The notes below the pieces were generated by a model. The model saw only the letters and a program-made list of their open reading frames with translations, ran no database searches and was not told where the DNA came from. This document shows, piece after piece, positions 1 through 64,000 of a stretch of 64,000 nucleotides of DNA. Positions within the stretch are counted from its first letter, which is position 1, and the number at the start of each line of letters is the position of its first letter. Source of the stretch: a virus; IMG/VR virus record IMGVR_UViG_3300035142_000037, positions 1 through 64,000 of that record; one strand, given 5' to 3'. The position numbers were made by a program, and so were the translations under genes.

Positions 1-2
1 TA

Positions 3-791
3 GGATGTAAGAATAAATGTGCATTTTGTTTAACATCCTGGACAAATAAATATCAGAAAAATCGTATATTGAATATTGAAAAAGCTGTAGAATTAAAAAG
101 AGTATCTATTGTCTCAAATGATAATATTGGGATGGAAGATATTAAAGAAAGCAGAAAATCTATAAAGCTACGTGATTTTATAAGAATAAGAAATCATTAT
201 TGTAATTATTACAGGATTGGGCTTGAATTTGCAACTGAGAAAAATAGAAAATTGACTGGGAAGTTTTTTACAAATGAGGAATTGTATTATGCAGTTGTCA
301 AAGCATGTAAGGAAAAGGTAAGGATTCAATTTTTTTGTATTTGTGGATTAGATTCTAAAGAAGAATGGGAAGAATTGATTAATAACATTCCTGATTTAGC
401 GTATGGATGGGGAATCTATTTCAAATTTACAAATCTTGAATATCAGATGTTTACTCCAATTTATAAAAAAAGATATAATATTGATTTGTTAAAATATATG
501 AATCAGGATGATATAAATAAGATTTATTATAATAATAGATTTAGATTAAAACCTTTAAGAACACGACCTATAAAATATCCTGCTCATGCTTTATGGAGAA
601 CAGGTATGACAAATTCTATAGATAGAAAACAATTTAGCATATTCTGGAATTTGCGAAATAATAAAAATCTTGATATATTATATAAAGCAATTATAGAATC
701 GGAAATATTTGAAAATGATTATTCCGATACAATTGACTTTCAACATAACCCTGTAAAACAGGGTAAAAGCAGGGCTTATGGCACAAAGTAA
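3..791 (+). CDS. radical SAM domain protein, 5' end off-window
   Basis: Frame open from window edge; nt 6-29 encode C-KNK-C-AF-C (CxxxCxxC); overlaps next gene by 14 nt. Confidence 0.6.
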   Translation, partial: GCKNKCAFCLTSWTNKYQKNRILNIEKAVELKRVSIVSNDNIGMEDIKESRKSIKLRDFIRIRNHYCNYYRIGLEFATEKNRKLTGKFFTNEELYYAVVKACKEKVRIQFFCICGLDSKEEWEELINNIPDLAYGWGIYFKFTNLEYQMFTPIYKKRYNIDLLKYMNQDDINKIYYNNRFRLKPLRTRPIKYPAHALWRTGMTNSIDRKQFSIFWNLRNNKNLDILYKAIIESEIFENDYSDTIDFQHNPVKQGKSRAYGTK

Positions 792-1095
792 GACATCCTG
801 GAAACCTGGGCAATCAGGTAATCCGAAAGGGCGGGCAAAGAAAGATCAAACTCTCACGGCAGCATTAAAAAAGTTCGGGAAAAAGCGGGTTGTAGAAATA
901 GATGGGAAAAAGTATTCCAGAAAAGATGCACTTGCTATTATTATGTGGGAAATGGCTTTACGGCAGAGATATTTCCCGGCAATAAAGTATTTGTATGACA
1001 GAATGGATGGGCTGCCTAAGCAACAAATAGATGCAAATTTAGAGCATGGTGGAGAAATAATTATAAAAAGAATAAAGGCCGAAGATGAAGAATGA
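778..1095 (+). CDS. terminase small subunit-like protein
   Basis: 105 aa directly upstream of and overlapping terL; N-terminal GQSGNPKGR motif common in small terminase-like phage proteins. Confidence 0.45.
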   Translation: MAQSKTSWKPGQSGNPKGRAKKDQTLTAALKKFGKKRVVEIDGKKYSRKDALAIIMWEMALRQRYFPAIKYLYDRMDGLPKQQIDANLEHGGEIIIKRIKAEDEE

Positions 1096-2408
1096 CAAAA
1101 ACTATACATTTCCACGAAGATGTAATATGTCCTGTTTATCGGTCTTATCTTGATGATTATAAACGGTATAATGTATTTTATGGTGGGGCTTCATCTGGAA
1201 AAAGTTATTTTGCAGCTCAAAGAGATGTTTTTCGGTGTATAAGTGAACAGGGGCATAATTATCTTATTCTTAGAAAAGTTGACAGAACTTCAAAAGATTC
1301 TACTTTTGCGGATGTGAAGAAAATAATAACAGACTGGAATCTCTGGCCATATTTTAAAAAAAATGAAACCGAACAACGATTAAAATGTTTAATTACCGGA
1401 AATAATATGATTTTCAAGGGCTTGGATAATCCCGAGAAGATCAAGTCAATAACCTTTGAGACAGGGCCGGTCACTGATATCAGGATGGAAGAGGCAACCG
1501 AGTTTACATATGATGATTTTAATCAGATAAAACTTAGATTAAGGGGAGAGGCAAGAGTTCCTAAACAAATAACTTTGACTTTTAATCCTATATCGGCATT
1601 GCATTGGGCTAAGAAATACTTTTTTGACATACCGTTACCATTAGATAAATGCAGTATTTTGAAGACGACTTATAAAGATAATCCCTTTCTTGAACAGGAG
1701 GATATAGAAGAAATCGAACGGATAAAACAAGAGGATCCGACTTATTGGAAGGTATATGGTTTAGGTGAATGGGGGGTACTCGGGAATCTGGTATTTCATA
1801 ATTATGTGATTGAAGAGTTTGATTTCACGGTTAAGGAATTGCAGAATAATTGCTATGGTCAAGATTACGGGTTTAATCATGCTAACACTTTAATTCCTGT
1901 GGGGTTTTATGATGGGGAAATTTATATATGGAATGAAGTATATTTGCTTAAACATACGAATCCTGAGTTTATCCATGTAGTGAATAATACGCCTTGGTTC
2001 AGTAAGAAAAACAGGATTACTGCTGATAGTGCAGAACCGGACCGGATAACAGAATGGAAAAAACAAGGATATAGGGTTTACCCGGCGAAAAAGGGGAAGG
2101 GTTCTTTGAAAACCGGAATTGATTATCTTAGAAGTAAAAGAATTCATGTGCATAGAACAAAAGCACCAAATACAGCCAGGGAATTACAGTTATTCAAATA
2201 TAGAGAGAATTCAGATGGAACTCCTATCGATGAATTTGTAGAATTATTTGATGATTGTATTGCGGGGATGCGATATGCTACAGAATGGTTATGGTCAAAG
2301 GGATTTGGCCGGGCCAGGGCATCCACAGTGAAGAAAAAAAAGTATGAGGGCAGCGTGTTAGATAAGATAATAGAGGCAGAGAATCGGAGACACGGGAAAA
2401 AGGCTTGA
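1092..2408 (+). CDS. terL: terminase large subunit
   Basis: 438 aa; Walker A GGASSGKS near N-terminus; PBSX/TerL-like layout with C-terminal nuclease-type acidic motifs. Confidence 0.9.
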   Translation: MTKTIHFHEDVICPVYRSYLDDYKRYNVFYGGASSGKSYFAAQRDVFRCISEQGHNYLILRKVDRTSKDSTFADVKKIITDWNLWPYFKKNETEQRLKCLITGNNMIFKGLDNPEKIKSITFETGPVTDIRMEEATEFTYDDFNQIKLRLRGEARVPKQITLTFNPISALHWAKKYFFDIPLPLDKCSILKTTYKDNPFLEQEDIEEIERIKQEDPTYWKVYGLGEWGVLGNLVFHNYVIEEFDFTVKELQNNCYGQDYGFNHANTLIPVGFYDGEIYIWNEVYLLKHTNPEFIHVVNNTPWFSKKNRITADSAEPDRITEWKKQGYRVYPAKKGKGSLKTGIDYLRSKRIHVHRTKAPNTARELQLFKYRENSDGTPIDEFVELFDDCIAGMRYATEWLWSKGFGRARASTVKKKKYEGSVLDKIIEAENRRHGKKA

Positions 2409-2483
2409 CATTTACCGGGGAATTTAGTACTATTAGGTATGGTGTGTGAAATAACCAGAAAAATCTAACTCAAAGGAAAATAT

Positions 2484-2840
2484 ATGGAAACTACAAAGCA
2501 AAAATTATGTAGAAATTGTAAACATTATGATTATTCTAATTATAGTGATTGGGCGCATGATATTGTTTTTCATACATGTAGGCACCCAAAAGCTCCAAAA
2601 GGAAAAAAATATAATTCAGATAATTGTTTTGAGATAAATAAAAATAATGATTGTACATTGTTTGAAGCAGGAGAACCTATTAACTCGCCTTATTATAAAA
2701 AAGAAATTGAAAAACAAGAAGGCGTTATGAGAAGAAGAGCAAGTGCTAATATTTTTATGGCAACAAGCAAATTTGTAAATCCTGATAAATTTAAGAAAAA
2801 AGGATTTTTAAAAAGAATGTTTAAATCTATATTTGGTTAA
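2484..2840 (+). CDS. hypothetical Cys-rich protein
   Basis: 118 aa ORF, AAAGGAAAA SD-like tract upstream; CRNC...C..C pattern. Confidence 0.5.
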   Translation: METTKQKLCRNCKHYDYSNYSDWAHDIVFHTCRHPKAPKGKKYNSDNCFEINKNNDCTLFEAGEPINSPYYKKEIEKQEGVMRRRASANIFMATSKFVNPDKFKKKGFLKRMFKSIFG

Positions 2841-2846
2841 AACCAT

Positions 2847-2912
2847 AGCCCCCTGTCACCTTATCCTCCTAGGAGAAGGCACATCTTACACACACCAACA
2901 GGGGGCTTATTT
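2847..2912 (+). terminator. long hairpin terminator
   Basis: AGCCCCCTGT (2847-2856) pairs with ACAGGGGGCT (2898-2907), then TATTT. Confidence 0.45.
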
Positions 2913-2926
2913 GAAAAGAGAAGGAA

Positions 2927-3154
2927 ATGGAAAAAGGCAAATATGATCCGAAAGAACATGCAGAGTATATTTATAATATGGATTTGCATGAATGTTTAAG
3001 TTTTTCAGATGAATTATACGTAACACGAGTTCCAGGTGGATGGATTTATGATAGAGCAATGCGTGGTGAAGATCATAGTCAAATAGGATTTTTACAATCT
3101 ATGTTTGTCCCGTTTAATACTGAATTTCGAGAAATATCAATAGAAGATTCATAA
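2927..3154 (+). CDS. hypothetical protein
   Basis: 75 aa ORF with GAGAAGGAA upstream. Confidence 0.5.
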   Translation: MEKGKYDPKEHAEYIYNMDLHECLSFSDELYVTRVPGGWIYDRAMRGEDHSQIGFLQSMFVPFNTEFREISIEDS

Positions 3155-3177
3155 ATATCAGTAAAAGTAAAAAATCC

Positions 3178-3206
3178 TTGCAATATTTTATAAATAATGC
3201 TATACT
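3178..3206 (+). promoter_or_regulatory. promoter TTGCAA-17-TATACT, near-leaderless for 3214
   Basis: -10 ends 7 nt before the ATG; upstream ATCAGTAAAA box shared with 21773 promoter. Confidence 0.5.
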
Positions 3207-3213
3207 CTAAGAA

Positions 3214-4662
3214 ATGCCTATATTCACCCAACCCAGGGGAACCTGGATAGATGAATCACTTATCGATCATAACCTATTAAACAATCTGCAAGGGGGGCAG
3301 GCCGGACAATACTATCATTTTACGGCTGCTGAATATGTAGATTTCGGCAATATACCCACAACTTATTTAAAACTTGATGCTTCAAATGACCCGGTAACCG
3401 GACAATTAGATATGTCAAATCATATAATACCTACAACAAAAGCTTTATATGACCTGGGCAGCTCATCTCTTTTCTGGAGAACCCTTTACTTAAGTAATAA
3501 CGGCGGGAATGTTGCTTTATGCGAAGGGGTTCAGTCCGGGGGTGGGCCTACTAATTACACTTTCAATTGTGGTGGTGGCCAGTTCGGAGGTGATCAAAAT
3601 CAAGGTGGGACGTTTACTTTCAAGATGAATGATATTTCAAGTTCATTAGGTACATGCAGAAATTTTCTTGTATTAGATCCGGGCAGACCGGATGTTTTTG
3701 CAGCCGGGACAACCAATGATGTTATTTTCCAGGCTTATAATGGGATAGCCACATATGGTTTTGTATCTAGCTTTGGCGGTTGGAATGATATTGAATACGG
3801 GCTTGAACTACGCAGGATATCAGGGACGGAAACCTTTGCGAAAACACTGATATTTGATAATCAAATTCCGGTAAGCGATTTTAGGCGGTCGATAGATTTT
3901 AGAATCGGCAGTGTAAATAAATTGACTATCGAAAATGATGGAACAGTCTTAGCTGTGGATAGGCTCCAAACTCCATTTTTAAATGCGACAGTGATTACAA
4001 ATGGGTTCAGTATTGGTATAGAAGGAGCGGGCACTTCATCATGGACTGGATATCCTAATTTTTTTGGACTTAATTGGTTTGATTATATAACAGTGTTTTC
4101 CACAACGACCAATCTACCAATGTGTTTGGGAATATTTCCAAATGGAACAGGTAATGCTGGTTATGTAAATGTGTACAATAATGGTAATATAGGTGCAACC
4201 GCCTGGTTAGAAATGGGTGTAAGAGGGGCTATTGCTGAATTGGTCGTCCGGGATTTTTCACAAACTACAAATATCACAACGCTTAATATTGGAAGTGGCG
4301 GGAATGATTTTCCTACATTTGATGTCACCTGTACTACGCTGACAGACATCAATCTGATTTTTGCCGGGGTAACATATTATAATTTTACTTCAACCTTATT
4401 GACTTTTTCAGATGCGGTGAATATGGCATTTAACACAGCAACCGGAACAAAAATAGGGACAGCGACAAATCAGAAATTAGCTTTCTATAATTCAATACCT
4501 ATCGTACAGCCTTCCAGTACTGGGCAAACAGCCGGACATACCGGAGGTGTAGGAGCAAATATACAAGTGGATTCAACTTTTACTGGGGGTGTCGGAGCAA
4601 TAGCATATACGATAGGGGATATAGTAAGACATCTAAAAAACTTAGGTTTAATCGCTGCATAG
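3214..4662 (+). CDS. fibre-like structural protein
   Basis: 482 aa; N-terminal DHNLLNNLQGG..YYHFT resembles the H..L.NL...H motif of phage fibre N-termini; Gly/Thr/Asn-rich; start codon 7 nt after a -10 box (near-leaderless). Confidence 0.5.
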   Translation: MPIFTQPRGTWIDESLIDHNLLNNLQGGQAGQYYHFTAAEYVDFGNIPTTYLKLDASNDPVTGQLDMSNHIIPTTKALYDLGSSSLFWRTLYLSNNGGNVALCEGVQSGGGPTNYTFNCGGGQFGGDQNQGGTFTFKMNDISSSLGTCRNFLVLDPGRPDVFAAGTTNDVIFQAYNGIATYGFVSSFGGWNDIEYGLELRRISGTETFAKTLIFDNQIPVSDFRRSIDFRIGSVNKLTIENDGTVLAVDRLQTPFLNATVITNGFSIGIEGAGTSSWTGYPNFFGLNWFDYITVFSTTTNLPMCLGIFPNGTGNAGYVNVYNNGNIGATAWLEMGVRGAIAELVVRDFSQTTNITTLNIGSGGNDFPTFDVTCTTLTDINLIFAGVTYYNFTSTLLTFSDAVNMAFNTATGTKIGTATNQKLAFYNSIPIVQPSSTGQTAGHTGGVGANIQVDSTFTGGVGAIAYTIGDIVRHLKNLGLIAA

Positions 4663-4670
4663 GAGGAAAT

Positions 4671-4964
4671 ATGGCTTTACAGATGAGGCAAACAAGCTTT
4701 ATTACAAAATTATCTTTATTTGTTAATAAAATGGAAGCATTATGGTATGAAGGTATGTGTCTTGAGAAATGTTTTGATGAGGAATTTGATACTGAAAAAG
4801 ACAACGCTTTAGATGAGGTAACGCAGGATATAGAAAATAGTTATGGTTTCAGCGCTACAAACATAGAAGATGCAATCACGGCGATAAAACAATTTAGAAA
4901 TTATTATGAAGGAAATGCCGTTATTACCAATGAATATGGAAAGGATATACGCCGAATAAAATGA
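4671..4964 (+). CDS. hypothetical protein
   Basis: 97 aa, GGAGG SD upstream. Confidence 0.5.
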   Translation: MALQMRQTSFITKLSLFVNKMEALWYEGMCLEKCFDEEFDTEKDNALDEVTQDIENSYGFSATNIEDAITAIKQFRNYYEGNAVITNEYGKDIRRIK

Positions 4965-5209
4965 GCGGAATAAATCAACAGATACAAGCAGCGCAATTAC
5001 TCGGGAAGGAAATTATTGAAGAATACAAAATGATTGAAGGTAATTTTTGCGTTGTAGTCATAATAAAGGCTGGAAAAGATCAGTCGTTTCCTATCCCCAT
5101 GAAAAAAGAAGAAGTTCTGAAAAAGCTTGAAAAGGAAAAAACTGATTTACAAACCCGATTAAAAAAGGTAGAATCTGATATAAAAACGATTAAAGGAATG
5201 AAATGTTGA
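4961..5209 (+). CDS. hypothetical coiled-coil protein
   Basis: 82 aa, ATGA overlap with upstream stop. Confidence 0.5.
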   Translation: MSGINQQIQAAQLLGKEIIEEYKMIEGNFCVVVIIKAGKDQSFPIPMKKEEVLKKLEKEKTDLQTRLKKVESDIKTIKGMKC

Positions 5210-5628
5210 TAGTGTCATTCTTTACAGAGCAGGGAGCGCCGAAAATCGGATTATCACCAACCGTGGATATTGTAGATATAGAAGCGGATAGTCTGGTAGT
5301 GAATGGAGCTACTATGTCTGCATTAACTACTATGACTCATTGTTATACATATAATTTTACCGGGTATAATGAGTTAAAAAAATATGCAATTACCGTGGAT
5401 GGAGGGGGAGCTTTAAATAATCTTGACCGGTATCAATATGCTGACAATATAGGCGGTGACGTGGAAATGGTACGAAAAAAAATTACGAATACCGGGGAAC
5501 TGGATGGAAGTAATAATATATTTACTGACTATGATGATGATCAAGTAACAGCTTTGCGGACCTTTATATTTAAGGACATCAACGGAAATCCGACAAATCG
5601 GAATGTGTTTAAAAAGGAACGTAATTGA
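5203..5628 (+). CDS. hypothetical protein
   Basis: 141 aa, AAAGGAA SD-like tract upstream. Confidence 0.5.
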   Translation: MLIVSFFTEQGAPKIGLSPTVDIVDIEADSLVVNGATMSALTTMTHCYTYNFTGYNELKKYAITVDGGGALNNLDRYQYADNIGGDVEMVRKKITNTGELDGSNNIFTDYDDDQVTALRTFIFKDINGNPTNRNVFKKERN

Positions 5629-5825
5629 GTTTTATAGTAAGCGAAGGATATGGACCGGAGGGCATGACAGACGATAGCGTAGGCGTAGATTTTGGCATAG
5701 ATAACGAAATTACCATGACTATGAATTTAGCTGTGGATGATAATGAAATAGCCATTAAAATTTCAGATGACAATATTGAAATAAGCCTGGATGTAATCAA
5801 CATAGACGTGGATATAGGAGAATAA
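5625..5825 (+). CDS. hypothetical acidic protein
   Basis: 66 aa, TTG start overlapping upstream stop; start uncertain. Confidence 0.35.
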   Translation: MSFIVSEGYGPEGMTDDSVGVDFGIDNEITMTMNLAVDDNEIAIKISDDNIEISLDVINIDVDIGE

Positions 5826-5826
5826 C

Positions 5827-6168
5827 ATGGCAGATATAACGATAAAAAAAGGTGAAGGTAAATGGTTGCAATTTACGATTACCCGGGATAATGATGTAAT
5901 AGACCTGTCCGCAGCAACTTTCAAACTCGGAATAAAAGCTGATATAGATGATGTGGCTTATCTTATTGAAAAGACAACGGTAGATTTCGACACATCACAA
6001 GCAGCCGTGGGAATTGTCCGGGTAAATCTTAGTGCTACGGACACGGATGGATTGACCGGAGACACAACTTACAAAATGGAACTTAAGATTATCATAACAG
6101 CAGATGTTGACGTGGATAAATCTGTGACTTATGATTTGCGTATAGAAAAATCTGTTATACATGATTAA
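5827..6168 (+). CDS. hypothetical protein, possible Ig-like/beta-sandwich virion domain
   Basis: 113 aa, GGAG SD; alternating beta-strand-like pattern typical of phage decoration/fibre domains. Confidence 0.45.
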   Translation: MADITIKKGEGKWLQFTITRDNDVIDLSAATFKLGIKADIDDVAYLIEKTTVDFDTSQAAVGIVRVNLSATDTDGLTGDTTYKMELKIIITADVDVDKSVTYDLRIEKSVIHD

Positions 6169-6177
6169 GGAGGGATT

Positions 6178-6552
6178 ATGAGTTGGCTTGAAAATAGAAC
6201 GTTACCGGTAGCAAAACGCAAGCACTACCAGGTATATTACCGGGGTGCAAGCGGGATGAGCGATTACCTTAGTTTAGGAGTGCCATTCATTCTAAACGCT
6301 GTGATATTTATAATGTCTGCTGCTCATCCGAGTGTAGAATATATGCATTGGTATCTTGTATATTCGCAGTTTTCGTTTGTATTGAAATTCTTTTCTACGG
6401 GAAACCTTAGCACTTCCTTTGCAGCAATATACAGGGCGGAAGGAAGTCAAATATATTTAGGAGCTTATGACCGGATACTGTTTTCTATGACGTTATCTGG
6501 GACAAATACAAACTGGAATATGATTGTAGATGGATGGTCGGTGATTGAATGA
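6178..6552 (+). CDS. hypothetical protein
   Basis: 124 aa, AAGGAGGG SD. Confidence 0.45.
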   Translation: MSWLENRTLPVAKRKHYQVYYRGASGMSDYLSLGVPFILNAVIFIMSAAHPSVEYMHWYLVYSQFSFVLKFFSTGNLSTSFAAIYRAEGSQIYLGAYDRILFSMTLSGTNTNWNMIVDGWSVIE

Positions 6553-6857
6553 TGGAAAAATATCTAACTTTTTTAGTAAAAGAAAATAGAATTGGAATAT
6601 TTAAGATTACACAGACTTTATTGGAAAATATTTCAAGAAAGAGAATAAATGCAATTTTCAAAGATGTTATAATAACCCATGCAAAAAGTTTTTATCATAA
6701 TAAACAAATAGAATATGCAGGATATTCAATACATTTTGAGGCAATTAAAGAAGGTGATAAAATACCTGTTTACACATTTGAATGTGAAATTGATAAGAAT
6801 TATAATATTGTAAAATCAAAATGGGTAAAAGTAGAAGGTGAATATGGGTTTTCTTGA
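6549..6857 (+). CDS. hypothetical protein
   Basis: 102 aa, overlaps upstream stop. Confidence 0.45.
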   Translation: MMEKYLTFLVKENRIGIFKITQTLLENISRKRINAIFKDVIITHAKSFYHNKQIEYAGYSIHFEAIKEGDKIPVYTFECEIDKNYNIVKSKWVKVEGEYGFS

Positions 6858-8166
6858 TTGGTTCCGAAAAAAAGAGCCAGTATTAAAAAAACAATACTCT
6901 GGGGTTGCTACTACAAAGATGGGACAGGTAAAGTGGTCTGGTAAGGATTATGAAAACTTTGCTAAGGAAGCCTACATAAAAAATGTAATAGCTTTTCGAT
7001 GTATATATGAGATAGCGAAATCCGGGGCGCAAGTTGAATGGAGTATTAAACGGGAAGTAAACGGAAAAAAGGAAAAAGTAACCGGGACACCTTACGACCA
7101 TCTTATAAAACGACCAAATCATGAGGATTCATTTGGATTTCTTATGATGAAAACTATATCTTTCTGGGAAATAGCAGGCAATACATATCCCCGGCAAGTA
7201 TTAAGGCAGACAGGTGAAGACAAGGGAATTCCCCTTGAATTGCATGTAATGCGGCCAGATAAAATGTCAATAATATGTAATGATAATGGTGTTATTACAG
7301 GATATAAATATACGAAAAGCTTTGGGAATGAAATAATTTATCCTGTGGATCCAATAACAGGGGAATCAGAAATCCTGCAAATAAAATGGTTCAATCCAGT
7401 AGATGAGTTATACGGCCTTTCTCCGGTAGAACCCGGTAGCATGTCAATAGACACAAATAACGAAGCGACAAAATGGAATATGCGGTTATTGCAGAATGAG
7501 GCCCGGATAGGGCTTATTTATTTATTCAACGGGATTCTAAGCGAAGATGATTACGATAAGGTTGTGGAAAATATCCGAGATTTTGAGGGTGCGGATAATG
7601 CCGGGAAATCTTTGGTGCTTGAATCAGAGAATGCGGTTGATGTAAAACCTTATGCATGGAATCCGAAAGAAATCGATTTTATCGAAGGCTGGAGACAAAC
7701 GGCCAGGTCTACATGTTTCGCTTTTGGTATGCCGCCGCAATTGGTAGGAATACCGGGTGATAATACTTATAGCAATTATAAGGAAGCCAGACAAGCACTT
7801 TGGGAAGAGACAAATCTGTTTACACTTAATTTATTGAGAGGTGAATTGAATAATTGGCTTTTCAAAACAGATGAATCCGGGCTGATGATAGACTATGATA
7901 CCGATAACGTCCCTGCCTTGGCAGAAAAACAGACTATGTTATGGAAACGGGCGGAAGAGAGTAATTTTCTTACCATAAACGAAAAGCGAGAAATGGTAGG
8001 AAAAGATCCGGTTCCTGGGGGCGATGTATTACTTGTACCCGCAAATATGCTACCACTGGGTGGGGAGCCGGTCCCGCAAGAGCCGGAACCTGGACAGGCC
8101 GGAAAAATACTGAATATGGATGATAAGCAGGCCCGGGTATTAATGGGTATAGAAGGAAAAACTTAG
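6838..8166 (+). CDS. portal protein (HK97-type)
   Basis: 442 aa; size, position before MuF-like protein, protease and capsid; conserved portal-like core (..YGLSP.., ..GMPP.L.G..). Confidence 0.85.
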   Translation: MNMGFLDWFRKKEPVLKKQYSGVATTKMGQVKWSGKDYENFAKEAYIKNVIAFRCIYEIAKSGAQVEWSIKREVNGKKEKVTGTPYDHLIKRPNHEDSFGFLMMKTISFWEIAGNTYPRQVLRQTGEDKGIPLELHVMRPDKMSIICNDNGVITGYKYTKSFGNEIIYPVDPITGESEILQIKWFNPVDELYGLSPVEPGSMSIDTNNEATKWNMRLLQNEARIGLIYLFNGILSEDDYDKVVENIRDFEGADNAGKSLVLESENAVDVKPYAWNPKEIDFIEGWRQTARSTCFAFGMPPQLVGIPGDNTYSNYKEARQALWEETNLFTLNLLRGELNNWLFKTDESGLMIDYDTDNVPALAEKQTMLWKRAEESNFLTINEKREMVGKDPVPGGDVLLVPANMLPLGGEPVPQEPEPGQAGKILNMDDKQARVLMGIEGKT

Positions 8167-8218
8167 AAAGGAAAAAGTACTTGCATTTATTACAGGAAAG
8201 GTATAAACTACTATACAA

Positions 8219-8974
8219 ATGTTGAATATAATTGCAAATAAAGCACGTCGACAGTACTGGAGAGAATACAATCAAGGATTAATTAACTTTGAACGCAATA
8301 TGTACAGGCGTATTTTTGCATCCCTAAAAAAACAATACCGGGCTGCCGCCAGGAATATAGAAGAAAACCAGCTAAATGAGATAGACTGGACTATTGATGA
8401 CCATAACCCGGAAATGTATTTAATATATGTAGAAGAATTTCAGAGACTCGGGGCCGTGTATAATGAAGATGTACAGGACCGGGTAAATCAAAAAGCAGTT
8501 GATACGGTATTCTGGACCTTCTTTTTCGGATGGATAAGGCGGTATGCAGCCGAAAAAGTGGTACAAATAAGCCTGACTACAAAAAATATCCTGAAAAGAT
8601 TAATAAAACTTGGTGAAGAAAACGGATTAAGCTACCGGGAAATAGGAAAAGATATTCTGGAAAAAACGGAAATACTGACCATGTACCGGGCTGCTAAGAT
8701 ATCACGAACAGAAGTACACACCGGAACTAATACGGCAATACATGAATCAGTGCGGGCTTTGGGAACTATTGATGAGAAAGAATGGCTTGCAGCTATGGAT
8801 ATAAGGACACGGCAAGAACATATGGACGCAGATGGGGAACGGGTAGGCATGAATGAAATGTATATGATGACCGGGGAACCTATGCGGTACCCAGGGGATC
8901 CAGCCGGAAGTGCATGGAATGTAATACATTGCCGGTGTGCAGAACTTTTCCACACAAGGAGGTTGGTTGCATGA
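8219..8974 (+). CDS. head morphogenesis protein (Mu gpF / SPP1 gp7 family)
   Basis: 251 aa; SRTEVHTGTN..., D.RTR.EH...DG, HCRC motifs typical of the family. Confidence 0.8.
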   Translation: MLNIIANKARRQYWREYNQGLINFERNMYRRIFASLKKQYRAAARNIEENQLNEIDWTIDDHNPEMYLIYVEEFQRLGAVYNEDVQDRVNQKAVDTVFWTFFFGWIRRYAAEKVVQISLTTKNILKRLIKLGEENGLSYREIGKDILEKTEILTMYRAAKISRTEVHTGTNTAIHESVRALGTIDEKEWLAAMDIRTRQEHMDADGERVGMNEMYMMTGEPMRYPGDPAGSAWNVIHCRCAELFHTRRLVA

Positions 8975-9990
8975 GTGATTTAAGACAGATATTTATTCCT
9001 GTTGAGGATTTACCATATAGCGTGAAAGATGTAGCTTTAGCAGATTGTGAAATTAAAATACTTGAAGAGGGAATTGTAACTGGATATGCAGCAACTTTTC
9101 ATAAAAAACCTGATTTGGGCGGGGACGTTATAGAACCAGGGGCTTTTCTTGAAACAATTAAAAATGGTGGTGTACATGGAAATGGTATAAAAGTTTTATG
9201 GCAACATCAGCATATGAAACCTATCGGGATTCCCTTGGAGATGAAAGAGGACAAACGGGGATTATTTGTAAAAACACAATTGGGAATGGAAACGCAGGAC
9301 GGCCACGATGCCTTTATTTGGGCAAAGATGGGCGCTATTGACGGACATTCAATAGGTTATAAAATATATGATTTCAGAAGAAATGATGAAGACAAAAATA
9401 AAGTTAGTAGATATTTAAAAAAACTCGGATTATATGAATATTCATTTGTTACCTTTGCCATGAATCCACGGGCAGGAATAACAAATGTTAAAACAGCTAT
9501 AAAGACAGCAAAAACTGAGAGAGAACTTGAAAGAGCCTTGCGGGATGCAGGGTTGTCAAAATCGGAAGCTCAATACGTGGTTGCGCTTTGCAAACCTAAA
9601 TTGAGACTGGCCGGTGAAGGAAACTTAAAGGATTTGCTGAAAACTATACAAAGTGTTAATGCAGACCTTCTATTAACACATATACTTAATTCTGCGGGAA
9701 GCGGAAAAGAGTATACATGGGAAGAAATGAAACCCTATGCAAATGAGCATTCATGCAGGTTGCAGGATCCAGGGAAATACAAAAAATTTCGTAGACAAAA
9801 TAATGCAGCAACAGTAGATGGAAAACGGATTGATTTTATTTATGGGATTTTAGCAGCTAACAAGTCAGAATTGCAGGCTATCAGATATCCGAAGGATATT
9901 TGGGAGGCTTCATCTGCACGGAGTCATTGCAAATCAAAAGGAGGTAATTTTGAACAGGCAAGCGGGAAGTTTGTTTGTAATTTAGAATAA
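8971..9990 (+). CDS. prohead protease (HK97 family) with C-terminal extension
   Basis: ATGA-coupled start with AAGGAGG SD; GYAATF...DLGGDVIEPGAF N-terminal signature; about 150 aa extra C-terminal region. Confidence 0.8.
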   Translation: MSDLRQIFIPVEDLPYSVKDVALADCEIKILEEGIVTGYAATFHKKPDLGGDVIEPGAFLETIKNGGVHGNGIKVLWQHQHMKPIGIPLEMKEDKRGLFVKTQLGMETQDGHDAFIWAKMGAIDGHSIGYKIYDFRRNDEDKNKVSRYLKKLGLYEYSFVTFAMNPRAGITNVKTAIKTAKTERELERALRDAGLSKSEAQYVVALCKPKLRLAGEGNLKDLLKTIQSVNADLLLTHILNSAGSGKEYTWEEMKPYANEHSCRLQDPGKYKKFRRQNNAATVDGKRIDFIYGILAANKSELQAIRYPKDIWEASSARSHCKSKGGNFEQASGKFVCNLE

Positions 9991-10009
9991 CAGAAAGGAA
10001 AACTCATTT

Positions 10010-11428
10010 ATGAGTGATACTATATTTACAGATCAAGAAGTTAATGATCTTATAAATAATTCTGATGAGAAAGAAGTTGTCAAAGCTGTAGTACGGGAAT
10101 TGAAGCGGTTTGGTGATAATACGAAAGCAACCTATACCGGTTTAAGAGAAGATGTGAAAAAATTGCAGGATAAGATTGACCGGGATGGAACTGATAATGA
10201 TACACAGCTTAAAAAGTTTATCGAGGACATCACAGTCAAACAGACAGCACTTGACAAGCAATCAGCCGAGTTTGTTGAAGCAACAAAGAAACGGCTTGAT
10301 GAATTCGAAGCTTATATTCAGCAACATGGAAAAGCTGTTGGTCAGAATTCAGAGCAGGATGAAAAACTGATTAAACAGTTTTATCTTGAATGTTTATCAG
10401 CCAGGAATCAGGACACCAAATTTCAGACTATGCAAAATTTCGAATACAATAAAGAAGCCGTTGAGGAATATAAAAAAGCGTTTGAAATCTACCTGAGAAC
10501 TCCTGATAAAAGATTCAACACAATGAGTGATTCAATTAAGGCCCTTACAGTTGGAATGGACCCGCATGGAGGATATACAGTAACCCCTACGATGTCAAAC
10601 CGGATGCTTCAAAGAATGTTTGAGATGGATCCAATTCGGCAGCTTGCTAATATCGAAACTATTTCAACCAGCGATGCATACGAAATACTTGTATCTTGGG
10701 GTGATTTTGGATTTGGATGGGTAGGTGAAACTGAAAGTCGGTCAGAGACCGAACACGGCGATTTGAAAAAAATTCGAATACCGGTTCATGAGATGTATGC
10801 AAATCCTTTTGCAACACAAATACTTGTTGAGGATTCAGGGATTAACATTGAAAATTGGATTGGTGACCGGGTAGCAGATAGATTCGCACGTGGCGAAGGT
10901 GCTGCTTTTGTTTCTGGAAACGGGATTAAGAGGCCTCGTGGTTTTCTTACTTATCCCAATTATACCACAGCAGGGACAGATCAGTTTGGAGCTATTGAAC
11001 GGATAGCTATGGGTGCTGCTGCTGCTGTTACGGCAGACGGCTATATTGACGTTAAGTTTTCGATGCTTGAGGAATTAATAGAAGCCGGCACATGGTTAAT
11101 GAATCGCACAACCCTGCGTGATACCTTGAAACTTACCACTGGGACCGGTGAATATATTTGGAGTCCCGGGCTTGCTGCTGATCAGTATAGTACTATTCTG
11201 AACCGGCCAGTTCGTATGTCAACATCTATGCCTGCTGTTGCTGCAAATGCTCTTGCGGTAGTATATGCAGATTTTAGACGGGCTTATACGATTGTTGATA
11301 GACTGGGTATATCAGTAATTCGGGACCCGCTTACAAATAAACCGTTTATTGAGTTTTATACTCGAAAACGTGTGGGCGGGGACATTACAGATTTCCAGGC
11401 TATGAAAATTGGTATCATAAGTACTTAA
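10010..11428 (+). CDS. major capsid protein (HK97 fold) with N-terminal coiled-coil delta domain
   Basis: 472 aa after the protease; charged coiled-coil first ~110 aa then HK97-like core. Confidence 0.85.
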   Translation: MSDTIFTDQEVNDLINNSDEKEVVKAVVRELKRFGDNTKATYTGLREDVKKLQDKIDRDGTDNDTQLKKFIEDITVKQTALDKQSAEFVEATKKRLDEFEAYIQQHGKAVGQNSEQDEKLIKQFYLECLSARNQDTKFQTMQNFEYNKEAVEEYKKAFEIYLRTPDKRFNTMSDSIKALTVGMDPHGGYTVTPTMSNRMLQRMFEMDPIRQLANIETISTSDAYEILVSWGDFGFGWVGETESRSETEHGDLKKIRIPVHEMYANPFATQILVEDSGINIENWIGDRVADRFARGEGAAFVSGNGIKRPRGFLTYPNYTTAGTDQFGAIERIAMGAAAAVTADGYIDVKFSMLEELIEAGTWLMNRTTLRDTLKLTTGTGEYIWSPGLAADQYSTILNRPVRMSTSMPAVAANALAVVYADFRRAYTIVDRLGISVIRDPLTNKPFIEFYTRKRVGGDITDFQAMKIGIIST

Positions 11429-11439
11429 GGGAGGTAGAG

Positions 11440-11943
11440 ATGAAAAGAGATATATATTCAAATTTTAGATTTTTACAGGCATTACCTCCGTTGATTTATC
11501 ATAGCGGTACTTTTCCGGCAGGTGGTGAAATATCAGGACCGTCTATTGATACCCAGGGATTTGAAGGACTTACCTTTGCAATCGAAACCGGAGATGTAGA
11601 TGTATCACAGGCTACCAGTCTTGTTGTAATCAGGATGATGCACGCAGAAGATTCAGGAGTAGGACCATCCACTTACATCAATGTGAGTGCAGAGGATATC
11701 ATACATAGTGCTTATTCATTTGGAGATGCTTTAACATCCGGGATTGTGTTCGATTTTTCTATATCCGGTACATCGGTTGCGGACTTGGAATCTACAACAT
11801 TTTATGTTGGCTATATTGGAACACAACGATATGTGAAACTTTTCGTTGAATCACATGGAACTGCGGATGCTGGATCAACATACATTGGAGCCACAGCCAT
11901 ACTCGGATACCCCAACAATTGGCCCGTTACTGAACCAGGTTAA
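11440..11943 (+). CDS. hypothetical head-associated protein
   Basis: 167 aa, GGGAGG SD, directly after capsid gene. Confidence 0.55.
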   Translation: MKRDIYSNFRFLQALPPLIYHSGTFPAGGEISGPSIDTQGFEGLTFAIETGDVDVSQATSLVVIRMMHAEDSGVGPSTYINVSAEDIIHSAYSFGDALTSGIVFDFSISGTSVADLESTTFYVGYIGTQRYVKLFVESHGTADAGSTYIGATAILGYPNNWPVTEPG

Positions 11944-11955
11944 GTGAGGTGATGT

Positions 11956-12516
11956 ATGGCAGAAACAAGTAGTAATTATCAAACAAAAATTGGTATAGAA
12001 AAAGAGGCTGAAAGATTTTTCATGCGAGAAGATGGATATTTCAACTTTTTTGATGAAGAATTTCCAGGCGGAATATTACGATCACTCGCACAACAAACAA
12101 AAGTATATACGATTACAAATTATTCAACAGCAGGAACTACATTGTCTGATCATGGAGGAAGTGCACCTCCTGTATTGCCGTCCGGTTATGGAACAATCAG
12201 AATAGAAGCGAGTGATGCCGGTACAAATCTTTCAGCACGATTGGCAAGTGCTTATTCAGGACAAGAACTTAATCTTGTACTAATGGCCGGATCAGTTGCA
12301 TCTGTGATTATATACTGTTCTGGACATGCATCCGGCATATCCGGGGTGAATGTAATTGGGTTACATCATTCGGCAGGCGCATCTGCATTATCATCAATCA
12401 GCATGAGACAATCAGCGGGAAGTTTTGCGAGAGTGAAACTAAGAGCATTAGATTCAGGCGATTGGGCTGTTGTAGAAATTGACTCCGTTGATAATGTAAC
12501 TGAAAGAAGAGCATAA
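11956..12516 (+). CDS. hypothetical head-associated protein
   Basis: 186 aa, GAGGTG SD; followed by a GC hairpin terminator. Confidence 0.55.
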   Translation: MAETSSNYQTKIGIEKEAERFFMREDGYFNFFDEEFPGGILRSLAQQTKVYTITNYSTAGTTLSDHGGSAPPVLPSGYGTIRIEASDAGTNLSARLASAYSGQELNLVLMAGSVASVIIYCSGHASGISGVNVIGLHHSAGASALSSISMRQSAGSFARVKLRALDSGDWAVVEIDSVDNVTERRA

Positions 12517-12519
12517 TTA

Positions 12520-12545
12520 AGGGGCCCCAGAGGGCCCCTATTTGG
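12520..12545 (+). terminator. GC hairpin after the head genes
   Basis: AGGGGCCC-CAGA-GGGCCCCT then ATTTGG; weak U-tract. Confidence 0.45.
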
Positions 12546-12553
12546 AGGGCTAT

Positions 12554-12763
12554 ATGAAAATTGAAATGTTAACAAGTAAACCAGTTGCCCCGGACGGAAT
12601 AAATATACAGTTATGGGGTAAAGGAAGTACACACGAAGTAAAAAAAGAATTAGGAGAAATGTTGGTCAAGGCAAAAATTGCGAAAAAAATAAGTAATCCA
12701 GTGGTGCAAACAGAAGAAATAAAAGAAGTGAAAGAAGAAAAGAAAAAGGCGAAGAAAAAATAA
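12554..12763 (+). CDS. hypothetical Lys-rich protein
   Basis: ATG at 12554 with GGAGGG SD; 69 aa. Confidence 0.5.
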   Translation: MKIEMLTSKPVAPDGINIQLWGKGSTHEVKKELGEMLVKAKIAKKISNPVVQTEEIKEVKEEKKKAKKK

Positions 12764-13360
12764 ATGATAAATCAACCTATTCTTGACATTAAAGGCAATC
12801 GCAAAATCAAGATTATAACAGAGCCATCTATCGAACCGGTTACTGTGGCAGAAATAAAAGAATTTGCCAGGATAGATCATAGTTATGAGGATACGCTTAT
12901 TTCCGGGTTTATTGTAGCTGCACGTAAACAGGTTGAGCGGTATATGTCAAAAAAATTGATTGAGCAGACGATCCGGTTGACTATGGATGAATGGAATTCT
13001 TATATAATTGAATTGCCTTATCCCCCTTTAATTTCAGTAACAGGTGTGTATTATGTATATGAAGATGATACAACAGAGGAATATGATTCTGACAACTATT
13101 ATGTCGACGCAAATACAATTCCGGGAAGATTGTGTATAAAAGATGGACAAAGTCCGCCCATAAACGATGACAGGATATATGGAGGTTATCGAATTGATTA
13201 TAAAGCCGGCTTCGGAAATAGCAGGGATGATATCTCGGATAATGTGAAATCAGCAATCATGGTATGGGCTACAGATCTATATGAAGGCCGGGCAGATATC
13301 AAATCAGCACCACAGCGTGTGCGGGCATTGCTTATGCCGGATTGGAACTTGAAACGATGA
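12764..13360 (+). CDS. head-tail connector protein (gp6-like)
   Basis: 198 aa; VTVAEIKEFARID...LI..FI.AAR..VE.Y motif typical of gp6-like connectors. Confidence 0.75.
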   Translation: MINQPILDIKGNRKIKIITEPSIEPVTVAEIKEFARIDHSYEDTLISGFIVAARKQVERYMSKKLIEQTIRLTMDEWNSYIIELPYPPLISVTGVYYVYEDDTTEEYDSDNYYVDANTIPGRLCIKDGQSPPINDDRIYGGYRIDYKAGFGNSRDDISDNVKSAIMVWATDLYEGRADIKSAPQRVRALLMPDWNLKR

Positions 13361-13794
13361 CATACATGGCCCCGAAACTTAAAAATAGAGTTCAATTTCA
13401 ACAAGGTGTTGATACCCCAAACAATAATGGCGGTTTTGACCGAAGTTACACGGAATTGACATCATGTTGGGCAGAGGTAAAGAATGTTTCAAAATATATT
13501 GAAGCTGTAAGAAATGAGCAGATAAAAGATGAATATACCCTGGAAATTGTAGTAAGGAAATCATCTGTTGATAGATTGGGAACTGCGTTTAGTTCTGCGT
13601 TTTCAGGAGCATTTAATTCAATCCCGGATATTAACCCGATCAAGAGTGATTGGTATTGTTTCATAGAAGCCGGGGAAAGTTATAAAGGCCGATTATTCCG
13701 GGTGGCCGGAACTAAACTGGATGAACGGAATAGCGAATACCTGGTAATCCGATTAAGAGAAGTTGAAGAACATGGAACCGGAGGGAATGAATGA
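13357..13794 (+). CDS. head closure / head-tail joining protein
   Basis: ATGA-coupled start; KLKNRVQFQ...WAEVK pattern typical of the family; carries a TAFSSAFSGAFN motif. Confidence 0.7.
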   Translation: MTYMAPKLKNRVQFQQGVDTPNNNGGFDRSYTELTSCWAEVKNVSKYIEAVRNEQIKDEYTLEIVVRKSSVDRLGTAFSSAFSGAFNSIPDINPIKSDWYCFIEAGESYKGRLFRVAGTKLDERNSEYLVIRLREVEEHGTGGNE

Positions 13795-14237
13795 TAGGTG
13801 TTGAAGTTAAAGGGTTAAATGAAACAAATCGGAAAATAAGCATGATGCGTCGTATCATCCCGGATGAAGCAACAAAGGGACTTTTTGACGTGGCTATTGA
13901 GATACGGAATAATGCGATTGTAAGTATGCAAAATACAGTTAGAAGAAGTGACCGGGTATATACAAGGGGAACTGTAAGACACAGGCCGTCAGCCCCTGGC
14001 TGGCCCCCTGCTATAGACAGAGGCGATCTTGTTGGTTCACTCATTCCGGAAATATTATCGGATGGAACTGTAATTATGGGATCGAGAATCACAACACCAC
14101 CTTATCCAGAATTCCTGGAAAAAGGAACTCGGAAAATGGCAGCCAGACCGTGGATGGATCCGGCGATTGATACGGTAGAGGAAGATATTGAGAATGGTGT
14201 AATGAATCGAATAATTGGAGGGATTGAGCGGTTATGA
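13791..14237 (+). CDS. HK97 gp10-family tail-neck protein
   Basis: 148 aa; ..GDLVGS.. and PYPEFLEKGTRKMAARPW motif. Confidence 0.75.
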   Translation: MIGVEVKGLNETNRKISMMRRIIPDEATKGLFDVAIEIRNNAIVSMQNTVRRSDRVYTRGTVRHRPSAPGWPPAIDRGDLVGSLIPEILSDGTVIMGSRITTPPYPEFLEKGTRKMAARPWMDPAIDTVEEDIENGVMNRIIGGIERL

Positions 14238-14557
14238 AAAATGAAGAAAGACTAATTGATTGTTTAAATAAACTTTTTCAGATAAGACCAATTACATATG
14301 GCGAATGGAATAAGTTAATAAGGTTTCCTGATAAAGAAGATGATTTATTAAATCTTGAAAAGGAATATCCTGAATTAGGTCTTGCAGGGGAAAATAATAA
14401 AAGTATATCTCTCATTTCAATAATGGCTACTATTACAGATTTTTTGTGTAAAAAAAGGTTTGCTGTGATTATTGACAGTGATGAAGAAACAAATATACCA
14501 CTTAAAAATAGAGTTATCAAAGGAGTATCTCTTGTAGATTTTAGGAGCGAAAAGTGA
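14234..14557 (+). CDS. hypothetical protein
   Basis: 107 aa, GGAGGG SD, overlaps both neighbours by 4 nt. Confidence 0.45.
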   Translation: MKNEERLIDCLNKLFQIRPITYGEWNKLIRFPDKEDDLLNLEKEYPELGLAGENNKSISLISIMATITDFLCKKRFAVIIDSDEETNIPLKNRVIKGVSLVDFRSEK

Positions 14558-15231
14558 GAATAGGCTATCTTGCTACATTATTAAGAGCAGGTGAAACAAC
14601 GTTCGGAAACTACGTTGCCGGGGCTGCGGAACTTGAAACTGCTATACGGGGTACTCTTAATTTTGATAGCGCTTTTGTCATTCCTCTTATTGACCGGGCA
14701 GACCGGAATCAATATTCCGGGTCTATCAATCAGGTATTGACAGAACGGTTTGGCATAGTTGTCGCATTAAGAAATGACTCGACAGACAAGGATAGACTTG
14801 GTATAATAGCATATGATAGGCTGCATAATATAAGAAATGAATTGTTTGGGGTTTTTCTTAATAAATCCATTTCGGAAGCAGAATCAGTCATATATTATGT
14901 AGGCGGTTCTTTGAAAGCAATCAATAATGGGTATATATGGTATCAATTTGAATTTGAGTACAAAGCAATATTAGGAGATGAAGGATTGCAAACATTTGAG
15001 GTTGATGACACGGAAGTACCTACAAGCTTTGATACGATATATGCTAATTACATATTAGCCCCGAGTGCTGAATTACCACATACAGGTGATTTGCCGTTGC
15101 CTGATGGATTTCCGGATGTAGCTATACCGGACATGGCACAATGGATTGATTTGACCGATGATCCAAGAGCCGGGGCATTTAGTGGCGCTTTTTCGACAGC
15201 GTTTGATATATATGATGAGGACAGGAGGTAA
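14554..15231 (+). CDS. tail completion/terminator-like protein (Mu gp37 position)
   Basis: 225 aa, GTG start after AGGAG; assignment by gene order only; C-terminal GAFSGAFSTAFD motif. Confidence 0.5.
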   Translation: MRIGYLATLLRAGETTFGNYVAGAAELETAIRGTLNFDSAFVIPLIDRADRNQYSGSINQVLTERFGIVVALRNDSTDKDRLGIIAYDRLHNIRNELFGVFLNKSISEAESVIYYVGGSLKAINNGYIWYQFEFEYKAILGDEGLQTFEVDDTEVPTSFDTIYANYILAPSAELPHTGDLPLPDGFPDVAIPDMAQWIDLTDDPRAGAFSGAFSTAFDIYDEDRR

Positions 15232-15233
15232 TT

Positions 15234-15392
15234 ATGATTATAAAAAAAATAATTGAAAAAATATTTTGGAGGAAAAAAATACAAAATGAAATTTTAAAAG
15301 AATTAAAATTATTAAATACCAATTTTGAAAAAATAATTAATTGTATAGATCGTGCGGGAGGAACGGGAGAATATAGAATTAAAACTATGTAA
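15234..15392 (+). CDS. hypothetical small protein
   Basis: 52 aa ORF below track cutoff; AGGAGG SD 6 nt upstream; very AT-rich. Confidence 0.4.
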   Translation: MIIKKIIEKIFWRKKIQNEILKELKLLNTNFEKIINCIDRAGGTGEYRIKTM

Positions 15393-15403
15393 TTGGAGGT
15401 AAT

Positions 15404-15625
15404 ATGAAAGAAATTGAAGTAAAGCCACAACCTGGATTAATTGTACGGATTCCTAATACCAAACAGGCATTGCCAGAAAATAAATTTTCACGGGTGCCTT
15501 ATAGCAGGTATTGGAGACGGCAAATAATGCAAGGTGCGGTAATTCAGAAAGAAGAAACCGGGGTAAAATTACATGAGCCGGTATATGAAAATAAGGAATT
15601 TAAACCGGGAGGTAAAAAGAAATGA
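15404..15625 (+). CDS. DUF2635-like small protein (Mu gp38 position)
   Basis: 73 aa immediately before the sheath gene as in Mu-like tails. Confidence 0.5.
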   Translation: MKEIEVKPQPGLIVRIPNTKQALPENKFSRVPYSRYWRRQIMQGAVIQKEETGVKLHEPVYENKEFKPGGKKK

Positions 15626-17142
15626 TAACATTTAATAATATACCTGATACAATCAGGACTCCGGGAGTTTTTGCAGAAATTGATAATAGCCGGGCTTTGC
15701 AGGGCCTTGTCGCAAATCCGCATAAAGTATTAATCATAGGCGATGGGATTGTAGGCGAGGGAAGTAAACCGACTCTTACACTGGAAGCGATAACACGGGA
15801 TAACCTGGCAGACGGATATTTCGGTGTAGGTTCACCATTGGCCCGGATGTGTAATTTCTTCAAGGATAACAATCCCAACACGGAATTATACGGTATTCGT
15901 ATTTCAGGAGGGACGGCACAGGCCAGTGCAAGGATAAATTTTTCAGTACTTCTTTCCCACGCAGGAATTGTAAGCACAAATAATGAGGTCGTGAAAATGT
16001 TACTTAACGGGAAAAAAGCCCATGTAACCTTAACATCAAATTGGTCAGCAGAAGACATCGCAAGTGCTTATGAAACCCTGATTAATGGTGATAGTACTTA
16101 TGGATTCACGGCAACCCGGACAAGTGGCGTTGCTGAAAGTCATATACTCCAAATATCTGCTGTGTTCTCTGGGGAACTCGGAAATTATGGGGATGTACGA
16201 TTCAATTATTATGAAGGTGAAAGTTGGCCGACTTGTTTTGATGATGTTGTGGCAATTGCAAGTGTGGTTTCTGGATTTGAAGGCGGTACAGGCAACCCAG
16301 ACCTGGGTGATATATGGGCGGTAATTGAGAATGAACAGTTTCAACATATCATACAGCCTTATATAGACTCTGGAAATCTTACAGAGATTGAAGATGAAAT
16401 GGCTGATAGATTCAAGCCGCTTGAGGATAAAGGTGGCCATGGGTACACATGTGTAAGAGGAGCCCAGGCAAGCTGTACGACACTCGGAAATCTTAGAAAT
16501 AGTCCACACAATACAATCATGGGTGTATATAATTCACCGACTCCCCCAGAAGAATGGGCGGCTGCTTTAGGTGCCCAGGCTTCTAAGAATTTAGAAAATG
16601 ATCCAGCCAGGCCATTGCATTATTTAGTACTTGACGGAGTATTACCACCCCCACAGGTGGACAGGTTTACACAAACAGAACGGAATATTTTACTCTATGA
16701 TGGAATTGCAACTTATATTGTAGACGGGGCTGGGAATGTGATGATAGAGCGATGTATTACAACATATCAGACAAATGCAGCCGGGGTGATTGATCCATCT
16801 TATCTTGACATCCAGACATTATTTACACTAATCGAAATTCGATATCAATTTAAAGCCCGGATGTTGACACGGTTTATTATACCCAGATTCAAACTTGCAG
16901 ATGATACTTTTCCAGTAAAGCCAGGATCTTATGTAGTAACTCCGAAAACAATTAAACAAGAAATAATTGCTTTATTTACATTACTTTATGCAAATGGATT
17001 AATTGAAAATATAGATGATTTTATCAACAATCTTGTGGTAGAACGGGATAGCGCAGATAGAAATCGAGTGAATGTATTATTACCGCCGGATTTGATTAAT
17101 CAGTTTAGAATTCTTGCAGCCCAAATTGGGTTTATATTATAA
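15622..17142 (+). CDS. tail sheath protein
   Basis: 506 aa; N-terminal IP...RTPGVFAEID motif typical of Mu/P2-type sheaths. Confidence 0.85.
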   Translation: MITFNNIPDTIRTPGVFAEIDNSRALQGLVANPHKVLIIGDGIVGEGSKPTLTLEAITRDNLADGYFGVGSPLARMCNFFKDNNPNTELYGIRISGGTAQASARINFSVLLSHAGIVSTNNEVVKMLLNGKKAHVTLTSNWSAEDIASAYETLINGDSTYGFTATRTSGVAESHILQISAVFSGELGNYGDVRFNYYEGESWPTCFDDVVAIASVVSGFEGGTGNPDLGDIWAVIENEQFQHIIQPYIDSGNLTEIEDEMADRFKPLEDKGGHGYTCVRGAQASCTTLGNLRNSPHNTIMGVYNSPTPPEEWAAALGAQASKNLENDPARPLHYLVLDGVLPPPQVDRFTQTERNILLYDGIATYIVDGAGNVMIERCITTYQTNAAGVIDPSYLDIQTLFTLIEIRYQFKARMLTRFIIPRFKLADDTFPVKPGSYVVTPKTIKQEIIALFTLLYANGLIENIDDFINNLVVERDSADRNRVNVLLPPDLINQFRILAAQIGFIL

Positions 17143-17152
17143 GGAGGTAAAT

Positions 17153-17542
17153 ATGGCATATCCAAGATTAACAGGAGCGGTTGAAATAATCGTCAATGCT
17201 CAGCCAGTATTAAATAAAGAAGGTGCCACAGCAAGTGGAGTAGGTATTTCAGGAGAAGCATCATTTGAGAGAACGCCACAATATGGAGATACTGGATTGC
17301 ATGGATATACAGAAGCTAATGTGGGCGCTATGTGTGAAGTGACATTGTCCGATAGAGAAGATCAATTGTTAGATACTCTTGCCAGAATTAATGGGGATGG
17401 AACAATAATTTTTCGGGCATATCGTGGAGGAAAAGTATATACTATGGAAGAAGCTACTTGTTTGGGTAATTTTTCTATATCCAACGGAGAAGTTACAAAT
17501 GTAAGATTTCATGGCGAAAAATGGACGGAGACTGTTGAATGA
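17153..17542 (+). CDS. tail tube protein
   Basis: ATG at 17153 with AAGGAGG SD; 129 aa after the sheath gene. Confidence 0.7.
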   Translation: MAYPRLTGAVEIIVNAQPVLNKEGATASGVGISGEASFERTPQYGDTGLHGYTEANVGAMCEVTLSDREDQLLDTLARINGDGTIIFRAYRGGKVYTMEEATCLGNFSISNGEVTNVRFHGEKWTETVE

Positions 17543-17844
17543 TATATATATTCAAGCATCCGCTTAAAATGGAAAATGATAAAGGACAAGATGTTGAATT
17601 AAGAGAAATATCTATACAACGTATGAAGGCTAAACATCTTAAGCTTATACCGGAAGAAATTTATAATATAAAAGATGCAAGAAAAAAAGTAAAAACTATA
17701 AATCCAGATAAACTATTACCACTTATAGCCGGATTGACTGGATTGACTAATGAGCAAATTGATGAAGTTGATATTGAAGATCTTCTTATAATAACAGATA
17801 AGGTAATGGTAATAGTGGGGGAAGCTTTGGGCCAGACGGTTTAA
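17539..17844 (+). CDS. tail assembly chaperone, short form
   Basis: 101 aa between tube and tape measure. Confidence 0.6.
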   Translation: MIYIFKHPLKMENDKGQDVELREISIQRMKAKHLKLIPEEIYNIKDARKKVKTINPDKLLPLIAGLTGLTNEQIDEVDIEDLLIITDKVMVIVGEALGQTV

Positions 17845-17993
17845 AATTTGATGATTGGAAAAAAGCTGTCTGGCTAATTGCGAAAACTTATAATTTCTTT
17901 GAACATGAAATATGGGAAATGGAAATTGAAAAAATGAATTTCTGGATTGAAGGGATTGAATGGCTACACAATATTCAGTATCCGTCTTACTGA
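17539..17993 (+). CDS. tail assembly chaperone, -1 frameshifted long form (slip at 17826-17832)
   Basis: -1 frame open from 17802 to TGA at 17991-17993; heptamer T TTG GGC in the zero frame; extension has a W..IA..Y...E...M....W pattern recalling P2 gpE-type C-termini. Confidence 0.5.
17826..17832 (+). promoter_or_regulatory. -1 ribosomal slippery heptamer T TTG GGC
   Basis: X XXY YYZ in the zero frame of 17539-17844, 12 nt before its stop; -1 frame open to 17993. Confidence 0.5.
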
Positions 17994-19807
17994 AACTAAT
18001 AGATCAACTCACTAATCCTCTCGGAAAAATAAGTGATAAGATGATGCGGTTTTCTGACCGACTGCGTAAAGTCGGTGAGAAAATGGCACAGGCTGGGAAA
18101 AAAATGACGCTCATGGTCACGGCACCGTTAGCATTATTGGGAAAACAGGCAATACAGACAGCCGGTGAATTCGAAAAAAATCAAATAGCTCTTGAGTCTA
18201 TGTTGGGCAGTGCGGAAAAGGCAAAGGTATTATTACAGGATCTGGTAGAATTTTCAGCAAAAACACCTTTTCAACTACCCGGATTAATCGAAGGCACAAA
18301 ACAACTTCTTGCCTTTGGTATTCCGGCGGATGACATAATTGAAAAGCTGCAAAATCTTGGGAATATTGCCCAAGGTGATCAGGGAAAACTTACTGGATTA
18401 GTCCAGGCATTTGGGAAAATACGGGCCAAAGGTGTGGCTTCCATGCGTGAACTTAACATGATGATTAATGCAGGTGTACCGATTATGAGAGCACTTTCGG
18501 AAGAATTCGGGGTAGCAGAAGCCGAAATATTCGAGATGAGCAGACGTGGTGAATTAACTTTTGACCGGATAGACAAGGCTATAACAAATCTTACAACCGG
18601 GACTGGGATGTTTGCAGGAATCCTTGAAAAGCAATCTCAATCACTGTTAGGGCTTTGGAGTACCCTGCTGGATAATTTTAGCCTATTAGGGAAAGAAATT
18701 GCCGAAACCTTTATGCCAGCTCTAAAAGGATTAATAAACGGGGTTATGGGAATTGTAAAATGGTTTCGTTCGCTATCAGAGGGTACTAAACATTTGATTG
18801 GTATTATAATTGCTTTGACTGCGGCGATAGGGCCGCTTATGATAGTACTCGGTAAGCTATTTATTTTAATTGCCACTGGTATGGGACCAATCGGTCTTAT
18901 ATTAGCGGGATTGGCTGCATTAGCAGCAGCAATAATTGGTGTCGCAGTGGCTATTGATAGACATAATAATCGCTTTCGGATAGCTGCACAAAGATATAGA
19001 GATCAGAAAGAAAGAGTCAGTGATCTTGCAGACGAATACGAAGCATTACAGAAAAAAACAAATCGAACGAGGGAAGAGCAAGACAGATTTTTGAGTTTGC
19101 AACGTCAATTAAAAACGGCAATTGGGGATAATGCCTTTGTGCTTAATGAAATGACAGGAGAACTTGAATTAAATAGAAAAGAATTTGAGCGATGGAGTGA
19201 GGAATTAAGAATCCTTGAAGTAAAAAATTTACAAAGGGATTTAGAAAAATTAGAAAAAAGATTACAAAAACAAATAAAAACTACAGAATGGGCAAGAAAA
19301 GAAGTAGCAGAGGCAAAAAAAGAAGGTCCGCATATGTGGGGTCCAGAGGTATATGAAGCGCAATTAGAAAAATCTTTAAAAGCTGAATTAGCTATAGAAA
19401 GTCAAATTGAAACAACAAAATCACTTATTGAAGAAATTATGAAAGGCATGATAGGAATGGAGGATTTTGCAGAAGAAGAAGAAAAAATAAAAACTGAAAC
19501 TGAAGAAACAAATAAAGAACTAAAAACTATGGCGGACCTTTTGGATGAAATAGATCAAAAAATGAAACAGCGGATTGTAGGAGAATTATTGAGAGGAAAA
19601 AGAGAAAGATTTTTCAGAACTACAGATGTGATTAAGCGATTTGAAAAAATGCAAAAAGAATCTAAGTCTAAAGTTGATGTATCAATAAAGGTTGAGGCAG
19701 AAGAGGGAACTTCTGCAAAAATTTCAAAAGTAGAAAAATCAGGAGAGGAAGCTGATGTATCTATTGAAGCTAAAAGTTATATAGGCATGCATCAGTTTAC
19801 AATGTAA
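17960..19807 (+). CDS. tail tape measure protein
   Basis: 615 aa; central hydrophobic segment, long coiled-coil C-terminal half, position after the chaperone pair. Confidence 0.85.
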   Translation: MATQYSVSVLLKLIDQLTNPLGKISDKMMRFSDRLRKVGEKMAQAGKKMTLMVTAPLALLGKQAIQTAGEFEKNQIALESMLGSAEKAKVLLQDLVEFSAKTPFQLPGLIEGTKQLLAFGIPADDIIEKLQNLGNIAQGDQGKLTGLVQAFGKIRAKGVASMRELNMMINAGVPIMRALSEEFGVAEAEIFEMSRRGELTFDRIDKAITNLTTGTGMFAGILEKQSQSLLGLWSTLLDNFSLLGKEIAETFMPALKGLINGVMGIVKWFRSLSEGTKHLIGIIIALTAAIGPLMIVLGKLFILIATGMGPIGLILAGLAALAAAIIGVAVAIDRHNNRFRIAAQRYRDQKERVSDLADEYEALQKKTNRTREEQDRFLSLQRQLKTAIGDNAFVLNEMTGELELNRKEFERWSEELRILEVKNLQRDLEKLEKRLQKQIKTTEWARKEVAEAKKEGPHMWGPEVYEAQLEKSLKAELAIESQIETTKSLIEEIMKGMIGMEDFAEEEEKIKTETEETNKELKTMADLLDEIDQKMKQRIVGELLRGKRERFFRTTDVIKRFEKMQKESKSKVDVSIKVEAEEGTSAKISKVEKSGEEADVSIEAKSYIGMHQFTM

Positions 19808-21129
19808 TGAGTTGGAAAGATAATCTTTTACAGGCAAGTTTTAGGGGCATTCCGTTTCATGTTCAATCACATGAATATAGCGGGGGCCGGAGAACGTCTA
19901 TATTCTACTTGCTCTATGGAGACAAAGATTTTGAGCCTGTTGTAGAAGATTCAGGCCCGGAAGCGGATGAGTTTTCTATTGAGGCTTATGTAATACAAAA
20001 CGATGCAAGTGATCTTGATTATTTTCCAAGACGAGATAACTTAATTGCAGCCTTAAAAAAATTAGGCCCTGGACTTCTTATTCATCCTTATTTGGGTGAA
20101 ATTAATGTTGCAGTACTCGGGCGTTTTTCTATGTCCGAAACCTGGGAAGAGGGAGGAATTGCCAGGTTTTCAATTACTTGTGCCCGAACTGTAAAAGCAA
20201 CACCTAAGCGTACATCTGAATCAGATTCAAGCATTGACGATAAAGTAGATGACGTAAATGATATAACAGTGGATAATTTTTCTGATCAATATGAACCGGG
20301 AGGTGTTTTTCAGCAGAATACAGCAGATACTTTCACGGCAAATTTAGAAAGTCTTTCTGAACAAATATACCAGATTCAAAGCATAATAAATACATATACA
20401 TCGGAAGCAGTGGCAACAATAGCAGCAATAATACAGACTATTGATAATATAATAGACGCACCATGTGATATAGCAATTGCCGGGCTAAATGCCATGAACC
20501 AGATGCTTAATGTTGTTGGGTTGGGTGTGGAAACGATTACAGGTGGTGTAGTAGGTGGTTGCTCAGGCGTAAGAAGAAATGCTGTAATTCTTGATGGATC
20601 ATATGTAACGGAGAAAATTGGTATTACTACTGCAAAAGCAATTGCCACAGTGGTTGAAAAGGATGCAACGGAAGGGATATATGTTACGGAAGAGCAGGCG
20701 ACTAATGTATTAGCGTTGAAAGATATGAATGATATTTTTCTCATAGGGGTAGGTTGCAAAATCCTTATACGTACAGATTTTACAAGCCAGGAAAAACTTA
20801 TTGAGTATATGAACTTTTTCAGCGATCTTATGGACTATGTTCTTGATCGGATAGGCGATGAGGACACAGACATTAAGACTACCGATATTTATAATGCCTT
20901 ACAGGATTTAAGAAACTTATTTGTAAACGAAATGCTGGAAAAGAATACCAGTATTGCGAAAACAAACGATTATATAGTTCCTGCCGGAAATATGTCATTA
21001 TTACAGCTTGCTTATGATTTGTATGAAGACTTGGACAGGTGCTGTGAAGTTTATGACCGGAATAAGCCCTTGGTGAAACATCCTGGATTTCCGCCCGGGG
21101 GAGAAACGTTGAAGGTATTAAGTGAGTAA
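19807..21129 (+). CDS. DNA circulation protein (Mu gpN/gp43-like)
   Basis: 440 aa; N-terminal W...L..ASFRGIPFHV....GGRR signature. Confidence 0.8.
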   Translation: MSWKDNLLQASFRGIPFHVQSHEYSGGRRTSIFYLLYGDKDFEPVVEDSGPEADEFSIEAYVIQNDASDLDYFPRRDNLIAALKKLGPGLLIHPYLGEINVAVLGRFSMSETWEEGGIARFSITCARTVKATPKRTSESDSSIDDKVDDVNDITVDNFSDQYEPGGVFQQNTADTFTANLESLSEQIYQIQSIINTYTSEAVATIAAIIQTIDNIIDAPCDIAIAGLNAMNQMLNVVGLGVETITGGVVGGCSGVRRNAVILDGSYVTEKIGITTAKAIATVVEKDATEGIYVTEEQATNVLALKDMNDIFLIGVGCKILIRTDFTSQEKLIEYMNFFSDLMDYVLDRIGDEDTDIKTTDIYNALQDLRNLFVNEMLEKNTSIAKTNDYIVPAGNMSLLQLAYDLYEDLDRCCEVYDRNKPLVKHPGFPPGGETLKVLSE

Positions 21130-21130
21130 A

Positions 21131-21170
21131 CCTCCACAAAATGTGGAACTACTTCCACAAAATGTGGAGG
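21131..21170. promoter_or_regulatory. tandem palindromic operator-like sites (2 x TCCACAAAATGTGGA)
   Basis: Two identical 15-bp palindromes 20 bp apart, 9 bp upstream of the -35 at 21179. Confidence 0.5.
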
Positions 21171-21178
21171 TTGTTCCA

Positions 21179-21297
21179 TTGACTTTTTTTGTGATGTTTA
21201 GTAATATAAAATAAGATCTGGTTACGGCAGGTTTAATAAAAGGCTATGAGATCGGGTGAGGTGCCGTAACCACCCCCCGTTCTGATAGCCTTTTTTA
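21179..21297 (+). promoter_or_regulatory. promoter TTGACT-17-TAATAT + leader L1 (interleaved helices, U-tract)
   Basis: Helix A 21220-21229/21262-21271 (10 bp); helix B 21238-21247/21285-21294; U-run then SD and ATG 21313. Confidence 0.55.
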
Positions 21298-21312
21298 ATG
21301 AAAGGAAGAATT

Positions 21313-21690
21313 ATGCAGATAATTATTAATTATTTTAAATCACTCACATTATTTGACATCATTGTAATATGCATGTCAACGTTAAGTAGTATTATTTCTT
21401 TAATACATTTTATAACCGGGAAAATATATATTAAGAGATTAATCAGATTATTTATCTATATAGCTATATGGACTATTATCCCTGTTACAATCTGGTTGTA
21501 TATTATAAATAATTACAATTTACGTATAGTACAAATTTGGTGTGCAATAGTTTTAATAGAAGTTATTTATTTCCTTTGTTTTTTCCCATTATTAGGATTA
21601 AAAGTACTGATTTTATGTACAAAAGATTGGTTAAAAGGTGGGTATATGTTTGAAAATGCAGAAGATTACTTTTGTATTTTTAAGGATTAA
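21313..21690 (+). CDS. multi-pass membrane protein (moron)
   Basis: ATG at 21313 after AAAGGAAG; about 4 hydrophobic helices; own promoter and leader inside the tail operon. Confidence 0.6.
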   Translation: MQIIINYFKSLTLFDIIVICMSTLSSIISLIHFITGKIYIKRLIRLFIYIAIWTIIPVTIWLYIINNYNLRIVQIWCAIVLIEVIYFLCFFPLLGLKVLILCTKDWLKGGYMFENAEDYFCIFKD

Positions 21691-21772
21691 TATCTACCTG
21701 CCGTTCTGATATAATTAAATTTTGCAAAAATGTTGCAACTGAATTGCAAATAAAATCAGTAAAAAATAATCC

Positions 21773-21801
21773 TTGCAATAAAGCTTAAACACTGCTATAA
21801 T
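21773..21801 (+). promoter_or_regulatory. promoter TTGCAA-17-TATAAT, short leader for 21813
   Basis: Same -35 context (AATCCTTGCAAT) and ATCAGTAAAA box; three extra TTGCAA hexamers at 21722-21750. Confidence 0.5.
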
Positions 21802-21812
21802 TAACTCATTAA

Positions 21813-22871
21813 ATGGCCGATGTAAAGCTAAAAGTTAATAAAAATATATACGCTGCCTGGACAAAAGTAAATATCTATTCAACTATGGATGCCATATCCG
21901 GAATAGCAGAATTGGAGTCAGTTAATTTTTATCAGGGCAATCTATCCGATTGGGAATTCAAACTCGGTGATAATTTTCAACTGCTGATAGATGATCAACT
22001 TGTAATGACCGGGTATATAGATCAGATTGATCTAATCTACAAAAACCGGATGCATTTTCTTAAATTGATACTCCGTGATAAAACGGCAGACCTGGTAGAT
22101 TGCAATTGGAATGAAGATGTTACGGAATGGAAAAACCAGACAGTATTGAATCTCACGCAGAATCTTTGCAATCCTTTCAATATTCAGGGTGCCAGTGATT
22201 CAGAAGTTGCCGGGGAAATTGGAAAGATTATTGAAACTTTCAAAATAAATGAGGGTGAATGTATTTCTGACGCAATAATGCGATATTGTAATCAGTTTGA
22301 TTTGATTCCCCTGTCTTATGGTGATGGATATCTTACTCTTTCAAAAAGTACAAATACTAAAAAAAGCTATGATGCAATTGATCTGAATGCAAATGTGGTT
22401 TCCAGGATTGCTGTATATAGCAACTTAGAAAGATTTAGTAATTATATAGTAAAGGGGATGGGATGTGGTACGGATCAAAAAAATAATTATACAGATTACA
22501 TACAGCCTGCTGGGAGTGTTGAAGACTCGGTAATACAACGATATAGACCAATAACTTTTTTCGATGACGTAGTCACGGATGCGGGAAAGTGTGAAGAGCG
22601 GGCAAAATGGATTAAGCAGGTCAGGGCCGGTCAATCAAGGGGACTTAATTATACGGTTGTAGGATGGGGTCAATCAAATGGGGATATATGGCGGATTAAC
22701 AGGATAGTCCGGGTATCGGACCCTATGGCCGGAATTGACAAGGATATGCTTATATCTAGTGTGCGGTATACGTTTAGGAATGAAGAAGGCACAAAAACAG
22801 AGTTGACAGTGGTAGATAAAAACACGTATACTAAAGTACAGAGAGATATCAAAACGGAGTTTGATCTATGA
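21813..22871 (+). CDS. baseplate hub protein (Mu gp44 / late control D-like)
   Basis: 352 aa; position after the DNA circulation protein; near-leaderless start after a TTGCAA-17-TATAAT promoter. Confidence 0.7.
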   Translation: MADVKLKVNKNIYAAWTKVNIYSTMDAISGIAELESVNFYQGNLSDWEFKLGDNFQLLIDDQLVMTGYIDQIDLIYKNRMHFLKLILRDKTADLVDCNWNEDVTEWKNQTVLNLTQNLCNPFNIQGASDSEVAGEIGKIIETFKINEGECISDAIMRYCNQFDLIPLSYGDGYLTLSKSTNTKKSYDAIDLNANVVSRIAVYSNLERFSNYIVKGMGCGTDQKNNYTDYIQPAGSVEDSVIQRYRPITFFDDVVTDAGKCEERAKWIKQVRAGQSRGLNYTVVGWGQSNGDIWRINRIVRVSDPMAGIDKDMLISSVRYTFRNEEGTKTELTVVDKNTYTKVQRDIKTEFDL

Positions 22872-23002
22872 AAAAAATGCTTTGTCCATTATGTAAATGG
22901 CGGCAAAATAAAAAATGTAGAGCAAGAGATGGGAAAATTCCAGATTCATTATTAACTTGCTTAGCATTTGAATTAAAGAGAGATGATAGGAAAACTGATT
23001 GA
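22868..23002 (+). CDS. hypothetical small Cys protein
   Basis: 44 aa, ATGA-coupled; CPLC....C motif; overlaps the gp45-like start by 20 nt. Confidence 0.3.
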   Translation: MKKMLCPLCKWRQNKKCRARDGKIPDSLLTCLAFELKRDDRKTD

Positions 23003-23546
23003 GAAAATAAAGAAAAAGCTTTTTCTCATAATAGGCCGGGGAATACTTGCGCTTGTGGAAAGTGCATCTGAAAAGACTATGAAAATCCAAATTGATGGGT
23101 TATCCGGGGAAACGATAACCGATGTGGAAAGATTGCAGGAGTATGGGTTTGAAAGCTATCCTGAGCAGGGGGAAGTGGTAATATTATCCCCTGGGGGTAA
23201 CCGTGATCAAGCAGTGTGCATAAAAGTACATGACCGTGAAAATAGACCGAAAACATTAAATGCTGGGGAAGTATGTGTATGGAACAAAGCTGGGCAAACC
23301 ATTTTGTTGACATCAACCCAGGTTTTAATTTGTGCAGGAAATGAATCCTTTATAAAAGGGGATACAGCGAAAACAGAAATGGATAAAGATCAGACGCTTA
23401 TGAGTGCATTGCAGGCTGCCATGACTGCATGGGTTCCCGTTCCCGGGGATGGGGGGGGAGCTTTAAAAATTGCTCTGGCCGCTTTTCTTGCTTTGCCACA
23501 AGCAAGCTATGCAAATATTTTGAGTAGTAAAATCAAAGGTGAGTAA
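22983..23546 (+). CDS. baseplate spike/assembly protein (Mu gp45-like)
   Basis: 187 aa; ..ERLQEYGFESYP..G.VVILSPGGNRD....GEV.VWN motif pattern of gp45/gpV. Confidence 0.75.
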   Translation: MIGKLIEKIKKKLFLIIGRGILALVESASEKTMKIQIDGLSGETITDVERLQEYGFESYPEQGEVVILSPGGNRDQAVCIKVHDRENRPKTLNAGEVCVWNKAGQTILLTSTQVLICAGNESFIKGDTAKTEMDKDQTLMSALQAAMTAWVPVPGDGGGALKIALAAFLALPQASYANILSSKIKGE

Positions 23547-23773
23547 TGGATGAGAAAATAATAAAAAATGGTTCTATTTCAATTCGTGTGGGAAAATATT
23601 GTGATTGGAAGGATAAAAAAGATTTATGGTATATTAATATAAAAGATGCAAATATTTTCAATCTAAACGAAAGTAAAGGGTTTAAAACTATCGAAGAAAT
23701 AACAAAATATATAAATATAGAGTTTCAAAAAATTGCTCAAAGCTTAAGGAAGCAGGAATGGCAAGTGATATAA
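23546..23773 (+). CDS. hypothetical protein
   Basis: 75 aa, AAGGTGAG SD; inserted between gp45- and gp46-like genes. Confidence 0.45.
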   Translation: MDEKIIKNGSISIRVGKYCDWKDKKDLWYINIKDANIFNLNESKGFKTIEEITKYINIEFQKIAQSLRKQEWQVI

Positions 23774-24222
23774 AAATACAGTTCGATGAGCTTACACAGG
23801 AGTTTGATTTTTCATACAATAATGGCGATTTAGTCCGGGAGGAAGGACTGGAAACGGCTGTATTGATATCGCTTTTCACAGACCGACGGGCAAATGAAGA
23901 TGATGAATTAATCAACCAGGGGCAATACCGGGGATGGTGGGGGGATCTGCTATCCGAAGATGATCAGATAGGTTCCCGGTTATGGCTGATAAGACAAAAA
24001 GCTACTCAGCAGAATGTTAATCTTGCAAAGGAATACATCATAGAAGCATTACAATGGATGATTGATGATAGAGTGGTTGCTAAAATAGATGTGGAAACGG
24101 AAGCACAGGGACCGGCAGAAAATAAAAGGCTTGCAGCACGGATAAGAATATATTATAATGATGGGAACGTGGAAGCGATAGAGTTTAAAAATTTATGGGA
24201 GGCGCAGATTGCCGTTTCTTAG
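23758..24222 (+). CDS. baseplate protein (Mu gp46 family)
   Basis: 154 aa; GLETAVLISLFTDRRA...WWGD...GSRLWL signature. Confidence 0.85.
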   Translation: MASDIKIQFDELTQEFDFSYNNGDLVREEGLETAVLISLFTDRRANEDDELINQGQYRGWWGDLLSEDDQIGSRLWLIRQKATQQNVNLAKEYIIEALQWMIDDRVVAKIDVETEAQGPAENKRLAARIRIYYNDGNVEAIEFKNLWEAQIAVS

Positions 24223-25324
24223 ACCGACACTTTCAGAACTATACGAACGAAACAAGGGCGATATAAAGAATGCTCTTGCAGAACCGCAAACTCTTTTACG
24301 GCGGTCGGCTTTATTGATTCTTGCAGCGATGCACTCTGGGGGTTTACATCTACAGTATGGTTTCCTTCAATATATGAGAGAACAGATTTTCGCACTTACG
24401 GCAGATACTGAAAACCTGGAGAATCATGGGAATGAGTTTGGTATTATACGAAAAGAAGGAGCAAAGTCTACCGGCCAGGTAACAATAACTGGAACCGTGG
24501 GGCAAACAATCCCTGCATTGACTCAATTGCAAAGTTCATCCGGGAATATATATCTTACAGATGATGCCTACACTATTGGCGGGGCCGGAAGTGTAACGGC
24601 AAATATAACCGCACAGGATTATGGAGATGATTATGATGAAGATGGGGGAATAACTTTGAATTTCATTTCTCCAATTTCAGGCATAAATACAAACTGTACA
24701 GTAAGTTCTGCCGGAATAACCGGGGGAACGGATGAGGAAGATGATGAAAATTACCGAGAACGAATATTATTAAGGAAACGGCGGACACCACATGGCGGGG
24801 CTAGTTTCGATTATGAGGCTTGGATGTTGGAAGTCTCTGGGGTAACACGGGCCTGGTCAATTCCACAATATTACGGGGATGGTACAATAGGATGTGCATT
24901 TGTATATGATATCGAAGAAAATGGAGAAAAAAGTATAATTATACCAAATTCGACACAGCGGGAAGCGGTAAGACAATATATTCTTACACATATCAATCCA
25001 TCTACTAACACAACAGTAGGGGCTCCAGTAACAGCAGAACATGGAATTATAATGATTGAACTACGGGCCAGAGCAATTAACTTCAATATACAGATATATC
25101 CTAATACAGCGGATGTCCAGGCAAGTGCACGGAGTAGATTGCAGGATCTTATTGACACCTACGGGGGACCGGAACAAAATGTAGCATTATCACAAATGAC
25201 AGAGGCTATCGGATCGGCGGTGGGAGAAATACGGCATAGAATAATAAGTCCCACGGATGATGAAGTGGCCGCATCAAATGAAGTACATACGTTAGGGGAG
25301 GTGACATTTTTAGCTTATGAGTAG
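24209..25324 (+). CDS. baseplate J-like protein (Mu gp47)
   Basis: 371 aa, TTG start after GGGAGG; gene order and size. Confidence 0.8.
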   Translation: MPFLRPTLSELYERNKGDIKNALAEPQTLLRRSALLILAAMHSGGLHLQYGFLQYMREQIFALTADTENLENHGNEFGIIRKEGAKSTGQVTITGTVGQTIPALTQLQSSSGNIYLTDDAYTIGGAGSVTANITAQDYGDDYDEDGGITLNFISPISGINTNCTVSSAGITGGTDEEDDENYRERILLRKRRTPHGGASFDYEAWMLEVSGVTRAWSIPQYYGDGTIGCAFVYDIEENGEKSIIIPNSTQREAVRQYILTHINPSTNTTVGAPVTAEHGIIMIELRARAINFNIQIYPNTADVQASARSRLQDLIDTYGGPEQNVALSQMTEAIGSAVGEIRHRIISPTDDEVAASNEVHTLGEVTFLAYE

Positions 25325-26111
25325 AAGCGTAGAACAATACAGAAATCTATTACACTCATTACTTCCCCAGGGAGAAATCTGGAAAAAAGATAATTCAAAA
25401 GTACTTGCAAAAATATTGCTTGGTTTAGCATATGAATTCAATCGTATAGATATAAGAACAGAAGAATTATTGACAGAACGGGATAGCCGGTATGTTGAAG
25501 AATTGCTTACAGAGTTTGAAGCAGAGTATGGATTACCGGAAGAAGGGCTGGAACTTGAATCGACAACGGAGCGTCGAAGAAATGTTGTGCACTCAAAAGT
25601 AATTGCAATAGGCGATCAGGATGAGGATTACTTTATCGCAATTGCGGAAGCCTTAGGCTATACTATAGAGATTGAAACTTTCCGGCCAGCCTGGGCAGGT
25701 GTGGCAACGGCCGGGGACACATGCGGTGATCAGAATGTGCTATTCAAATGGATCGTGTGGGTTGATGCTAATGCTATAGAATATAGCATTGACGTGAATC
25801 TTACACAGTTAATTCACGATATTGTGAAAGTAAAACCAGGACATACACAGGTATTTTTTCGGTGGAAAGGACCAGCTTTTTCACGGGCATTTAGCAGGGC
25901 GTTTGACAGTGTACCGCATTATGATAATTACTGGCCCGAATCCGAAAATGCTTTTAGTCCTGCTTTTTCAGATGCCTTTCCAAATAATACAAGTTATCAT
26001 GGTGTTAATTATACGGGTGCTTTTTCGCAAGCTTTTTCAATAGCTTTTGATAGAAAATCAGGAGGGGCATTCAGTAAAGCTTTTGCACAAGCATTCGATC
26101 AACCAAACTAA
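25317..26111 (+). CDS. baseplate/tail protein (Mu gp48, DUF2313-like) with C-terminal AFSxAF repeats
   Basis: 264 aa; N-terminal YRNLLHSLLPQGEIW signature; four or five AFSxAFSxAF-type repeats at nt 25875-26099. Confidence 0.8.
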   Translation: MSRSVEQYRNLLHSLLPQGEIWKKDNSKVLAKILLGLAYEFNRIDIRTEELLTERDSRYVEELLTEFEAEYGLPEEGLELESTTERRRNVVHSKVIAIGDQDEDYFIAIAEALGYTIEIETFRPAWAGVATAGDTCGDQNVLFKWIVWVDANAIEYSIDVNLTQLIHDIVKVKPGHTQVFFRWKGPAFSRAFSRAFDSVPHYDNYWPESENAFSPAFSDAFPNNTSYHGVNYTGAFSQAFSIAFDRKSGGAFSKAFAQAFDQPN

Positions 26112-26122
26112 GGAGGTAAACA

Positions 26123-26725
26123 ATGGCAGATACAGCGAGAACCAGGGCTGCTATATTAAGTCTTTTTGCGGATAATGTCACGGGGCAATGTGGGGCACAG
26201 GATCAGAGAGATTTCATTGTAACGGTGATGCCGGATGATTTCGTGAATCCAGGTGATTTTTTTACACGGCCACAGGCAAAATATCATTATACTGACAAAA
26301 CTGCATGGGGGTGGATTGAATATTCACAATTCATTTATCAAGCATGTAGTTTTGGCAATATTCTTACCATGGATGAGTCAACAGGTGGATGGTATTTGGC
26401 AGATGCGGCGGATTCAGCATTACAAGGGTTGCTTGCAATGGCTATGGATTCATATGCAGCAAACGAAAGTCAAGGGCAGGTATTGAAGGAAGGACTTGTG
26501 TGTAATTCGGTATTTTCCACAGTTTTTTCTAGGTATATCGGAAGGCCGGTTTATTTAGACAGAACCGGAGACGGCAGTATTACAGTAAGTGTCTCGGTAA
26601 CTTCGGCTGCAAGTTTTATCAGAATTGGTGCTGTGGTCATAAGCACTCCGATGTCGATTACATCGGCTGACAGTACAAGTGCTTATTGGTATTTCAAACC
26701 GGATTGGGCAGTAATAAGTGCATAA
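26123..26725 (+). CDS. putative tail fibre-associated protein
   Basis: 200 aa, AAGGAGG SD; N-terminal R.AILSLFADN.TG....QD.RDF pattern seen in phage fibre-type proteins. Confidence 0.5.
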   Translation: MADTARTRAAILSLFADNVTGQCGAQDQRDFIVTVMPDDFVNPGDFFTRPQAKYHYTDKTAWGWIEYSQFIYQACSFGNILTMDESTGGWYLADAADSALQGLLAMAMDSYAANESQGQVLKEGLVCNSVFSTVFSRYIGRPVYLDRTGDGSITVSVSVTSAASFIRIGAVVISTPMSITSADSTSAYWYFKPDWAVISA

Positions 26726-26776
26726 TATAAGGAGAAAAAATGGATATTCATTCTATTATTAATAGGAGGTATTGGT

Positions 26777-28354
26777 ATGCATAGGACAGAAGGCGAAAAT
26801 GCTGTGCTTGATTTAAATGGGCATAGAATATATACAGAAGGTCCACCACCAACCACTATTACAGCAGCAAGTTTAAATGCGCTACAAGAAGAAATTTGCC
26901 ATGTAATTGAACAGGCAGGATTTACACTAAAAACAGCACAAACAGATACGCATACGCAATTATATGAAGCTATTGCGACATTGGGCAATCCTTACGATTA
27001 CGTAGTATATAGTAATCCTACTTTTTTAGATGCAATTGAAAGAGTGGCAGCAAATCAATATAAATTCAAGGATAATATTGAATCAATACATTTCAAATCT
27101 TCTGAATATTCGATGTCTTATGTTTTGTCAGGCGGGGATACATGGGGATATCTTGAAACAAATCAATGCAAATATATAGATTTTGAAATGGGCGCTTATA
27201 TTAATATGGGAAATGAACGGGGATATATTGAAGCAAACACAGAAGGATGTTTGTTGCAAAACGTAAGTATTAGAGGGCTTGGCACTGTTGCTTCTGCAAT
27301 TGCAAGGTCATATTTATTGAATGCTAGTTATGTCACATTTAATAATTGCGATTCTCAAATCAGATTAACAAATACTGATTGTATTGTATTTGAAGGATCA
27401 GGAACAAGCTTACATAATGATACTTCGGTTTATAATGGATGTAAGGTGATCAACTTTACTTCATCTAGTGGAAATTTAAATATTATGAAGGATACAAAGA
27501 ATGTAAGTAACTTCATAATATATGATATTGAATCTACTTCTGGAAGTGCTTTTGATAATATTTTTATAATGGAAAATTGTTATAATTGCAATAACATAAC
27601 GGTTAAAAAAATTGATCATAGCGGAAGTGGTGATATAGTCGGGATTAAGAACTGTTATAATGTTTCTAATATTTATATAGAAGATGTCGACGGAAATGAT
27701 GATTTTTTCGGAATATCCTTAAGTTATTTTTTAAGTAATATATATATAATAGACATAGATATGGGCGATTCTTGTTTTGGAATTTATAGTGGTGGAAATT
27801 TTACAAATGTATACGTAGCAGATATGACTGGGGTAGTTTGTTATGGATTTTATAGTCCTGGGTTACTTTGGGGCTTGAATAATTGTAAGGCCATTCAATT
27901 AGATGCAACTGGAAATTGCTATGGATTTTATAACTGCGCCAACTTATCAAGTTGTTATGCAGAGGATATAGATAGTTCCGGTGGTAATTATCATGGATTT
28001 TATCAATGTAATCAATTATCTTCCTGCTATGCAACAGATTGCGAAGATGGATTTAATACATGTAAGCAAGTAACTGGATGTCAAGCTGAAGCAAATGATA
28101 ATGATGGATTCAATGATTGTAATAATATAGCAGGGAGTCGGGCAACATCAAACGGTAACGATGGATATAATACTTGCACCTGCATATCAGCTTGTCGGGC
28201 AAATACCAATACAGGAAATGGCTATAATGGTTGCAATACCATGACGGCGAATAGAGCAGCCGGGAATACAGCAGCACAGTATAATAATTCATTTGCCGAT
28301 CTTGCGGGATTAAATGCATGCGCTGACACCTCGTTAGGCGGTTATAATGGATAG
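26777..28354 (+). CDS. tail fibre / receptor-binding protein with Cys-rich C-terminal repeats
   Basis: 525 aa; N-terminal ...SLNALQEEICHVIEQAGF.L......QLYEAI fibre motif; C-terminal about 20-aa repeats G(F/Y)..C..(L/I)..C.A. Confidence 0.65.
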   Translation: MHRTEGENAVLDLNGHRIYTEGPPPTTITAASLNALQEEICHVIEQAGFTLKTAQTDTHTQLYEAIATLGNPYDYVVYSNPTFLDAIERVAANQYKFKDNIESIHFKSSEYSMSYVLSGGDTWGYLETNQCKYIDFEMGAYINMGNERGYIEANTEGCLLQNVSIRGLGTVASAIARSYLLNASYVTFNNCDSQIRLTNTDCIVFEGSGTSLHNDTSVYNGCKVINFTSSSGNLNIMKDTKNVSNFIIYDIESTSGSAFDNIFIMENCYNCNNITVKKIDHSGSGDIVGIKNCYNVSNIYIEDVDGNDDFFGISLSYFLSNIYIIDIDMGDSCFGIYSGGNFTNVYVADMTGVVCYGFYSPGLLWGLNNCKAIQLDATGNCYGFYNCANLSSCYAEDIDSSGGNYHGFYQCNQLSSCYATDCEDGFNTCKQVTGCQAEANDNDGFNDCNNIAGSRATSNGNDGYNTCTCISACRANTNTGNGYNGCNTMTANRAAGNTAAQYNNSFADLAGLNACADTSLGGYNG

Positions 28355-28409
28355 AGAAAAATGGGTCAAACTCCTTGGAATAAGGGATTGAAAATGAATA
28401 GGAAGAATA

Positions 28410-28673
28410 ATGATGAAACTTAAAATAACAACAGACAAAACTTTTCGTATGTACGGTATAGATTCAATCACGCCGCTGCAAAGTATAGATGGCCGGCAGG
28501 TTGATTATCGATATTCCGATCCTGCGGATACTAATCCTGTGTATAATTACTTTGAAATTGCGATGAACGGAAACACAAAAGTGCTTGCCGTTTCTGGAAA
28601 AGTAGAACAATGGGAAATCCCGGACACCGCACAAAAAGTAGATGAATGGGAAAAACCAAATAAAAATAAATAG
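28410..28673 (+). CDS. hypothetical protein
   Basis: 87 aa, AGGAAG SD. Confidence 0.45.
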   Translation: MMKLKITTDKTFRMYGIDSITPLQSIDGRQVDYRYSDPADTNPVYNYFEIAMNGNTKVLAVSGKVEQWEIPDTAQKVDEWEKPNKNK

Positions 28674-28683
28674 GGGTAAAATT

Positions 28684-29061
28684 ATGGATAAAAACATGAA
28701 GGAAGCTTTTGTCCAGTCTGGTACGACTGGAAAAGTAATCATTGGATTTTGTCTGATAGTTATGATTTTTCTTGGTGTATTTGCGTGGCTTTCAGCAGAG
28801 GGGAATGCGCAGGGAAATCGGCTGATCATGAAATTAACAGAGCTTATTGAAGAGCAAAAACAATTAGAATTTTTCAAGAAATGCGTTCATGAAGATTTAG
28901 GGGAGGCAACAATATATTATAATGATGAGTTAATACCTGAAATAGGGAAAATATTAACCGAAAATAATATACCCTTTCCCCAAGGGCTTAATGTTAAGTT
29001 TATGAAGTATCGGGAAAAAATGGAAGCAATCAAGGATTGTTTGATTTTTCCAGATAGATAG
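28684..29061 (+). CDS. membrane-anchored protein
   Basis: ATG at 28684; one N-terminal TM helix (VIIGFCLIVMIFLGVFAWL); followed by a terminator. Confidence 0.5.
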   Translation: MDKNMKEAFVQSGTTGKVIIGFCLIVMIFLGVFAWLSAEGNAQGNRLIMKLTELIEEQKQLEFFKKCVHEDLGEATIYYNDELIPEIGKILTENNIPFPQGLNVKFMKYREKMEAIKDCLIFPDR

Positions 29062-29147
29062 CTTAATTTTTACTTAACAGTTACAACAATTAGTTTCTGT
29101 CACTCCCGCACCCACACCATGAGGTTTATTGGTAGTCATACCACTTT

Positions 29148-29172
29148 AGGCAGCCGTGTGCTGCCTTTTTTT
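29148..29172 (+). terminator. intrinsic terminator
   Basis: AGGCAG-7nt-CTGCCT followed by T7. Confidence 0.7.
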
Positions 29173-29176
29173 ATGC

Positions 29177-29325
29177 TTGACTTTTTTTCCGGTATCTGAT
29201 ATATTATGTATGTGTATGTACCGGTTTGCTTCATATGATACTCCTTTGTATTTTTCTCCTTTCTTCTTAGCATACACATTTATCCGGTTCGGCAGTTCCC
29301 CCATTCTGCCGACCGGAAATTTTTG
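29177..29325 (+). promoter_or_regulatory. promoter TTGACT-16-TATATT + leader with 12-bp hairpin and U5
   Basis: Hairpin TCCGGTTCGGCAG/CTGCCGACCGGA at 29283-29317 followed by AATTTTT, upstream of 29341. Confidence 0.5.
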
Positions 29326-29340
29326 AAAGGCGGTTGAATA

Positions 29341-29589
29341 ATGAAAATTAAAAAAGGACCTGCATTTCTTATAACTCATATAACTTTTTTCGTTATGTTT
29401 CTGCTGATAGTTTTTTTTGCTCCGGATCAGTTGCTTGCAGCCGGGGTCCCGATCATACTCGCAATGGCGGCTAATATAGCCCAGTTCTGCGGGTTCCAGG
29501 TGGCTGACAACTGGCAAAAGGGGAAAAATTATCACTGGGAATTAGACAGTAACATGAAAAGCAAAACGGAAAAGATTGACTATAATTAG
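29341..29589 (+). CDS. holin-like two-TM protein
   Basis: 82 aa, two hydrophobic helices, first gene after a promoter, upstream of a peptidase gene. Confidence 0.45.
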   Translation: MKIKKGPAFLITHITFFVMFLLIVFFAPDQLLAAGVPIILAMAANIAQFCGFQVADNWQKGKNYHWELDSNMKSKTEKIDYN

Positions 29590-29603
29590 GAAGGACAGGG
29601 GAA

Positions 29604-30140
29604 ATGAAATGGCAAAGAACACTTATATTATGTATAGTATTATCCTTATTATCGGGTGCTTGTTATGGGCTGGAATCGGATACTGCATCTGTTTTACAAT
29701 TCAATCCGGAAAACTGCGTAATGTCCAGGCCAGTGAAAAATTACTTTCTGAACAACTTGAATCAGCAATTGCAACTATTGACCGACTTAACACAATTAAT
29801 GATATTAATAAATCCAGGATCGAAAGAGATGCAGAAACTATTGAGCAGCTACAAAGGGATATTCACGATACAAAGGAAAATTATAGAGAACTTGAACAGC
29901 AAAATAATCGACTCGGAGAAGCAAATAACCGACTTACAGAGCTCAAACGAAGAATGGAAGAAAGAGAACGAAAAGCAGGCGAAATTATTGAACAGCTTAG
30001 AGGAAAAGTTGAGCAATTCAGAGCAGATATTGAAGCGATACCAGAGACGTATATGGATTGAGAGGGTGAGCCTGATAACGGTGGCCGTGGCTGCGGTTAT
30101 ATGGGGAGCGAGACAAAGGAGGTATAAATGGAACGATTGA
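29604..30140 (+). CDS. alternative-frame ORF: signal peptide/lipobox-like N-terminus and C-terminal hydrophobic segment
   Basis: 178-codon ORF fully overlapping 29609-30061 in another frame; N-terminus MKWQRTLILCIVLSLLSGAC; fills the otherwise non-coding 30062-30127. Confidence 0.35.
   Translation: MKWQRTLILCIVLSLLSGACYGLESDTASVLQFNPENCVMSRPVKNYFLNNLNQQLQLLTDLTQLMILINPGSKEMQKLLSSYKGIFTIQRKIIENLNSKIIDSEKQITDLQSSNEEWKKENEKQAKLLNSLEEKLSNSEQILKRYQRRIWIERVSLITVAVAAVIWGARQRRYKWND
29609..30061 (+). CDS. N-terminal TM + coiled-coil protein (lysis accessory / i-spanin-like architecture)
   Basis: ATG at 29609, GGGG 8 nt upstream; purine-first, A/T-third codon pattern through the coiled-coil part. Confidence 0.55.
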   Translation: MAKNTYIMYSIILIIGCLLWAGIGYCICFTIQSGKLRNVQASEKLLSEQLESAIATIDRLNTINDINKSRIERDAETIEQLQRDIHDTKENYRELEQQNNRLGEANNRLTELKRRMEERERKAGEIIEQLRGKVEQFRADIEAIPETYMD

Positions 30141-30550
30141 AAAAACATAATATAATTAAGCGTATCACAATAAGCCTGATACTGGTTATAATTAATTTAG
30201 GATTATTCTGGCTTATAAGTTCTGCTTATAACATAATGGATATCCTGGATACCCGAAATCATGAGACAGAAGCACGAATAGTTTTTTATGCCATTGTATA
30301 TATAGCGGTTATTTTGAATGGCATGTTTATTTATCACCTGCCCAACTGGGTAGATTCCTGGGTGAAAGGGCAGGGCAAGTGGCATCTTGAGCATACTATA
30401 GCTTATTATAATAATATACTTGACAGAGATGAGGCAGAGCCTATTACTTTGAAGGGTATTTATAATGAGAATAAATCGAGAATTGAAGGTGCTTTAAAAA
30501 AAGCATTGATAGGTGAGAAGAATCTTAAAAAAATAGGAGGTAAGGAATGA
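30128..30550 (+). CDS. membrane protein (2 TM)
   Basis: 140 aa, AAGGAGG SD. Confidence 0.5.
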   Translation: MERLKKHNIIKRITISLILVIINLGLFWLISSAYNIMDILDTRNHETEARIVFYAIVYIAVILNGMFIYHLPNWVDSWVKGQGKWHLEHTIAYYNNILDRDEAEPITLKGIYNENKSRIEGALKKALIGEKNLKKIGGKE

Positions 30551-31170
30551 AAAAGGTTAATGGAGAAAATATATATTATAGTCAGAAAAATAATGCATTT
30601 GTCGAAGTATTTCAAGATTATTTTTTTCGGGAATATGAAAAGGTAAGAGGGGAAGCAACCGGGGAGGTTAAAAAGACTTTAGATGACCTTCGTAGAAAAA
30701 TATTTCTACACGTCACATGTTTCCCTACCAGTATGGCGGATGGTATACATTCATGTGGCTGGCCGATGGATATTTTCCCTCCAGGTTTACAGCCCGAAGA
30801 TGGGATTATGTGCATACTTAATAACCCTGTGATTGCAAAAAAATTACACCAGGGTTCTCGATACGTACCGCCATCCTGGGCGTATAATGAGATACCGGAT
30901 TATTATCCTACTGCAATTAATGCAGCATGGGGAAATAAGCAGGTATGCAAATTTGAGCGAAATATTACAATACAGGAATATTCCGGGTATATCGATCATG
31001 GTTATTGCATAGCATATGCGCATCCTGGACATGTTATAATAGGGAAGGGGTATGATATTGTGAATGGCAAGACATTTAGGGTTTACAATGATCCATATCG
31101 AAAACCTAAAATGATAGAACCTGCGAAAACATTAGCCTGGGGAGTAGTGATTTTTCCGTTCCAAAAATAA
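30547..31170 (+). CDS. putative papain-like cysteine peptidase (candidate endolysin)
   Basis: 207 aa; candidate Cys (..HVTCFPTS..) and His (..HPGHVIIGKGYD..NDPY) arrangement; last gene of the membrane-protein cluster. Confidence 0.45.
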   Translation: MKKVNGENIYYSQKNNAFVEVFQDYFFREYEKVRGEATGEVKKTLDDLRRKIFLHVTCFPTSMADGIHSCGWPMDIFPPGLQPEDGIMCILNNPVIAKKLHQGSRYVPPSWAYNEIPDYYPTAINAAWGNKQVCKFERNITIQEYSGYIDHGYCIAYAHPGHVIIGKGYDIVNGKTFRVYNDPYRKPKMIEPAKTLAWGVVIFPFQK

Positions 31171-31215
31171 CCAAGGGGGTGGCAGTGCTCCCCCCCCCCC
31201 CCCCGTCCTTACCCG
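31171..31215. terminator. convergent-operon hairpin containing a C15/G15 run
   Basis: GGGGGTGG-7nt-C15; on the - strand the hairpin is followed by UUGGUUAUUUUUGG. Confidence 0.4.
31190..31204. repeat. homopolymer C15 (G15 on - strand)
   Basis: Counted directly: C at 31190-31204. Confidence 0.95.
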
Positions 31216-31274
31216 GACAGTATCCAGGCGATTACCCTCATCTAGCGTCGGGCGGCTGATCCGGGTTATTAAGG

Positions 31275-31520
31275 CTACCGGACGAGACCTTTTTTTGACC
31301 AACAATAATAAAACCCAAATGATCCCCATAAACCTATGGCGATATTTATTCCGCTTTTACCCATTGTAATATGGAATTCTATATTGAAAGTAGTTAGCCG
31401 CCAATTGAAAAATATTGCACCTCGCCGATTGAAATTCTTATCAACAATTTTCCAACTTGCATGAGCATGTATTTCATTTAGCAGATTTCGCTTAAAATAT
31501 ATTTCTTCTTTTATGATCAT
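31275..31520 (-). CDS. hypothetical protein with C-terminal hydrophobic segment
   Basis: 81 aa, GGAGGAA SD on the - strand. Confidence 0.5.
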   Translation of the reverse strand: MIIKEEIYFKRNLLNEIHAHASWKIVDKNFNRRGAIFFNWRLTTFNIEFHITMGKSGINIAIGLWGSFGFYYCWSKKGLVR

Positions 31521-31534
31521 GTCTTTATTCCTCC

Positions 31535-31753
31535 TTACATCCCTGCGAAATCAGATGAGCTCTGTATTGTTGCTATAACCCAGCTGCTATGAGTCATAGA
31601 GGTTTGTGTACATTTAGATTCCCGGCCAGATGGTAGATATTTTAATATTGCGGTATCTCCTTGAATATCTATTACTTTTATAACCGGGAGACCTCTTTGA
31701 GTAGATTTTAATTTATCTCCGATATGAATCGTAAATCCTTGACTATCTGTCAT
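31535..31753 (-). CDS. hypothetical protein ending in DFAGM
   Basis: 72 aa, AAGGAGGAA SD; last 18 nt identical to the 3' end of the upstream gene. Confidence 0.55.
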   Translation of the reverse strand: MTDSQGFTIHIGDKLKSTQRGLPVIKVIDIQGDTAILKYLPSGRESKCTQTSMTHSSWVIATIQSSSDFAGM

Positions 31754-31770
31754 AGTTTTCCTCCTTATTA

Positions 31771-32091
31771 TTACATCCCTGCGAAATCCAGGGTATTTAT
31801 ATCTATGTCACAAGGTGCCTGTGACATAATAGCCTTACGAGTTTTCAGGTATTTTCCAGGGGACATGTCAGAATTCAACATGTTGTCAAATTCTATCTGT
31901 TCGAGATTCCATCTTCTACGATCTGTATTATGTACTTTCATGGCAGCTATCACACAGCTTTTCCAATTCTGATAAGAAGTACCTGTCTTAATCCCTGCCC
32001 ATGACATCTTAAGTCCTTCTGATAGGGATAAGTTGTACTTGACTCTTAGGCTGTGGGCTTCGGTCATAATCTGGCTTAAATTATATTTCAT
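31771..32091 (-). CDS. hypothetical protein ending in DFAGM; N-terminus paralogous to 33859-34359
   Basis: 106 aa, first gene of the leftward operon, AAGGAGGAA SD. Confidence 0.6.
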   Translation of the reverse strand: MKYNLSQIMTEAHSLRVKYNLSLSEGLKMSWAGIKTGTSYQNWKSCVIAAMKVHNTDRRRWNLEQIEFDNMLNSDMSPGKYLKTRKAIMSQAPCDIDINTLDFAGM

Positions 32092-32111
32092 GTTTTCCTC
32101 CTTACATTGAT

Positions 32112-32140
32112 AATATACATCAATATGATATAAAAGTCAA
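32112..32140 (-). promoter_or_regulatory. leftward promoter TTGACT-17-TATATT
   Basis: Read on the - strand; drives 32091-31275 operon. Confidence 0.5.
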
Positions 32141-32148
32141 TAGGTCTC

Positions 32149-32177
32149 TTGACTTTTTTCACACAATATGATATATT
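32149..32177 (+). promoter_or_regulatory. rightward promoter TTGACT-17-TATATT
   Basis: Back-to-back with the leftward promoter (-35 boxes 8 bp apart). Confidence 0.5.
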
Positions 32178-32195
32178 TTTTCATGGAGGTACTTT

Positions 32196-32396
32196 ATGAC
32201 CATTAATCAATTAATAGAACGATGTAAAAGTGTTAAAGGTTTCCACCCACATCGTAGAGCAATATACCGGGAACTTCGAAACCTTAATATTCCCCGGGTT
32301 GGATATCGGGGGGAGTATAATATTACCATGGCACAGGCAAAGGAAATATTAAAGCATCTGCATACACACCGGGGAAGGCCGAGAAAGGAAATATAG
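32196..32396 (+). CDS. small basic DNA-binding-like protein
   Basis: 66 aa, GGAGG SD, first rightward gene; C-terminal RGRPRK (AT-hook-like). Confidence 0.55.
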   Translation: MTINQLIERCKSVKGFHPHRRAIYRELRNLNIPRVGYRGEYNITMAQAKEILKHLHTHRGRPRKEI

Positions 32397-32608
32397 TGAA
32401 AACAATATTTCTCACTGTGACTGATGAGTGGTACGCAGCAATCAAGGAATGTATGGATGCGTATAATATAACAGAACTCGGCGCTCTTGTACAAGGGTAT
32501 ATGGCTTATACTGCGATACATGTTGAGGATAACTTGATAGAAACTATGAGGTTGAAAAAATTAATTGAAACATTTGAGGAAAAGCTGGCCAAAGAAAAGG
32601 CAGGATAA
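32396..32608 (+). CDS. hypothetical protein
   Basis: 70 aa, GTG start abutting the upstream stop. Confidence 0.45.
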   Translation: MKTIFLTVTDEWYAAIKECMDAYNITELGALVQGYMAYTAIHVEDNLIETMRLKKLIETFEEKLAKEKAG

Positions 32609-32715
32609 TGTATTAATATAGAAGATACTTGAAAGTGCTTATAAAACCACTTAACAAGTGTTAAGAATATGGAAGAAAAAAAACAACATTTTTTTGATTT
32701 TTTTTCATAAAAACC

Positions 32716-32744
32716 TTGACAAATAAATCATACTGTGTTATATT
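32716..32744 (+). promoter_or_regulatory. promoter TTGACA-17-TATATT
   Basis: Consensus-like boxes preceding the purine-rich RNA. Confidence 0.5.
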
Positions 32745-32750
32745 ATATAA

Positions 32751-33003
32751 TAGAAAGGGTGAGGGAAACAGGGACGGAGGTTAATTGACAAGCAGCCGGG
32801 CGGTCGGAAGTGATCGCATCGGGGTTGAGGGCAGAAACCTGGAGGTGAGTACAGGCGGAAAGCGGGAAACCGAATTAGCCCAGGGCCAACCGAAACGGAG
32901 TGATTGAGAGAAGGAGTAACCAGGGAAACAGGGGCGTGTGACTTGAATACATACACTGCCGTTCAACTCGGCAGGTTTCCAGACGAAAGTCAGAGGAGGA
33001 ATC
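32751..33003 (+). ncRNA. purine-rich structured leader RNA (contains E1)
   Basis: Starts about 7 nt after TTGACA-17-TATATT; stops in all + frames; GNRA-capped hairpins (CGG-GAAA-CCG, GAC-GAAA-GTC); duplicated GGGAAACAGGG. Confidence 0.45.
32924..32980 (+). ncRNA. tRNA-like element E1 (acceptor-like stem + hairpin + T-arm mimic, no D-arm)
   Basis: GGAAAC/GTTTCC closing stem; GTGTG-9nt-CATAC hairpin; CTGCCG-TTCAACT-CGGCAG T-arm-like hairpin; 23 nt before ATG 33004. Confidence 0.4.
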
Positions 33004-33174
33004 ATGGAACTAAAAAGGTACGAAGTGAGGGAAAAATTTTCTCTACAAACTTTAGGCTCCTACGATACGAAGGAAGAAGCCTTTAATAGGCTTGCTTTTT
33101 TCTACGATTCAAAAATGCATAAATGGCATATTGCAATACAAATATATGACCATATAGAAAAAGTTGAAATCTAA
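33004..33174 (+). CDS. hypothetical small protein
   Basis: 56 aa (below track cutoff); AGAGGAGGA SD 5 nt upstream. Confidence 0.5.
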   Translation: MELKRYEVREKFSLQTLGSYDTKEEAFNRLAFFYDSKMHKWHIAIQIYDHIEKVEI

Positions 33175-33232
33175 TCAGTCCAGTGACAGGGGAGCGGGCG
33201 CTCCCCTTACCGGTTCAACTCCGGTTTGATTA
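33172..33232 (+). ncRNA. tRNA-like element E5 (tetraloop hairpin in place of anticodon arm)
   Basis: TAATCA/TGATTA closing stem; GGGGAGC-GGGC-GCTCCCC; ACCGG-TTCAACT-CCGGT; 26 nt before ATG 33259. Confidence 0.4.
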
Positions 33233-33258
33233 CATAGTCGAAAGACAAGGAGGGAATT

Positions 33259-33585
33259 ATGAAATTATATCACGCAACCCCAGAAAAATATTCTAACGAT
33301 ATCGGAAAGTATGGTCTTAGACCAAACGAATCTATCAAAAAATCAAATGATACAAGATTGAACATAGAAGCAGTTTACGGCTTTATCGATCAGGATAGTG
33401 CAATCAATTTTGCAATAGATAATTGCTGGGAATCATTTACGGTTTTTTGTTTTGATACTGGTGAAAACGAAGTAATTGAAGACACGGAATATGACGGGGA
33501 ATCAATAGCTGTTTTGACTGAAGAAAATATACCAGTATCGGCGATATCTGTAAAATATGATCATGGGATGAAAGTGAAAGAATAA
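33259..33585 (+). CDS. hypothetical protein
   Basis: 108 aa, AAGGAGGG SD; N-terminal KLYHAT...YGL.P. Confidence 0.55.
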   Translation: MKLYHATPEKYSNDIGKYGLRPNESIKKSNDTRLNIEAVYGFIDQDSAINFAIDNCWESFTVFCFDTGENEVIEDTEYDGESIAVLTEENIPVSAISVKYDHGMKVKE

Positions 33586-33595
33586 GGAGGAATGT

Positions 33596-33754
33596 ATGAA
33601 GAAAGAAATTGATGTATATAAATTTATCGATAGCCTCAATTTATCTGAAAAAGAAAAATTAGAACTTGCAAGCAGGATTATGCTTTATCTTACGTGGGAT
33701 ACGGAAAAACAAGAATATAATGATATTTACGAGAGTATAGAAAAAATAAAATAG
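33596..33754 (+). CDS. hypothetical small protein
   Basis: 52 aa, AAGGAGG SD. Confidence 0.45.
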   Translation: MKKEIDVYKFIDSLNLSEKEKLELASRIMLYLTWDTEKQEYNDIYESIEKIK

Positions 33755-33858
33755 CCATCACAGGGAAACAACACAGTAACCATGCTGGCGACACGGTACC
33801 GAGACCGTGTGTTTCCGTATTTTGCCGGCGGGCAGAAAACGCAGAAAGGCAGGTTATT

Positions 33859-34359
33859 ATGACCTATAATTTAAGTGAAATTATGAAGGCAGCCTGGGGA
33901 TACCGGGCAGAGGGAATGAGTCAGAGTGAGTCACTTTCCCAGGCTTGGAAGGATGTCAAGGAAAGTACAGAAGCCCTCATGGAACTCAAAAAAGAACTTA
34001 CCAGCCAACTCGACTGGGTTAATGCCCAGCTCGAAGCCAAAAAAAACAATAAGTCAATCTATGAATTCGATTTCTCATCAGATACCCGGAAGCGTGGTTG
34101 TTGTTATGCAGCCCGCATAACCGGTATAGATGATGAGGGAAAACTGATCCGTGAATTCATTAATCTTGACCGGGATTATAACAAGAATGATTGTAGAGTC
34201 TATGGAACATTCGAAATTACAGAAGGTGAAATTATCGAGATGCGGACCGGTGGATCATGGAAGAATGATTATAGAGATTTCTATATATGCAAGAATGGTA
34301 ATCTCGAACACCTGTGTAGCTCTTATGATAAGAAAACTGTCAAGGAATATTTGAAATAA
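33859..34359 (+). CDS. hypothetical protein; N-terminal 30 aa paralogous to 31771-32091(-)
   Basis: 166 aa; M.YNLS.IM..A...R......SE.L...W shared motif. Confidence 0.6.
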   Translation: MTYNLSEIMKAAWGYRAEGMSQSESLSQAWKDVKESTEALMELKKELTSQLDWVNAQLEAKKNNKSIYEFDFSSDTRKRGCCYAARITGIDDEGKLIREFINLDRDYNKNDCRVYGTFEITEGEIIEMRTGGSWKNDYRDFYICKNGNLEHLCSSYDKKTVKEYLK

Positions 34360-34393
34360 TCCCGGCGGGGTAGAAACGCAGAAAGGAATTACT

Positions 34394-34870
34394 ATGAAAG
34401 ATAACAGTATTATCAACAGCCTAAAAAGGCTAGAACGTGTGGGAGACGAAACCTCCCGAGTAACACAAAAGCTGAAAGATGCTTGTGTTAATGTGGCACA
34501 GGAAATTCTTGAAGTAATCAAGGATTCTGGTATTATTGATGTACCTGATTATTATGACGGAATTGTAGAGTATCAATTACCTTGCTATCTTGTTGACGAA
34601 GAAAGATTTACTACGCAAAAAGCGGAAAAAGAGGATACGAACAAAAAACGGCATATCGTAAGATTGTATGTTGATTGCCAGGATAATTGGTGGCTTGCAT
34701 ACAATGATTCCGGGGTCACAAATAGCAAGCTTACAGGTGAACCTTCCAGAGAAGATGCTCTGTCCTTTGCCTGGATTGTCAGCAAAGGATTGGTTGGTGC
34801 CGTGGCTGGCTGGATTGAAGCTGAAAAGAAAAAAGATGAAAAAAGAATAGAAATGCTTGCAATAGAATAA
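34394..34870 (+). CDS. hypothetical protein
   Basis: 158 aa; shares a 25-nt 5'UTR motif with 33859. Confidence 0.6.
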   Translation: MKDNSIINSLKRLERVGDETSRVTQKLKDACVNVAQEILEVIKDSGIIDVPDYYDGIVEYQLPCYLVDEERFTTQKAEKEDTNKKRHIVRLYVDCQDNWWLAYNDSGVTNSKLTGEPSREDALSFAWIVSKGLVGAVAGWIEAEKKKDEKRIEMLAIE

Positions 34871-34993
34871 CAACGGAAGAGCGTCCCTGCGGGGGCGCTC
34901 TCCTCTATGCGGCTGCCTTGCTTGCAGGACAGCTACACGGAGGTAGCTCCGAAAATACCCGGTCCCCAGGGTTAAGGGGAGAGGAGAAGTAGT

Positions 34994-35218
34994 ATGAAGA
35001 ATTACAGAGTCACTATAATAAGAAGGGTGTTAGACAGGGAAGTGGAATTTTGTATTCCGATTCGTGGGGAAAACGAAGAAGATGTCAGACAATATGTAGA
35101 GAATGAATTTATTCCCGAGATGGCAAAGGGTAGAACTTCTCTATGCATATATGATCCTAATGCAGTATATTGTATAGAGAAAATCACCCACCCCCGATTA
35201 AGGGGAAAGGAGAAGTAG
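34994..35218 (+). CDS. hypothetical protein
   Basis: 74 aa, GAGAGGAG SD. Confidence 0.55.
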   Translation: MKNYRVTIIRRVLDREVEFCIPIRGENEEDVRQYVENEFIPEMAKGRTSLCIYDPNAVYCIEKITHPRLRGKEK

Positions 35219-35219
35219 T

Positions 35220-35480
35220 ATGTATAACAAAGGATTTCGCTTGAGGCAAGGGAATTTTTGCCTGCGGGAATTGAAAAATGGAACGCTATCATCAAGTCAT
35301 GATGATTGCGAGAATTGTAAATTCCTGATATCTTGTCATGATCCCACGGCAAAAATTATCTATGCAAACTACAGGTGCCCTTATTGTAATTATAAGGGTG
35401 TAGAGGTAAAGTATAAAGGTAAATTTTTTCATAAAGATTGCCTTGGAAAATTAAAGAAACAATTAAAACCCCAGGGTTAA
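35220..35480 (+). CDS. Zn-ribbon-like small protein
   Basis: 86 aa; CENC...C and CPYC motifs. Confidence 0.55.
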   Translation: MYNKGFRLRQGNFCLRELKNGTLSSSHDDCENCKFLISCHDPTAKIIYANYRCPYCNYKGVEVKYKGKFFHKDCLGKLKKQLKPQG

Positions 35481-35499
35481 GGGGAGAAAGAGGAGAACT

Positions 35500-35712
35500 A
35501 TGAAGATGGAAATATTAGAAAAACTTGATGGTTGCATATTCAGTAACGGTGAACATGATGTATGTAGCATATGCGGGAAAACCGCAGAGTTACGGCCATA
35601 TGGGAAAGGCGGGGCATGGATATGTTATCCATGCATGATGAAGGATAAGAACCTTCAAAAAAACGCCGAAAAAATAATCACTGCTTTTGTGACAGCAATT
35701 ATAGATTCATAG
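35500..35712 (+). CDS. Zn-ribbon-like small protein
   Basis: 70 aa; CSICGK ... CYPC. Confidence 0.55.
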   Translation: MKMEILEKLDGCIFSNGEHDVCSICGKTAELRPYGKGGAWICYPCMMKDKNLQKNAEKIITAFVTAIIDS

Positions 35713-35722
35713 GGGGAAAAGT

Positions 35723-36175
35723 ATGAAGATAGTATTTTTCAATTGTAGTATTATGACAGGCGAAGGCATTTTTCTTAAGAGAAAAATTGCGCTGGAAGTT
35801 GTGAAAAAAATGATACAAAGTGCTGATGAGATAGAATCAGCAATCGGACATGAATCAACTGCTCAAATTCTTACAGAATTAACAGGTATTAATATTCCTG
35901 TCAACAGGGTGAAGTATGAGCAATCTTGCAATGAGATTGCTATTATATTTCAACTTCGTTCACGTCCGAACGAAGGGAAAATTCTTACCAGAGAAGAAAT
36001 AGAGGAAACTGGGTACGATTTTTTCTTAGTGAAAAAATTTAAATCAGTGAATGTAGGCGGAAATTATTTCGGCTTGAATGAGATAGATATTGATCGACCG
36101 GCATTAACACGAATTACAGGATTACCGGGCGGGATGCAATCATTTTTGAAAGGAGGTTGTAATGTGGAAGATTAA
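35723..36175 (+). CDS. DUF1874 (STIV B116-like) family protein
   Basis: 150 aa; ..SAIGHESTAQILTELTG..IPVNR..... motif typical of the family. Confidence 0.65.
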   Translation: MKIVFFNCSIMTGEGIFLKRKIALEVVKKMIQSADEIESAIGHESTAQILTELTGINIPVNRVKYEQSCNEIAIIFQLRSRPNEGKILTREEIEETGYDFFLVKKFKSVNVGGNYFGLNEIDIDRPALTRITGLPGGMQSFLKGGCNVED

Positions 36176-36512
36176 GGAGAAAGGACGAAACTTTATAATT
36201 GTCCCTCATTCTGAATGTACAACAATATACTCAGTAACCGGGAATTTCGTGTCTGCGGAAATCAAGGGAAAAACAAGATACAGCTCTTCGGATGGGTCCT
36301 GGGATGGGAAAACGGGTTGGTTTTTTGAAACGATTTTTGGCAAATGCTGTATTTGTAAGAAGACAAAAAAGTTTGATTTCCTTAGATACCTCGGGAATAA
36401 TTATTCTGATGATGAATGCATCTGTCCAGAATGCATCATCCGGATGGGTGATGATTTTTTGACAGCATATAATTCTATTAAGGAGGAAAAGTATGAAACC
36501 GATTATAATTGA
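36162..36512 (+). CDS. hypothetical Cys-rich protein
   Basis: 116 aa; CCICKK ... CICPEC. Confidence 0.5.
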   Translation: MWKIKEKGRNFIIVPHSECTTIYSVTGNFVSAEIKGKTRYSSSDGSWDGKTGWFFETIFGKCCICKKTKKFDFLRYLGNNYSDDECICPECIIRMGDDFLTAYNSIKEEKYETDYN

Positions 36513-37041
36513 AAATCTTAATCAGATCAAATCCGATACTTGCAGAGAACAGGTACAGGAACGCATTGCCAATTATGCACATGATATAATTGTGCGTGAT
36601 TCCTGTGGATATGTATCTGTGTTTTCTGACATGCCTGATGAAACTGGGCGGGGCCAGTGGGTTGCATCAGTATGCGATTACATACCTACCTGGAAAATAA
36701 GGCTGGCTTCTTTTTGTGAAAAGCTATTCCTTACAGGAGGTATAGAAATCCAACAAAAATTGACTCAAAATTCATGGTGCGAATGTCCATATGATGAATG
36801 GGATCCAGCGGTTGACACAGAATATTATTATCTCTGTGTATGGGTTGAAAAAACAGAAAGACGTTATCCATGCCCATTTTTTACGGGTTATGATGAAAAC
36901 TGGGAATGGTGGAAAATAATGCCTTTCATGATATTGCATCCTTTTTTATTTTTCAGGATAAGAAAGGAATGTAAAAAATATTATGAAAAAAGGGAAAAAT
37001 ATTTAATCAAAATCAATTATAATGGAAAAGGAGAAAAATAA
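36493..37041 (+). CDS. hypothetical protein
   Basis: 182 aa, AAGGAGGAA SD. Confidence 0.55.
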   Translation: MKPIIIENLNQIKSDTCREQVQERIANYAHDIIVRDSCGYVSVFSDMPDETGRGQWVASVCDYIPTWKIRLASFCEKLFLTGGIEIQQKLTQNSWCECPYDEWDPAVDTEYYYLCVWVEKTERRYPCPFFTGYDENWEWWKIMPFMILHPFLFFRIRKECKKYYEKREKYLIKINYNGKGEK

Positions 37042-37108
37042 CCAGCAAGGATGCAGGGGCGGGTTATCCCGTCCCTGCCGGGTCAGTACCGGCGGGTTGT
37101 AAAAAGCA

Positions 37109-37291
37109 ATGAAAAAAACACCAATTAAGGGGTGGGTAGTGCGGGACGATCTAAGTCTTGAATTTACAGGCCATTTTTGCCCGCATTGCATCCCCTTGCA
37201 AAAATTGATAGAACTAGAGTTTACCTTTACATGTCCTGTCTGTAACTGGACATGGGAGAAAGATATGAAACAAGGTGAACTTTTTACTTGA
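37109..37291 (+). CDS. Zn-ribbon-like small protein
   Basis: 60 aa; CPHC ... CPVC. Confidence 0.4.
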   Translation: MKKTPIKGWVVRDDLSLEFTGHFCPHCIPLQKLIELEFTFTCPVCNWTWEKDMKQGELFT

Positions 37292-37407
37292 CTTTTTTCC
37301 CTGGTTTTCGTATATTATCAATGGTCATGGGGATTAAGCCCATTTGGGTGTTACCGGGGATACCCCATGACCAATGGTCCTTGGTAACATCCGAACGGGC
37401 TTTTTTA
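37288..37407 (+). promoter_or_regulatory. promoter TTGACT-17-TATATT + leader L2 (interleaved helices, U-tract)
   Basis: Helix A 37323-37332/37363-37372 (10 bp); helix B 37336-37341/37397-37402 extended by 37346-37355/37383-37392; U6. Confidence 0.6.
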
Positions 37408-37444
37408 TTGGAGGTAAGTATGATTGAAAATGGGAGAGGAATCC

Positions 37445-37567
37445 ATGAAATGTCCAGAATGTGAAGGGAATGTTAAGAATTGCCCTTTAGCTCCTTATTG
37501 TGAATGTAAATACTGCCGAGAATCTGGAAAGGTTTCTTTTCAGAACATGATACAAATAATTGTTGAT
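37445..37567 (+). CDS. hypothetical Cys-rich micro-protein
   Basis: 40 aa; CPEC...C...C.C..C; GGGAGAGGA upstream. Confidence 0.3.
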
Positions 37568-37600
37568 ATGATAAGAAGATTTTTGAAAAGTATATAATAA

Positions 37601-37750
37601 CCCTGGTATTGATGGCGGGACTGTAGCCGGGATTGATCATCCGCTGACGGAAAGACCGTGAAAACGCATACCTATGCAGTCCAGGTCACGGAGGAAGAAA
37701 TTGACAGGAGCATGGAATTGATCATCCATGCCCCGCCATGAATACCAGGA
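37601..37750 (+). ncRNA. structured RNA closed by an 18-bp helix with two UUGAUCA-loop hairpins
   Basis: CCTGGTATTGATGGCGGG (37603-37620) pairs with CCCGCCATGAATACCAGG (37733-37750), one mismatch; internal hairpins GGA-TTGATCA-TCC and CATGGA-ATTGATCA-TCCATG. Confidence 0.5.
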
Positions 37751-37762
37751 CCGGAGGGCGAT

Positions 37763-37981
37763 ATGGATAAAACAGAAGAAAACCGTATATTAAATTCTAT
37801 AAATGGGGATATTCATGTGATTGGAAAAACATCTGGACAATATATATATTATAAAGCATTTGATAATGGAACTTATGAAATATATATACCACCTAAATGT
37901 ACAGTCGTAGCAAAAAATTTAGAATGGATGCAAGGATTTATTGCAGGAATGAAAGAAGTTTTCTTGCTTGAAAAGATATGA
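37763..37981 (+). CDS. hypothetical protein
   Basis: 72 aa, GGAGGG SD. Confidence 0.5.
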   Translation: MDKTEENRILNSINGDIHVIGKTSGQYIYYKAFDNGTYEIYIPPKCTVVAKNLEWMQGFIAGMKEVFLLEKI

Positions 37982-37985
37982 TATA

Positions 37986-38052
37986 GGGGAGCTAAGGATT
38001 GCTACGGAGTTATGCAAGCTCTGTGTGAGGGGTTCAATTCCCCTGCTCTCCA
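37986..38052 (+). ncRNA. tRNA-like element E2 / pseudo-tRNA (truncated D-arm)
   Basis: Acceptor GGGGAGC/GCTCTCC (one G-U), T-arm AGGGG-TTCAATT-CCCCT, anticodon-like arm GGAGT-TATGCAA-GCTCT lacking U33; 67 nt. Confidence 0.45.
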
Positions 38053-38196
38053 GTATACCGGGGACCGGAAGTGAAATAAGCAGTTTACGCTTATTAAGCG
38101 GGCAATATTGAGGCGGCAAGTCGACACCGATAAATATTGTCGGGAATTGCAATAGACAATTCCCCCCGGATATTTTGAAATAGAAAGGAGAATGGT

Positions 38197-39123
38197 ATGA
38201 TAAGGAAACCATCAGAACTGAAAGCAAAAAAACTTTTCAAAGGGCTTATTGCCGGGTTACCTGGCATAGGCAAGTCAACACTTGGCGTATCCGCCCCGGC
38301 CGCACTGCTTATAGATGCGGATGATGGATGGGATCGGATACCTGCCCAATTCAGGGTACCGGTAATTCAGCCACAAAGTTATGAGGAAATTTTACAGGAT
38401 TTGAAACCGGATAATTCAGAACTTAAGGATTTTGAAACTCTGGTTTTTGATACCGGGGGGTCCCTGCTTACTTACATGAAATCCTGGGCAATCAAAAAAG
38501 ATATGAAGAACGGACAAAAAGACGGAGTGACATTATCCATGAGAGGATATGGTACAATTGGGCGGGAATTTATGCGGTTAATGGATCACTGTATTTATGC
38601 TTTGCAGAAAAACATTATCGTTATTTTCCATGTGATTGAGAAGTCTGATAATGATGAAACGGTTTACAGGATTGATGCAGAGGGGCAGACAAAAAATAAC
38701 ATCTGGAAAATCATGGATTTTGGTGGGCTTATGTTGAGTTCCAATAACAAGCGGATAATTGGATTTTCTCCGACCGATAAATATTATGCAAAGGGAACCC
38801 ACGGATTGACCGGGACTCATGAGATACCCAATCCTATGAAAACCGGACAAAATACATTCCTTGCTGATCTTTTTATACAGCTTAATGATAATATTGAAAG
38901 CGAATCACAATATGCGGAAGACTATAAAATAGTCATGAATGAAATCCGTTCTAAAATTGCTGGAATAAAAGACATAAAGACAGCAGAAAAAGCATATGAA
39001 GAAATCAAGGACCTGGAGCATGTATTTTCATCCAAACAGGAAGCCAGTACTTTAATGAAAGAAAAACTTGCCAGTATAGGGATGACGTTTAGGAATGGCA
39101 AATTCACAAAGGTGAAAAAATGA
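38197..39123 (+). CDS. AAA_24 / Sak4-like RecA-type ATPase
   Basis: 308 aa; Walker A GLPGIGKST; Walker B-like LVFDT. Confidence 0.8.
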   Translation: MIRKPSELKAKKLFKGLIAGLPGIGKSTLGVSAPAALLIDADDGWDRIPAQFRVPVIQPQSYEEILQDLKPDNSELKDFETLVFDTGGSLLTYMKSWAIKKDMKNGQKDGVTLSMRGYGTIGREFMRLMDHCIYALQKNIIVIFHVIEKSDNDETVYRIDAEGQTKNNIWKIMDFGGLMLSSNNKRIIGFSPTDKYYAKGTHGLTGTHEIPNPMKTGQNTFLADLFIQLNDNIESESQYAEDYKIVMNEIRSKIAGIKDIKTAEKAYEEIKDLEHVFSSKQEASTLMKEKLASIGMTFRNGKFTKVKK

Positions 39124-39719
39124 AATATTTATTAACCTATTCACTCTTAAATTCTTTTTCCTGGTTGTATAAAATATACAGCCAGGGAAAGGATAATGAG
39201 TTTAAAAACGCTTTAAAACGGCTTCCTATTCCTGATAATGAATATATGAAGGCAGGTAGAGAATTTGAAAATGATGTAAAAAAATATTTATTTTATGATT
39301 TTAGATCAGATTCCGCATCTCCTGGATATATTGATAGTGTTATTACAATAGGAAATATTGTCGAAGGTGGTACATGGCAAGTAAAAGGCTATTGCGATTT
39401 GCAAATAGCCGGAATCAATTTCCTGCTTTACGGTATTGCCGATGTCCTTAAAGGTCCCATAATCTATGATATCAAATACGTGAAAAAATATGAATACGGA
39501 AAATATCAGGATTCAGAACAGCATAAAGTATATTTCCGGCTTTTTCCTGGAATGAGAGAGTTTATTTATCTCATTTCGGATGGAAATAATGTTTATAAAG
39601 AAAATTACCAAAGGGACCAAACGGTATTACTTAACTCTGAAATATCAGATTTTTGGTCATGGATGCTTGCAAACCCTGAATACATGAAATTATATACAGA
39701 GAATTGGGAGGCTTTATGA
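39120..39719 (+). CDS. PD-(D/E)XK family nuclease (Cas4/RecB-like)
   Basis: 199 aa; ..GIADVL...IYDIKY.. matches D...(D/E)xK; follows the Sak4-like ATPase. Confidence 0.55.
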   Translation: MKYLLTYSLLNSFSWLYKIYSQGKDNEFKNALKRLPIPDNEYMKAGREFENDVKKYLFYDFRSDSASPGYIDSVITIGNIVEGGTWQVKGYCDLQIAGINFLLYGIADVLKGPIIYDIKYVKKYEYGKYQDSEQHKVYFRLFPGMREFIYLISDGNNVYKENYQRDQTVLLNSEISDFWSWMLANPEYMKLYTENWEAL

Positions 39720-39973
39720 ACAGACAGGAAGCAGTGGAAAGAATATTAAATTTGACAAGGGGCGGGGAATTTGCAGTCAATCTTTTAAAAACAATTAGAA
39801 TTGCAGATTCAGTAAATTTAATTTTACTTTCAAGAGGATTTCCAAATGAAGTTGAAGCACATCTTGTATATACACAAGGAATAACTCTCGAACAGTTTAC
39901 CAATAATACTGAATTAAAGAATTCATTAAACGATACTGCTGAATACAATAGAAAATGGCACGAAGGCTATTAA
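39716..39973 (+). CDS. hypothetical protein
   Basis: 85 aa; ATG at 39716 with GGGAGG SD, overlaps upstream stop. Confidence 0.5.
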   Translation: MNRQEAVERILNLTRGGEFAVNLLKTIRIADSVNLILLSRGFPNEVEAHLVYTQGITLEQFTNNTELKNSLNDTAEYNRKWHEGY

Positions 39974-39999
39974 GTACTGGTAGGAAAGGAAAAGTGGAA

Positions 40000-40281
40000 A
40001 TGAATATATCCGGAAATGACATGAAACATATATGGTGGGATTGGTTCCTTGCAAACAAAAAATACTGGCACCATGGATTGACATATGCAAGATTGAATAG
40101 AGCGCAAACACACATATGGCTTGATACCGAGATATGGTATGACTTACTTAATAGGCATGGTATGATTGACAAGTTTCCCTGGAAAGCTGAAATAGAAGAC
40201 AAGGAAAATTATGATCATGCTATAGGTAATTTTGCCGGGAATATTTCGGCGAGAATATTAAGATTTTCAGGAGGGATGTAA
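40000..40281 (+). CDS. hypothetical Trp-rich protein
   Basis: ATG at 40000 after GGAAAGGAAAAG (alternative start 39955). Confidence 0.45.
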   Translation: MNISGNDMKHIWWDWFLANKKYWHHGLTYARLNRAQTHIWLDTEIWYDLLNRHGMIDKFPWKAEIEDKENYDHAIGNFAGNISARILRFSGGM

Positions 40282-40466
40282 TGTACGAAGTAACCGTAAA
40301 ACTTACCTGTGATGCACCTGGTTGTGATAACCAGGTAAAAGTAAAGGCATATAATCCCAGGTATCATGATGCTATTGCAGAAATTCAAGACAGCCTAAAA
40401 GAGAAAGGCATTATTCTTGGAGTTGCTTTGTGCGGGGAATGTATAAAGCAATCTAATGAAAGATGA
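40281..40466 (+). CDS. hypothetical small protein
   Basis: 61 aa, GGAGGG SD. Confidence 0.5.
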   Translation: MYEVTVKLTCDAPGCDNQVKVKAYNPRYHDAIAEIQDSLKEKGIILGVALCGECIKQSNER

Positions 40467-40974
40467 GGAGTTACCGGATATGATACAGGGCGATAAATTA
40501 TACAATCAACGCTGTCCTACCTGCGGACAAACAATAGCCCAGCCCAGGTCAATTGGGAAGCACTCGCAAAATAATATCACACACGGCGATTGTAACACGA
40601 TTGCAAAACAGCTTAATGAACGTAACAACCCAGAGCATCATATAACTGGTGTAATGGTATATGACATTTTAAAAAGGTTTGCCGTAAGAGAAGGATATCC
40701 GGCTATCAAATTCAATTTTAATGGGCTTATATTGCTTGAACCAATTTCGCAGGCAGATGCAAGCATGTCTGAAGTTAATATTTTTACCCGGGTAATTAAT
40801 CAATATGCAGATGATAATGATATGTGGCTTTGGCGATATCTGCCGGACGGCAAGACAAAATATAAAAGCATAGGTGGGAGGTCCCTGGAAGAAATGAGCC
40901 GGGATTATCCCGAACTTAACCGGGAATTTCGGCAATCGGAGGAAATGAGTCAAGAAGAATTGGAGATATTTTGA
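40456..40974 (+). CDS. hypothetical protein
   Basis: 172 aa; N-terminal CPTCGQ. Confidence 0.5.
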   Translation: MKDEELPDMIQGDKLYNQRCPTCGQTIAQPRSIGKHSQNNITHGDCNTIAKQLNERNNPEHHITGVMVYDILKRFAVREGYPAIKFNFNGLILLEPISQADASMSEVNIFTRVINQYADDNDMWLWRYLPDGKTKYKSIGGRSLEEMSRDYPELNREFRQSEEMSQEELEIF

Positions 40975-41165
40975 TGAAAGAAGCTGTTGAGGTTTGTAAA
41001 AATGCATTAAATGAAATACATCAACAAATTTGCGATGATAAATATTCTATTGCCGAGATATCAGAACGAAGTGATAGGATAATATATAATTTTCTCATCA
41101 CAATTGGATATGAAGAAATAGCAGAAGAATGGTATTTTTTAGGAGGATTAAGAAAATGGAAATAA
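40971..41165 (+). CDS. hypothetical protein
   Basis: 64 aa, ATGA overlap. Confidence 0.5.
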   Translation: MMKEAVEVCKNALNEIHQQICDDKYSIAEISERSDRIIYNFLITIGYEEIAEEWYFLGGLRKWK

Positions 41166-41180
41166 AGAGTATGGTCTGTT

Positions 41181-41351
41181 ATGATCTATAATAGAGGACT
41201 TAACAGAGGACTTTTCAAGCAATTATATGAATTTCTTGAAAATAATAAAGAAGGTATAAAAATACTTATAAAGATTGAAAATGATTATCAAAAAACAAAA
41301 GAAACTTTATATAAAATTGAAAGTATCATGAAAGATTATAAGGAGGAATAA
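41181..41351 (+). CDS. hypothetical small protein
   Basis: 56 aa, fills the gap between annotated ORFs; stop abuts the next ATG. Confidence 0.4.
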   Translation: MIYNRGLNRGLFKQLYEFLENNKEGIKILIKIENDYQKTKETLYKIESIMKDYKEE

Positions 41352-41552
41352 ATGAGCCCAGAACAAATGGAATCACAGGAATTGTGGAATACAATTCGCA
41401 ATTATCTTTGCCTATTAAATGCCAGTCCCTTTAATAAGCAGGCTATTGAATGCCTGGATGAAATGAATAAACGGGTTATGGCAGCCGATGCTAAAATAAA
41501 AGAGCTTAATGATTGTTTGCGTAAAAGCTTAACTTATCAACCGGGGTTATAA
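41352..41552 (+). CDS. hypothetical protein
   Basis: 66 aa, AAGGAGGAA SD. Confidence 0.5.
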   Translation: MSPEQMESQELWNTIRNYLCLLNASPFNKQAIECLDEMNKRVMAADAKIKELNDCLRKSLTYQPGL

Positions 41553-42298
41553 TGAAAGTAAAAAAACTTGAACTGATAGAAAAGCCCCTTGTCCGGATAC
41601 ATTATGATAACGGACAGGTGGAAATCAAGACGGCCCGACCCCTGCTTATGCAACCCTGGGGGGTCCTGGCAACCCTGGAAGGAAGGAAAACGCAGACACG
41701 CAGGATTATTGTACCACAGCCCATTCATAAGGGTAACGGGATAATAGAAGAACCCGGAACATTGAAGACCGCTTTAGACTGGATTGAATGGAAGAAAAAA
41801 AATTACGATGAAATAGAAGATATTATGCAATATTACCCGGGAGATTTGTTTTACATTCGTGAGCCTTATTTTGACTGGGGGTATTGGAGATATACTAAAT
41901 ATAAAAAAATATGGGAAGGGCAAAAAAAATACAGATATATAGAAGAAGAAAAATATTATCCCCCTAACCATAACGGAAAATGCATATGGAGAAAAAGGCC
42001 ATCACTCCACATGCCACGAGAAGCAGCCCGTGTATGGATAATCCTGGATAGAGTCCGGGTGGAACGGGTGCAGGATATCACGGAGGAAGATGCAATTAAT
42101 GAGGGTGCTCCTTGGGAAGCATATAATATTTCTGGTTATGATGTTTTTTCATGGTTTCAAGAAACATGGGATTCCATCAACGCCAACCGTAAAGATAAGG
42201 AAGGCCGGATCCTGCCGTATTCCTGGAAAGACAATCCTTTCGTGTGGCCCCTGGATTACCGGCTGTTTTTTCAAGGCAGAGGGGAGGTGGCAGCATGA
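41552..42298 (+). CDS. ASCH-like domain protein
   Basis: 248 aa; ..LEGRKTQTRR.. motif recalling ASCH-type phage proteins. Confidence 0.4.
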   Translation: MKVKKLELIEKPLVRIHYDNGQVEIKTARPLLMQPWGVLATLEGRKTQTRRIIVPQPIHKGNGIIEEPGTLKTALDWIEWKKKNYDEIEDIMQYYPGDLFYIREPYFDWGYWRYTKYKKIWEGQKKYRYIEEEKYYPPNHNGKCIWRKRPSLHMPREAARVWIILDRVRVERVQDITEEDAINEGAPWEAYNISGYDVFSWFQETWDSINANRKDKEGRILPYSWKDNPFVWPLDYRLFFQGRGEVAA

Positions 42299-42477
42299 AC
42301 GAATGGATAAATGCAAAAGATGTATTGCCTGGAGAAGATGAGTGGGTATTAGGTTTTTCTCCTAAATACCCTGTTGGAAATGATATGAGGTATAGGATTT
42401 TGCAAGGGCGATTCGTAAAATATGCCGATATAACGCACTGGCAATTTTTGCCGCCAGATCCGGAGGTGATAAAATGA
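42295..42477 (+). CDS. DUF551-like protein
   Basis: 60 aa; W....D.LP......VL........HWQ.LP pattern. Confidence 0.55.
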   Translation: MNEWINAKDVLPGEDEWVLGFSPKYPVGNDMRYRILQGRFVKYADITHWQFLPPDPEVIK

Positions 42478-42794
42478 AACGCACCCACATAAAACGAATC
42501 GGCAAGATAGGCCGGATTAACCAGAAAGCAAACAGACATCTTAAGGCTATCTATGCAGAGAAAGGCATCACCTGTTGTGAAGTGAACTTACCAGGGTGTC
42601 TACTTACCTGGGCGCTATCATGGCACCATCGTTACCCCCGGGAGGATTACTATGACCGGGACAGAAAAAAGCATATTGCTAATTTAGCAGATTTTCAGAC
42701 AACTTTGTTAGTATGTAGTAAGTGCCACCAAATATTACAGAAGAATTATAATAACATAAGTGAAGATTATTTTAAGGAGTTGAGAGATGCATGA
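42474..42794 (+). CDS. HNH/NinG-like Cys-His protein
   Basis: 106 aa; CCE..LPGC ...HH... CSKCH. Confidence 0.45.
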   Translation: MKRTHIKRIGKIGRINQKANRHLKAIYAEKGITCCEVNLPGCLLTWALSWHHRYPREDYYDRDRKKHIANLADFQTTLLVCSKCHQILQKNYNNISEDYFKELRDA

Positions 42795-42939
42795 TAAGTA
42801 TATAGAAAAATTAGGACAGGTGAGAGATATTATAGAGTGGTGTATGTGGAAAGAAATAGACACAGATCCAGAAATTCCTGAAAAGATTATAAATAATCTT
42901 GCTGAATTGTGGAGAAATTTAAAGGAGTATCTAAAATGA
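42787..42939 (+). CDS. hypothetical small protein
   Basis: 50 aa, overlaps upstream stop. Confidence 0.4.
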   Translation: MHDKYIEKLGQVRDIIEWCMWKEIDTDPEIPEKIINNLAELWRNLKEYLK

Positions 42940-43067
42940 AATCAGAGTATAAATGCCGCCATGTAAAAGGTGTGGAGTGCCGGGCTTATCCCCGGGATTG
43001 TGATCAGTGCCCTTTCTGGCAGGGCGTGGGAATTGTCCCAGTGATAGAAAAGAAGAGGGAGGAATAA
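42936..43067 (+). CDS. hypothetical small Cys protein
   Basis: 43 aa, AAAGGAG SD, ATGA overlap. Confidence 0.35.
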   Translation: MKSEYKCRHVKGVECRAYPRDCDQCPFWQGVGIVPVIEKKREE

Positions 43068-43231
43068 TGACAGTCGATCAATTGAAAGAATACCTGAAGG
43101 ATAAAAAAGGATATCGTAAGGTGTATATTCTATATGGAAGTAACCAGGTAGAATTAGAAATAACCCATTTAGCATTCGGGCTTGACCATCAGCAGGTAGA
43201 AAAATGGGAACATACCCTTGACTTAAAATAA
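43067..43231 (+). CDS. hypothetical small protein
   Basis: 54 aa, GGGAGGAA SD. Confidence 0.45.
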   Translation: MTVDQLKEYLKDKKGYRKVYILYGSNQVELEITHLAFGLDHQQVEKWEHTLDLK

Positions 43232-43249
43232 TCGAGAAGGGAGAGATTT

Positions 43250-43465
43250 ATGAAAATTTTTTATTGGGATGATTTTTTGCCGAACTGGAGCAGTGGAATA
43301 GCTGTAGTGATTGCTGAAAATTTAAAACATGCAAGAGAAATTTTATGGGAAGCATGTTGTGATGACGCAATGGATTATGATTATGTGAAAAAAGAGATTT
43401 ATAATAAAAAACCTATTGAATTCTCAATGCAAAAAAAAGCTTTTTATTGTCACGGTGGAAGTTAA
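43250..43465 (+). CDS. hypothetical protein
   Basis: 71 aa, AAGGGAGAG SD. Confidence 0.5.
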   Translation: MKIFYWDDFLPNWSSGIAVVIAENLKHAREILWEACCDDAMDYDYVKKEIYNKKPIEFSMQKKAFYCHGGS

Positions 43466-43473
43466 AAAAAGCC

Positions 43474-43583
43474 TTGACAATTCTTCCGGTATTTGCTATA
43501 CTGTGATTATCAGGGTGCAGACTGAATGAGCCGTATCACGGCTGGAGGGCTGCACCCCGAAGGCCATGAGACGGCTTTTTTTA
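43474..43583 (+). promoter_or_regulatory. promoter TTGACA-17-TATACT + leader L3 (interleaved helices, U-tract)
   Basis: Helix A 43513-43520/43550-43557; helix B 43529-43534/43571-43576 with competing local partner 43538-43543; U7. Confidence 0.5.
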
Positions 43584-43596
43584 TTAGGAGGTAATT

Positions 43597-43761
43597 ATGA
43601 AATGTAATAGATGTAATTTTGAAGGGACTCCAAATGAATTTGAAGCATCTTTTTCTGTATATCATGATGTAAAATGTCCTAAATGTGGAACAACAAATAT
43701 AGATACATCTGATATACGTAATTATGATTATGGGGAAAATAATTTTTCACAGATTGATTAA
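43597..43761 (+). CDS. Zn-ribbon small protein
   Basis: 54 aa; CNRC ... CPKC; AGGAGG SD right after leader U-tract. Confidence 0.45.
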   Translation: MKCNRCNFEGTPNEFEASFSVYHDVKCPKCGTTNIDTSDIRNYDYGENNFSQID

Positions 43762-43775
43762 TAAGGGAGGTAATC

Positions 43776-43940
43776 ATGAAAGTATGTAATTATACAGACT
43801 GTTGTGATTATTCAGAAGATACAAAAAATCACTGTTTTAGTTTGATAGACATAAAAAAATGCGATCAGCATAAAACTAATCCGATTGTATGGTTAAAAAA
43901 ACTATGGTTTAAGATTAAAATATTTCTTGAATGTTTATAG
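43776..43940 (+). CDS. hypothetical Cys-rich small protein
   Basis: 54 aa, GGGAGG SD. Confidence 0.45.
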   Translation: MKVCNYTDCCDYSEDTKNHCFSLIDIKKCDQHKTNPIVWLKKLWFKIKIFLECL

Positions 43941-43950
43941 GGAGGTAATC

Positions 43951-44097
43951 ATGAATATAAGGGAAAAACCGCTTAAGCTTAGATGGTATACGGTAGGAAA
44001 AAATACCATACAGGCTGGGAGTCCTGGAGAAGCCAGACGGATAATCCAGGATATGGAGCGGTATAGAAATAAGACAGGTACGCAACCGTGTCGGTGA
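43951..44097 (+). CDS. hypothetical small protein
   Basis: 48 aa, GGGAGG SD. Confidence 0.45.
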   Translation: MNIREKPLKLRWYTVGKNTIQAGSPGEARRIIQDMERYRNKTGTQPCR

Positions 44098-44185
44098 CCG
44101 GGTGCCTGACAATATTTTTGTTACTTTATGTTTTTAGTAGTAGTATTTATTGAGAAGGCGTCCCGCTAAAGAGGCCGGGACGCTG

Positions 44186-44258
44186 CGGGGTGTCGCCAAG
44201 GTGGTAAGGCTAAGGGTTACATACCTGACATGCAGGGGTTCAATTCCCCTTGCCCCGA
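44186..44258 (+). ncRNA. tRNA-like element E3 / pseudo-tRNA (Gln-type D-arm, defective anticodon stem)
   Basis: Acceptor CGGGGTG/TGCCCCG, D-arm GCC-AAGGTGGTAA-GGC, T-arm identical to E2, anticodon stem only 3 bp. Confidence 0.45.
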
Positions 44259-44432
44259 CGCTCAACAGCCGGGATATAAGTAAGGATCTTGCCTATAAGC
44301 AAGATCACCTGCTGAACCAGGCGAGACAGGAATGCCGGCTTAATGAATCTTGGGAAATATTGCCGAGAGGCAATCGTGAGGCAAGCACTAGCCGTCCAAA
44401 CTGATCATGCGACGTAAAACTTGCCAGATCGT

Positions 44433-44605
44433 ACAGCGGTAATCTTCTGTAGGGAAGAAACGCCATTGACATCTAAATAGAGGTTTACCACCCTCGGCGT
44501 TTGAAAAGGTAGATGATAGGGTGATTCCTACAGGTAACGTGGTCCTATCGGTCGTGTGCCGAAAAAAAGCACAATCAATCACGGGTTCAAATCCCGGCTG
44601 CTGTA
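44433..44605 (+). ncRNA. expanded tRNA-like module (acceptor, D-arm and T-arm with about 110-nt insert)
   Basis: ACAGCGG/CTGCTGT acceptor pairing, TCTT-8nt-AAGA D-arm, ACGGG-TTCAAAT-CCCGG T-arm, ACGCC/GGCGT stem enclosing 31 nt. Confidence 0.3.
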
Positions 44606-44699
44606 TAGTTATTATCATCTTGCTATGACGAGATGACGGCGGCCCGTGTCGGCTCTCGGGATAATCCTTGATAGGGATGACAGCCGGAAAGACGGTGTA

Positions 44700-44767
44700 C
44701 AGTAGAGGCTATAGAGTGCCTGGGGCATGCTGATTGTCAATGTCCGGTTCGAATCCGGGTCTACTGT
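44700..44767 (+). ncRNA. tRNA-like element E4 / pseudo-tRNA
   Basis: Perfect 7-bp acceptor CAGTAGA/TCTACTG, T-arm TCCGG-TTCGAAT-CCGGG, loop ATGCTGA (U33, R37) on a weak stem; ATG 44769 follows. Confidence 0.45.
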
Positions 44768-44768
44768 A

Positions 44769-44912
44769 ATGAAGAATCCAGAATGGTGCACATTTGGGGA
44801 TACATGTCCCTACGTACTGAAAAATCAACCCTGTATTACTGCGTGCTGGTTTCACCGGGATGAGGTTGAAAAACGCAGAATCAACCGGGAAACCTGGGAG
44901 GAAAGAAAGTGA
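44769..44912 (+). CDS. hypothetical Cys-rich small protein
   Basis: 47 aa; ATG 2 nt after the 3' end of a tRNA-like element; no SD. Confidence 0.4.
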   Translation: MKNPEWCTFGDTCPYVLKNQPCITACWFHRDEVEKRRINRETWEERK

Positions 44913-44979
44913 CTATAATAGAATCAATCCAGAAAATTAAAGATTTCTTTCACGAAATAGCAGAAAGAAAGGTAGGTAT

Positions 44980-45129
44980 ATGAAAGAAATATTAAAAGGC
45001 AGTGAGACTTTCAGGCAAATCAATGGAGAGTTTGAAAAGTGGTGGGAAAAGAATCTTGAAGGGCGGATGTCGAAGAATAAATATCTAGCCCGAAAAGCAT
45101 GGTTTGCATCACGGGGGTTTAAGTTGTAG
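44980..45129 (+). CDS. hypothetical small protein
   Basis: 49 aa, AAAGGTAGG upstream. Confidence 0.4.
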   Translation: MKEILKGSETFRQINGEFEKWWEKNLEGRMSKNKYLARKAWFASRGFKL

Positions 45130-45138
45130 GAGGAATAT

Positions 45139-45321
45139 ATGGACCTTGAAAAAGTATATTATGATACAGAAGGAAGGAAACGGAATATTTTGCAACTTGT
45201 AAAAGAAGAGCCCGAATGGGCAGCGAACAGAATTCAGGAAGGTGAAAAATATAAAAAGATGTGGGAAGATATAATTAATAACTTGATATGCATAAGAAAT
45301 CAAATTAAGGAGATAGAATGA
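45139..45321 (+). CDS. hypothetical protein
   Basis: 60 aa, AGGAGGAA SD. Confidence 0.5.
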   Translation: MDLEKVYYDTEGRKRNILQLVKEEPEWAANRIQEGEKYKKMWEDIINNLICIRNQIKEIE

Positions 45322-45512
45322 AAGCAATAATTTCTATGAAATCATGTTTTAGTTGCAGGAATCATAATATATGCAAGCATCGAAGCAGAATTTTTGACAA
45401 TTTTGAATTAGCAAGTTTTATAATGGAAGATATTTCGGGGCTTATAAATCTTATTTCTATGGGTATTGCATGTCGATGTAAATATTATGAACCACATGTG
45501 GAAGGCAAATAA
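45318..45512 (+). CDS. hypothetical Cys-rich protein
   Basis: 64 aa, AAGGAG SD. Confidence 0.5.
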   Translation: MKAIISMKSCFSCRNHNICKHRSRIFDNFELASFIMEDISGLINLISMGIACRCKYYEPHVEGK

Positions 45513-45841
45513 TGGCCAGTAAAAAAAATACTATACGTGAAAAAATAAGGCATTTTATTTTACATGAAAAAATCCCTTTGCCTGCCTGGTTATATTACTG
45601 GATGCTTAAGCGATTATCGAAATGTAAAACCTGCCTTGACGGTATTTGTTTCCCTATTTATGGCACATGTCCTAAGGAGAAAAAAGAAAATTGGCCAGAT
45701 AATTATGATGATGTAGACAGAGGCTGCGGGGTTTATTATTGCCCTGAAAAGAATTGTAAATATTCAAAGGAAAAGCAGCATAAACAATTATATAGACTTT
45801 ATAATAACCCTGAAAGGCTAAATAATGGAAGATATGAATAA
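45512..45841 (+). CDS. hypothetical Cys-rich protein
   Basis: 109 aa, stop-start abutting. Confidence 0.5.
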   Translation: MASKKNTIREKIRHFILHEKIPLPAWLYYWMLKRLSKCKTCLDGICFPIYGTCPKEKKENWPDNYDDVDRGCGVYYCPEKNCKYSKEKQHKQLYRLYNNPERLNNGRYE

Positions 45842-46001
45842 TAAAATCAAAAAAATGACTATAGAAGCCATTCAAAAATATCCAGGTAATATAGAACAGT
45901 TAAGAAATGATTGGCCTGGTATAATAGAAGATATCCTGGAGATAGCTTTTTATGAATATGATCAAGAAAACGGCATTACGATGGAGCATAATGAAATGTA
46001 A
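45825..46001 (+). CDS. hypothetical small protein
   Basis: 58 aa, overlaps upstream 3' end in another frame. Confidence 0.4.
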   Translation: MEDMNNKIKKMTIEAIQKYPGNIEQLRNDWPGIIEDILEIAFYEYDQENGITMEHNEM

Positions 46002-46002
46002 T

Positions 46003-46040
46003 AATAGCCCGTGAAAAGAAAGGAAATTTTATGGATAAAA
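46003..46040 (+). repeat. 37-nt repeat TAGCCCGTGAAAAGAAAGGAAATTTTATGGATAAA, copy 1
   Basis: Second copy at 46702-46739 (one mismatch); partial third (CCCATGAAAAGAAAGGA) at 46855-46871. Confidence 0.8.
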
Positions 46041-46360
46041 TCGATAACATGCAATCTTTAGAGGAACACATCGAAAAAATACCAGGGTTTGAATTGACTT
46101 TGGAATTAGATACAATAGGGGATGTTGTGAAGATATGCGAAATGGCAGGAGTTAAATTGCCGGTTATGCAAGAGGAGTATTTTGATAACGGGAGGGCAAT
46201 TAAAAAACTCCTGGATGACAGACGGCGATTAACAAAGCTGTGCCTTGCTATGTTCAGAATTCTTTTTTATGGACACACAGACCCGCCTGCAATTCACGAA
46301 CCAGAAGTATGGCAAATATTAAGAGAAGCAACCGGCAAAACAATTGATGAATTATTATAG
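46031..46360 (+). CDS. hypothetical protein
   Basis: 109 aa; start region is one copy of a 37-nt repeat. Confidence 0.5.
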   Translation: MDKIDNMQSLEEHIEKIPGFELTLELDTIGDVVKICEMAGVKLPVMQEEYFDNGRAIKKLLDDRRRLTKLCLAMFRILFYGHTDPPAIHEPEVWQILREATGKTIDELL

Positions 46361-46368
46361 CAGGCCCC

Positions 46369-46496
46369 TTGACACACCTGCAAAATTATGATAAATTAAG
46401 ACAGGGCAAAATACAGTAGTATAAAGAAGGCATAATTTAGCCCGGGGGACTACTGCCCGGCACCTGCCCGGTGATTGCTAAGTTATGCCTTTTTTA
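46369..46496 (+). promoter_or_regulatory. promoter TTGACA-17-TAAATT + leader L4 (interleaved helices, U-tract)
   Basis: Helix A 46414-46420/46449-46455; helix B 46429-46441/46477-46489 (13 bp, one G-U); U6. Confidence 0.6.
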
Positions 46497-46511
46497 TTGA
46501 AAGGGGAGTTT

Positions 46512-46703
46512 ATGAAATGTTTCAAAATAATTCCAGATTATAATACTAAAACTGGAAAAGGATTAAATCCATGTATTGAAAGTAAAATAGAGAATCTATC
46601 TATATGGTTTGAAGATGCTGAACCAGGGGAAAAATTTTTGATTCAAGTTATTGAAATGACAGAAAGTCAATATAATACTTTACCGGAATACATGGGACCG
46701 TAG
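46512..46703 (+). CDS. hypothetical protein
   Basis: 63 aa; ATG at 46512 after GGGGAG, just past the leader U-tract. Confidence 0.5.
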   Translation: MKCFKIIPDYNTKTGKGLNPCIESKIENLSIWFEDAEPGEKFLIQVIEMTESQYNTLPEYMGP

Positions 46704-46726
46704 CCCGTGAAAAGAAAGGGAATTTT

Positions 46727-46861
46727 ATGGATAAAGAACAATTATATAACAGACTAGATGAAGATGAAGAATTAACAGATGAGGAGAAAAGAGAAATATA
46801 TTTTACTGAAATAGCATTTGCAGAAGAAGAGGAGCGTTGGAAGGAAAATAATGGCCCATGA
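46727..46861 (+). CDS. hypothetical acidic small protein
   Basis: 44 aa; start region is the second copy of the 37-nt repeat. Confidence 0.4.
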   Translation: MDKEQLYNRLDEDEELTDEEKREIYFTEIAFAEEEERWKENNGP

Positions 46862-47693
46862 AAAGAAAGGATATGGAATAATTCCTACCTGGATAATGAA
46901 AGCAAATTTATCTCATAAGGCAAAATTGATACTTATGTGTTTAGCATGTTATGCAGGTGATAAAGATTATTGTTATCCTTCTATTTCTACTATTTGCTCT
47001 GATTTGAAAATAGGCAGAACCACTGCTATTAATATTTTAAAAAAAGCAGAAGAAAAAAAGTTTATAAAAATAGAAAAATTATATCCTGGAAATCCGTTTA
47101 AAAAGCACAACAAATATACGTTATTATTTAAAAACGGTAGTTCTATATGCAGGACCACCGGAAGTCCCAATGCAGGACCACCGGAAGTCCCAATGCAGGA
47201 CCATGAAAAACATGAAAATCCAGTCCCAATGCAGGACTCTCGAAGTCCCAATGCAGGACTCTCGAAGTCCCAATGCAGGACGGAGAATATTAACATTAAT
47301 ATAATAACAGAAAAGGATTTGCAAAAAACTAGAGAGAATGATCTTAAAAAGCTTAAACAGATTACATTAGAGATTTTTAAAAAAATCTCTCCTGAACAAT
47401 TTAAGACAAAAAACGATTTTGCAAGGGAAGGAAGTGCAATAAAGAAATTCTGCGAAGATGCAGTTGAAAGATTCAAAGATTTCAATGAACAAAAAAAATG
47501 GGTTGAAGACATAACGGATATTTACAGAAAAATCTGTTTTTCAGAGATTAAGCATAAATGGCTAAATGATTCAGTTTTTATCCCATCCCGGATGAGATCG
47601 AAAGGAATTTGGCCGGAAGTAGTTAATGCACTTAAAGAAAAACGTCCTAAAAACAAAAAAATGCCTGATTATTCCAGTTATAAGGAGGATTAA
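46851..47693 (+). CDS. replication initiator / replisome organizer with internal iterons
   Basis: N-terminal winged-helix-like YGIIP..I......AKLI...L..YAG....C.PS...I...L.....T....L; five 15-bp iterons inside the gene (lambda O-like layout). Confidence 0.7.
   Translation: MAHEKKGYGIIPTWIMKANLSHKAKLILMCLACYAGDKDYCYPSISTICSDLKIGRTTAINILKKAEEKKFIKIEKLYPGNPFKKHNKYTLLFKNGSSICRTTGSPNAGPPEVPMQDHEKHENPVPMQDSRSPNAGLSKSQCRTENININIITEKDLQKTRENDLKKLKQITLEIFKKISPEQFKTKNDFAREGSAIKKFCEDAVERFKDFNEQKKWVEDITDIYRKICFSEIKHKWLNDSVFIPSRMRSKGIWPEVVNALKEKRPKNKKMPDYSSYKED
47146..47281. repeat. iteron array (5 x GTCCCAATGCAGGAC + partial), candidate origin
   Basis: Copies at 47164, 47187, 47223, 47245, 47267; each has GTCC...GGAC dyad; AT-rich stretch follows at 47282-47310. 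Confidence 0.8.
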
Positions 47694-48413
47694 ATGAATT
47701 GTAAAAGCTGTGGAAAAGAAATAGAAAAAGGTGAATTCTGTAATGAATATTGTAAAAAAGCATATATGATAAATTCGTCATTGACAGATATTGAAAAAAC
47801 TGAAACGGTAGAAGAAAATCCGATTATAATAACGCCTGTTATTAATTTGTTCGGGAAACGATATTCAGAATGTTCTTTTGAAAATTTTAAATGTAAAACA
47901 GAAGATCAGAAAAAAGTGTTAAATCGTATCATAGAAATTACGGAACAAATAAAAAATGGGAAAGGATTAATATTTGCATTTATAGGCGGATGGGGAACTG
48001 GAAAAGATCATCTTGCAGCGGCAATAGTGAGAAAACTTGCTAATTATAGAATCATTCACACAACTGTAATGAGAATGTCTAGAGAAATAAGAGAAGCCGG
48101 GAAAAATGATTCAAAATTTAAACAGCAAGATATTATTGATTCGTTTTCACTTTGTGATTTTCTTATACTTAATGAAATTGGAGTACAATCGGTAACTGCG
48201 TTTGAACGGAATATTATTCATGAAATAATTGATAGTCATTACAGAGCTATGACAAGTGTATTACTTATATCGAATGAACAGAAAGAGAAATTTCAGGAAT
48301 GTATAGACGCTCCAGGATTAAACCGAGTATGGGATCGTATAGATGAAAAGCTTTTATTTACATGGGGAAGCGAAAGAAAAAATGAACGGATGAAGCAAGT
48401 AAGGAAGGTGTAA
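47694..48413 (+). CDS. DnaC/IstB-like helicase loader ATPase with N-terminal Zn-ribbon
   Basis: 239 aa; Walker A GGWGTGKDHL, Walker B-like FLILNEIG. Confidence 0.75.
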   Translation: MNCKSCGKEIEKGEFCNEYCKKAYMINSSLTDIEKTETVEENPIIITPVINLFGKRYSECSFENFKCKTEDQKKVLNRIIEITEQIKNGKGLIFAFIGGWGTGKDHLAAAIVRKLANYRIIHTTVMRMSREIREAGKNDSKFKQQDIIDSFSLCDFLILNEIGVQSVTAFERNIIHEIIDSHYRAMTSVLLISNEQKEKFQECIDAPGLNRVWDRIDEKLLFTWGSERKNERMKQVRKV

Positions 48414-48416
48414 TGA

Positions 48417-48575
48417 ATGGATGAAGTAACGTTGAAAAAAATCATCAAAGCACAGGCGGAACTATTGGCAAGTTATAGACTGCAAAGAGAGCCACCTGCT
48501 AAAATTATGAACTATCTAAGACAGCATCAAAATGAAATTGATGTAATTGTGAGAAATATTAAGATTAAGGGGTGA
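48417..48575 (+). CDS. hypothetical small protein
   Basis: 52 aa, AAGGAAGG upstream. Confidence 0.4.
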   Translation: MDEVTLKKIIKAQAELLASYRLQREPPAKIMNYLRQHQNEIDVIVRNIKIKG

Positions 48576-48578
48576 AGA

Positions 48579-48773
48579 ATGAATGACCTGATAAAACAAA
48601 TGAGAGAGAATGCAGAAAAAGCTATAAAATTTTATTCTGATAACTTTATAAAAACAGGTGAAAATGATTATGATATAGGAAAAAAGTACGCAGATATTAT
48701 TTGTTCAATTATCAAAAATGAATCAGAAGATTTTGTGCAAGGTGTTATGGATAGATTTGTTGATCCGTTATGA
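48579..48773 (+). CDS. hypothetical protein
   Basis: 64 aa, AAGGGG SD. Confidence 0.5.
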   Translation: MNDLIKQMRENAEKAIKFYSDNFIKTGENDYDIGKKYADIICSIIKNESEDFVQGVMDRFVDPL

Positions 48774-48786
48774 ATAGGAGGGAGAA

Positions 48787-49236
48787 GTGAAACACGAAAA
48801 TGAAACTATCATAGTAATAGAATATTGTAATGGATTACCATTCTCTGTATACACGGAATGCAACGATTATGCCTTTGACATGCACGCTAATGGGTGGTTA
48901 ATGTTTGAATTAGTAGGTTGCGGGCGTAATTACATAAAAGAAGGTAAAAAAAAGATAATAAAGGATTTAGGTTTTTCTTTATCAAATCCAAAGTTTTCAT
49001 ATTCAGTATGGTTTGATCCCGGTTATGAATTGCGTTTGACCCAGCCGGTAAGATTGAGTATTATTGATAGACCAATAATGATACCATTTGAAGGAAATTG
49101 GGTAACGGAAAAATATAATAATCCGTTTAAGGCCGGCAGTGAGGTAAATGAGATTTATTACTGTGAAAAATGCAATGCATTTTATGATGATGAATGTCCC
49201 GAACACGGATATTATGCCGAAGAGGAAGTATTGTAA
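48787..49236 (+). CDS. hypothetical protein
   Basis: 149 aa, GTG start after GGAGGGAG. Confidence 0.5.
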   Translation: MKHENETIIVIEYCNGLPFSVYTECNDYAFDMHANGWLMFELVGCGRNYIKEGKKKIIKDLGFSLSNPKFSYSVWFDPGYELRLTQPVRLSIIDRPIMIPFEGNWVTEKYNNPFKAGSEVNEIYYCEKCNAFYDDECPEHGYYAEEEVL

Positions 49237-49381
49237 AGGAGAATAAAATGGAATATAGAAGTGATCTAGAAGAATTACAAAAAGAGATAGATGCTTTAAA
49301 GAAAGAAATACAATTCATATGGAAATATATAGAAGGAGATCAATCAGCAATAGGAGCAAGAAAGCTATCTAAAATTTTGGA
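49235..49381 (+). repeat. direct repeat copy 1 (about 147 nt)
   Basis: Near-identical to 59623-59769. Confidence 0.85.
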
Positions 49382-49391
49382 AGGCAGGTAA
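49248..49391 (+). CDS. small coiled-coil protein, copy 1 of a duplicated gene
   Basis: 47 aa; about 97% nt identity to 59636-59779. Confidence 0.5.
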   Translation: MEYRSDLEELQKEIDALKKEIQFIWKYIEGDQSAIGARKLSKILEGR

Positions 49392-49393
49392 GT

Positions 49394-50176
49394 ATGAAAC
49401 GTAAGGCAAACAAGGATTGGTGGGACTTCCCATATAATCCGATTAAGGGATGCGGGTTTAATCCGTTCTGTACATATTGTTATGCCAGGCGGATAGTGAA
49501 ACGACTGGGATATGCTGAAAAGGTGGCGGATTCAGAAATGACGTATCAATATGGTCAACATTGGCCAGTTTTGATGAAAGGTGGAGAACATTACGAATTG
49601 ATTGAAAGAATCAAAGCCTTCAAACCCACCTTTTTTGAGTACGTTCTGGCCCAGAAGCTACGGAAAAAGCCGACACTTTATTTTTTCAGCATGTCCGATC
49701 CGGCGTATTGGGAGAAGGAATGGTATGAGAGAATAGTCGATAAAATAGCAAGGCATATGCAGCATACTTTTGTGGTACTGACAAAGCAGCCGGAAATATA
49801 TAAAAAGTATACTTTTCCACATAATACCATACTCGGGATAACAGCCATAAATAATCACAATCTTGGAGTAGCCGTGGGGTATATGACAATGTATAAGCAT
49901 TATCTAGTTACTCCATTAATAAATAAATTACTTATTGTAATTGAACCGGTTCAAGAGAAAATACGATTAGATATACATGGTAGAAACATAGAAAAATATG
50001 TTGACTGGCTGCACATAGGCATAGAAACCGGAAACCGGAAAGGCAAGTATATACCTACCCGGAAAGAAATAGAGCCGTTCTATAACCTGGACATCCCGAT
50101 ATTTATGAAAAATAGTCTGGCTGGGATAACCAGCAGGAAGTTAAGGCAGAAATTTCCAGATGGGGTAAAGGAATGA
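49394..50176 (+). CDS. phage Gp37/Gp68 (DUF5131)-like protein
   Basis: 260 aa; N-terminal W...YNPIKGC....C.YCYA motif. Confidence 0.65.
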   Translation: MKRKANKDWWDFPYNPIKGCGFNPFCTYCYARRIVKRLGYAEKVADSEMTYQYGQHWPVLMKGGEHYELIERIKAFKPTFFEYVLAQKLRKKPTLYFFSMSDPAYWEKEWYERIVDKIARHMQHTFVVLTKQPEIYKKYTFPHNTILGITAINNHNLGVAVGYMTMYKHYLVTPLINKLLIVIEPVQEKIRLDIHGRNIEKYVDWLHIGIETGNRKGKYIPTRKEIEPFYNLDIPIFMKNSLAGITSRKLRQKFPDGVKE

Positions 50177-50667
50177 TAAGAAAAGCAGTCATAGAAGATA
50201 ATTATAGGTATCAATTATACCGGGAATGGGATGCTGAAAAACCATGCATATTATGGATTATGCTGAATCCTTCGATTGCGGACGGGGAGAAAGATGATCC
50301 GACGATTAAAAAGATAGTACGGATATCGGATAATTTGGGATTTGGCAGTTTATATGTAGGCAATCTATACGCTTATATTTGCACGGATTCAAATCAGCTT
50401 TTTAAAAAAAATATAGATTACAAAGGTCCTTACAGATATTTACATTTACAGAACATGTTATGTCAGACTGAAAAAGTAATACTTGCGTGTGGCAGAAAGG
50501 CAAAAGAAAAAGATTTGCAGGCTTTAATGAAAATGATGAAAGTTTATAAAAATAAAATATACTGCCTGAAAATCAATAAAGACGGAACCCCTGCTCATCC
50601 TTTGTATTTACCTGAAAAGAATATTAAGTTGATTGAATATAGATTACCGGAGGAGAATGAAAGATGA
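50173..50667 (+). CDS. DUF1643-like protein
   Basis: 164 aa; ..YRY.L.R.W......WIMLNPS.AD...DDPT motif. Confidence 0.65.
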   Translation: MIRKAVIEDNYRYQLYREWDAEKPCILWIMLNPSIADGEKDDPTIKKIVRISDNLGFGSLYVGNLYAYICTDSNQLFKKNIDYKGPYRYLHLQNMLCQTEKVILACGRKAKEKDLQALMKMMKVYKNKIYCLKINKDGTPAHPLYLPEKNIKLIEYRLPEENER

Positions 50668-50969
50668 AACAAACAAAACCTGAATGGATAAGACAGAAAT
50701 TAGAGAACGAATATGTCTATGGATATTTTTTCAAGTTATCAGCGGTTATAGTTGATCCGATGTTGAGACCGCTTTACGAAGCCTTTAAGGCATTGGAAGA
50801 AGAAAACCGGGATTTGCGATGTTGTGGGAACTGTAAACATAATAATGTAATGGAAACTGGGGATATAAGAGAAGAAAATTGTGGTTTGGACAAATCAATA
50901 GATGCAAGTTATCAATATTGTAAGCAGTGGGAATTTGACGGGCTAAAACAGGAGGATAGAGAGGTATGA
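50664..50969 (+). CDS. hypothetical protein
   Basis: 101 aa, 4-nt overlaps both sides. Confidence 0.5.
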   Translation: MKQTKPEWIRQKLENEYVYGYFFKLSAVIVDPMLRPLYEAFKALEEENRDLRCCGNCKHNNVMETGDIREENCGLDKSIDASYQYCKQWEFDGLKQEDREV

Positions 50970-51619
50970 AAAATGGATTATTCCCGGAAAATGAAACAAC
51001 CCCGGTAATAAAATCTATCTCATATTCGCAAGATGCAATATTACAATCAATAATATATCTATTCATTCCGGCTGGCCGGATTCATCTTGACCCCTGTTAC
51101 AATAAGGGCGGTTTTTACAGGTCCGGAAAAATAACGGCGCCGGCGCCGGAATTTCGGTATGATATTAATCCTATCCCGGGTACCCAGTCGCAAAAAGGAG
51201 ATTGCAGAAATCTACCGATTACCGATAATTCGATAGAAAGTATAATTTTTGACCCGCCTTTTCTTACTACGAACCCGACCGGAAAAGAAAAGGAAAACAG
51301 CAATATCATGCATTCCCGATTTTCATCATTTAAAAATATGACTGAATTTCAATTTTTTATGATAGATTCCGTCGCAGAGTTTCAAAGGGTACTTATACCA
51401 GGCGGAATTCTTATTGTGAAATGCCAGGATACTGTAAGAAGCGGGACGCAATACTGGGTACATATTACAGTGAAAAATATAGCAACTGATTATTTTTTTA
51501 CACCGGAAGATTTGTTTATCCTGCTGGCAAAGAATCGGCCAATTTCTGGTAAGATTAAGAGACAGCAGCATGCCCGAAAATTTCATAGTTACTTCTGGGT
51601 GTTTAGAAAGGGGAAATAA
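50966..51619 (+). CDS. putative DNA (amino) methyltransferase
   Basis: 217 aa; IIFDPPF (DPPF/Y-type catalytic motif) and upstream D.CYNKGGF AdoMet-like motif. Confidence 0.55.
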   Translation: MKNGLFPENETTPVIKSISYSQDAILQSIIYLFIPAGRIHLDPCYNKGGFYRSGKITAPAPEFRYDINPIPGTQSQKGDCRNLPITDNSIESIIFDPPFLTTNPTGKEKENSNIMHSRFSSFKNMTEFQFFMIDSVAEFQRVLIPGGILIVKCQDTVRSGTQYWVHITVKNIATDYFFTPEDLFILLAKNRPISGKIKRQQHARKFHSYFWVFRKGK

Positions 51620-52311
51620 TGAAAACAATAGTCAATTTTTCAGGCGGTAAAGATTCAACAGCTATGCTATTATGCATGATTGAGAAAAAGATTCCCTTTG
51701 ATGAGATAGTCTATTTTGATTCAGGTTCTTGGGAATTTCCGGAAATGAAAAAACATATTAGACTGGTAGAGCAATACACAGGGCGTAAAATTATACGGCT
51801 TAAGCCAGAAAAGTCTTTTTCATATTGGTTTTGGCAGCACTGGCCGACCCGGGAACATAAACAACCCGGGCTGGGGAAAAGCTGGCCGACGCCTATAAGG
51901 AGGTGGTGTACCCGGGTGAAAAATGAAACTCAGGATAAATATTGTAAGGATGCGGTGCGGTATATCGGGTTTGCCTATGATGAGCAAAAAAGAGTAAAAT
52001 CAAAAAATATACAAAAGCTTAATGCTAAATTTCCGCTTATAGAATGGGGAATGACAGAAAAGGATTGCCTTGAATATTGTTATGAAAAAGGATTCATTTG
52101 GAATTATCTATACAACGCATTTAATCGGGTTTCCTGTTGGTGCTGTCCTTTGCAACCGCTCAAAGCTTTGAAAATGCTATATATTTATTTCCCAAGATTA
52201 TGGGGAATTCTTAAGATGATGGATGCTAATACCTGGCAGCAATTCAGGAAAGATTACTCCGTGATGGAGCTTGAAGATAAATTTAAAAATGAGGGAAAAT
52301 ATTGGGCTTAA
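51619..52311 (+). CDS. PAPS reductase-like / PP-loop ATPase family protein
   Basis: 230 aa; SGGKDS PP-loop at N-terminus; C-terminal CWCCP. Confidence 0.75.
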   Translation: MKTIVNFSGGKDSTAMLLCMIEKKIPFDEIVYFDSGSWEFPEMKKHIRLVEQYTGRKIIRLKPEKSFSYWFWQHWPTREHKQPGLGKSWPTPIRRWCTRVKNETQDKYCKDAVRYIGFAYDEQKRVKSKNIQKLNAKFPLIEWGMTEKDCLEYCYEKGFIWNYLYNAFNRVSCWCCPLQPLKALKMLYIYFPRLWGILKMMDANTWQQFRKDYSVMELEDKFKNEGKYWA

Positions 52312-52320
52312 GGAGGAATA

Positions 52321-52473
52321 ATGGAAGAATGCAGGCGGCATGATTGGGAACTAATCGAATACAGAGAGCCTAACTTCGGGACAGTATGGGCATATGGAAG
52401 AAGGTGTAAAATATGTGGAAGAAGAGAGGGGACTACCGGGGATATTCCATGGATTAGGCTTAAGGAGGAGTAA
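52321..52473 (+). CDS. hypothetical small protein
   Basis: 50 aa, AAGGAGGAA SD. Confidence 0.4.
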   Translation: MEECRRHDWELIEYREPNFGTVWAYGRRCKICGRREGTTGDIPWIRLKEE

Positions 52474-52542
52474 TCGGAAAGATGAAGGTAGCTGTATTAT
52501 GTGAGTTTAGCGGAATAGTCCGCTTCAATGGGGAGGACTTAA

Positions 52543-52767
52543 TTGAGCTGTAATATATGTGGGACTTGTAATATTATAGAAGGATGTGGAGGTATTAATC
52601 TGGAATACATAATTTCAGAAGATAAAATTCAAAGAACAATGAAAAAAGTTACAGACGCAATATGTAATGGGGATAAAACAATTGACATAGAATATGCATT
52701 GATATTACATGATTATATACAACAGGAGAAAGTTAAGAAAGAAGAAGGATTTGGCATCCAGGATTAA
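52543..52767 (+). CDS. hypothetical protein
   Basis: 74 aa, TTG start, start uncertain. Confidence 0.35.
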   Translation: MSCNICGTCNIIEGCGGINLEYIISEDKIQRTMKKVTDAICNGDKTIDIEYALILHDYIQQEKVKKEEGFGIQD

Positions 52768-52828
52768 GAGAATGATTACCTAGAAAAAGAAATGATACAG
52801 GCAAAATTACTCATATTAAGGAGGAGTA

Positions 52829-53221
52829 ATGGAAGAAGACATACAACGATATCACCTATCACAGTTATTTAATTTTGCAGATCTAACACAGGCAAATGCA
52901 ATTATAGCACAATTGGGAATAGAAAAGTTACAACGATTCGATATGTGGGAATCCACGGATTACATAGTCGCTACCCTGGGACCTGGGGTGTACATGATCC
53001 TGGAAGGTAGAAAAGTTGTGTACGTGGGATGTGCAAAGGAGATGAGGACACGGGTAAAACAGCATGAAAAGAAAGGTGACAAACTACGGCCTGGGGAGTG
53101 GGTGGTAACCGTGAAAACCGTGGATTTCCAGCAGGCGAAAAAGCTGGAAACTAAATTAATGCCGGATATCAATCCGGTACGAAATAAGATAAAAGGGTTG
53201 TTTGGGAGGAAATATAAATGA
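52829..53221 (+). CDS. GIY-YIG domain protein
   Basis: 130 aa; GVYMI....VVYVG......R..QH pattern. Confidence 0.55.
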   Translation: MEEDIQRYHLSQLFNFADLTQANAIIAQLGIEKLQRFDMWESTDYIVATLGPGVYMILEGRKVVYVGCAKEMRTRVKQHEKKGDKLRPGEWVVTVKTVDFQQAKKLETKLMPDINPVRNKIKGLFGRKYK

Positions 53222-53448
53222 GCGAAGTATATGATTTTATAATAGCTAAAATATTAGAATATAAAGATGATGGGAAAACGGAATTACTTGAAAGAACAAA
53301 ACAGATTCAAAGATATAAACGAATAAAAAAGAAAATTATAAAAAAAATGGAAGAAGCAGGGATAAATTCAAGTAACATAAAGGTAGGAAAGACAGAACAG
53401 GCATGGTGGGAGTTTCTAAGTAAAAATCCTGAAAAGAATAATTACTGA
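53218..53448 (+). CDS. hypothetical protein
   Basis: 76 aa, ATGA overlap. Confidence 0.5.
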   Translation: MSEVYDFIIAKILEYKDDGKTELLERTKQIQRYKRIKKKIIKKMEEAGINSSNIKVGKTEQAWWEFLSKNPEKNNY

Positions 53449-53783
53449 TGGAGGAAAAAATGAACATACAGAAGCTAAAAGATATAAAAGAATCTATCAA
53501 AAACGAATGGGAAATAATACTATCAGGGATAGCTCTTATCCAGGATTCAAAAAACTATACAAAACGAATGCAGCATGGTATATCAAACCAGGAATATGAA
53601 CAAAAATGTATCAAGGCTACTAATGATATAGCTGCAATATTAATTAAGATGAAAGTATATGAGTCAGTACTTGCAGATACCTGGAGGGCACGGTTATTGA
53701 TAAAAGCAAACAAGATGCATAAAGCGTTGCTTAACCTAAAAGATGATAAGAAAGGGCTTGACAAAAAGATTGAAAAAAGATAG
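53448..53783 (+). CDS. hypothetical protein
   Basis: 111 aa; 3' end overlaps a promoter. Confidence 0.5.
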   Translation: MEEKMNIQKLKDIKESIKNEWEIILSGIALIQDSKNYTKRMQHGISNQEYEQKCIKATNDIAAILIKMKVYESVLADTWRARLLIKANKMHKALLNLKDDKKGLDKKIEKR

Positions 53784-53888
53784 ATTATGATAACAGATAC
53801 CTGGGGAATTAAGAAAGGCTTTAAGGCCGGATGGGTTTCCCCCAGGTAGCCCAACCCGTAAGGGAATCCGGCGTTAAAGCTTTTTTTA
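53758..53888 (+). promoter_or_regulatory. promoter TTGACA-17-TAGATT + leader L6 (interleaved helices, U-tract) upstream of tRNAs
   Basis: Helix A 53799-53806/53840-53847; helix B 53818-53832/53866-53880 (7+7 bp); U7; leader contains CCCAGGTAGCCCAAC resembling the 5' part of the next tRNA. Confidence 0.6.
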
Positions 53889-53889
53889 T

Positions 53890-53963
53890 GCCTGGGTAGC
53901 CCAACAGGAAGAGGCAACTGGTTTAAGCCCAGTAAAGTGGAAGTTCAAATCTTCTCCCAGGCA
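53890..53963 (+). tRNA. tRNA, anticodon UAA (Leu by anticodon) but class I (5-nt variable loop)
   Basis: Acceptor GCCTGGG/CCCAGGC, anticodon stem ACTGG/CCAGT, loop TTTAAGC, T-arm GGAAG-TTCAAAT-CTTCT, discriminator A. Confidence 0.75.
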
Positions 53964-53964
53964 A

Positions 53965-54038
53965 GCCGGAGTAGCCCAATTGGAAGAGGCGCTTGATTTA
54001 GGATCAAGAAGTTGTGAGTTCGAATCTCACCTTCGGTA
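53965..54038 (+). tRNA. tRNA, anticodon UAG (Leu by anticodon) but class I (5-nt variable loop)
   Basis: Acceptor GCCGGAG/CTTCGGT (two G-U pairs), anticodon stem CTTGA/TCAAG, loop TTTAGGA, T-arm GTGAG-TTCGAAT-CTCAC. Confidence 0.7.
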
Positions 54039-54040
54039 TA

Positions 54041-54126
54041 GGGAGTATATACCGTAAGTAGTAGCGGGGCTGACTGTAGATCAGTTGAGCTTAGTCTCTC
54101 GGGTGGTGCGACTCCATCTACTCCCA
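54041..54126 (+). tRNA. class II tRNA, anticodon GUA (Tyr-like), atypical T-loop
   Basis: Acceptor GGGAGTA/TACTCCC, anticodon stem GCTGA/TCAGT, loop CTGTAGA, long variable arm, T-loop TGCGACT, 4 nt between acceptor and D stem. Confidence 0.6.
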
Positions 54127-54140
54127 TATAAGGAGGTTAT

Positions 54141-54902
54141 ATGCGTTATTTACCAATAATCCTTGCACGTATGAATAGTACCCGATTACCCGGTAAAGTA
54201 ATGATGGACTTATGCGGGAAACCGGTATTAGAGCGGATAATTGAGAGAATAAGGAGAGTATCACAGATTGAGCATATATGTGTTGCTACAACTTTAAACA
54301 ATTGTGATAAAAAAATAATTGAGTTTTGCGTAGAAAAAGGAATTATATGGTTTGCTGGTAGCGAAAAAGATGTATTGCATAGATTTGTTACGGCTTCGCA
54401 AAATATAGAATCAGGAGGATATGAACATGATTACATCATAGATATCACTGCCGATTGTCCCCTTGCCTGCCCGGAAATAATTGGTAACCTTATTTATGCA
54501 TGTGAACGATACCAGCCTGATTATGCAAGTAATATAGGTGTGCGTTCTTTTTGTGATGGCTTTGATGTCCAGATTGTAAAAAAAGAAGTGCTGTACGATA
54601 TCTATGACAAAGTACAGCCTTACCATAGATGTCATAGTGCTTGGAATGTACTTGCCTATGCACAGGGAATCAAGGTTTATAATCTCACCCCGGCAAAACA
54701 AGAATACTGGATGCCGGAGGTAGGCTTAACTCTTGACACAGCTATGGATTTGGTAGTTATCAGGCAGATTTATGAACAATTTGAGCATCGGGATTATGTT
54801 TTCAACCATTACGATATATGTGAATTACTTCTTACACGTCCTGAAATACTGGATGTTAATAAGAACGTAAAGCGAAAAACGCCCGGAAAGGATGTGTCAT
54901 GA
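54141..54902 (+). CDS. NulO cytidylyltransferase-like protein (SpsF/PseF/NeuA family)
   Basis: 253 aa; N-terminal IILARMNSTRLPGKV...L.GKP motif; AAGGAGG SD 5 nt after tRNA. Confidence 0.8.
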   Translation: MRYLPIILARMNSTRLPGKVMMDLCGKPVLERIIERIRRVSQIEHICVATTLNNCDKKIIEFCVEKGIIWFAGSEKDVLHRFVTASQNIESGGYEHDYIIDITADCPLACPEIIGNLIYACERYQPDYASNIGVRSFCDGFDVQIVKKEVLYDIYDKVQPYHRCHSAWNVLAYAQGIKVYNLTPAKQEYWMPEVGLTLDTAMDLVVIRQIYEQFEHRDYVFNHYDICELLLTRPEILDVNKNVKRKTPGKDVS

Positions 54903-54981
54903 TAGCATGTATTGCAATAATATTATCTATAATAGCGATTTTGATTAATATACTCAGGTGTATTTTATAGCAGGAAGGGAA

Positions 54982-55947
54982 ATGGCAATAATGTATAATG
55001 TACTTATTATAGGATGTGGTTCAATCGGGGCACTTAAACCAGACAAGTATGATTCCCCGGATACTGAAAATATACTTACACATTGTCATGCGGTGAAGAA
55101 ACATGATAAGTTTAGACTATGGGGGGTAATGGATAGCGATTATGATAAAATGATGAAAGCTGCACGAAAATGGGGTTGTATGGGTTTTCCTGGATTCAAA
55201 GCTTTAGGGAAAATAGATGACGAAATAGATATTGCAGTAATAGCAACACCTATCGAAACACATTATCGCATTTACAGGAAGATAAAAGACCGGAATCTCA
55301 AGGCTATTATTATAGAAAAACCTTGCGGTATTGATTATGATATGTGTAATTTAATGAAAGGCGAAAGAGTGGTAGTCAATTATACCAGGCGGTTTCTTCC
55401 GAGATATAAAAATTTCAAGAAAGAATTTGAAAGCGGGGCATGTAAAATATTATCCTGTGTTGTGTATTATGTTCGGGGGCTTTTAAGAGATGGGTGCCAT
55501 GCTATTGATCTTTGTAGGTATTTTTTCGGGGAGATATTGGATGTCAAGAAGTTAAGCACTGGCCCGGACGATTATTCCCCGGATGATACAACCGATTGTA
55601 TATGGATGCAAGCTGAAAGATGCCCGAATATTGTTATAATCCCTGGAGATGGAAGAGTCGCAGACTGTTTTGATTTCGAGATTATGACAGATAAAGGAAT
55701 GATTTGCCTTTACGAACATGGTGCAAAGCTTTTTATAAGAGGAATTGAAAAGGAGAGAGTTTACGGTGATTATGATTCTTTAACCGGCAAGCAGATAAAG
55801 TATAATTTCGATATGGGCTTTAGCAGGCAGGCTTTATTATCTTTATATGATAATGTAGCCGGAGTTATTGAAGGCAAAGAAAAACCAATATGTACGGTGG
55901 AAGATGCACTGATAGTGCATGAAATTATAGAGAAAGTGAGGAATTAA
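54982..55947 (+). CDS. Gfo/Idh/MocA-family oxidoreductase
   Basis: N-terminal Rossmann VLIIGCGSIG; ATG at 54982 after AGGAAGGGA. Confidence 0.7.
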   Translation: MAIMYNVLIIGCGSIGALKPDKYDSPDTENILTHCHAVKKHDKFRLWGVMDSDYDKMMKAARKWGCMGFPGFKALGKIDDEIDIAVIATPIETHYRIYRKIKDRNLKAIIIEKPCGIDYDMCNLMKGERVVVNYTRRFLPRYKNFKKEFESGACKILSCVVYYVRGLLRDGCHAIDLCRYFFGEILDVKKLSTGPDDYSPDDTTDCIWMQAERCPNIVIIPGDGRVADCFDFEIMTDKGMICLYEHGAKLFIRGIEKERVYGDYDSLTGKQIKYNFDMGFSRQALLSLYDNVAGVIEGKEKPICTVEDALIVHEIIEKVRN

Positions 55948-57296
55948 TGCTATTTGATAACATAGAAAACCATGGGAAAAATAACCGGATAGATTACATG
56001 CCGGATCAGTATTATGGTGGATACACAAAGGAAGCGGCACATAGAATTGGTGATAAAATAGGAAAAATGACAGGCTATAATATTTATTCATACTATCGGG
56101 GTAATGGAAGTAAACATTTTTGGGGTGGCCTGGAAGTTCAGAAACTGGAAAAAGCTTTTGAGAAGTATCTTGGGGATGGGGTGAAATGTCTTGCTGTTAA
56201 TTCCTGTACATCTGCTCTTATAATAGCATGTGGAGCGGTAGGGATTGAGCCGGGTGATGAGGTAATTGTGAGTCCTTGGTCAATGTCCTGCTCTGCAACT
56301 GCACCGATGCATTACGGAGGAATCCCGGTATTTACGGATATTGAAGATCAGTATTTTTGTCTGGATCCGGATGATATTGAGAGAAAGATTACAGAAAAAA
56401 CAAAGGCAATTATAGCCGTGGACCTTTTCGGGCAGCCTGCGGATTATGAAACAATTTATGAAAAAATTGGAAATAAAAAGATAGATAGAATTATGAAAAT
56501 AGTAGATCAAAATAATATATATATTATTGAAGATGCAGCCCAGGCAATAGGCTCATTTAATTTGAGAAGAGGAAAAGAAGCCGGGACATTTGGGCATATA
56601 GGTTGTTTTTCTTTTACCCAGGGTAAACATATGACAGCCGGTGAGGGGGGTATGATTGTTACAAGGAATAAGGAACTTTATGCGAAATGTGCTTTATTAC
56701 GGAATCATGCAGAGGCGGTAATGAATGATCTTGATAGCGAATTCGAAAACGATACAATACATCCTGTCGGACAATATTCTAATCTTATAGGCTTTAATAT
56801 GCGTATGACAGAAATCCAAGCAGTTATACTACAAGAACAGTTGAAATATTTAGATGATATCGTGAAATTGCGAAAAAGAAATGTGCGATTGTTAATGAAA
56901 AATATGCCATCAACAATTTCATTATACCCAACCAGGAAAGGATATTCACACAGCTTTTATGTCATGCCCTTAAAATATACCGGGAAAGATATAAAACGAT
57001 TTGTAGACCTGGTAAAAAGAAATCTTAAACCAGAACGAAATCGAGTTGACAGGGGGGTCCCTATAGGAGCGGGATACATCAAGCCGCTTTATAAGTTTCC
57101 TTGTTTTCAAGGAACTAATATGCACTGGGCAATCAAGGAGCGGGATTATTCAAGGGTAAGTTGTCCGAACGCAGAACGTTTAAATGGTGAATTGATTATA
57201 TGCTTGCTTCATGGGCTGGATTTATCTGAACAAGATATTAAAGATATTTGCTATGCTTTTCAGAAAGCTGACGAAATTGTAAACGGAGGTTTATGA
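55947..57296 (+). CDS. DegT/DnrJ/EryC1-type PLP aminotransferase (PseC/LegC/SpsC-like)
   Basis: 449 aa; ..IEDAAQA.GS.. and SF...K..T.GEGG motifs; about 60 aa N-terminal extension. Confidence 0.85.
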   Translation: MLFDNIENHGKNNRIDYMPDQYYGGYTKEAAHRIGDKIGKMTGYNIYSYYRGNGSKHFWGGLEVQKLEKAFEKYLGDGVKCLAVNSCTSALIIACGAVGIEPGDEVIVSPWSMSCSATAPMHYGGIPVFTDIEDQYFCLDPDDIERKITEKTKAIIAVDLFGQPADYETIYEKIGNKKIDRIMKIVDQNNIYIIEDAAQAIGSFNLRRGKEAGTFGHIGCFSFTQGKHMTAGEGGMIVTRNKELYAKCALLRNHAEAVMNDLDSEFENDTIHPVGQYSNLIGFNMRMTEIQAVILQEQLKYLDDIVKLRKRNVRLLMKNMPSTISLYPTRKGYSHSFYVMPLKYTGKDIKRFVDLVKRNLKPERNRVDRGVPIGAGYIKPLYKFPCFQGTNMHWAIKERDYSRVSCPNAERLNGELIICLLHGLDLSEQDIKDICYAFQKADEIVNGGL

Positions 57297-57535
57297 TGCA
57301 TAATACATGGAAAGATAATTATGGAGAAATATGGGGCTTATTTTTTTGTGAAGGATTTGAAGAACATTGGCATAGATATGTAATAGAAAAATCTATGGAA
57401 TATGCAATAAAAGCATATGAAAAAGAAATGGAAAGACCCTGTAAAAAAATAGAATTTATATGTGTACTTGGTGATATTTTAGATCCTAATAAAACTTTTA
57501 ATAAACTGATAACAGAAAGTATTGAAAATTGGTAA
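57293..57535 (+). CDS. hypothetical protein
   Basis: 80 aa, ATGA overlap. Confidence 0.45.
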   Translation: MMHNTWKDNYGEIWGLFFCEGFEEHWHRYVIEKSMEYAIKAYEKEMERPCKKIEFICVLGDILDPNKTFNKLITESIENW

Positions 57536-57541
57536 TGACTA

Positions 57542-57655
57542 TTGACATAATAAAATATATATGTATAATGGTATTATCTCTTTGTAAGGGGTTATGGATG
57601 TACAGCCTAACCCCATCCATAATTACAGAGAGAAAGCTATTACAAGGAGAGAAAT
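57542..57655 (+). promoter_or_regulatory. internal promoter TTGACA-16-TATAAT + short structured leader
   Basis: GGGG+TTATGGAT ... CCCC+ATCCATAA arranged in the same interleaved order, no U-tract. Confidence 0.4.
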
Positions 57656-58480
57656 ATGGTAAAGTTTATATGTGATGTAGGATCTTGTCATAATCAATCT
57701 ATAAGCCGGGCTATTGAATTGATAGACCTTGCAAAAGCCTGTAAGGCATGGGCAATAAAATTACAATACTTCCAGGTAGAAAAGCTATATCATCCATCTG
57801 CTGATATAGTCTTTGAAGCCTTAAAAAAAATGGAGTTACCTCGTGAGTGGATACCAGAACTTTGTGAGTATGCAAAAAAGATAGGACTAGCAGTTGGTGT
57901 AACTTTCTTTCATACCGGGATAATGAACCAGTTTGCAGATTGCCGTTTTGATTTTATTAAGATAAGTTCATTTGACACTGGGAGGGATGATTTTATCCGG
58001 GAAGCTTTGATATACACTGACAAACGGCTCATCATAAGCACTGGGTTAATGACTATACCAGAAATAACCGTACTGAATGAGAAAATAGCCACATGGGAAA
58101 GTCAGCTTGCAATACCGCATAAAGAGTTGACTTTTTTGCATTGTGTTTCTGAATATCCGGCCAAAGATGCTTATATGGGATTTATGCTGAAAATGGTAAA
58201 AGAAGGCTGGAATGTAGGATATTCGGATCATACTGTTGATCATGTGAATATTATGAGAGCTGCTATTTTAGGCGCTGAATATATTGAGGTGCATATAGAT
58301 TTAGATGATAAATTAGGGATGGAAAATATAGGACATTGCTGGACTAAGAAAAAATTAAAAACGACGATAACAGCAATTAATTCTATGCAGTTGAATGACA
58401 AAGTCATCACAGATAAAATGCTTAAAAACAAGGCTGATCCGGGTGACGGGATGCGGCCGTTAAGGAGGTTTAGAAAATGA
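57656..58480 (+). CDS. NeuB/PseI/SpsE-like nonulosonic acid synthase (no C-terminal SAF domain)
   Basis: 274 aa; N-terminal I.DVGS.HN.S...A.ELI..A...A.AIKLQ pattern; shorter than typical NeuB. Confidence 0.7.
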   Translation: MVKFICDVGSCHNQSISRAIELIDLAKACKAWAIKLQYFQVEKLYHPSADIVFEALKKMELPREWIPELCEYAKKIGLAVGVTFFHTGIMNQFADCRFDFIKISSFDTGRDDFIREALIYTDKRLIISTGLMTIPEITVLNEKIATWESQLAIPHKELTFLHCVSEYPAKDAYMGFMLKMVKEGWNVGYSDHTVDHVNIMRAAILGAEYIEVHIDLDDKLGMENIGHCWTKKKLKTTITAINSMQLNDKVITDKMLKNKADPGDGMRPLRRFRK

Positions 58481-58641
58481 CAGAGTTAGGATTCTTAATA
58501 GGTATATCACCAATATTAATAGGATTTATGATGTTATTAATTTATATTTATTGTGAATTTTACAGACCTAAATATAGAAAGTTTAGGATAAAAAATGAAG
58601 ATGGTACATATGAGGATATTGAAATAAATATAAATGAATAA
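58477..58641 (+). CDS. small membrane protein
   Basis: 54 aa, ATGA-coupled, one TM helix. Confidence 0.4.
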   Translation: MTELGFLIGISPILIGFMMLLIYIYCEFYRPKYRKFRIKNEDGTYEDIEININE

Positions 58642-58650
58642 GGAAATATA

Positions 58651-59634
58651 ATGATTGATGGCAAAGAATTTCTTATAACCGGAGGTTCCGGGACACTCGG
58701 AAAAGAGCTGGTATATCAGATTAAGAAAGATTACAATCCCCGGGGAATACGTATATATTCCAGGGATGAATACAAACATCTGCTTGCCAAGGAATGGTTT
58801 TTGAGCCGGGGGATTAATCTTGAAAAAATAGAATTTATAATTGGGGATATAGCAGATTATACCCAGTTAAAACGGGTGATGTCCGGGGTTGATATAGTAA
58901 TTCATACCGCAGCACTAAAACAAGTACTTGCTTGTGAGGATAATCCAATAGAAGCGATACGGGTAAATATCATAGGCGCTGAAAATGTTGTAATGGCAGC
59001 ATGGGAAAATCAGATTGAACAAGTGATAAATATTGCAACTGATAAAGGGGTATACCCGGTAAACCTGTATGGAATGGGAAAAGCTATTGCAGAAAAGTTG
59101 ATGGTTTTCGGTGCAGTTTATACTGGGGGCCGGAAACCTTTTTTTAAATCTTGTCGTTATGGAAATGTAATCGGTTCTCGGGGTTCAGTAGTTCCCGTAT
59201 GGAAAAGGCAAGTGAAGGATACTGGAAAGATAACGATTACAAACAGAGAAATGACACGGTTTTTCATTCCCCTTGAAAAAGTGGCAAAGTTTATATTGGA
59301 AAGACTTCAGGAAAATGAAACCGGAAAAATATATGTGCCTAAAATGAAGTCAATACAAATGGGTGAGTTTGCAGACATGCTTTTTCCTGGGGTGCCACAG
59401 CAGGAAATAGGGATACGGCCAGGGGAAAAAATACATGAGATTATTATCACTGGGGAAGAAAACATATTCACGCAGAAAGTCAACAAGCATTATGTAATAG
59501 ATGCATATCGAATGAAAATAGACCGCTTTCCCTCGAAGGATTGGGAATCAGGACTTACCAGTTATGGTCTTGATTCTTATAATAACCCTGAAAGATGGGG
59601 GGAAGAGATTTTGAAGTATTGCAAAGGAGAATAA
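58651..59634 (+). CDS. UDP-sugar 4,6-dehydratase (PseB/CapD/FlaA1-like SDR)
   Basis: 327 aa; ITGGSGTLGKEL Rossmann motif and Y...K catalytic pair (YGMGKAIAEK). Confidence 0.85.
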   Translation: MIDGKEFLITGGSGTLGKELVYQIKKDYNPRGIRIYSRDEYKHLLAKEWFLSRGINLEKIEFIIGDIADYTQLKRVMSGVDIVIHTAALKQVLACEDNPIEAIRVNIIGAENVVMAAWENQIEQVINIATDKGVYPVNLYGMGKAIAEKLMVFGAVYTGGRKPFFKSCRYGNVIGSRGSVVPVWKRQVKDTGKITITNREMTRFFIPLEKVAKFILERLQENETGKIYVPKMKSIQMGEFADMLFPGVPQQEIGIRPGEKIHEIIITGEENIFTQKVNKHYVIDAYRMKIDRFPSKDWESGLTSYGLDSYNNPERWGEEILKYCKGE

Positions 59635-59769
59635 GATGGAATATAGAAATGATCTGGAAGAATTACAAAAAGAGATAGATGCTTTAAAGAAAGAAATACA
59701 ATTCATGTGGAAATATATAGAAGGAGATCAATCAGCAATAGGAGCAAGAAAGATATCTAAAATTTTGGA
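59623..59769 (+). repeat. direct repeat copy 2 (about 147 nt)
   Basis: Near-identical to 49235-49381. Confidence 0.85.
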
Positions 59770-59779
59770 TGGAAAATAA
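59636..59779 (+). CDS. small coiled-coil protein, copy 2 of a duplicated gene
   Basis: 47 aa; 4 mismatches in about 133 nt versus 49248-49391. Confidence 0.5.
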   Translation: MEYRNDLEELQKEIDALKKEIQFMWKYIEGDQSAIGARKISKILDGK

Positions 59780-59802
59780 ATAAAGTATTGTGAGGTGAAG
59801 GA

Positions 59803-60030
59803 ATGAGAATTGAAAAGGATAAATTGATTTTTGAAAGTGGTAAAATAGTACAGCCATACCAAGGAATTGTAGGAATCAATAATAGATTTGATATAACAGA
59901 GGGATATGATGGATATATAAGGGACACTCAGCTTGAATCTGAAACTGAATTATCGAAAGAAGAGTTAATAGAATTAGCTGATTATATGATAGGTTTATGG
60001 AAAAGATTTAAAGATGAGGTGAAAAAATGA
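59803..60030 (+). CDS. hypothetical protein
   Basis: 75 aa, GAGGTGAAGG SD. Confidence 0.45.
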   Translation: MRIEKDKLIFESGKIVQPYQGIVGINNRFDITEGYDGYIRDTQLESETELSKEELIELADYMIGLWKRFKDEVKK

Positions 60031-60605
60031 TTTACCAGAAAGATAATATAATATTAAGCCCATTTACAGATTTAGATGCATGGGATAGATATGCAACCTG
60101 GTTTGAAAAACCGGAAGTTGTAAAACTTACCAGCCACGGAATATTTCCGAAAAATATAAAAGATTTTGAAGAATATACAAGCAATAATGGTAATGGATAT
60201 ATTGTCTATAAAATTGAATGTGATATTGAAAAAGATAATCCAGAATATAATGCAAATTGGGAACATGTTGGTAATATATCCCTACAACAAATAAACTGGA
60301 TTAACCGATCTGCTGAACTTGCAATAATTATAGGTGAGAAGGATTACCATGGGAAAGGTATTGGAACCTATGCGGTAAAGTGCATGTTGTATCATGCTTT
60401 TATGAAGATGGGACTTAACCGGATATGGTCCGGGACAAGTGAAAAAAATATAGGTATGCAGAAGGTGTTTGAAAAGTGTGGTTTGGAAAGGGAGGGGATA
60501 TTTCGACAGGCTAAGTTTTTGAACGGTGAGTTTTCAGATATATGGGAATATGCCATTTTGAAGAATGATTTTGATTTAGGAAAGGAATTTTTATTTGATG
60601 AATAA
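60027..60605 (+). CDS. GNAT N-acetyltransferase (RimJ/PseH-like)
   Basis: 192 aa; ...HGKGIGT.A......A......R motif of GNAT motif A. Confidence 0.8.
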   Translation: MIYQKDNIILSPFTDLDAWDRYATWFEKPEVVKLTSHGIFPKNIKDFEEYTSNNGNGYIVYKIECDIEKDNPEYNANWEHVGNISLQQINWINRSAELAIIIGEKDYHGKGIGTYAVKCMLYHAFMKMGLNRIWSGTSEKNIGMQKVFEKCGLEREGIFRQAKFLNGEFSDIWEYAILKNDFDLGKEFLFDE

Positions 60606-60792
60606 GAAATTGGAAAATAAAATAGATATAATATGTAAAATAAGTGAAATAAGAAATAAAAATAATGAATGTTGGATGAGTATACTAAAGGTTGCCTTTA
60701 AATATGCCCCAGAAGAAGCAAAAAAGATTTTTCAGAAAATAACAAAAAATGACCGGAAAATAAATGAACTATCAAAGGAGTTATGTGAATGA
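60595..60792 (+). CDS. hypothetical protein
   Basis: 65 aa, overlaps both neighbours. Confidence 0.45.
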   Translation: MMNKKLENKIDIICKISEIRNKNNECWMSILKVAFKYAPEEAKKIFQKITKNDRKINELSKELCE

Positions 60793-63449
60793 TTAACTAT
60801 AAAAAAAACATATCCATAATAGAATCATATAACCAGGAAATGGCAAAGAAAATTGATGAAGCAAAACAGCCTGATTATATTAAGATTTTAAAAGCCCGTA
60901 ATAAACAAGAGAATTTTCTATATAAACACGGATCTTCTTTTTTTGCTGCTTATGACATGAATAATCCTAACAAAGTAATTCGTACAATTTTGAAAAAAGA
61001 AGAGTTTCATAAAGACAAAGGAAGTATTTTAATCGGAGCTGGGTTAGGACATTACGTATATGAATTTTGCAGGCATAAGCAGAAAGAACACCGGCTTATA
61101 GTCCTGGAACCATATCCATGGTTTATTAAGAAAACCTTTGAAAATTATGATTTGTCAAAGTGGTTTTCAAATGGTACTCTCATGTTTGTAGGTCGGGAAA
61201 TGGACCTTAACTATGCGGTGGGGGCCATAGATACTATTGCGGTTATTCAGGGATGGAACGTGATCTGTTCAAATTATGCCTATAATCGGCCGAATGAATA
61301 CGGGAGTTATATTGAATATGCAAATGGCCTGGTGAACCAGTTACATTGCAATATTGGGACGGTGATGGGGGCCGGTCCACAGATAGCGAAGAATGACATT
61401 ATGAACCTGCCGTATATAATTAGACACCGGGGGGTGAATATACTTAAGGATGTATTCAAGGGATGCCCTGCCGTGATAGTAAGTACCGGGCCAAGCCTGG
61501 AAAAAAATGTATTCCATCTGAAAAAGATGGGATCCAGGGTAATTATAATTGCGGTTGCCCAGGCATTACGGGTATTATTGGCATATGATATCAAACCGGA
61601 TTTTATATGCACGGTGGATTATGGAAAAGTGAATGAGGATCACTTTAAGGGACTATATGACTGCAATGTCCCGTTGGTAGCACTTAATCGGACATATGCG
61701 CCTATACTGAAAAAATGGAAAGGTACAAAGTATATTGTATCAAGCCAGCCAGAAATACAGGAATTTAAGGATACGGTAACCGGGATAATTGCACAAAAAG
61801 GTAGTCTTGCCCAGGGAGGTAGTGTGTCTCATATGGCTTTCAGTTTGGGAATGCATATGGGATGTGATCCGCTTATTCTGATAGGGCAGGACCTGGGCTA
61901 TCCGGATGACAAATCTCATATACCGCTTGCAGACGCTTCAGGAAAAATAATCGAAAAAGACGGCAGACTCGAATGGGACATAAAAGACGGGCGGTCTTCT
62001 TTAGGGAAGCAAAAATATCTTATGAGCAATACAGTGATGGCTCATGGGTATTATGGGGGATTCGTGAGAACAAACCGGGGGTTAGCATCGTTTATCATAA
62101 CTTTTGAACGGATTATCGCAGATTTAAAAGATTCGAAAATTGTGATAAATGCTACAGAGGGAGGGGCCAGGATAAAAGGAGCTTTACAATATACTCTTAG
62201 AGAAGCAATAGAAAAATATGCAAAATTTAACATAAATAAAAAGCGAATTAAGAATTATTCTGGATTGGTTGAAAATTCAGATAAAATAATTAAAGCGGTT
62301 ATACCTTTATTGGATTATGAAATCGATATTATGAAAGAAGTGGCCGGGAATGCGAAAAAAGGATTAAAGACCGTTGAGGAAATGAAAAAGTTGAACAAAG
62401 GTAAGGAAAATAAAGAAGAGATTCAGGAATTACTAAAACAGAATAAAGAGCATTCAGTAAAAGCTCAGGAAAAGGCGCAAAAGTTACCTCTTCTCGGGTT
62501 GATGATATATCACGAAAGTCGGTTAATCCAGAATAAAGAATTGAAGGTGACAGGGAAAATCAGACATGTGTTAAAAAACCGGGATGATTTGGAGATCAGG
62601 CTAAACCGGAATAAAATTATCCTTACCGCAGCAAAAAAAGCCTGTGAGGAATTGATAGGGTTGTACAAAAAAACAAAGCAGATATTGCAAGATCACCTGA
62701 ACGGAAAAGATGTATTGACTTCAAAAGAAAAATATATACCGGACATCTCGGACGCAGAGGAAATGTTTGATGCAGGGAATTGGGGACGGCCATTATTGGA
62801 AGCACAACAGCTATTGAAAATGAAAGGCTTAGAACAATTTGATATAAATAGAGCAAATAGTACAATAGAAATAGCAAAACAAATGCGTAAAGAATCTATT
62901 GAGCGAAATAAAAAAGAAAATGTAGATAACTCACAGTTAATTCGGTATTTTCGATATATAGAAAAAGCCAGGAAGAAAGGACAGAAAGCAGAGTTTCAAG
63001 AAGCATTAACCCTGCTTAAAGAAGCGGTAGCATTGTTCCCGGATCGAGAAGAGGGACTATGGGGATACGCTACAATACTCCATCATTGTAAAAGAATACA
63101 AGAGGCACTTAAGCAATACAAAAAGCTTATGGAAATAGCCCCGGATAATCTACAATACAAGTTTGAATATGGCCAGGTACTGATGCGGGAAGATATACAG
63201 GCTGGTATGAAAGTTATTGGGGAGGTAATGGCAAAAACAGAGGAATTTGACCATTTCCTTGTCCGGGTAGGTGACCTATATTTTGAAAAGGGCATGTACG
63301 ATCAGGCTATAATAGCATATGAGAACTTCCATAAGAAATACCCCCCGGACCCTGGAAGTTTGACAAATCTTGCGAAGTCGTATACAATGATAGGTAAGAA
63401 ACGATTAGCCGATAAGCTGATTAGGAAATACAAGGCATGGGTGAAATAA
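60789..63449 (+). CDS. Maf-like (DUF115/MptE-like) glycosyltransferase with C-terminal TPR repeats
   Basis: 886 aa; ..GCPAVIVSTGPSLEKN.. core motif of DUF115; C-terminal about 200 aa with TPR-like periodicity. Confidence 0.75.
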   Translation: MINYKKNISIIESYNQEMAKKIDEAKQPDYIKILKARNKQENFLYKHGSSFFAAYDMNNPNKVIRTILKKEEFHKDKGSILIGAGLGHYVYEFCRHKQKEHRLIVLEPYPWFIKKTFENYDLSKWFSNGTLMFVGREMDLNYAVGAIDTIAVIQGWNVICSNYAYNRPNEYGSYIEYANGLVNQLHCNIGTVMGAGPQIAKNDIMNLPYIIRHRGVNILKDVFKGCPAVIVSTGPSLEKNVFHLKKMGSRVIIIAVAQALRVLLAYDIKPDFICTVDYGKVNEDHFKGLYDCNVPLVALNRTYAPILKKWKGTKYIVSSQPEIQEFKDTVTGIIAQKGSLAQGGSVSHMAFSLGMHMGCDPLILIGQDLGYPDDKSHIPLADASGKIIEKDGRLEWDIKDGRSSLGKQKYLMSNTVMAHGYYGGFVRTNRGLASFIITFERIIADLKDSKIVINATEGGARIKGALQYTLREAIEKYAKFNINKKRIKNYSGLVENSDKIIKAVIPLLDYEIDIMKEVAGNAKKGLKTVEEMKKLNKGKENKEEIQELLKQNKEHSVKAQEKAQKLPLLGLMIYHESRLIQNKELKVTGKIRHVLKNRDDLEIRLNRNKIILTAAKKACEELIGLYKKTKQILQDHLNGKDVLTSKEKYIPDISDAEEMFDAGNWGRPLLEAQQLLKMKGLEQFDINRANSTIEIAKQMRKESIERNKKENVDNSQLIRYFRYIEKARKKGQKAEFQEALTLLKEAVALFPDREEGLWGYATILHHCKRIQEALKQYKKLMEIAPDNLQYKFEYGQVLMREDIQAGMKVIGEVMAKTEEFDHFLVRVGDLYFEKGMYDQAIIAYENFHKKYPPDPGSLTNLAKSYTMIGKKRLADKLIRKYKAWVK

Positions 63450-64000
63450 GTGGCAAGTAAAAAAGTAATCAAAATAAAGTGTGAAGGAACCCAATACGTA
63501 GATTTTCATAAGCTTAATGAATTTCAGGAAGACATTAAACAAAGCTCAAGAGAGGATTTGGATAAGCTAAAAGAAGAAATTAAGAAAGCGTTTAAACTGC
63601 CGTTTAGTTTATGGAAAAATAAAGAAAAGTGGTGGATTTTAGACGGACATCAAAGAAAAAAAGCTTTAACAGAATTGGAAAAAGAAGGATGGTGTGTTCC
63701 TCTACTTCCTGCGGTAGAAATTAAAGCAGGTACAAAAGCAGAAGCAAAAAAAAATGTATTACTTTTCATTTCTCAAACCGGGGAAGTAGATAAAGATAAG
63801 CTTAAAATATATGTTGAGCAATACAAAATTGAGTTGAAAAATATTGTGATTCGCCATAAAGAAATGGAAATAGAGCCTATCAGATTAAATATAATTGAAA
63901 ATACCGGGTTAATAGGAACTGATCAAAAAAGTAAATATCTACAAAATCGAATGATGATTAAAGTAGGGGATATTGAGTTTTTTCTTAAAAAAAAGGATTA
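63450..64000 (+). CDS. ParB/Srx-like N-terminal domain protein, 3' end off-window
   Basis: GTG start abutting the Maf-like stop; ..WWILDGHQR.. motif. Confidence 0.6.
   Translation, partial: MASKKVIKIKCEGTQYVDFHKLNEFQEDIKQSSREDLDKLKEEIKKAFKLPFSLWKNKEKWWILDGHQRKKALTELEKEGWCVPLLPAVEIKAGTKAEAKKNVLLFISQTGEVDKDKLKIYVEQYKIELKNIVIRHKEMEIEPIRLNIIENTGLIGTDQKSKYLQNRMMIKVGDIEFFLKKKD

Follow-up and report, generated by a model that had tools for sequence, protein, structure and literature searches.

A fully overlapping pair of coiled-coil membrane genes in a phage lysis cassette: a possible spanin-like pair without a conserved lipobox

Introduction

Two-component spanins pair an i-spanin, which has a single N-terminal transmembrane (TM) helix and usually a coiled-coil periplasmic domain, with an o-spanin, an outer-membrane lipoprotein recognized by its lipobox Cys. 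The two are encoded in +1/-1 frames, and in the embedded arrangement, with Rz1 in the +1 frame of Rz, the o-spanin is a short proline-rich peptide (PMC6139136; Cahill et al., PMC5295617). In about 70% of embedded cases the start of the o-spanin falls 0.4-0.5 of the way along the i-spanin (PMC6139136). In overlapped spanins of the P2 LysB/LysC type, the second gene extends past the end of the i-spanin gene. Unimolecular spanins (u-spanins), such as those of the T1 gp11 and PB1 families, combine a lipoprotein signal with a C-terminal TM segment, and their ectodomains are rich in beta-sheet and free of Cys (Kongari et al. 2018, PMC6139136). No spanin was found in 91 of 677 surveyed genomes, and a type I membrane protein with a C-terminal TM segment was named as a possible spanin subunit that had not been searched for (Kongari et al., PMC6139136). 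This raises the question of how a phage lacking a lipoprotein spanin breaches the outer membrane, on which the gene pair described here may bear. A literature search, outside of which most subscription journals lay, found no paper describing the arrangement.

Results

The window (the whole stretch of DNA that was analysed, 64,000 nt of IMG/VR record IMGVR_UViG_3300035142_000037) covers nearly the whole of a phage genome of 64,542 bp, which is complete, has direct terminal repeats and encodes an HK97-type capsid. An earlier note, made from the sequence alone, had drawn attention to an ATG at 29604 opening a 178-aa open reading frame (ORF) whose stop ends at 30140, and an ATG at 29609 opening a 150-aa ORF whose stop ends at 30061. 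We recovered both as it described them, including the 79 nt by which the first, here gene A, runs past the stop of the second, gene B (Table 1). The two overlap over 453 nt, with A in the +1 frame of B, and they are the sole same-strand overlap of at least 270 nt between ORFs of at least 90 aa in the genome. In front of them stand tandem Shine-Dalgarno (SD)-like sites, AGGAAGGA spaced for the ATG of A and CAGGGGAA for that of B, with anti-SD duplex energies of -6.0 and -6.5 kcal/mol.

Table 1. Features of the overlapping gene pair and its surroundings in the window.
Feature	Position	Strand	Remarks
Terminator; sigma70-like promoter; leader hairpin then U-rich run	29148-29166; 29177-29205; 29283-29317	+	z -2.9
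Two-TM holin-like ORF	29341..29589	+	82 aa; called by shape and position only
Tandem SD-like sites	29588..29603	+	one spaced for the ATG of A, one for that of B
Gene A	29604..30140	+	178 aa; 163-175 aa in relatives; open in 8/8 sequences
Predicted signal peptide of A	29604..29669	+	residues 1-22; from hydropathy and alignment of signal ends
Gene B	29609..30061	+	150 aa; i-spanin-like type II membrane protein (predicted); open in 7/8 sequences
N-terminal TM helix of B	29639..29695	+	best 19-mer, residues 11-29
Helix break of A (Pro71)	29811..29822	+	P-x-S-x-E conserved in 7/8 sequences
C-terminal hydrophobic helix of A	30051..30110	+	residues ~150-169; after a basic stretch and Trp-Ile-Glu-Arg; mostly beyond the stop of B
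Two-TM ORF	30128..30550	+	140 aa; variable slot; in L002 an apparently unrelated 129-aa TM gene
C39-like (papain-fold) peptidase	30547..31170	+	207 aa; conserved Cys58 and His162; candidate endolysin

A stop-free alternative frame of 178 codons had been called unexpected, and simulation bears this out. When either protein was recoded with the genome's codon usage, the stops that arose in the other frame averaged 13.6 for B and 11.9 for A, not one trial in 5000 kept that frame free of stops, and the longest open shifted-frame run among 48 other long ORFs of the window was 84 codons. The earlier note had also proposed that coiled-coil codon bias might create the second frame by chance. We reject this, since 12-14 stops would be expected in the other frame; the absence of any stop-free recoding and the 84-codon maximum elsewhere leave such a bias without explanatory power. 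Two other origins were discarded as well. A programmed -1 frameshift between A and B fails as a general mechanism, for the X XXY YYZ motif is missing from the window, L001 and L002 and no such site is common to all sequences, and A and B do not align as paralogues (HHalign probability 15%).

Seven relatives of the pair were found; they fall into four lineages and are not seven independent samples. L001 and L002 are close relatives; L005 with its cluster mate L008-L010, L006 and L007 are distant; and L012 was found through its capsid gene, with the pair in the same slot as in L005 and L006 and profile E values, among the fetched loci, of 1.3e-9 for A and 0.005 for B. A contig sharing its 3' junction with L001 (X2) was left out as an independent relative, and a 5994-aa repetitive match (P0004) was discarded. 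Among the sequencing runs listed as containing the sequence, none was an RNA run. A is 84, 76, 36, 34, 36, 32 and 21% identical to that of the window in the seven relatives, and B is 85, 80, 31, 30, 30 and 24% identical in six. None of the eight sequences departs from the register, A lying in the +1 frame of B throughout, and 4-7 nt separate the two starts, whichever comes first (offsets -5, +4 and +7 nt). SD-like sites accompany the starts in seven of the eight and are weak in L002, where the ATG of A overlaps the upstream stop. The pair family is absent from the capsid relatives G004 and G005; no matches turned up in GTDB genomes, either with A4 or with the capsid alignment, or in metagenome contigs, and cultured phages gave no match to relatives of A or to the peptidase.

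Both frames are stop-free in seven of the eight sequences, against 10-16 stops expected per frame. The earlier note had offered stops in the 29604 frame of homologues as a way to refute its reading; that frame has none in any of the seven relatives. The only stops are in frame B of L007 (L007:1111-1539), where two in-frame TAA codons (1213 and 1219) follow directly after the TM segment, against 18 stops expected. L007 retains both starts, strong tandem SD sites and 105 intact codons downstream despite these stops, which may be a recent loss leaving a 34-aa membrane peptide or may belong to a defective contig of 2.9x coverage. Because B is broken there and A is kept, either B may be dispensable or the contig may be faulty.

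We also compared substitutions in the two frames, pooling the window/L002 and L005/L006 comparisons. Within the overlap, differences at positions 1, 2 and 3 of the A codons number 36, 51 and 56, so the usual third-position excess is missing; it is present in the single-coding neighbours (capsid 38/20/154, protease 37/12/106, peptidase 66/52/120). Among isolated changes, those non-synonymous in both frames are depleted, with 13 seen and 21.2 expected (p 0.015). Tested on isolated substitutions, A is significantly constrained given B (p 0.018), and for B given A the signal of constraint is borderline (p 0.075). All indels between close pairs are multiples of 3.

Codon usage divides along the overlap, as the earlier note had seen in third positions: A is favoured over the first 100 nt (log-RSCU 0.27 vs -0.06) and B through the coiled coil (0.17 vs -0.17). 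Over the coiled coil, codon usage in four genomes is genome-like for B and atypical for A, and that of A falls below every other long ORF of the window. By the usual overprinting argument, the frame with genome-like codon usage is the older one. B would thus be the older frame, with A overprinted on it, because the usage of B is typical and that of A is not. The atypical usage of A, together with the interruption of B in L007, would also be expected if a single frame were translated and the other were a by-product of coiled-coil codon bias. This is very improbable. In three lineages neither frame has a stop, where 10-16 would be expected in either; both starts, both hydrophobic anchors and the register persist at 21-36% identity; and gene callers choose B in some relatives and A in others, public calls keeping B in the window and L001 and A in L005-L010. 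We regard it as highly probable that both frames are protein-coding, and from these alignments A and B appear to be a clear case in which selection has maintained two proteins of about 150 residues on shared bases through deep divergence.

The earlier note gave the 29609 product an N-terminal TM helix and a coiled coil, and both hydropathy and the structure model agree. The TM segment of B has a Kyte-Doolittle mean of 2.5-3.5 in all sequences, and the predicted structure is a continuous helix of ~120 residues with a heptad pattern, reaching residue 142 (pLDDT 84.5). Six of seven B members match phrog_739 (Rz-like spanin), the best at E 1.4e-6, and four further Rz-like PHROGs were matched more weakly. 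Since coiled coils show loose similarity to many families, we take these matches to speak for shape more than for descent. With its predicted N-terminal TM helix, continuous helix and weak Rz-like matches, B looks like an i-spanin. A lipoprotein reading of B was considered and rejected: in members of the window clade Ile-Ile-Gly-Cys17 fits a canonical box, but the hydrophobic run goes on for some 12 residues after it, and the box is absent in distant members. Separately, a Gly-hydrophobic-Cys motif occurs at the end of the TM segment of B in six of eight sequences (window:29675-29692), possibly a site of disulfide dimers by analogy with the lambda spanins.

The predicted layout of A runs from a signal peptide through a helical rod, hinged at a proline, and a basic/aromatic stretch to a C-terminal hydrophobic helix. 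An AlphaFold model (pLDDT 68.8) is all-helical, with helices at residues 42-69 and 74-170 and a linker before the first. The N- and C-terminal motifs quoted in the earlier note are present as given. Its placing of the C-terminal hydrophobic segment exactly in the otherwise intergenic 30062-30127 is correct in that the segment lies mostly beyond the stop of B, but the helix itself spans ~30051-30110. The 17-residue Kyte-Doolittle mean of this helix is 1.5-2.3 in all eight sequences, and the last 7 residues of A are a window-specific run into the next gene, L001 and L002 stopping straight after the helix. Fold searches with A were uninformative: the best BFVD match had E 0.12, Atlas structure matches were generic helices, and the Atlas feature search returned only unnamed viral clusters, below the level of reliable recognition. 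Charge complementarity between the A and B rods is not conserved, and a prediction of the complex of their ectodomains scored 0.24 against a mark of 0.32, which counts neither way.

The signal ends of A align as CYG, LYS, LHS and CFS, followed by acidic or polar residues, and the signal peptide is most likely of the signal-peptidase-I type, judging from this alignment. The proposal that the 29604 product is a lipoprotein is not supported by the family as a whole. The box at Cys20 is non-canonical, with Ser at -3, and is not conserved: A of L005/L008 has no Cys between residues 8 and 155, and A of L006 and L012 has no lipobox. In the window, L001, L002 and L007 the hydrophobic core closes with Ala-Cys, and a relaxed lipobox pattern is passed in the window and L001 only; lipidation of Cys20 could still occur in the window's own clade. 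No lipoprotein candidate besides A was found in the genome. One alternative builds on Cys20, with A working alone as a helical unimolecular spanin lipidated there in the window clade and B as an older, optional i-spanin. It would explain why A is intact in all eight sequences while B is broken in L007, and it would give a role to the Ala-Cys and the relaxed box. We consider it unlikely, given the distant members without Cys or lipobox, an ectodomain that is all-helical and carries Cys38 in the window, unlike the u-spanins of PMC6139136, and a B frame that stays stop-free in three lineages. As a separate observation, an ORF of 121 aa located ~0.8 kb before the pair in L001 (L001:2833-3198) has a canonical lipobox; it is found in L001 only and is absent from the window.

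By our reading of the ORFs, a contractile-tail module ends near 28354, and the pair lies just after the tail genes in a unit made up of the 82-aa ORF, A and B, the 140-aa ORF and the 207-aa peptidase gene. The promoter boxes and the leader hairpin are conserved in L001, and from these sequence signals the lysis cassette appears to be its own transcription unit. The 5' part of the leader (CCGG near 29221) could pair with the downstream hairpin strand (window:29177-29317), an alternative pairing that would put the lysis genes under a checkpoint of their own. The 82-aa ORF gave no significant Pfam or PHROG match. A similar small TM gene is directly upstream of the pair in L001, L005/L008, L006 and L007, making, with the window, five of seven distinct loci with a holin-like gene there and leaving L002 and L012 without; its stop overlaps the start of A in all holders except the window. 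The peptidase was assigned from ESM Atlas feature and structure matches (TM 0.70 to a Peptidase_C39_2 cluster), PF13529 falling below the cut-off. L002 has a 56% identical copy downstream of the pair. In L007 an M15 peptidase is encoded two genes upstream of the pair, and L005/L008 have an amidase ~4 kb upstream; the genome of L012 yielded no identifiable endolysin.

Two further genes near the cassette may be mentioned. Between the tail genes and the lysis promoter of the window is a 125-aa ORF with an N-terminal TM segment (window:28684-29061) and a weak match to the unnamed phrog_20965 (E 0.008). In five relatives, and not in the window, the cassette is preceded by a gene for a coiled coil with a C-terminal TM segment (L001:3202-3534, L005:4289-4690, L006:1331-1756, L007:83-376 and L012:4236-4673). 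That of L005 has a weak hemolysin (XhlA-like) PHROG match (E 0.002), and the gene may, from its layout, encode a second holin-type component.

The surroundings of the pair differ markedly between phages. L001 shares the promoter, the holin-like gene and the pair with the window at ~90% nucleotide identity, and its structural genes look to be of another type. In L005, L006, L008 and L012 the pair is between portal and head protease, with a lambda-type capsid in L005, L006 and L012. On this distribution, the pair seems to behave as an exchangeable lysis module moving between unrelated phage types. Its place inside the head module of these four loci could instead point to a membrane job outside lysis, for instance superinfection exclusion or a membrane-linked step of virion assembly, the more so as the holin-like and endolysin labels in the window are based on shape and fold only. 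Such a non-lysis job for the dual-coded pair strikes us as improbable, because the pair travels with the small two-TM gene between phages of differing head and tail gene types and has an M15 peptidase two genes away in L007. A role in lysis is probable.

Among sequenced phages, the closest terminase is that of a Thermoanaerobacterium phage, at 44% identity, and matches of the terminase, amidase, M15 and PseB to cultured phages are distant only. A spirochaete host, guessed from the style of the signal peptide, found no support: Leptospira phage LE3 lacks such a pair and shares no protein at E 1e-4, and no alignment was obtained between its cysteine-peptidase-like gene and the window peptidase.

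Discussion

The likeness to embedded Rz/Rz1 spanins that the earlier note saw stands in part. As in lambda, B is predicted to be a type II membrane protein whose coiled coil is extracytoplasmic, its +1 frame encodes another envelope protein, the two are placed among lysis genes, and B has weak matches to Rz-like PHROGs (PMC6139136; Cahill et al., PMC5295617). B has the single N-terminal TM helix and the coiled coil of an i-spanin, its topology being predicted, and the two-frame architecture of a two-component spanin is seen in all eight sequences. The geometry of starts and ends is where the likeness breaks down, since adjacent starts with complete overlap differ from the geometry catalogued in PMC6139136. 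A starts 4-7 nt from B, is longer than B, and ends in a hydrophobic helix beyond the stop of B; it is a coiled-coil rod and not a short proline-rich peptide, and it has a C-terminal TM segment and no conserved lipobox Cys. The second gene extends past the end of the first as in P2 LysB/LysC, but here the overlap takes in essentially all of B and A is not a lipoprotein.

The same note suggested that A alone resembles a unimolecular spanin. Like T1 gp11 and the PB1 family, A has a predicted N-terminal export signal and a C-terminal hydrophobic helix. It departs from them in lacking a conserved lipoylation Cys, in an ectodomain that is all-helical where those of u-spanins are beta-sheet-rich (Kongari et al.), in the ectodomain Cys of the window clade, and in being encoded atop a second membrane protein. 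With neither a conserved Cys or lipobox nor any beta-sheet, A is neither a u-spanin nor an o-spanin. The pair is built like an embedded two-component spanin, yet by definition it is not a member of that class, for A is not the lipoprotein that an o-spanin has to be.

We propose that A and B could form a lipoprotein-independent spanin-like pair, a counterpart of Rz/Rz1, a reading that we hold to be evenly balanced. The two proteins would probably be made together, as they come from one 450-nt segment with two starts 5 nt apart, and probably late in infection. B would be an i-spanin-like type II inner-membrane protein with an extracytoplasmic coiled-coil rod, and A would be exported by way of a signal peptide that is cleaved off, with its C-terminal hydrophobic helix as anchor. 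Most likely, the pair would act in place of a two-component spanin, with no lipid anchor involved. Once the holin-like protein and the peptidase have acted, the rods of A and B would pair and draw the two membranes together. In the simplest geometry the C-terminal helix of A would engage the outer membrane and the rods would zip antiparallel, setting the C-terminal anchor of A beside the N-terminal anchor of B. At 1.5 A per residue, ~120 helical residues would make a rod of ~18 nm if the models are right, and by analogy only, the proline hinge and the basic/aromatic stretch of A would fit a membrane-joining role. Whether the pair disrupts the outer membrane is, in our judgement, a matter on which the scales are about level.

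The weak step of this model is the location of A. A signal peptide followed by a C-terminal TM segment normally makes an inner-membrane protein, and ordinary sorting would leave A there, with both subunits in the inner membrane and none in the outer. The main rival to a spanin-like reading follows from this topology: A and B would both stay in the inner membrane as lysis accessories with no outer-membrane role, in a host that is possibly monoderm, and may act as a partner or timer of the holin or as a scaffold for an exported endolysin. No lipoprotein is conserved, L002 and L012 carry the pair without a holin-like gene in front, and the closest terminase comes from a Thermoanaerobacterium phage, though at only 44% identity. 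We still find this rival less likely than the spanin-like reading, as the architecture of B and its weak profile matches are those of i-spanins and the length of the rods suits a periplasm-spanning role.

Returning to the spanin-like reading, we suggest tentatively that the pair represents one family of a third, so far undescribed type of spanin, in which overlapping coiled-coil membrane proteins with adjacent starts and protein anchors only would fuse or breach the envelope. On such a reading, A may have arisen by end-to-end overprinting of an i-spanin gene and, going by L007, may be able to work alone. A fully overlapping pair escapes both gene callers, which keep one frame (B here, A in distant relatives), and searches for lipoboxes. 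If the pair were to rescue a lambda Rz/Rz1 mutant, it would provide a lipid-free bacterial membrane fusion system and a rule for searching phages in which no spanin is found.

Other genomes yielded two observations of a related kind. In Leptospira phage LE3, an unannotated stretch (L031:32228-33840) is a likely lysis cassette, with a Cys/His peptidase-like gene and small TM genes. The protein encoded in its last part (33472-33840) combines a hydrophobic C-terminus with a lipobox-like Cys and is a possible u-spanin-like candidate. In another genome (G003), a 321-aa DNA cytosine methyltransferase-like gene (L018:830-1795) contains almost the whole of a 318-codon open +1 frame that starts 4 nt later (L018:834-1790), an overlap that recalls the two-frame arrangement of M.EcoHK31I.

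What the first reader, a model, noticed from the sequence alone, without database searches (positions are those of the whole stretch)
32924..33232. Family of tRNA-like elements placed immediately 5' of start codons
Five elements have an acceptor-type closing stem and a canonical-looking T-arm (loop TTCAA[CT]T or TTCGAAT). All lack a normal D-arm or anticodon arm.
- E1, 32924-32980.
- E5, 33172-33232, where a GGGC tetraloop hairpin replaces the anticodon arm.
- E2, 37986-38052.
- E3, 44186-44258.
- E4, 44700-44767.

E2 and E3 share an identical T-arm (AGGGGTTCAATTCCCCT). E1 and E5 share the loop TTCAACT.

Each lies 2-140 nt upstream of an ORF start. E4 ends 2 nt before ATG 44769. E1 and E5 lie ~25 nt before 33004 and 33259. 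The genuine tRNA at 54041-54126 ends 14 nt before ATG 54141.

This positional rule suggests tRNA-like punctuation. RNase P or RNase Z cleavage could cut early polycistronic RNA and define mRNA 5' ends. Alternatively the elements could be decoys for tRNA-targeting host defences or tRNA-modifying enzymes.
Basis: partly seen in the sequence, partly recalled or inferred. Interest (0 to 1): 0.75.

Follow-up and report, generated by a model that had tools for sequence, protein, structure and literature searches.

The report
tRNA-shaped RNA modules between phage genes
An uncultivated tailed phage carries, between the genes of its early operons, several conserved RNA structures that look like stripped-down tRNAs but cannot decode; they may be cutting or stability marks for long messenger RNAs, though no cut has been shown.

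Summary
The five elements are real and exceed chance. GGTTCRANYCC occurs 5 times against 0.3 expected, always on the coding strand in non-coding DNA. They are not one family. Comparison with the only relatives found (three metagenomic phage contigs) gives at least three kinds.

1. E5 is a ~60-nt four-helix cloverleaf cassette. It has 8 copies (2 here; the copy at 37038-37100 was missed). Each starts on the stop codon of the upstream ORF. All four helices show compensatory changes, but the T-loop sequence is kept in only 2 of 8 copies.
2. E1 is an acceptor/T-arm minihelix. Its stems differ in sequence in three phages while the loop stays TTCAAYT.
3. E2, E3, E4 and a missed ~170-nt element (E6, 44433-44604) are tRNA-derived RNAs with good acceptor and T arms but unusable anticodon arms. 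E3 passes Rfam's tRNA threshold and has a normal D arm.

None encodes CCA. The neighbouring ORFs are unrelated between phages, while the RNA modules are conserved.

The best reading is sense-strand intercistronic tRNA mimics acting as processing or stability punctuation, probably through RNase Z and/or RNase P. This is inferred; no cleavage is shown. Relic tRNAs and REP-like or translational regulators remain live rivals.

The parts
32716..32744 (+). Sigma-70-type early promoter that drives the transcript containing E1 and E5. It is followed by a conserved ~170-nt leader (32755-32920).
   Evidence: TTGACA-17-TATATT with TG, 11 of 12 matches. The leader is 79% identical to L002 1770-1933.
32924..32980 (+). 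E1: acceptor/T-arm minihelix. P1 is GGAAAC/GTTTCC (6 bp), stacked on the T stem CTGCCG/CGGCAG (6 bp), with loop TTCAACT. A 26-nt insert lies between the two 5' strands.
   Evidence: The MFE fold equals this structure, z = -2.2. Homologues are L002 3923-3981 and L138 131-179; they have different stem sequences but the same TTCAAYT loop.
32982..33003 (+). Mini hairpin GAC-GAAA-GTC followed by the SD GAGGAGG, directly 3' of E1. The same module follows E5 (33237-33258, GTC-GAAA-GAC + AAGGAGGG).
   Evidence: Read from the sequence. The stem covaries between copies: GAC/GTC, GTC/GAC, GCC/GGC in L002.
33172..33232 (+). E5: E5-type cloverleaf cassette. It comprises P1 (which includes the TAA stop of ORF 33004-33174), the mini hairpin GTC-CAGT-GAC, the GC-rich P2 with a GGGC loop, and P3 CCGG-TTCAACT-CCGG.
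   Evidence: Fold with z = -3.9. It is one of 8 copies, with 100% pairing and 10 covarying pairs. nhmmer E = 1.8e-11.
37038..37100 (+). P1 ATAACC/GGTTGT overlaps the TAA stop of ORF 36493-37041. The mini hairpin is GCA-AGGA-TGC, and the P3 loop is GTCAGTA, which is not a T-loop.
   Evidence: z = -3.4; E = 9.6e-10.
37986..38052 (+). E2: tRNA-like element. It has a 7-bp acceptor, a 5-bp T arm (GGGGTTCAATTCCCC), the discriminator-position base A, a central 9-bp hairpin with a 5-nt loop, and no D stem. It starts 4 nt after the stop of ORF 37763-37981.
   Evidence: (z = -2.6). ARAGORN and Rfam do not call it. At the same site L002 has a true tRNA-Ile, L003 has a truncated tRNA-Leu-like element, and other relatives have nothing.
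44158..44183 (+). Conserved hairpin GCGTCCCG-CTAAAGAGGC-CGGGACGC that heads the tRNA-like cluster. It is preceded by TAGTAGTAGTA.
   Evidence: The same loop with covarying stems is present in L002, L138 and L145.
44186..44258 (+). E3: near-canonical tRNA-like gene. The acceptor, D arm and T arm are normal. The anticodon stem has a mismatch and the loop is 8 nt.
   Evidence: ARAGORN calls it tRNA-??? (taca). Rfam tRNA scores 33.2 bits against a threshold of 29. Fold z is only -0.85.
44433..44604 (+). E6 (new): ~170-nt tRNA-derived RNA. The closing stem is ACAGCGG/CTGCTGT, followed by TA. It has a D-like hairpin with GG in the loop, a long branched arm, an extra region with hairpins, and a T arm CGGG-TTCAAAT-CCCG.
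   Evidence: Homologues are L002 14643-14802, L138 9534-9695 and L145 1694-1819. The closing stem covaries: ACAGCGG, ATGGCAG, ACAGCAG, ATAGCAG with matching 3' strands.
44699..44768 (+). E4: tRNA-like element. It has an 8-bp acceptor, a 3-bp D-like stem, an irregular central hairpin, the T arm CCGG-TTCGAAT-CCGG, and one A before ATG 44769.
   Evidence: (z = -1.7). There is no tRNA hit in Rfam at E <= 10. No homologue was found in the relatives. The ORF that follows is probably real, with homologue P0249 at 48% identity.
53889..54126 (+). Three canonical tRNA genes (Leu-UAA, Leu-UAG, Tyr-GUA), none with an encoded CCA. They end 14 nt before ATG 54141.
   Evidence: ARAGORN, Rfam, sequence.

Best explanation
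The elements are sense-strand, cis-acting RNA modules inside long sigma-70-driven early and middle transcripts of a small clade of uncultivated myovirus-like phages. They copy the part of a tRNA that tRNA-maturation enzymes read: an acceptor-type helix stacked on a T arm, about 12 bp, with no encoded CCA. They have lost, or never had, a usable anticodon arm, so they are not adaptors.

Proposed mechanism (inferred, not shown):
- The host tRNA 3'-endonuclease RNase Z cuts just after the base that follows the closing helix. For the free-standing tRNA-like RNAs E2, E3, E4 and E6, RNase P may also cut at the 5' edge.
- This splits the polycistronic RNA.
- The upstream cistron keeps its stop codon and gains a structured 3' end.
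- The downstream cistron starts a few nucleotides before a small GNRA hairpin and its Shine-Dalgarno sequence (E1, E5), or exactly at its AUG (E4).

Because the same ~60-nt cassettes flank unrelated small ORFs in different phages, they probably also serve as homology patches for shuffling early genes.

Shown: existence, non-randomness, strand, conservation, compensatory base changes, position relative to stop and start codons, and absence of CCA.

Inferred: transcription through the elements, recognition by RNase Z or RNase P, and the effects on stability and translation.
For: Non-randomness:
- GGTTCRANYCC occurs 5 times against 0.30 expected, all on the + strand and intergenic.
- Minihelix architecture occurs 15 times against 1.8 expected.

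E5 type:
- There are 8 copies in three phages.
- A hand-made structural alignment gives 100% standard pairs, 10 of 23 pairs changed on both sides, 0 of 500 shuffles as good, and slid controls at 40-60% paired.
- G.U pairs occur only in the + sense.

E1 type:
- Three phages have P1 GGAAAC/GTTTCC, GGACAT/ATGTCC and GGAAAT/GTTTCC.
- Their T stems are CTGCCG/CGGCAG, CTGGGAG/CTCCTGG and CGGGGG/CCCCCG.
- The loop is TTCAACT, TTCAACT, TTCAATT. The loop sequence is kept while the stems turn over, and the stack stays at 12-13 bp.

E6: the closing stem and inner stems covary in four phages.

Conservation against the flanks: the flanking small ORFs are not homologous between the window and L002, while the RNA modules are.

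CCA: no element and none of the phage's three true tRNAs encodes CCA. From established knowledge, that is the RNase Z substrate type.

Downstream modules:
- A covarying 3-bp GNRA hairpin lies 1-5 nt 3' of E1, E5 and the L002 copies, directly before the SD.
- The AUG of a probably real ORF lies 1 nt after E4, with no SD.

L138 holds E1-, E5- and E6-type elements but no canonical tRNA in 20 kb, so the elements are not merely debris of a tRNA island.

Precedent: plant-mitochondrial t-elements were found with the same motif and were shown to be cut by RNase P and RNase Z (PMC1920247).
Against: - There are no RNA-end data of any kind, and the host is unknown.
- Only 2 of 8 E5-type copies have a T-loop. 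Most L002 copies have a 4-bp P1 and 1-5 unpaired nt between P3 and P1, so their stack is 9-11 bp and interrupted, which makes them poor mimics. No tRNA-like Rfam hit was obtained for them.
- The T arm of E6 is not recognisable in L138.
- E2, E3 and E4 are not conserved in sequence in the relatives, and their sites gain and lose tRNA or tRNA-like genes, as expected for decaying genes.
- Fold z-scores of E3, E4 and most L002 copies are unremarkable.
- The comparative set is tiny (3-4 genomes) and the E5 alignment was fitted by hand to the structure.
- Lack of an SD is not rare by my crude count: 44 of 114 ORFs lack a strict SD.
Confidence: 0.4

Rival explanations
1. Intercistronic structured RNAs that work without tRNA enzymes. 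They could be REP-like 3' stabilisers or translational insulators that start on the stop codon. In that role they might block 3' exonucleases, stall or release terminating ribosomes, or mask the next SD through the C-rich 3' strand of P2. They could also be binding sites for a phage protein. The tRNA resemblance of E1 and E5 would then be incidental or vestigial.
For: - 8 of 8 E5-type copies begin on or next to the upstream stop codon. One copy (37038-37100) is followed by no called gene for about 330 nt and then by a new promoter, so the constant feature is '3' of a cistron', not '5' of a start'.
- The T-loop is kept in only 2 of 8 copies.
- The strongest conserved parts are sequence blocks (CCAGTCCAGTGAC, GGGGTTGTATA) and an always G-5'/C-3' oriented P2 whose CCCCTT strand is complementary to AAGGAGG.
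- The same phages hold other repeated UTR cassettes with obvious anti-SD/SD pairing (34870-34990).
Against: - E1 keeps the TTCAAYT loop in 3 of 3 phages while its stems change, which points to T-loop recognition.
- The four-helix cloverleaf is more elaborate than a 3' stabiliser needs.
- E2, E3, E4 and E6 are clearly tRNA-derived.
Confidence: 0.27
2. E2, E3, E4 (and perhaps E6) are simply decaying or indel-damaged phage tRNA genes with no present function. They were noticed only because the acceptor and T arms are what a search finds.
For: - At the E2 site L002 has an intact tRNA-Ile(UAU) (68 bits), L003 has a tRNA-Leu-like gene lacking the anticodon arm, and four other relatives have nothing.
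- E3 and its positional counterpart L002 14525-14595 (49 bits) differ from normal tRNAs by an 8-nt and a 6-nt anticodon loop, the signature of single-base indels.
- E4 has no homologue.
- L138 retains only the 5' strand of the first tRNA-like gene.
- There is ascertainment bias: elements with decayed T arms would not be found.
Against: - In every case the damage is confined to the anticodon arm, while the acceptor, T and (where present) D arms are perfect.
- E6 keeps its closing stem, D-like hairpin and long arm through compensatory changes in four phages.
- This does not explain E1 or E5.
Confidence: 0.2
3. The elements are tRNA mimics used as decoys or sponges for host factors that read the acceptor/T-arm half of tRNA. 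Candidates include acceptor-end toxins, the CCA-adding enzyme, T-arm modification enzymes and EF-Tu. They could also be anti-defence RNAs.
For: Several non-decoding tRNA-shaped RNAs are clustered behind their own promoter region (43474; 44158-44768). Phage tRNA genes are known to counter tRNA-targeting defences (my own knowledge).
Against: There is no anticodon arm to bait anticodon nucleases. No tRNA-related enzyme or defence-related gene was found next to the elements. The E5 type is embedded between cistrons rather than expressed as a separate gene.
Confidence: 0.08
4. The E5-type four-way junction is a new self-cleaving ribozyme that cuts the operon RNA between cistrons.
For: It is a small conserved multi-helix junction with a few invariant unpaired bases, repeated between cistrons in phage DNA. 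That is the usual habitat of small ribozymes (my own knowledge).
Against: No match to any Rfam ribozyme family appeared, even at E <= 10. Very few unpaired positions are conserved.
Confidence: 0.03

Closest known systems
t-elements of plant mitochondria (tRNA-like processing signals; Hanic-Joyce 1990; Forner et al. 2007, PMC1920247)
   Same: They are non-canonical cloverleaves that keep the GGTTCRANYCC T arm and an acceptor stem. They lie in the sense strand next to protein genes and are not adaptors. They were found with the same sequence probe that picks out E2-E6 here.
   Different: For t-elements, the mRNA and element ends were mapped and RNase P and Z cleavage was shown. Here nothing is mapped. 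The setting here is a phage genome and bacterial enzymes. The E5-type cassette is repeated, mostly lacks the T-loop, and overlaps stop codons.
tRNA punctuation of animal mitochondrial transcripts, and mascRNA at the 3' end of MALAT1
   Same: tRNA or tRNA-like folds between or after functional RNAs act as cut marks for RNase P and RNase Z. In E4, the AUG directly abuts the element, as in leaderless mitochondrial mRNAs.
   Different: Those systems use real tRNAs (mitochondria) or a single nuclear element. E3 scores only 15.5 bits against the mascRNA model, whose threshold is 42.5.
PeSL cassettes of T4-type phages (PMC2839356, PMC4122927)
   Same: They are short conserved intergenic cassettes with a stem-loop, repeated between small early ORFs that differ between related phages. 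They are therefore likely recombination linkers.
   Different: PeSLs are a terminator-like stem-loop plus an early promoter. No sigma-70-like promoter lies in the E1 or E5 cassettes, and the fold here is a four-helix junction.
REP/BIME-type intergenic palindromes of enterobacteria
   Same: They are GC-rich structures just after stop codons inside operons, thought to protect upstream mRNA and to affect termination when very close to the stop (my own knowledge).
   Different: REPs are single imperfect hairpins present in hundreds of chromosomal copies. There is no sequence similarity, and here the fold is a cloverleaf and the setting is a phage.
Canonical tRNA (Rfam RF00005)
   Same: E3 and L002 14525-14595 pass the Rfam threshold. 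E2, E4 and E6 share the acceptor/T-arm half. L003, L002-A and L145-A carry a class-II (Leu-like) D arm.
   Different: The anticodon arm is absent, has the wrong size (6-, 8- or 17-nt loops), or is replaced by other hairpins. E1, E2, E4, E5 and E6 fail both tRNA finders.

Membership tests
tRNA (RF00005; decoding adaptor) | Score at or above Rfam's gathering threshold, or an ARAGORN call | tested here: inconclusive
   E3 scores 33.2 bits against 29 and ARAGORN calls it 'tRNA-???'. E1, E2, E4, E5 and E6 are not called, even at E <= 10 on short stretches. The only other hit is E5 against tRNA-Sec at 19.7 bits, threshold 47.
tRNA (RF00005; decoding adaptor) | 5-bp anticodon stem with a 7-nt loop carrying U33 and a 3-base anticodon | tested here: not met
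   E3 has an 8-nt loop and an A.G mismatch. E5 has an 8-bp stem with a GGGC tetraloop. E2 has a 9-bp stem with a 5-nt loop. E4 has an irregular stem with a 3-nt loop. E1 has a 5-bp stem with a 9-nt loop, and this arm is not kept in L002.
tRNA (RF00005; decoding adaptor) | 7-bp acceptor stacked on a 5-bp T stem, with a T-loop UUCRANY closed by G53-C61 | tested here: met
   E1 is 6+6 bp, E2 7+5, E3 7+5, E4 8+5, E5 (window) 5-7+5. The loops are TTCAACT, TTCAATT and TTCGAAT.
t-element-like processing signal (tRNA mimic cut by RNase P/Z) | GGTTCRANYCC-type T arm inside a non-canonical cloverleaf on the transcribed strand | tested here: met
   There are 5 hits against 0.3 expected, all + strand and intergenic. 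E1 has the variant CGTTCAACTCG. In the E5 type this holds for only 2 of 8 copies.
t-element-like processing signal (tRNA mimic cut by RNase P/Z) | Structure maintained by selection (compensatory changes in relatives) | tested here: met
   E5 type: 10 covarying pairs, 0 of 500 shuffles as good. E1: the stems are replaced in three phages. E6: the closing stem covaries in four phages. This is not shown for E2, E3 or E4.
t-element-like processing signal (tRNA mimic cut by RNase P/Z) | RNA ends coincide with the element borders, and RNase P/Z cuts in vitro | not testable with these tools
   No transcript data are available, and the host is unknown.
PeSL (promoter-early stem-loop) cassette | Contains an early (sigma-70-type) promoter next to the stem-loop | tested here: not met
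   The promoter scan lists no site at 32924-33003, 33172-33258 or 37038-37108. The promoters are at 32716, 37288, 43474 and 46369.
PeSL (promoter-early stem-loop) cassette | Repeated cassette flanking non-homologous ORFs in related phages | tested here: met
   The cassettes are conserved while the flanking small ORFs give no tblastn match between the window and L002.
Integron attC site | RYYYAAC ... GTTRRRY core sites pairing as one long imperfect hairpin, with the bottom strand folded | tested here: not met
   The ends are (A/G)ACC ... GGTT(G/A)TAT. The fold is a four-helix junction, and the G.T pairs favour the top (mRNA) strand. No integrase was seen in the region.
Any described RNA family (Rfam 15) | Match at the gathering threshold | tested here: not met
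   Only tRNA hits were found in the window and in L002, L138, L145 and L003.

The most novel reading that the evidence does not exclude
A clade of phages punctuates its early polycistronic mRNAs in the mitochondrial manner. Dedicated, non-decoding tRNA mimics recruit host RNase Z and/or RNase P to cut between cistrons. These mimics include a repeated 60-nt cloverleaf cassette that overlaps the upstream stop codon. In one case (E4) the cut would create a leaderless mRNA that starts at its AUG. The cassettes would double as shuffling joints for early genes, and the E5-type cloverleaf and the ~170-nt E6 RNA would be new RNA families.
Probability: 0.25. Interest if true: 0.8.

Novelty: new variant of a known kind. 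Interest (0 to 1): 0.55.

Why it matters
tRNA-like cut marks are textbook for mitochondria and are known for a few nuclear and bacterial RNAs. I found no description of a phage that places repeated tRNA-shaped, non-decoding modules between early cistrons (literature searches).

If they are processing signals, this would be a new and compact way for phages to set mRNA ends and relative expression using host tRNA enzymes. It would also give a simple rule for reading 'pseudo-tRNA' calls in phage genomes.

Whatever the mechanism, the work defines at least two unreported structured RNA motifs with covariation support: the E5-type cloverleaf and the E6 giant tRNA-like RNA. It also shows that in this lineage the non-coding modules are more conserved than the ORFs they separate.

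Tried and rejected
Searches for more relatives that found nothing useful:
- INPHARED phages by DNA and by protein.
- IMG/VR by protein and by four DNA patterns. These gave only chance hits.
- GTDB genomes by two patterns.
- JGI metagenome contigs, which gave only two short contigs without the elements.
- Contigs around homologues of the ORF after E5 (L136). In that phage the ORF is preceded by an ordinary promoter, not a cassette.

Ideas rejected:
- Chance. Rejected.
- One homologous family. Rejected.
- Known large phage ncRNAs, tmRNA, Y-RNA-like RNAs and known ribozymes. No Rfam match.
- Intrinsic terminators. There is no U tract, and none was listed at these sites.
- RNase III sites. The helices are too short.
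- Stop-codon read-through signals. The downstream frame closes after 3 codons in the window copy.
- attC sites. See the membership test.
- E6 as a tRNA with an intron. The insert is too short for a group I intron, and the expansions lie in several arms.

Technical notes:
- A loose structural descriptor search returned mostly AT-rich chance hits and was discarded.
- BLAST of E2, E3 and E4 against phage records gave only marginal hits.
- MAFFT mis-registered the E1 T stem, so E1 pairs were read by eye.
Full report
CONTEXT

The window is almost a whole genome of an uncultivated myovirus-like phage. It encodes a large terminase, a major head protein, a tail sheath and a tape-measure protein. Nearly all genes are on the + strand and G+C is about 37%. 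A divergent control region near 32100 is followed by a strong sigma-70-type promoter at 32716. Other good promoters lie at 37288, 43474 and 46369. The region 32200-53800 holds small early ORFs, a Sak4-like recombinase (38197-39123) and a replication module. Three ordinary tRNA genes lie at 53889-54126.

- ViennaRNA returns the acceptor-plus-T-arm fold as the minimum-energy structure for E1, E2, E4 and E5. The z-scores are -2.2, -2.6, -1.7 and -3.9. E3 is unremarkable at -0.85.
- The T-arm probe used to find plant-mitochondrial t-elements, GGTTCRANYCC, occurs 5 times against 0.30 expected. No shuffle of 100 reaches 5. All hits are on the + strand in non-coding DNA.
- A detector for 'T arm directly followed by a strand that pairs 6-7 bp with a segment upstream' finds 15 sites against 1.8 +/- 1.5 in shuffles. 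The GC-rich intergenic ones are exactly E1-E5 plus the true tRNAs.
- A looser pattern alone is not significant.

Corrections to the observation:
- E3 has a normal D arm. ARAGORN calls it a tRNA with an 8-nt anticodon loop, and Rfam scores it 33.2 bits against a threshold of 29.
- E3 and E2 are about 510 nt and 145 nt from the next credible start.
- Two members were missed: 37038-37100 and 44433-44604.

RELATIVES

The phage has no relative in INPHARED, IMG/VR or GTDB genomes. Protein look-ups gave these contigs:
- L001, an identical contig.
- L002, an ENA sediment contig (Sak4 81% identical).
- L003 and L005 (Sak4 71% and 67% identical).
- L138, a third related phage.
- L145, a 2-kb fragment.

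Between the window and L002 few proteins are shared, and none of the small ORFs next to E1 and E5 is. Yet blastn lights up the non-coding modules themselves.

KIND 1: THE E5-TYPE CASSETTE

E5 has one more copy in the window (37038-37100), five in L002 and one in L138. An HMM of these finds exactly these eight and nothing else, including none of E1-E4.

All eight fold into a four-helix junction:
- P1 is 4-7 bp.
- A 3-bp mini hairpin follows: GTC-CAGT-GAC, which becomes GCA-AGGA-TGC and GGC-AGGTA-GCC in other copies.
- P2 is GC-rich and its sequence differs in almost every copy.
- P3 is CCGG-N7-CCGG.

On a hand-made structural alignment every one of 161 cells is a standard pair. Ten of 23 pairs have changes on both sides, spread over all four helices. 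No shuffle of 500 reaches the observed values, and sliding the partners drops pairing to 40-60%. The caveat is that the alignment was fitted to the structure and comes from only three genomes. G.U pairs occur in the + sense, so the fold belongs to the mRNA strand.

Two points cut against a strict tRNA reading:
- The P3 loop is TTCAACT in only 2 of 8 copies. The others have GTCAGCA, GCCAGCA, GTCAGTA or GTCAATA.
- Most L002 copies have a 4-bp P1 and 1-5 unpaired bases between P3 and P1. Rfam sees nothing tRNA-like in them.

The constant positional feature is that P1 begins on or next to the stop codon of the upstream ORF (8 of 8). The copy at 37038 is followed by no called gene. The next start, when there is one, lies 25-50 nt downstream.

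KIND 2: THE E1-TYPE MINIHELIX

Homologues lie at L002 3923-3981 and L138 131-179.
- P1 reads GGAAAC/GTTTCC, GGACAT/ATGTCC and GGAAAT/GTTTCC.
- The T stem reads CTGCCG/CGGCAG, CTGGGAG/CTCCTGG and CGGGGG/CCCCCG.
- The loop stays TTCAACT, TTCAACT, TTCAATT, and the coaxial stack stays at 12-13 bp.

So here the loop sequence, not the stem sequence, is what is kept. The 18-26-nt insert is similar in the window and L002 but does not keep a hairpin.

E1, E5 and several L002 copies are followed after 1-5 nt by a 3-bp GNRA hairpin whose stem covaries (GAC/GTC, GTC/GAC, GCC/GGC), and then by the Shine-Dalgarno sequence.

KIND 3: tRNA-DERIVED RNAs

The 830-nt non-coding stretch 43940-44769 opens with a hairpin whose loop, YNAAAGAGGC, is conserved and whose stem covaries in four phages. 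It then holds E3, E6 and E4.

E6 (44433-44604) has homologues in L002 (14643-14802), L138 (9534-9695) and L145 (1694-1819).
- The closing stem reads ACAGCGG, ATGGCAG, ACAGCAG and ATAGCAG, each with a matching 3' strand.
- It is followed by TA, as at tRNA positions 8-9.
- The D-like hairpin is replaced compensatorily (CTTC-TGTAGG-GAAG against GCAT-ATGG-ATGC).
- The long arm also covaries (ACGCC/GGCGT against CCGG/CCGG).
- The T arm is present in three of the four.

At the position of E3:
- L002 has two tRNA-like genes. One has a class-II D arm and a 17-nt 'anticodon' loop (14410-14521). The other scores 49 bits but has a 6-nt loop (14525-14595).
- L145 has a 173-nt version of the first (1512-1684).
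- L138 keeps only a remnant.

At the E2 site:
- L002 has an intact tRNA-Ile(UAU).
- L003 has a tRNA-Leu-like gene without an anticodon arm.
- Four other relatives have nothing.

E4 has no counterpart. These loci therefore turn over quickly. In every survivor the acceptor and T arms, and usually the D arm, are intact and the anticodon arm is not.

MECHANISM

None of the elements can decode. What they share is the half of a tRNA read by RNase P, RNase Z, the CCA-adding enzyme and T-arm modification enzymes.

None encodes CCA, and neither do the three true tRNAs. By established knowledge this is the substrate class of RNase Z, which cuts after the discriminator base (the unpaired base just 3' of the acceptor helix) and is blocked by CCA.

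A cut there would have the following results:
- The upstream cistron would keep its stop codon and a structured 3' end.
- The downstream mRNA would begin 1-5 nt before a small hairpin and its SD (E1, E5). This arrangement is known to protect 5' ends (my own knowledge).
- For E4, the mRNA would begin exactly at AUG 44769. That ORF has no SD, and it has a genuine small homologue (P0249, 48% identity).

RNase P cutting at the 5' edge of an E5-type cassette would remove the stop codon, so it is unlikely to be productive there. It remains possible for E2, E3, E4 and E6.

This is the plant-mitochondrial t-element logic (PMC1920247) in a phage. I rate it 0.4, because nothing about RNA ends is known and the E5 type is an imperfect mimic.

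The main rival (0.27) is that the E1 and E5 cassettes are REP-like or translational intercistronic structures that act without tRNA enzymes.

Simple decay of tRNA genes (0.2) explains E2, E3 and E4 well. It does not explain E1, E5 or E6.

Decoy (0.08) and ribozyme (0.03) readings lack support.

Independently of the mechanism, conserved cassettes flanking unrelated ORFs suggest a PeSL-like role in gene shuffling (PMC2839356, PMC4122927). The cassettes contain no promoter, so they are not PeSLs.

VERDICT

The 'tRNA-like punctuation' idea is a reasonable leading hypothesis, partly supported by conservation and anatomy, and still unproven. Novelty: a new variant of a known kind (tRNA-mimic processing signals), with two apparently undescribed RNA motifs.

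Noticed in passing
window 32755-32920 (promoter at 32716-32744): A purine-rich ~170-nt leader follows the strongest early promoter. It is 79% identical to L002 1770-1933, although the ORFs around it are unrelated. It could be an antitermination or regulatory leader RNA. It has no Rfam match.
   Followed up: partly
window 34870-34990; L002 5219-5312, 5768-5851, 7023-7080: This is a second repeated 5'-UTR cassette. It has a variable GC hairpin, then CTCCTCTATGCGGCTGC..GCTACACGGAGGTAGCTCCG..GGGGAGAGGAG, with evident anti-SD/SD pairing. Its only Rfam hit is weak: ylbH leader, 19.6 bits against a threshold of 50.
   Followed up: partly
window 37603-37748; L002 8600-8741, 9327-9470, 9682-9807; L142 ~4860-5000: This is a ~140-nt unit bounded by the inverted repeat CTGGTATTGA...TGAATACCAG, with an inner GATCA-centred hairpin. 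It is repeated in several related phages, next to tRNA or tRNA-like sites.
   Followed up: partly
window 46369-46497 and 43474-43580: Two strong promoters are each followed by a short conserved hairpin RNA ending in a T run. 46403-46497 matches L002 17413-17510 and L138 11278-11392, and 43509-43580 matches L138 9065-9138. These are likely small RNAs or attenuators.
   Followed up: no
window 44135-44183; L002 14366-14408; L138 ~9377-9475; L145 ~1393-1500: A TAGTAGTAGTA motif is followed by a hairpin with the conserved loop YNAAAGAGGC and a covarying stem. It always lies just 5' of the tRNA-like cluster.
   Followed up: partly
window 54141-63449: This is a phage-borne nonulosonic-acid (pseudaminic or legionaminic type) gene set. 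It comprises a cytidylyltransferase, a GFO/IDH/MocA oxidoreductase, an aminotransferase, NeuB, a PseB-like dehydratase and an 886-aa MptE-like plus TPR (Maf-like) protein. It lies directly downstream of the three tRNA genes.
   Followed up: no
window 47226-47299, minus strand: A tandem direct repeat, TGGGACTTCGAGAGTCCTGCATTGG x2, lies inside the HTH_36 replication-initiator-like ORF 46818-47693. It may be iteron-like origin repeats.
   Followed up: no
window 44769-44912: This 47-aa Cys-rich ORF has no Shine-Dalgarno sequence, and its AUG is 1 nt after E4. One real small homologue exists (P0249, 57 aa, 48% identity).
   Followed up: yes
L145 1925-2001: The end of this JGI contig is a Nextera/Illumina adapter sequence (CTGTCTCTTATACACATCTCCGAGCCCACGAGAC...) followed by poly-A. 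It is an assembly artefact, not phage DNA.
   Followed up: no
window 53889-54126: The three canonical tRNAs have less canonical T arms (AGTTCAAATCT, AGTTCGAATCT, GGTGCGACTCC) than the non-decoding tRNA-like elements. tRNA-Tyr falls below Rfam's threshold, although ARAGORN calls it.
   Followed up: no

Follow-up and report, generated by a model that had tools for sequence, protein, structure and literature searches.

Genome organization and the five promoter-leader cassettes

The DNA stretch analysed here (the window, 64,000 nucleotides) represents almost the whole genome of an uncultivated tailed phage (contig size, 64.5 kb), in which nearly all genes are encoded on the + strand (Table 1). Judged by the terminase, the nearest cultured phage is Thermoanaerobacterium phage THSA-485A, at no more than 44% amino-acid identity, and Clostridium phages come next; this makes a Clostridia-like host plausible. 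Five cassettes, designated L1, L2, L3, L4, and L6, all point in one direction of transcription and are arranged in series downstream of two divergent promoters at ~32.1 kb. This promoter pair itself has no cassette, and the early operon starting at 32149 is also cassette-free. L1 precedes a moron-like membrane gene and is located within the tail module.

The five cassettes have a common architecture, i.e. a TTGAC[AT]-17-TAnnnT promoter, a 73–94-nt leader, a long hairpin (B), a U6–7 tract, and then a Shine-Dalgarno sequence or a tRNA. A search of the + strand for TTGAC-N16-18-TAnnnT yielded 19 sites in the window, exactly five of which (21179, 37288, 43474, 46369, and 53758) are followed by a T5+ run 73–94 nt past the -10 hexamer. 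The 5'-most bases of the predicted transcript (A5'), the start of which was set at 7 nt past the -10 hexamer, are complementary over 7–11 Watson-Crick pairs to a loop segment (A3') inside hairpin B. The strands are thus interleaved in the order A5', B5', A3', and B3' in all copies, as in an H-type RNA pseudoknot. Helix A comprises 11, 11, 8, 7, and 9 bp, all Watson-Crick, and helix B 13, 25, 10, 17, and 18 pairs in L1, L2, L3, L4, and L6, respectively.

Table 1. Coordinates of the genes and cassette elements in the window, and helix A sequences of the leader types
Feature	Position	Strand	Sequence and remarks
Terminase	1092-2408		
Capsid	10010-11428		
Tail sheath	15622-17142		
Baseplate	19807-22871		
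Sak4-like annealing protein	38197-39123		
DnaD/DnaC-like loaders	46818-48413		
tRNAs	53889-54126		
Pseudaminic-acid-type sugar cluster	54-63 kb		
L1 promoter	21179..21207	+	TTGACT-17-TAATAT
L1 helix A, 5' strand	21219..21229	+	TGGTTACGGCA; ~+5 from predicted start; 11 bp, p<0.0005
L1 stem B, 5' strand	21238..21251	+	
L1 helix A, 3' strand	21262..21272	+	loop of inner hairpin CGGG../..CCCG
L1 stem B, 3' strand, and U-tract	21281..21296	+	T6 at 21291-21296
L2 promoter	37288..37316	+	TTGACT-17-TATATT
L2 helix A, 5' strand	37322..37332	+	TGGTCATGGGG; at predicted transcript start; 11 bp, p<0.0005
L2 hairpin B, 5' strand	37336..37361	+	AAGCCC, bulge, UUUGGGUGUUACC, GGGGAU; 3 nt past A5'
L2 helix A, 3' strand	37363..37373	+	CCCCATGACCA; apical loop of B
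L2 hairpin B, 3' strand, and U-tract	37377..37406	+	T6 at 37401-37406
L3 promoter	43474..43502	+	TTGACA-17-TATACT with TG
L3 helix A, 5' strand	43513..43520	+	GGGTGCAG; p=0.001; orthologs in L002, L208, L383
L3 stem B, 5' strand	43528..43534	+	GAGCCGT; alternative local pairing with ACGGC, 43536-43540
L3 helix A, 3' strand	43550..43557	+	CTGCACCC, then conserved GAAGGCC
L3 stem B, 3' strand, and U-tract	43571..43582	+	T7
L4 promoter	46369..46397	+	TTGACA-17-TAAATT with TG
L4 helix E, 5' strand	46404..46408	+	GGGCA; ~+1; within invariant AGGGCAAAATAC
L4 helix A, 5' strand	46414..46420	+	CAGTAGT; p=0.0035
L4 stem B, then stem C, 5' strands	46425..46446	+	B, 46425-46441; C, 46442-46446
L4 helix A, 3' strand	46449..46455	+	ACTACTG; loop of hairpin C
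L4 stem C, 3' strand, and hairpin D	46456..46473	+	C, 46456-46460; D, 46461-64 / 46470-73
L4 helix E, 3' strand	46465-46469	+	TGCCC; loop of D
L4 stem B, 3' strand, and U-tract	46477..46495	+	T6
L6 promoter	53758..53786	+	TTGACA-17-TAGATT
L6 helix A, 5' strand	53798..53806	+	TACCTGGGG; 9 bp, p=0.0015
L6 stem B, 5' strand	53814..53832	+	
L6 helix A, 3' strand	53840..53848	+	CCCCAGGTA; inner-hairpin loop
L6 stem B, 3' strand, and U-tract	53866..53887	+	T7
Helix A, L1 type, window			UGGUUACGGCA
Helix A, L1 type, L002			GGUCACGG
Helix A, L2 type, window			UGGUCAUGGGG / CCCCAUGACCA
Helix A, L2 type, L002			UAGGCUAUAGGGA / UCCCUAUAGCCUA
Helix A, L2 type, L005			AAGUGUGUAGGUU / AACCUAUACACUU
Helix A, L3 type, window			GGGUGCAG
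Helix A, L3 type, L383			GGUGCCGC
Helix A, L3 type, L002			GGGAUGCAG
Helix A, L3 type, L208			GUGGUGC
Helix A, L7 type (new), L381			UCGGCCGG
Helix A, L7 type (new), L384			UCGGGCAG

An earlier sequence-only reading of this DNA had proposed the five cassettes with helices A and B, and direct inspection confirmed each of them at the positions given there. The helices as first read were GGTTACGGCA/TGCCGTAACC (A) and AAAAGGCTAT/ATAGCCTTTT (B) in L1; GGTCATGGGG/CCCCATGACC (A) and AAGCCC/GGGCTT plus GGGTGTTACC/GGTAACATCC (B) in L2; GGGTGCAG/CTGCACCC (A) and AGCCGT/ACGGCT (B) in L3; CAGTAGT/ACTACTG (A) and GGCATAATTTAGC/GCTAAGTTATGCC (B) in L4; and CCTGGGGA/TCCCCAGG (A) and a B with one mismatch in L6. 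All are present, but both helices turned out to be somewhat longer than first given (A, 7–11 bp; B, 10–25 pairs). Helices C, D, and E and the position of A5' at the extreme 5' end are anatomical features beyond that reading. A5' or E5' begins 0–5 nt from the predicted start in the five window copies, and in the well-defined cassettes 0–8 nt separate A5' from the foot of B. A3' mostly forms the loop of an inner hairpin (C) within B, and L4 and L6 are predicted to fold into three-way junctions of B, C, and D; in L6, a second inner hairpin (CCC-GUAA-GGG) comes after A3'. Both A5' and A3' lie outside the two strands of B in 5/5 copies, i.e. the strand overlap of a classical attenuator is absent, and the L3 type alone has an extra alternative helix that overlaps the terminator stem.

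Every sequence feature expected of an intrinsic terminator, which hairpin B with its U-run had been said to resemble, is present: GC-closed stems end 0–2 nt before T6–T7 in all five copies, and at least 18 orthologs and paralogs in related phages likewise have a GC-closed stem directly before the U-tract. The hairpins are not compact (stem of ~5–14 bp and loop of 3–8 nt), having stems of 10–25 pairs with structured interiors of 15–37 nt, and a simple consensus terminator scan therefore misses four of the five cassettes. Start codons are located 13–16 nt past the U-tract in the four ORF-linked window copies (11–26 nt over all cassettes scanned), with no further promoter or ORF between the terminator and the gene. 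For example, a membrane ORF of 126 aa has its ATG 16 nt past the U-tract of L1, and a GGAGG Shine-Dalgarno sequence starts 5 nt past that of L2, whereas in L6 it is a tRNA-Leu gene that starts 2 nt past the U-tract, at 53889. A leader peptide was also considered in L2 (ORF 37288-37464) and rejected, since this ORF has no Shine-Dalgarno sequence and the orthologous leaders of contigs L002 and L005 differ widely in sequence over that stretch.

Chance expectation, covariation, and portability of the leaders

The 5' segment of each leader was shuffled 2000 times; an equally long Watson-Crick run against the hairpin interior was rarely obtained by chance in any of the five (p<0.0005 to p=0.0035; Table 1). 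All five leaders also fold more stably than their dinucleotide shuffles (z, -3.7 to -5.3). Detection by RNAduplex energies proved much too permissive, and contiguous-helix criteria were used instead: a T-run of >=5, an adjacent stem B, and a Watson-Crick-only A of >=7 bp formed by the 32 nt preceding B with the interior of B. This detector gave nine matches on the + strand of the window, including all five cassettes, and 0–4 weak matches in each of 30 dinucleotide shuffles of the window. Only one promoter-linked match was found in 5.8 Mb of unrelated loci, which corresponds to ~0.02 expected in the window versus 5 observed. The shuffle control, which the sequence-only reading had named as a possible refutation, as it had covariation in related phages, thus speaks in favour of the interleaved helices.

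Homologs of the Sak4 and DnaC proteins led to related metagenomic contigs (L002, L003, L005, and L381-L385), and DNA pattern scans of metagenomes and genomes yielded L208, L224, L250, and L271 as the real cases among the matches listed, which were otherwise mostly due to chance. The DnaD-like protein was too divergent to serve as an anchor for locus searches. In IMG/VR, no locus was found by the Sak4-based search and only chance matches by three DNA-pattern scans, and the phage group seems to be absent from this database. The 36-40 kb region gave no blastn match to INPHARED phages, and the leader architecture is absent from THSA-485A, the closest cultured phage.

The related contigs contain orthologous leaders behind the same kind of promoter, and both interleaved helices, A and B, are backed by covariation. 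In seven L4-type leaders, 94.7% of the cells of the pseudoknotted structure are paired, compared with 73.9% after shuffling (0/500 as high), and 21 of the 38 pairs have changed on both sides, compared with 4–9 in slid controls. Helix A is 100% paired in this alignment, with two-sided changes in 5/7 of its pairs and a covariation score of 0.878, as against 0.227 in shuffled (0/500) and <=0.116 in slid alignments. Stems B, C, and D also keep their pairing by compensatory changes. Helix E is an exact complement in 7/7 L4-type orthologs with one compensatory change (GGGUA/UACCC in L005 versus GGGCA/UGCCC). RNAalifold independently predicted the three-way junction of B, C, and D for these leaders. 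Because G-U pairs are frequent, the structure was assigned to the + strand RNA; a DNA-level palindrome was rejected, as the half-sites covary freely and the G-U pairs mark that RNA strand.

In the L1, L2, L3, and L7-type orthologs, the sequence of helix A differs and full complementarity is retained (Table 1); for instance, the A5' strand of the L2 type reads TAGGCTATAGGGA in L002 and AAGTGTGTAGGTT in L005. The L2- and L3-type leaders are given sequence by sequence because their MAFFT alignments were not structure-consistent. The pairing of the 5' leader with the apical part of B, pointed out in the sequence-only reading, is therefore real and evolutionarily maintained. That reading had deduced compensatory change from the unrelated copies within one genome, which is insufficient, and only the orthologous leaders establish it. 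In one leader of L384 (+5018), A3' adjoins B3' and the spacer is 19 nt, a geometry that looks built for the coexistence of A and B.

The leader module is portable, being independent of the gene behind it. Six different first genes follow L4-type leaders, members of one small protein family are preceded in L208 by a leader of the L3 type and in L002 by one of the L4 type, and the L1-type leader of L002 precedes a homolog of window ORF 45139-45321.

Known RNA families and regulatory factors were also sought. With Rfam 15 at the gathering threshold, only tRNAs were detected in the whole window, and E-value scans of L2, L3, L4, and L6 gave only sub-threshold matches to generic hairpins; the C4/CI antisense, riboswitch, and ribozyme models did not match. 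A riboswitch was rejected for want of a core conserved across the leader types, and a type III toxin-antitoxin locus was rejected because the leaders have no tandem repeats and the downstream genes are heterogeneous or tRNAs. A single regulon under a common antiterminator, as suggested earlier, is not borne out: in a non-exhaustive scan, none of 20 early proteins resembled Q, N, RinA, or a sigma factor, and none matched a PHROG antiterminator or a sigma or RinA-type family. The promoter regions of the five cassettes have no common 7-mer and no Q-binding-like DNA element; boxA (CGCTCTTTA-like, with <=1 mismatch) is absent from every cassette; and no motif is common to the cassettes beyond the promoter hexamers, the U-tract, and the ribosome-binding region. 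The sole near-match to boxA, TGCCCTTTA at 37481, lies downstream of L2 inside the first ORF. The small Zn-ribbon proteins put forward as candidate regulators are not linked to leader type in the relatives. No second genomic copy of either A strand was found, and the five leaders show no cross-complementarity beyond chance.

Possible modes of action of the leaders

Taken together, the sequence features make it likely that the leaders belong, in a broad sense, to the leader-embedded conditional terminators. Since the genes start directly past the U-tract, every transcript entering these operons must cross B, and termination would thus have to be partial or conditional. The role would not be translational, since L6 precedes tRNAs. 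The reading that we tentatively prefer, with a confidence somewhat short of even, is a two-state leader, i.e. a conditional intrinsic terminator in which helix A would serve as a built-in, non-overlapping antiterminator. In this model, for which we infer the transcription start sites, termination, the direction of the effect of A, and the regulatory input, each cassette would constitute a self-contained checkpoint for entry into an operon, consisting of a host sigma-70-type promoter, a 75–95-nt non-coding leader, and a candidate terminator placed directly before the first ribosome-binding site, or before the tRNA in L6. As the RNA emerges, A5' (together with E5' in the L4 type) would pair first with the apical loop or loops. 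Helix A would then sit 0–8 nt from the foot of the terminator and tie the top of the hairpin to its base, so that stem B (17–25 bp) would have to strain or melt A before closing. A would thus act as a steric or topological brake that has no bases in common with stem B, and its lifetime would determine whether polymerase reads through or an ~85–95-nt leader RNA is released. Candidate inputs are the speed of the polymerase, temperature, binding of a factor to the 5' tail, and titration by free leader RNA.

The two-state leader is favoured by stepwise folding, the stability of the B-state, and the geometry of L2. In models that allow nested structures only, A (E and A in the L4 type) has the lowest energy at 56–80 nt and is replaced by B only after the 3' strand of B has emerged. 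At full length, the B-state is 3–18 kcal/mol more stable than the best A-containing fold in the same nested-only models, except in L3 (difference, 0), where the minimum-energy fold is an A-state with the local hairpin and a GAAGGCC/GGCUUUU helix. In L2, judged from the geometry, A and the full B cannot coexist, because the spacer is 3 nt, the stem is ~25 bp, and A3' is located in the apical loop. Other considerations count against a two-state leader. As A and stem B have no nucleotides in common, the classical argument for mutual exclusivity fails, and A and B together would be thermodynamically favoured wherever sterics allow. In L4 and L6, where covariation is seen in C and D no less than in A and E, the loops might be docked on the 5' tail in one compact fold that does not switch. 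Stem closure, with A melted by strain, could also be so fast that A has no bearing on termination.

Four other explanations were weighed. That ordinary promoters and hairpins merely happen to resemble one another, with A arising by chance, has virtually no probability left: a 7–8-bp match can indeed arise randomly, and detector matches without a promoter occur in the background at about 28 per Mb, but the shuffle tests, the background scan, and the covariation are strongly opposed and effectively refute it. A static pseudoknotted terminator, in which A and E dock on an intact B/C/D structure and a phage factor confers termination resistance on RNA polymerase, is a less likely alternative. The factor would possibly come from the cassette-free early operon at 32149, and the terminated leaders would be by-products. 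The serial, unidirectional placement of the cassettes downstream of the cassette-free divergent promoters at ~32.1 kb agrees with this arrangement, as does the precedent of the lambdoid PR', which is constitutive and terminated until Q acts (PMC7547250). Moreover, covariation in A and E goes along with covariation in C and D, and coexistence could be permitted by the three-way-junction layout of L4 and L6 as well as by the 19-nt spacer in the L384 leader. Such a factor is, however, hard to reconcile with the finding that 0/20 early proteins match an antiterminator, sigma, or RinA-type family and that neither a boxA nor any common motif besides the promoter hexamers and the U-tract is present. 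The geometry of L2 forbids A with the full B, L1 lies inside the tail module ahead of the moron-like membrane gene, and the leader modules have been shuffled among phages of different gene content, all of which also argue against a static structure.

In a third alternative, the leader RNAs would titrate themselves: a released leader in the B-state, displaying A3' in a hairpin loop and A5' as an unpaired tail, would pair in trans with leaders still being transcribed from its own cassette, block A in cis, and raise termination, giving orthogonal negative feedback on each operon similar to multiplexed P4 CI-RNA immunity or IsrK isoforms. The display of A3' in a loop in most cassette types, the lack of complementarity beyond chance among the five leaders, the absence of the A strands elsewhere in the genome, and the quick diversification of the A sequences with self-complementarity kept would suit this scheme, and a short terminated RNA acting on its own read-through transcript is known in IsrK (PMC4825925). 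We regard it as quite improbable, since cis pairing is kinetically favoured over trans and the diversification of A is equally well explained by the avoidance of recombination between repeats. Also less likely, with a similarly low probability, is a role in RNA stability or processing, in which A buries the 5' triphosphate against RNase J/RppH, B is an RNase III site or a decay barrier, and the U-tract provides a fixed, unregulated partial termination that tunes strong promoters. It would fit the location of A5' or E5' at 0–5 nt from the predicted start in the five window copies, the B stems of 17–25 bp, which are within the size range of RNase III substrates, and a hairpin that adjoins the Shine-Dalgarno sequence. 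Yet the B-state, which is the more stable one, leaves the 5' tail free, a simple hairpin at the 5' end would suffice without a loop partner inside the terminator, the conserved U6–7 tracts point to termination, and L6 precedes tRNAs, which are processed anyway. A protein-independent checkpoint, in which the 5' end lassoes the terminator loop and topology decides, could finally be combined with orthogonal leader RNAs that feed back in trans on their own cassettes. The resulting RNA-only, multiplexed circuit of timing or immunity over five operons is an improbable extension.

Comparison with known systems and significance

The feature is real and conserved and is not described in the resources searched; nothing like it was found in Rfam 15 or in the literature searched, in agreement with the earlier reading, to which no described phage element with this architecture was known. 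As far as can be judged from sequence, its anatomy departs from that of all systems named below in the pairing of the 5' end with a loop, the lack of strand overlap, the multiple copies, and portability. As in attenuators and riboswitch platforms, a promoter-proximal leader contains a terminator, an alternative helix forms earlier, and the terminator fold is more stable; the L3 type further resembles attenuators in its exchange of partners, B5' pairing with a local partner and GAAGGCC with GGCUUUU. In contrast to attenuators, the phage helix A does not overlap the terminator stem and joins the extreme 5' end to the apical loop. The phage leaders have no ligand core, leader peptide, T-box, or RAT/ANTAR element and occur as five unrelated copies per genome.

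The put elements of HK022 are structured RNAs located just downstream of the early promoters, with two copies per genome and a structure that is conserved above the sequence. Each consists of two adjacent stem-loops with no known pseudoknot or built-in terminator and acts processively on distant terminators. The phage leaders are likewise structured RNAs behind phage promoters but carry an interleaved helix and a terminator. In type III toxin-antitoxin systems (ToxIN), a promoter, a short pseudoknot-forming RNA, an intrinsic terminator, and an ORF follow one another as they do here, but the phage leaders have no tandem repeats, and the genes behind them encode diverse small proteins or tRNAs, not ToxN-like toxins. 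The CI RNA of satellite phage P4 is a short leader-derived RNA that acts in immunity. Like IsrK of Gifsy-1, a short terminated RNA that acts on its own read-through transcript (PMC4825925), it belongs to the short RNAs from constitutive leaders that control longer transcripts of the same promoter via complementary leader segments; both differ from the phage leaders in acting in trans from a single locus, and Rfam C4/CI-type models miss the latter.

Transcription from the lambdoid PR' promoter is constitutive and, until Q acts, ends a short way downstream, giving a short RNA with a function of its own (PMC7547250). The PR'-tR'/Q arrangement (6S RNA, StxS) shares with the cassettes a strong promoter, a terminator within ~100–200 nt ahead of a long operon, and a short RNA (PMC7547250). 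It differs in that the phage has five units, no Q homolog that could be found, and no common DNA site at the promoters, and in that PR'-tR' is without the conserved pseudoknot-type pairing of the phage leaders.

The nearest mechanistic precedent, by analogy, would be tug-of-war antitermination, in which a stable structure that precedes an intrinsic terminator by a few nucleotides suppresses termination in a spacer-dependent and sequence-independent manner without overlapping it (Bushhouse, Fu, Lucks; bioRxiv 10.64898/2026.06.17.733018). A short spacer (0–8 nt in the phage) and a non-overlapping structure are common to both, but in the described case both strands are upstream and the structure is stabilised by a ligand, whereas one strand of the phage helix A lies in the terminator loop. 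Another possible precedent is Bacillus subtilis pyrG, in which, as reported by Meng et al. (2004; cited in PMC4448216), non-templated poly-G added at low CTP pairs with the 5' strand of the stem. There too, the extreme 5' end pairs with the terminator region and prevents termination, and L4-type leaders also start with GGGC, like pyrG; the phage pairing differs in being templated, covarying, and aimed at the loop.

If the two-state model is correct, intrinsic termination would be controlled without overlap between sensor and terminator, with the extreme 5' end of the RNA as the moving part, and the leaders would provide a natural case for the recently proposed non-overlapping tug-of-war antitermination. 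A portable promoter-leader-terminator module would stand at the head of every early operon throughout a whole clade of uncultivated phages, and this would raise the question of what times the early genes of phages with Clostridia-like hosts when N- or Q-type proteins cannot be recognised. The five mutually non-cross-reacting versions in one genome would also offer a compact, orthogonal set of parts for synthetic biology. Even as static pseudoknotted terminators, the leaders would represent an undescribed class of conserved RNAs with strong covariation support.

Early region and its promoters

Four small - strand ORFs are separated from the early + strand operon by a back-to-back pair of consensus promoters, and this region looks like a genetic switch. 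The first + strand gene beyond the pair encodes a 66-aa basic protein that by eye looks like an Xis/HTH-type sequence, and a comparison with PHROG gave no match for it. The approximately 290 nt downstream of the very strong TTGACA-17-TATATT promoter are rich in purines and G, lack a + strand ORF, and are flanked by one ORF ending at 32608 and another starting at 33004. This stretch may represent a non-coding RNA; Rfam at the gathering threshold returned no match to it. The C15 homopolymer is a potential site of slippage or phase variation.

Features of the tRNA, replication, and sugar genes

The tRNA-like gene, whose four-base anticodon is unassignable, scored 33 bits against Rfam tRNA. Its product could be a degenerate tRNA, or one that resembles a frameshift suppressor. 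In the leader of cassette L6, which precedes tRNA-Leu, the interior segment CCAGGTAGCCCAAC is similar to GCCTGGGTAGCCCAAC, i.e. the 5' acceptor and part of the D-arm of that tRNA, and this resemblance hints that the leader is partly derived from a tRNA fragment. The genes further downstream are predicted to specify a nonulosonic-acid-type sugar pathway, and the tandem arrays in the replication initiator gene are probably iterons of a replication origin.

Features of the window and of related phage contigs
Feature	Position	Strand	Details
Plain terminator	29148-29166		immediately upstream of sixth unit
Sixth promoter unit	29177-29340
C15 homopolymer	31190-31204		G15 on - strand; within - strand ORF 31132-31329
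Divergent promoters (32112-32177)	32140-32112	-	TTGACT-17-TATATT
	32149-32177	+	TTGACT-17-TATATT
66-aa protein gene	32196-32396	+
Very strong promoter	in 32716-33003		TTGACA-17-TATATT with TG
Upstream ORF after L2	37421-37465		14 codons; overlaps start of next gene
Small CxxC...CxxC protein gene after L2	37445-37597		MKCPECEG...
Small CxxC protein gene, first after L3	43588-43761		MKCNRCNFEG...
tRNA-like gene	44186-44259		ARAGORN anticodon taca
Two perfect tandem arrays	47147-47281		23 nt x 2.5; 22 nt x 2.7; within DnaD-like replication initiator gene
L6 leader interior	53843-53856
tRNA-Leu, 5' part	53889-53905
Sugar genes after L6/tRNA unit	54141-63449		PseB/PseC-like enzymes (Polysacc_synt_2, DegT aminotransferase); 886-aa MptE/Maf-like protein with TPR repeats
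Additional units, L003	287-400; 3960-4110
Additional unit, L381	11831-11950
Additional unit, L383	3217-3340
Additional unit, L384	5018-5150

Leader units beyond the five cassettes

The sixth promoter unit is probably L5, a number skipped in the sequence-only reading. Its 5' AUGUGUAUG is complementary to CAUACACAU, located ~55 nt further downstream, and because the hairpin CCGGUUCGGCAG..CUGCCGACCGG with AAAUUUUU comes after this pairing, the unit is nested, not interleaved. The association between leader type and Zn-ribbon protein, seen at cassettes L2 and L3, is not conserved in the related phages. Additional promoter-leader-terminator units were found in four metagenomic contigs of these relatives, and the partner of the transcript 5' tail is placed differently in them: for example, in the unit starting at 287 of L003, the 13-nt terminator loop is the complement of the tail, and in that of L384, the tail's partner (A3') immediately adjoins the 3' strand of the terminator stem (B3'), with a spacer of 19 nt. 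These additional units indicate that the architecture is more diverse than the five copies in the window suggest.
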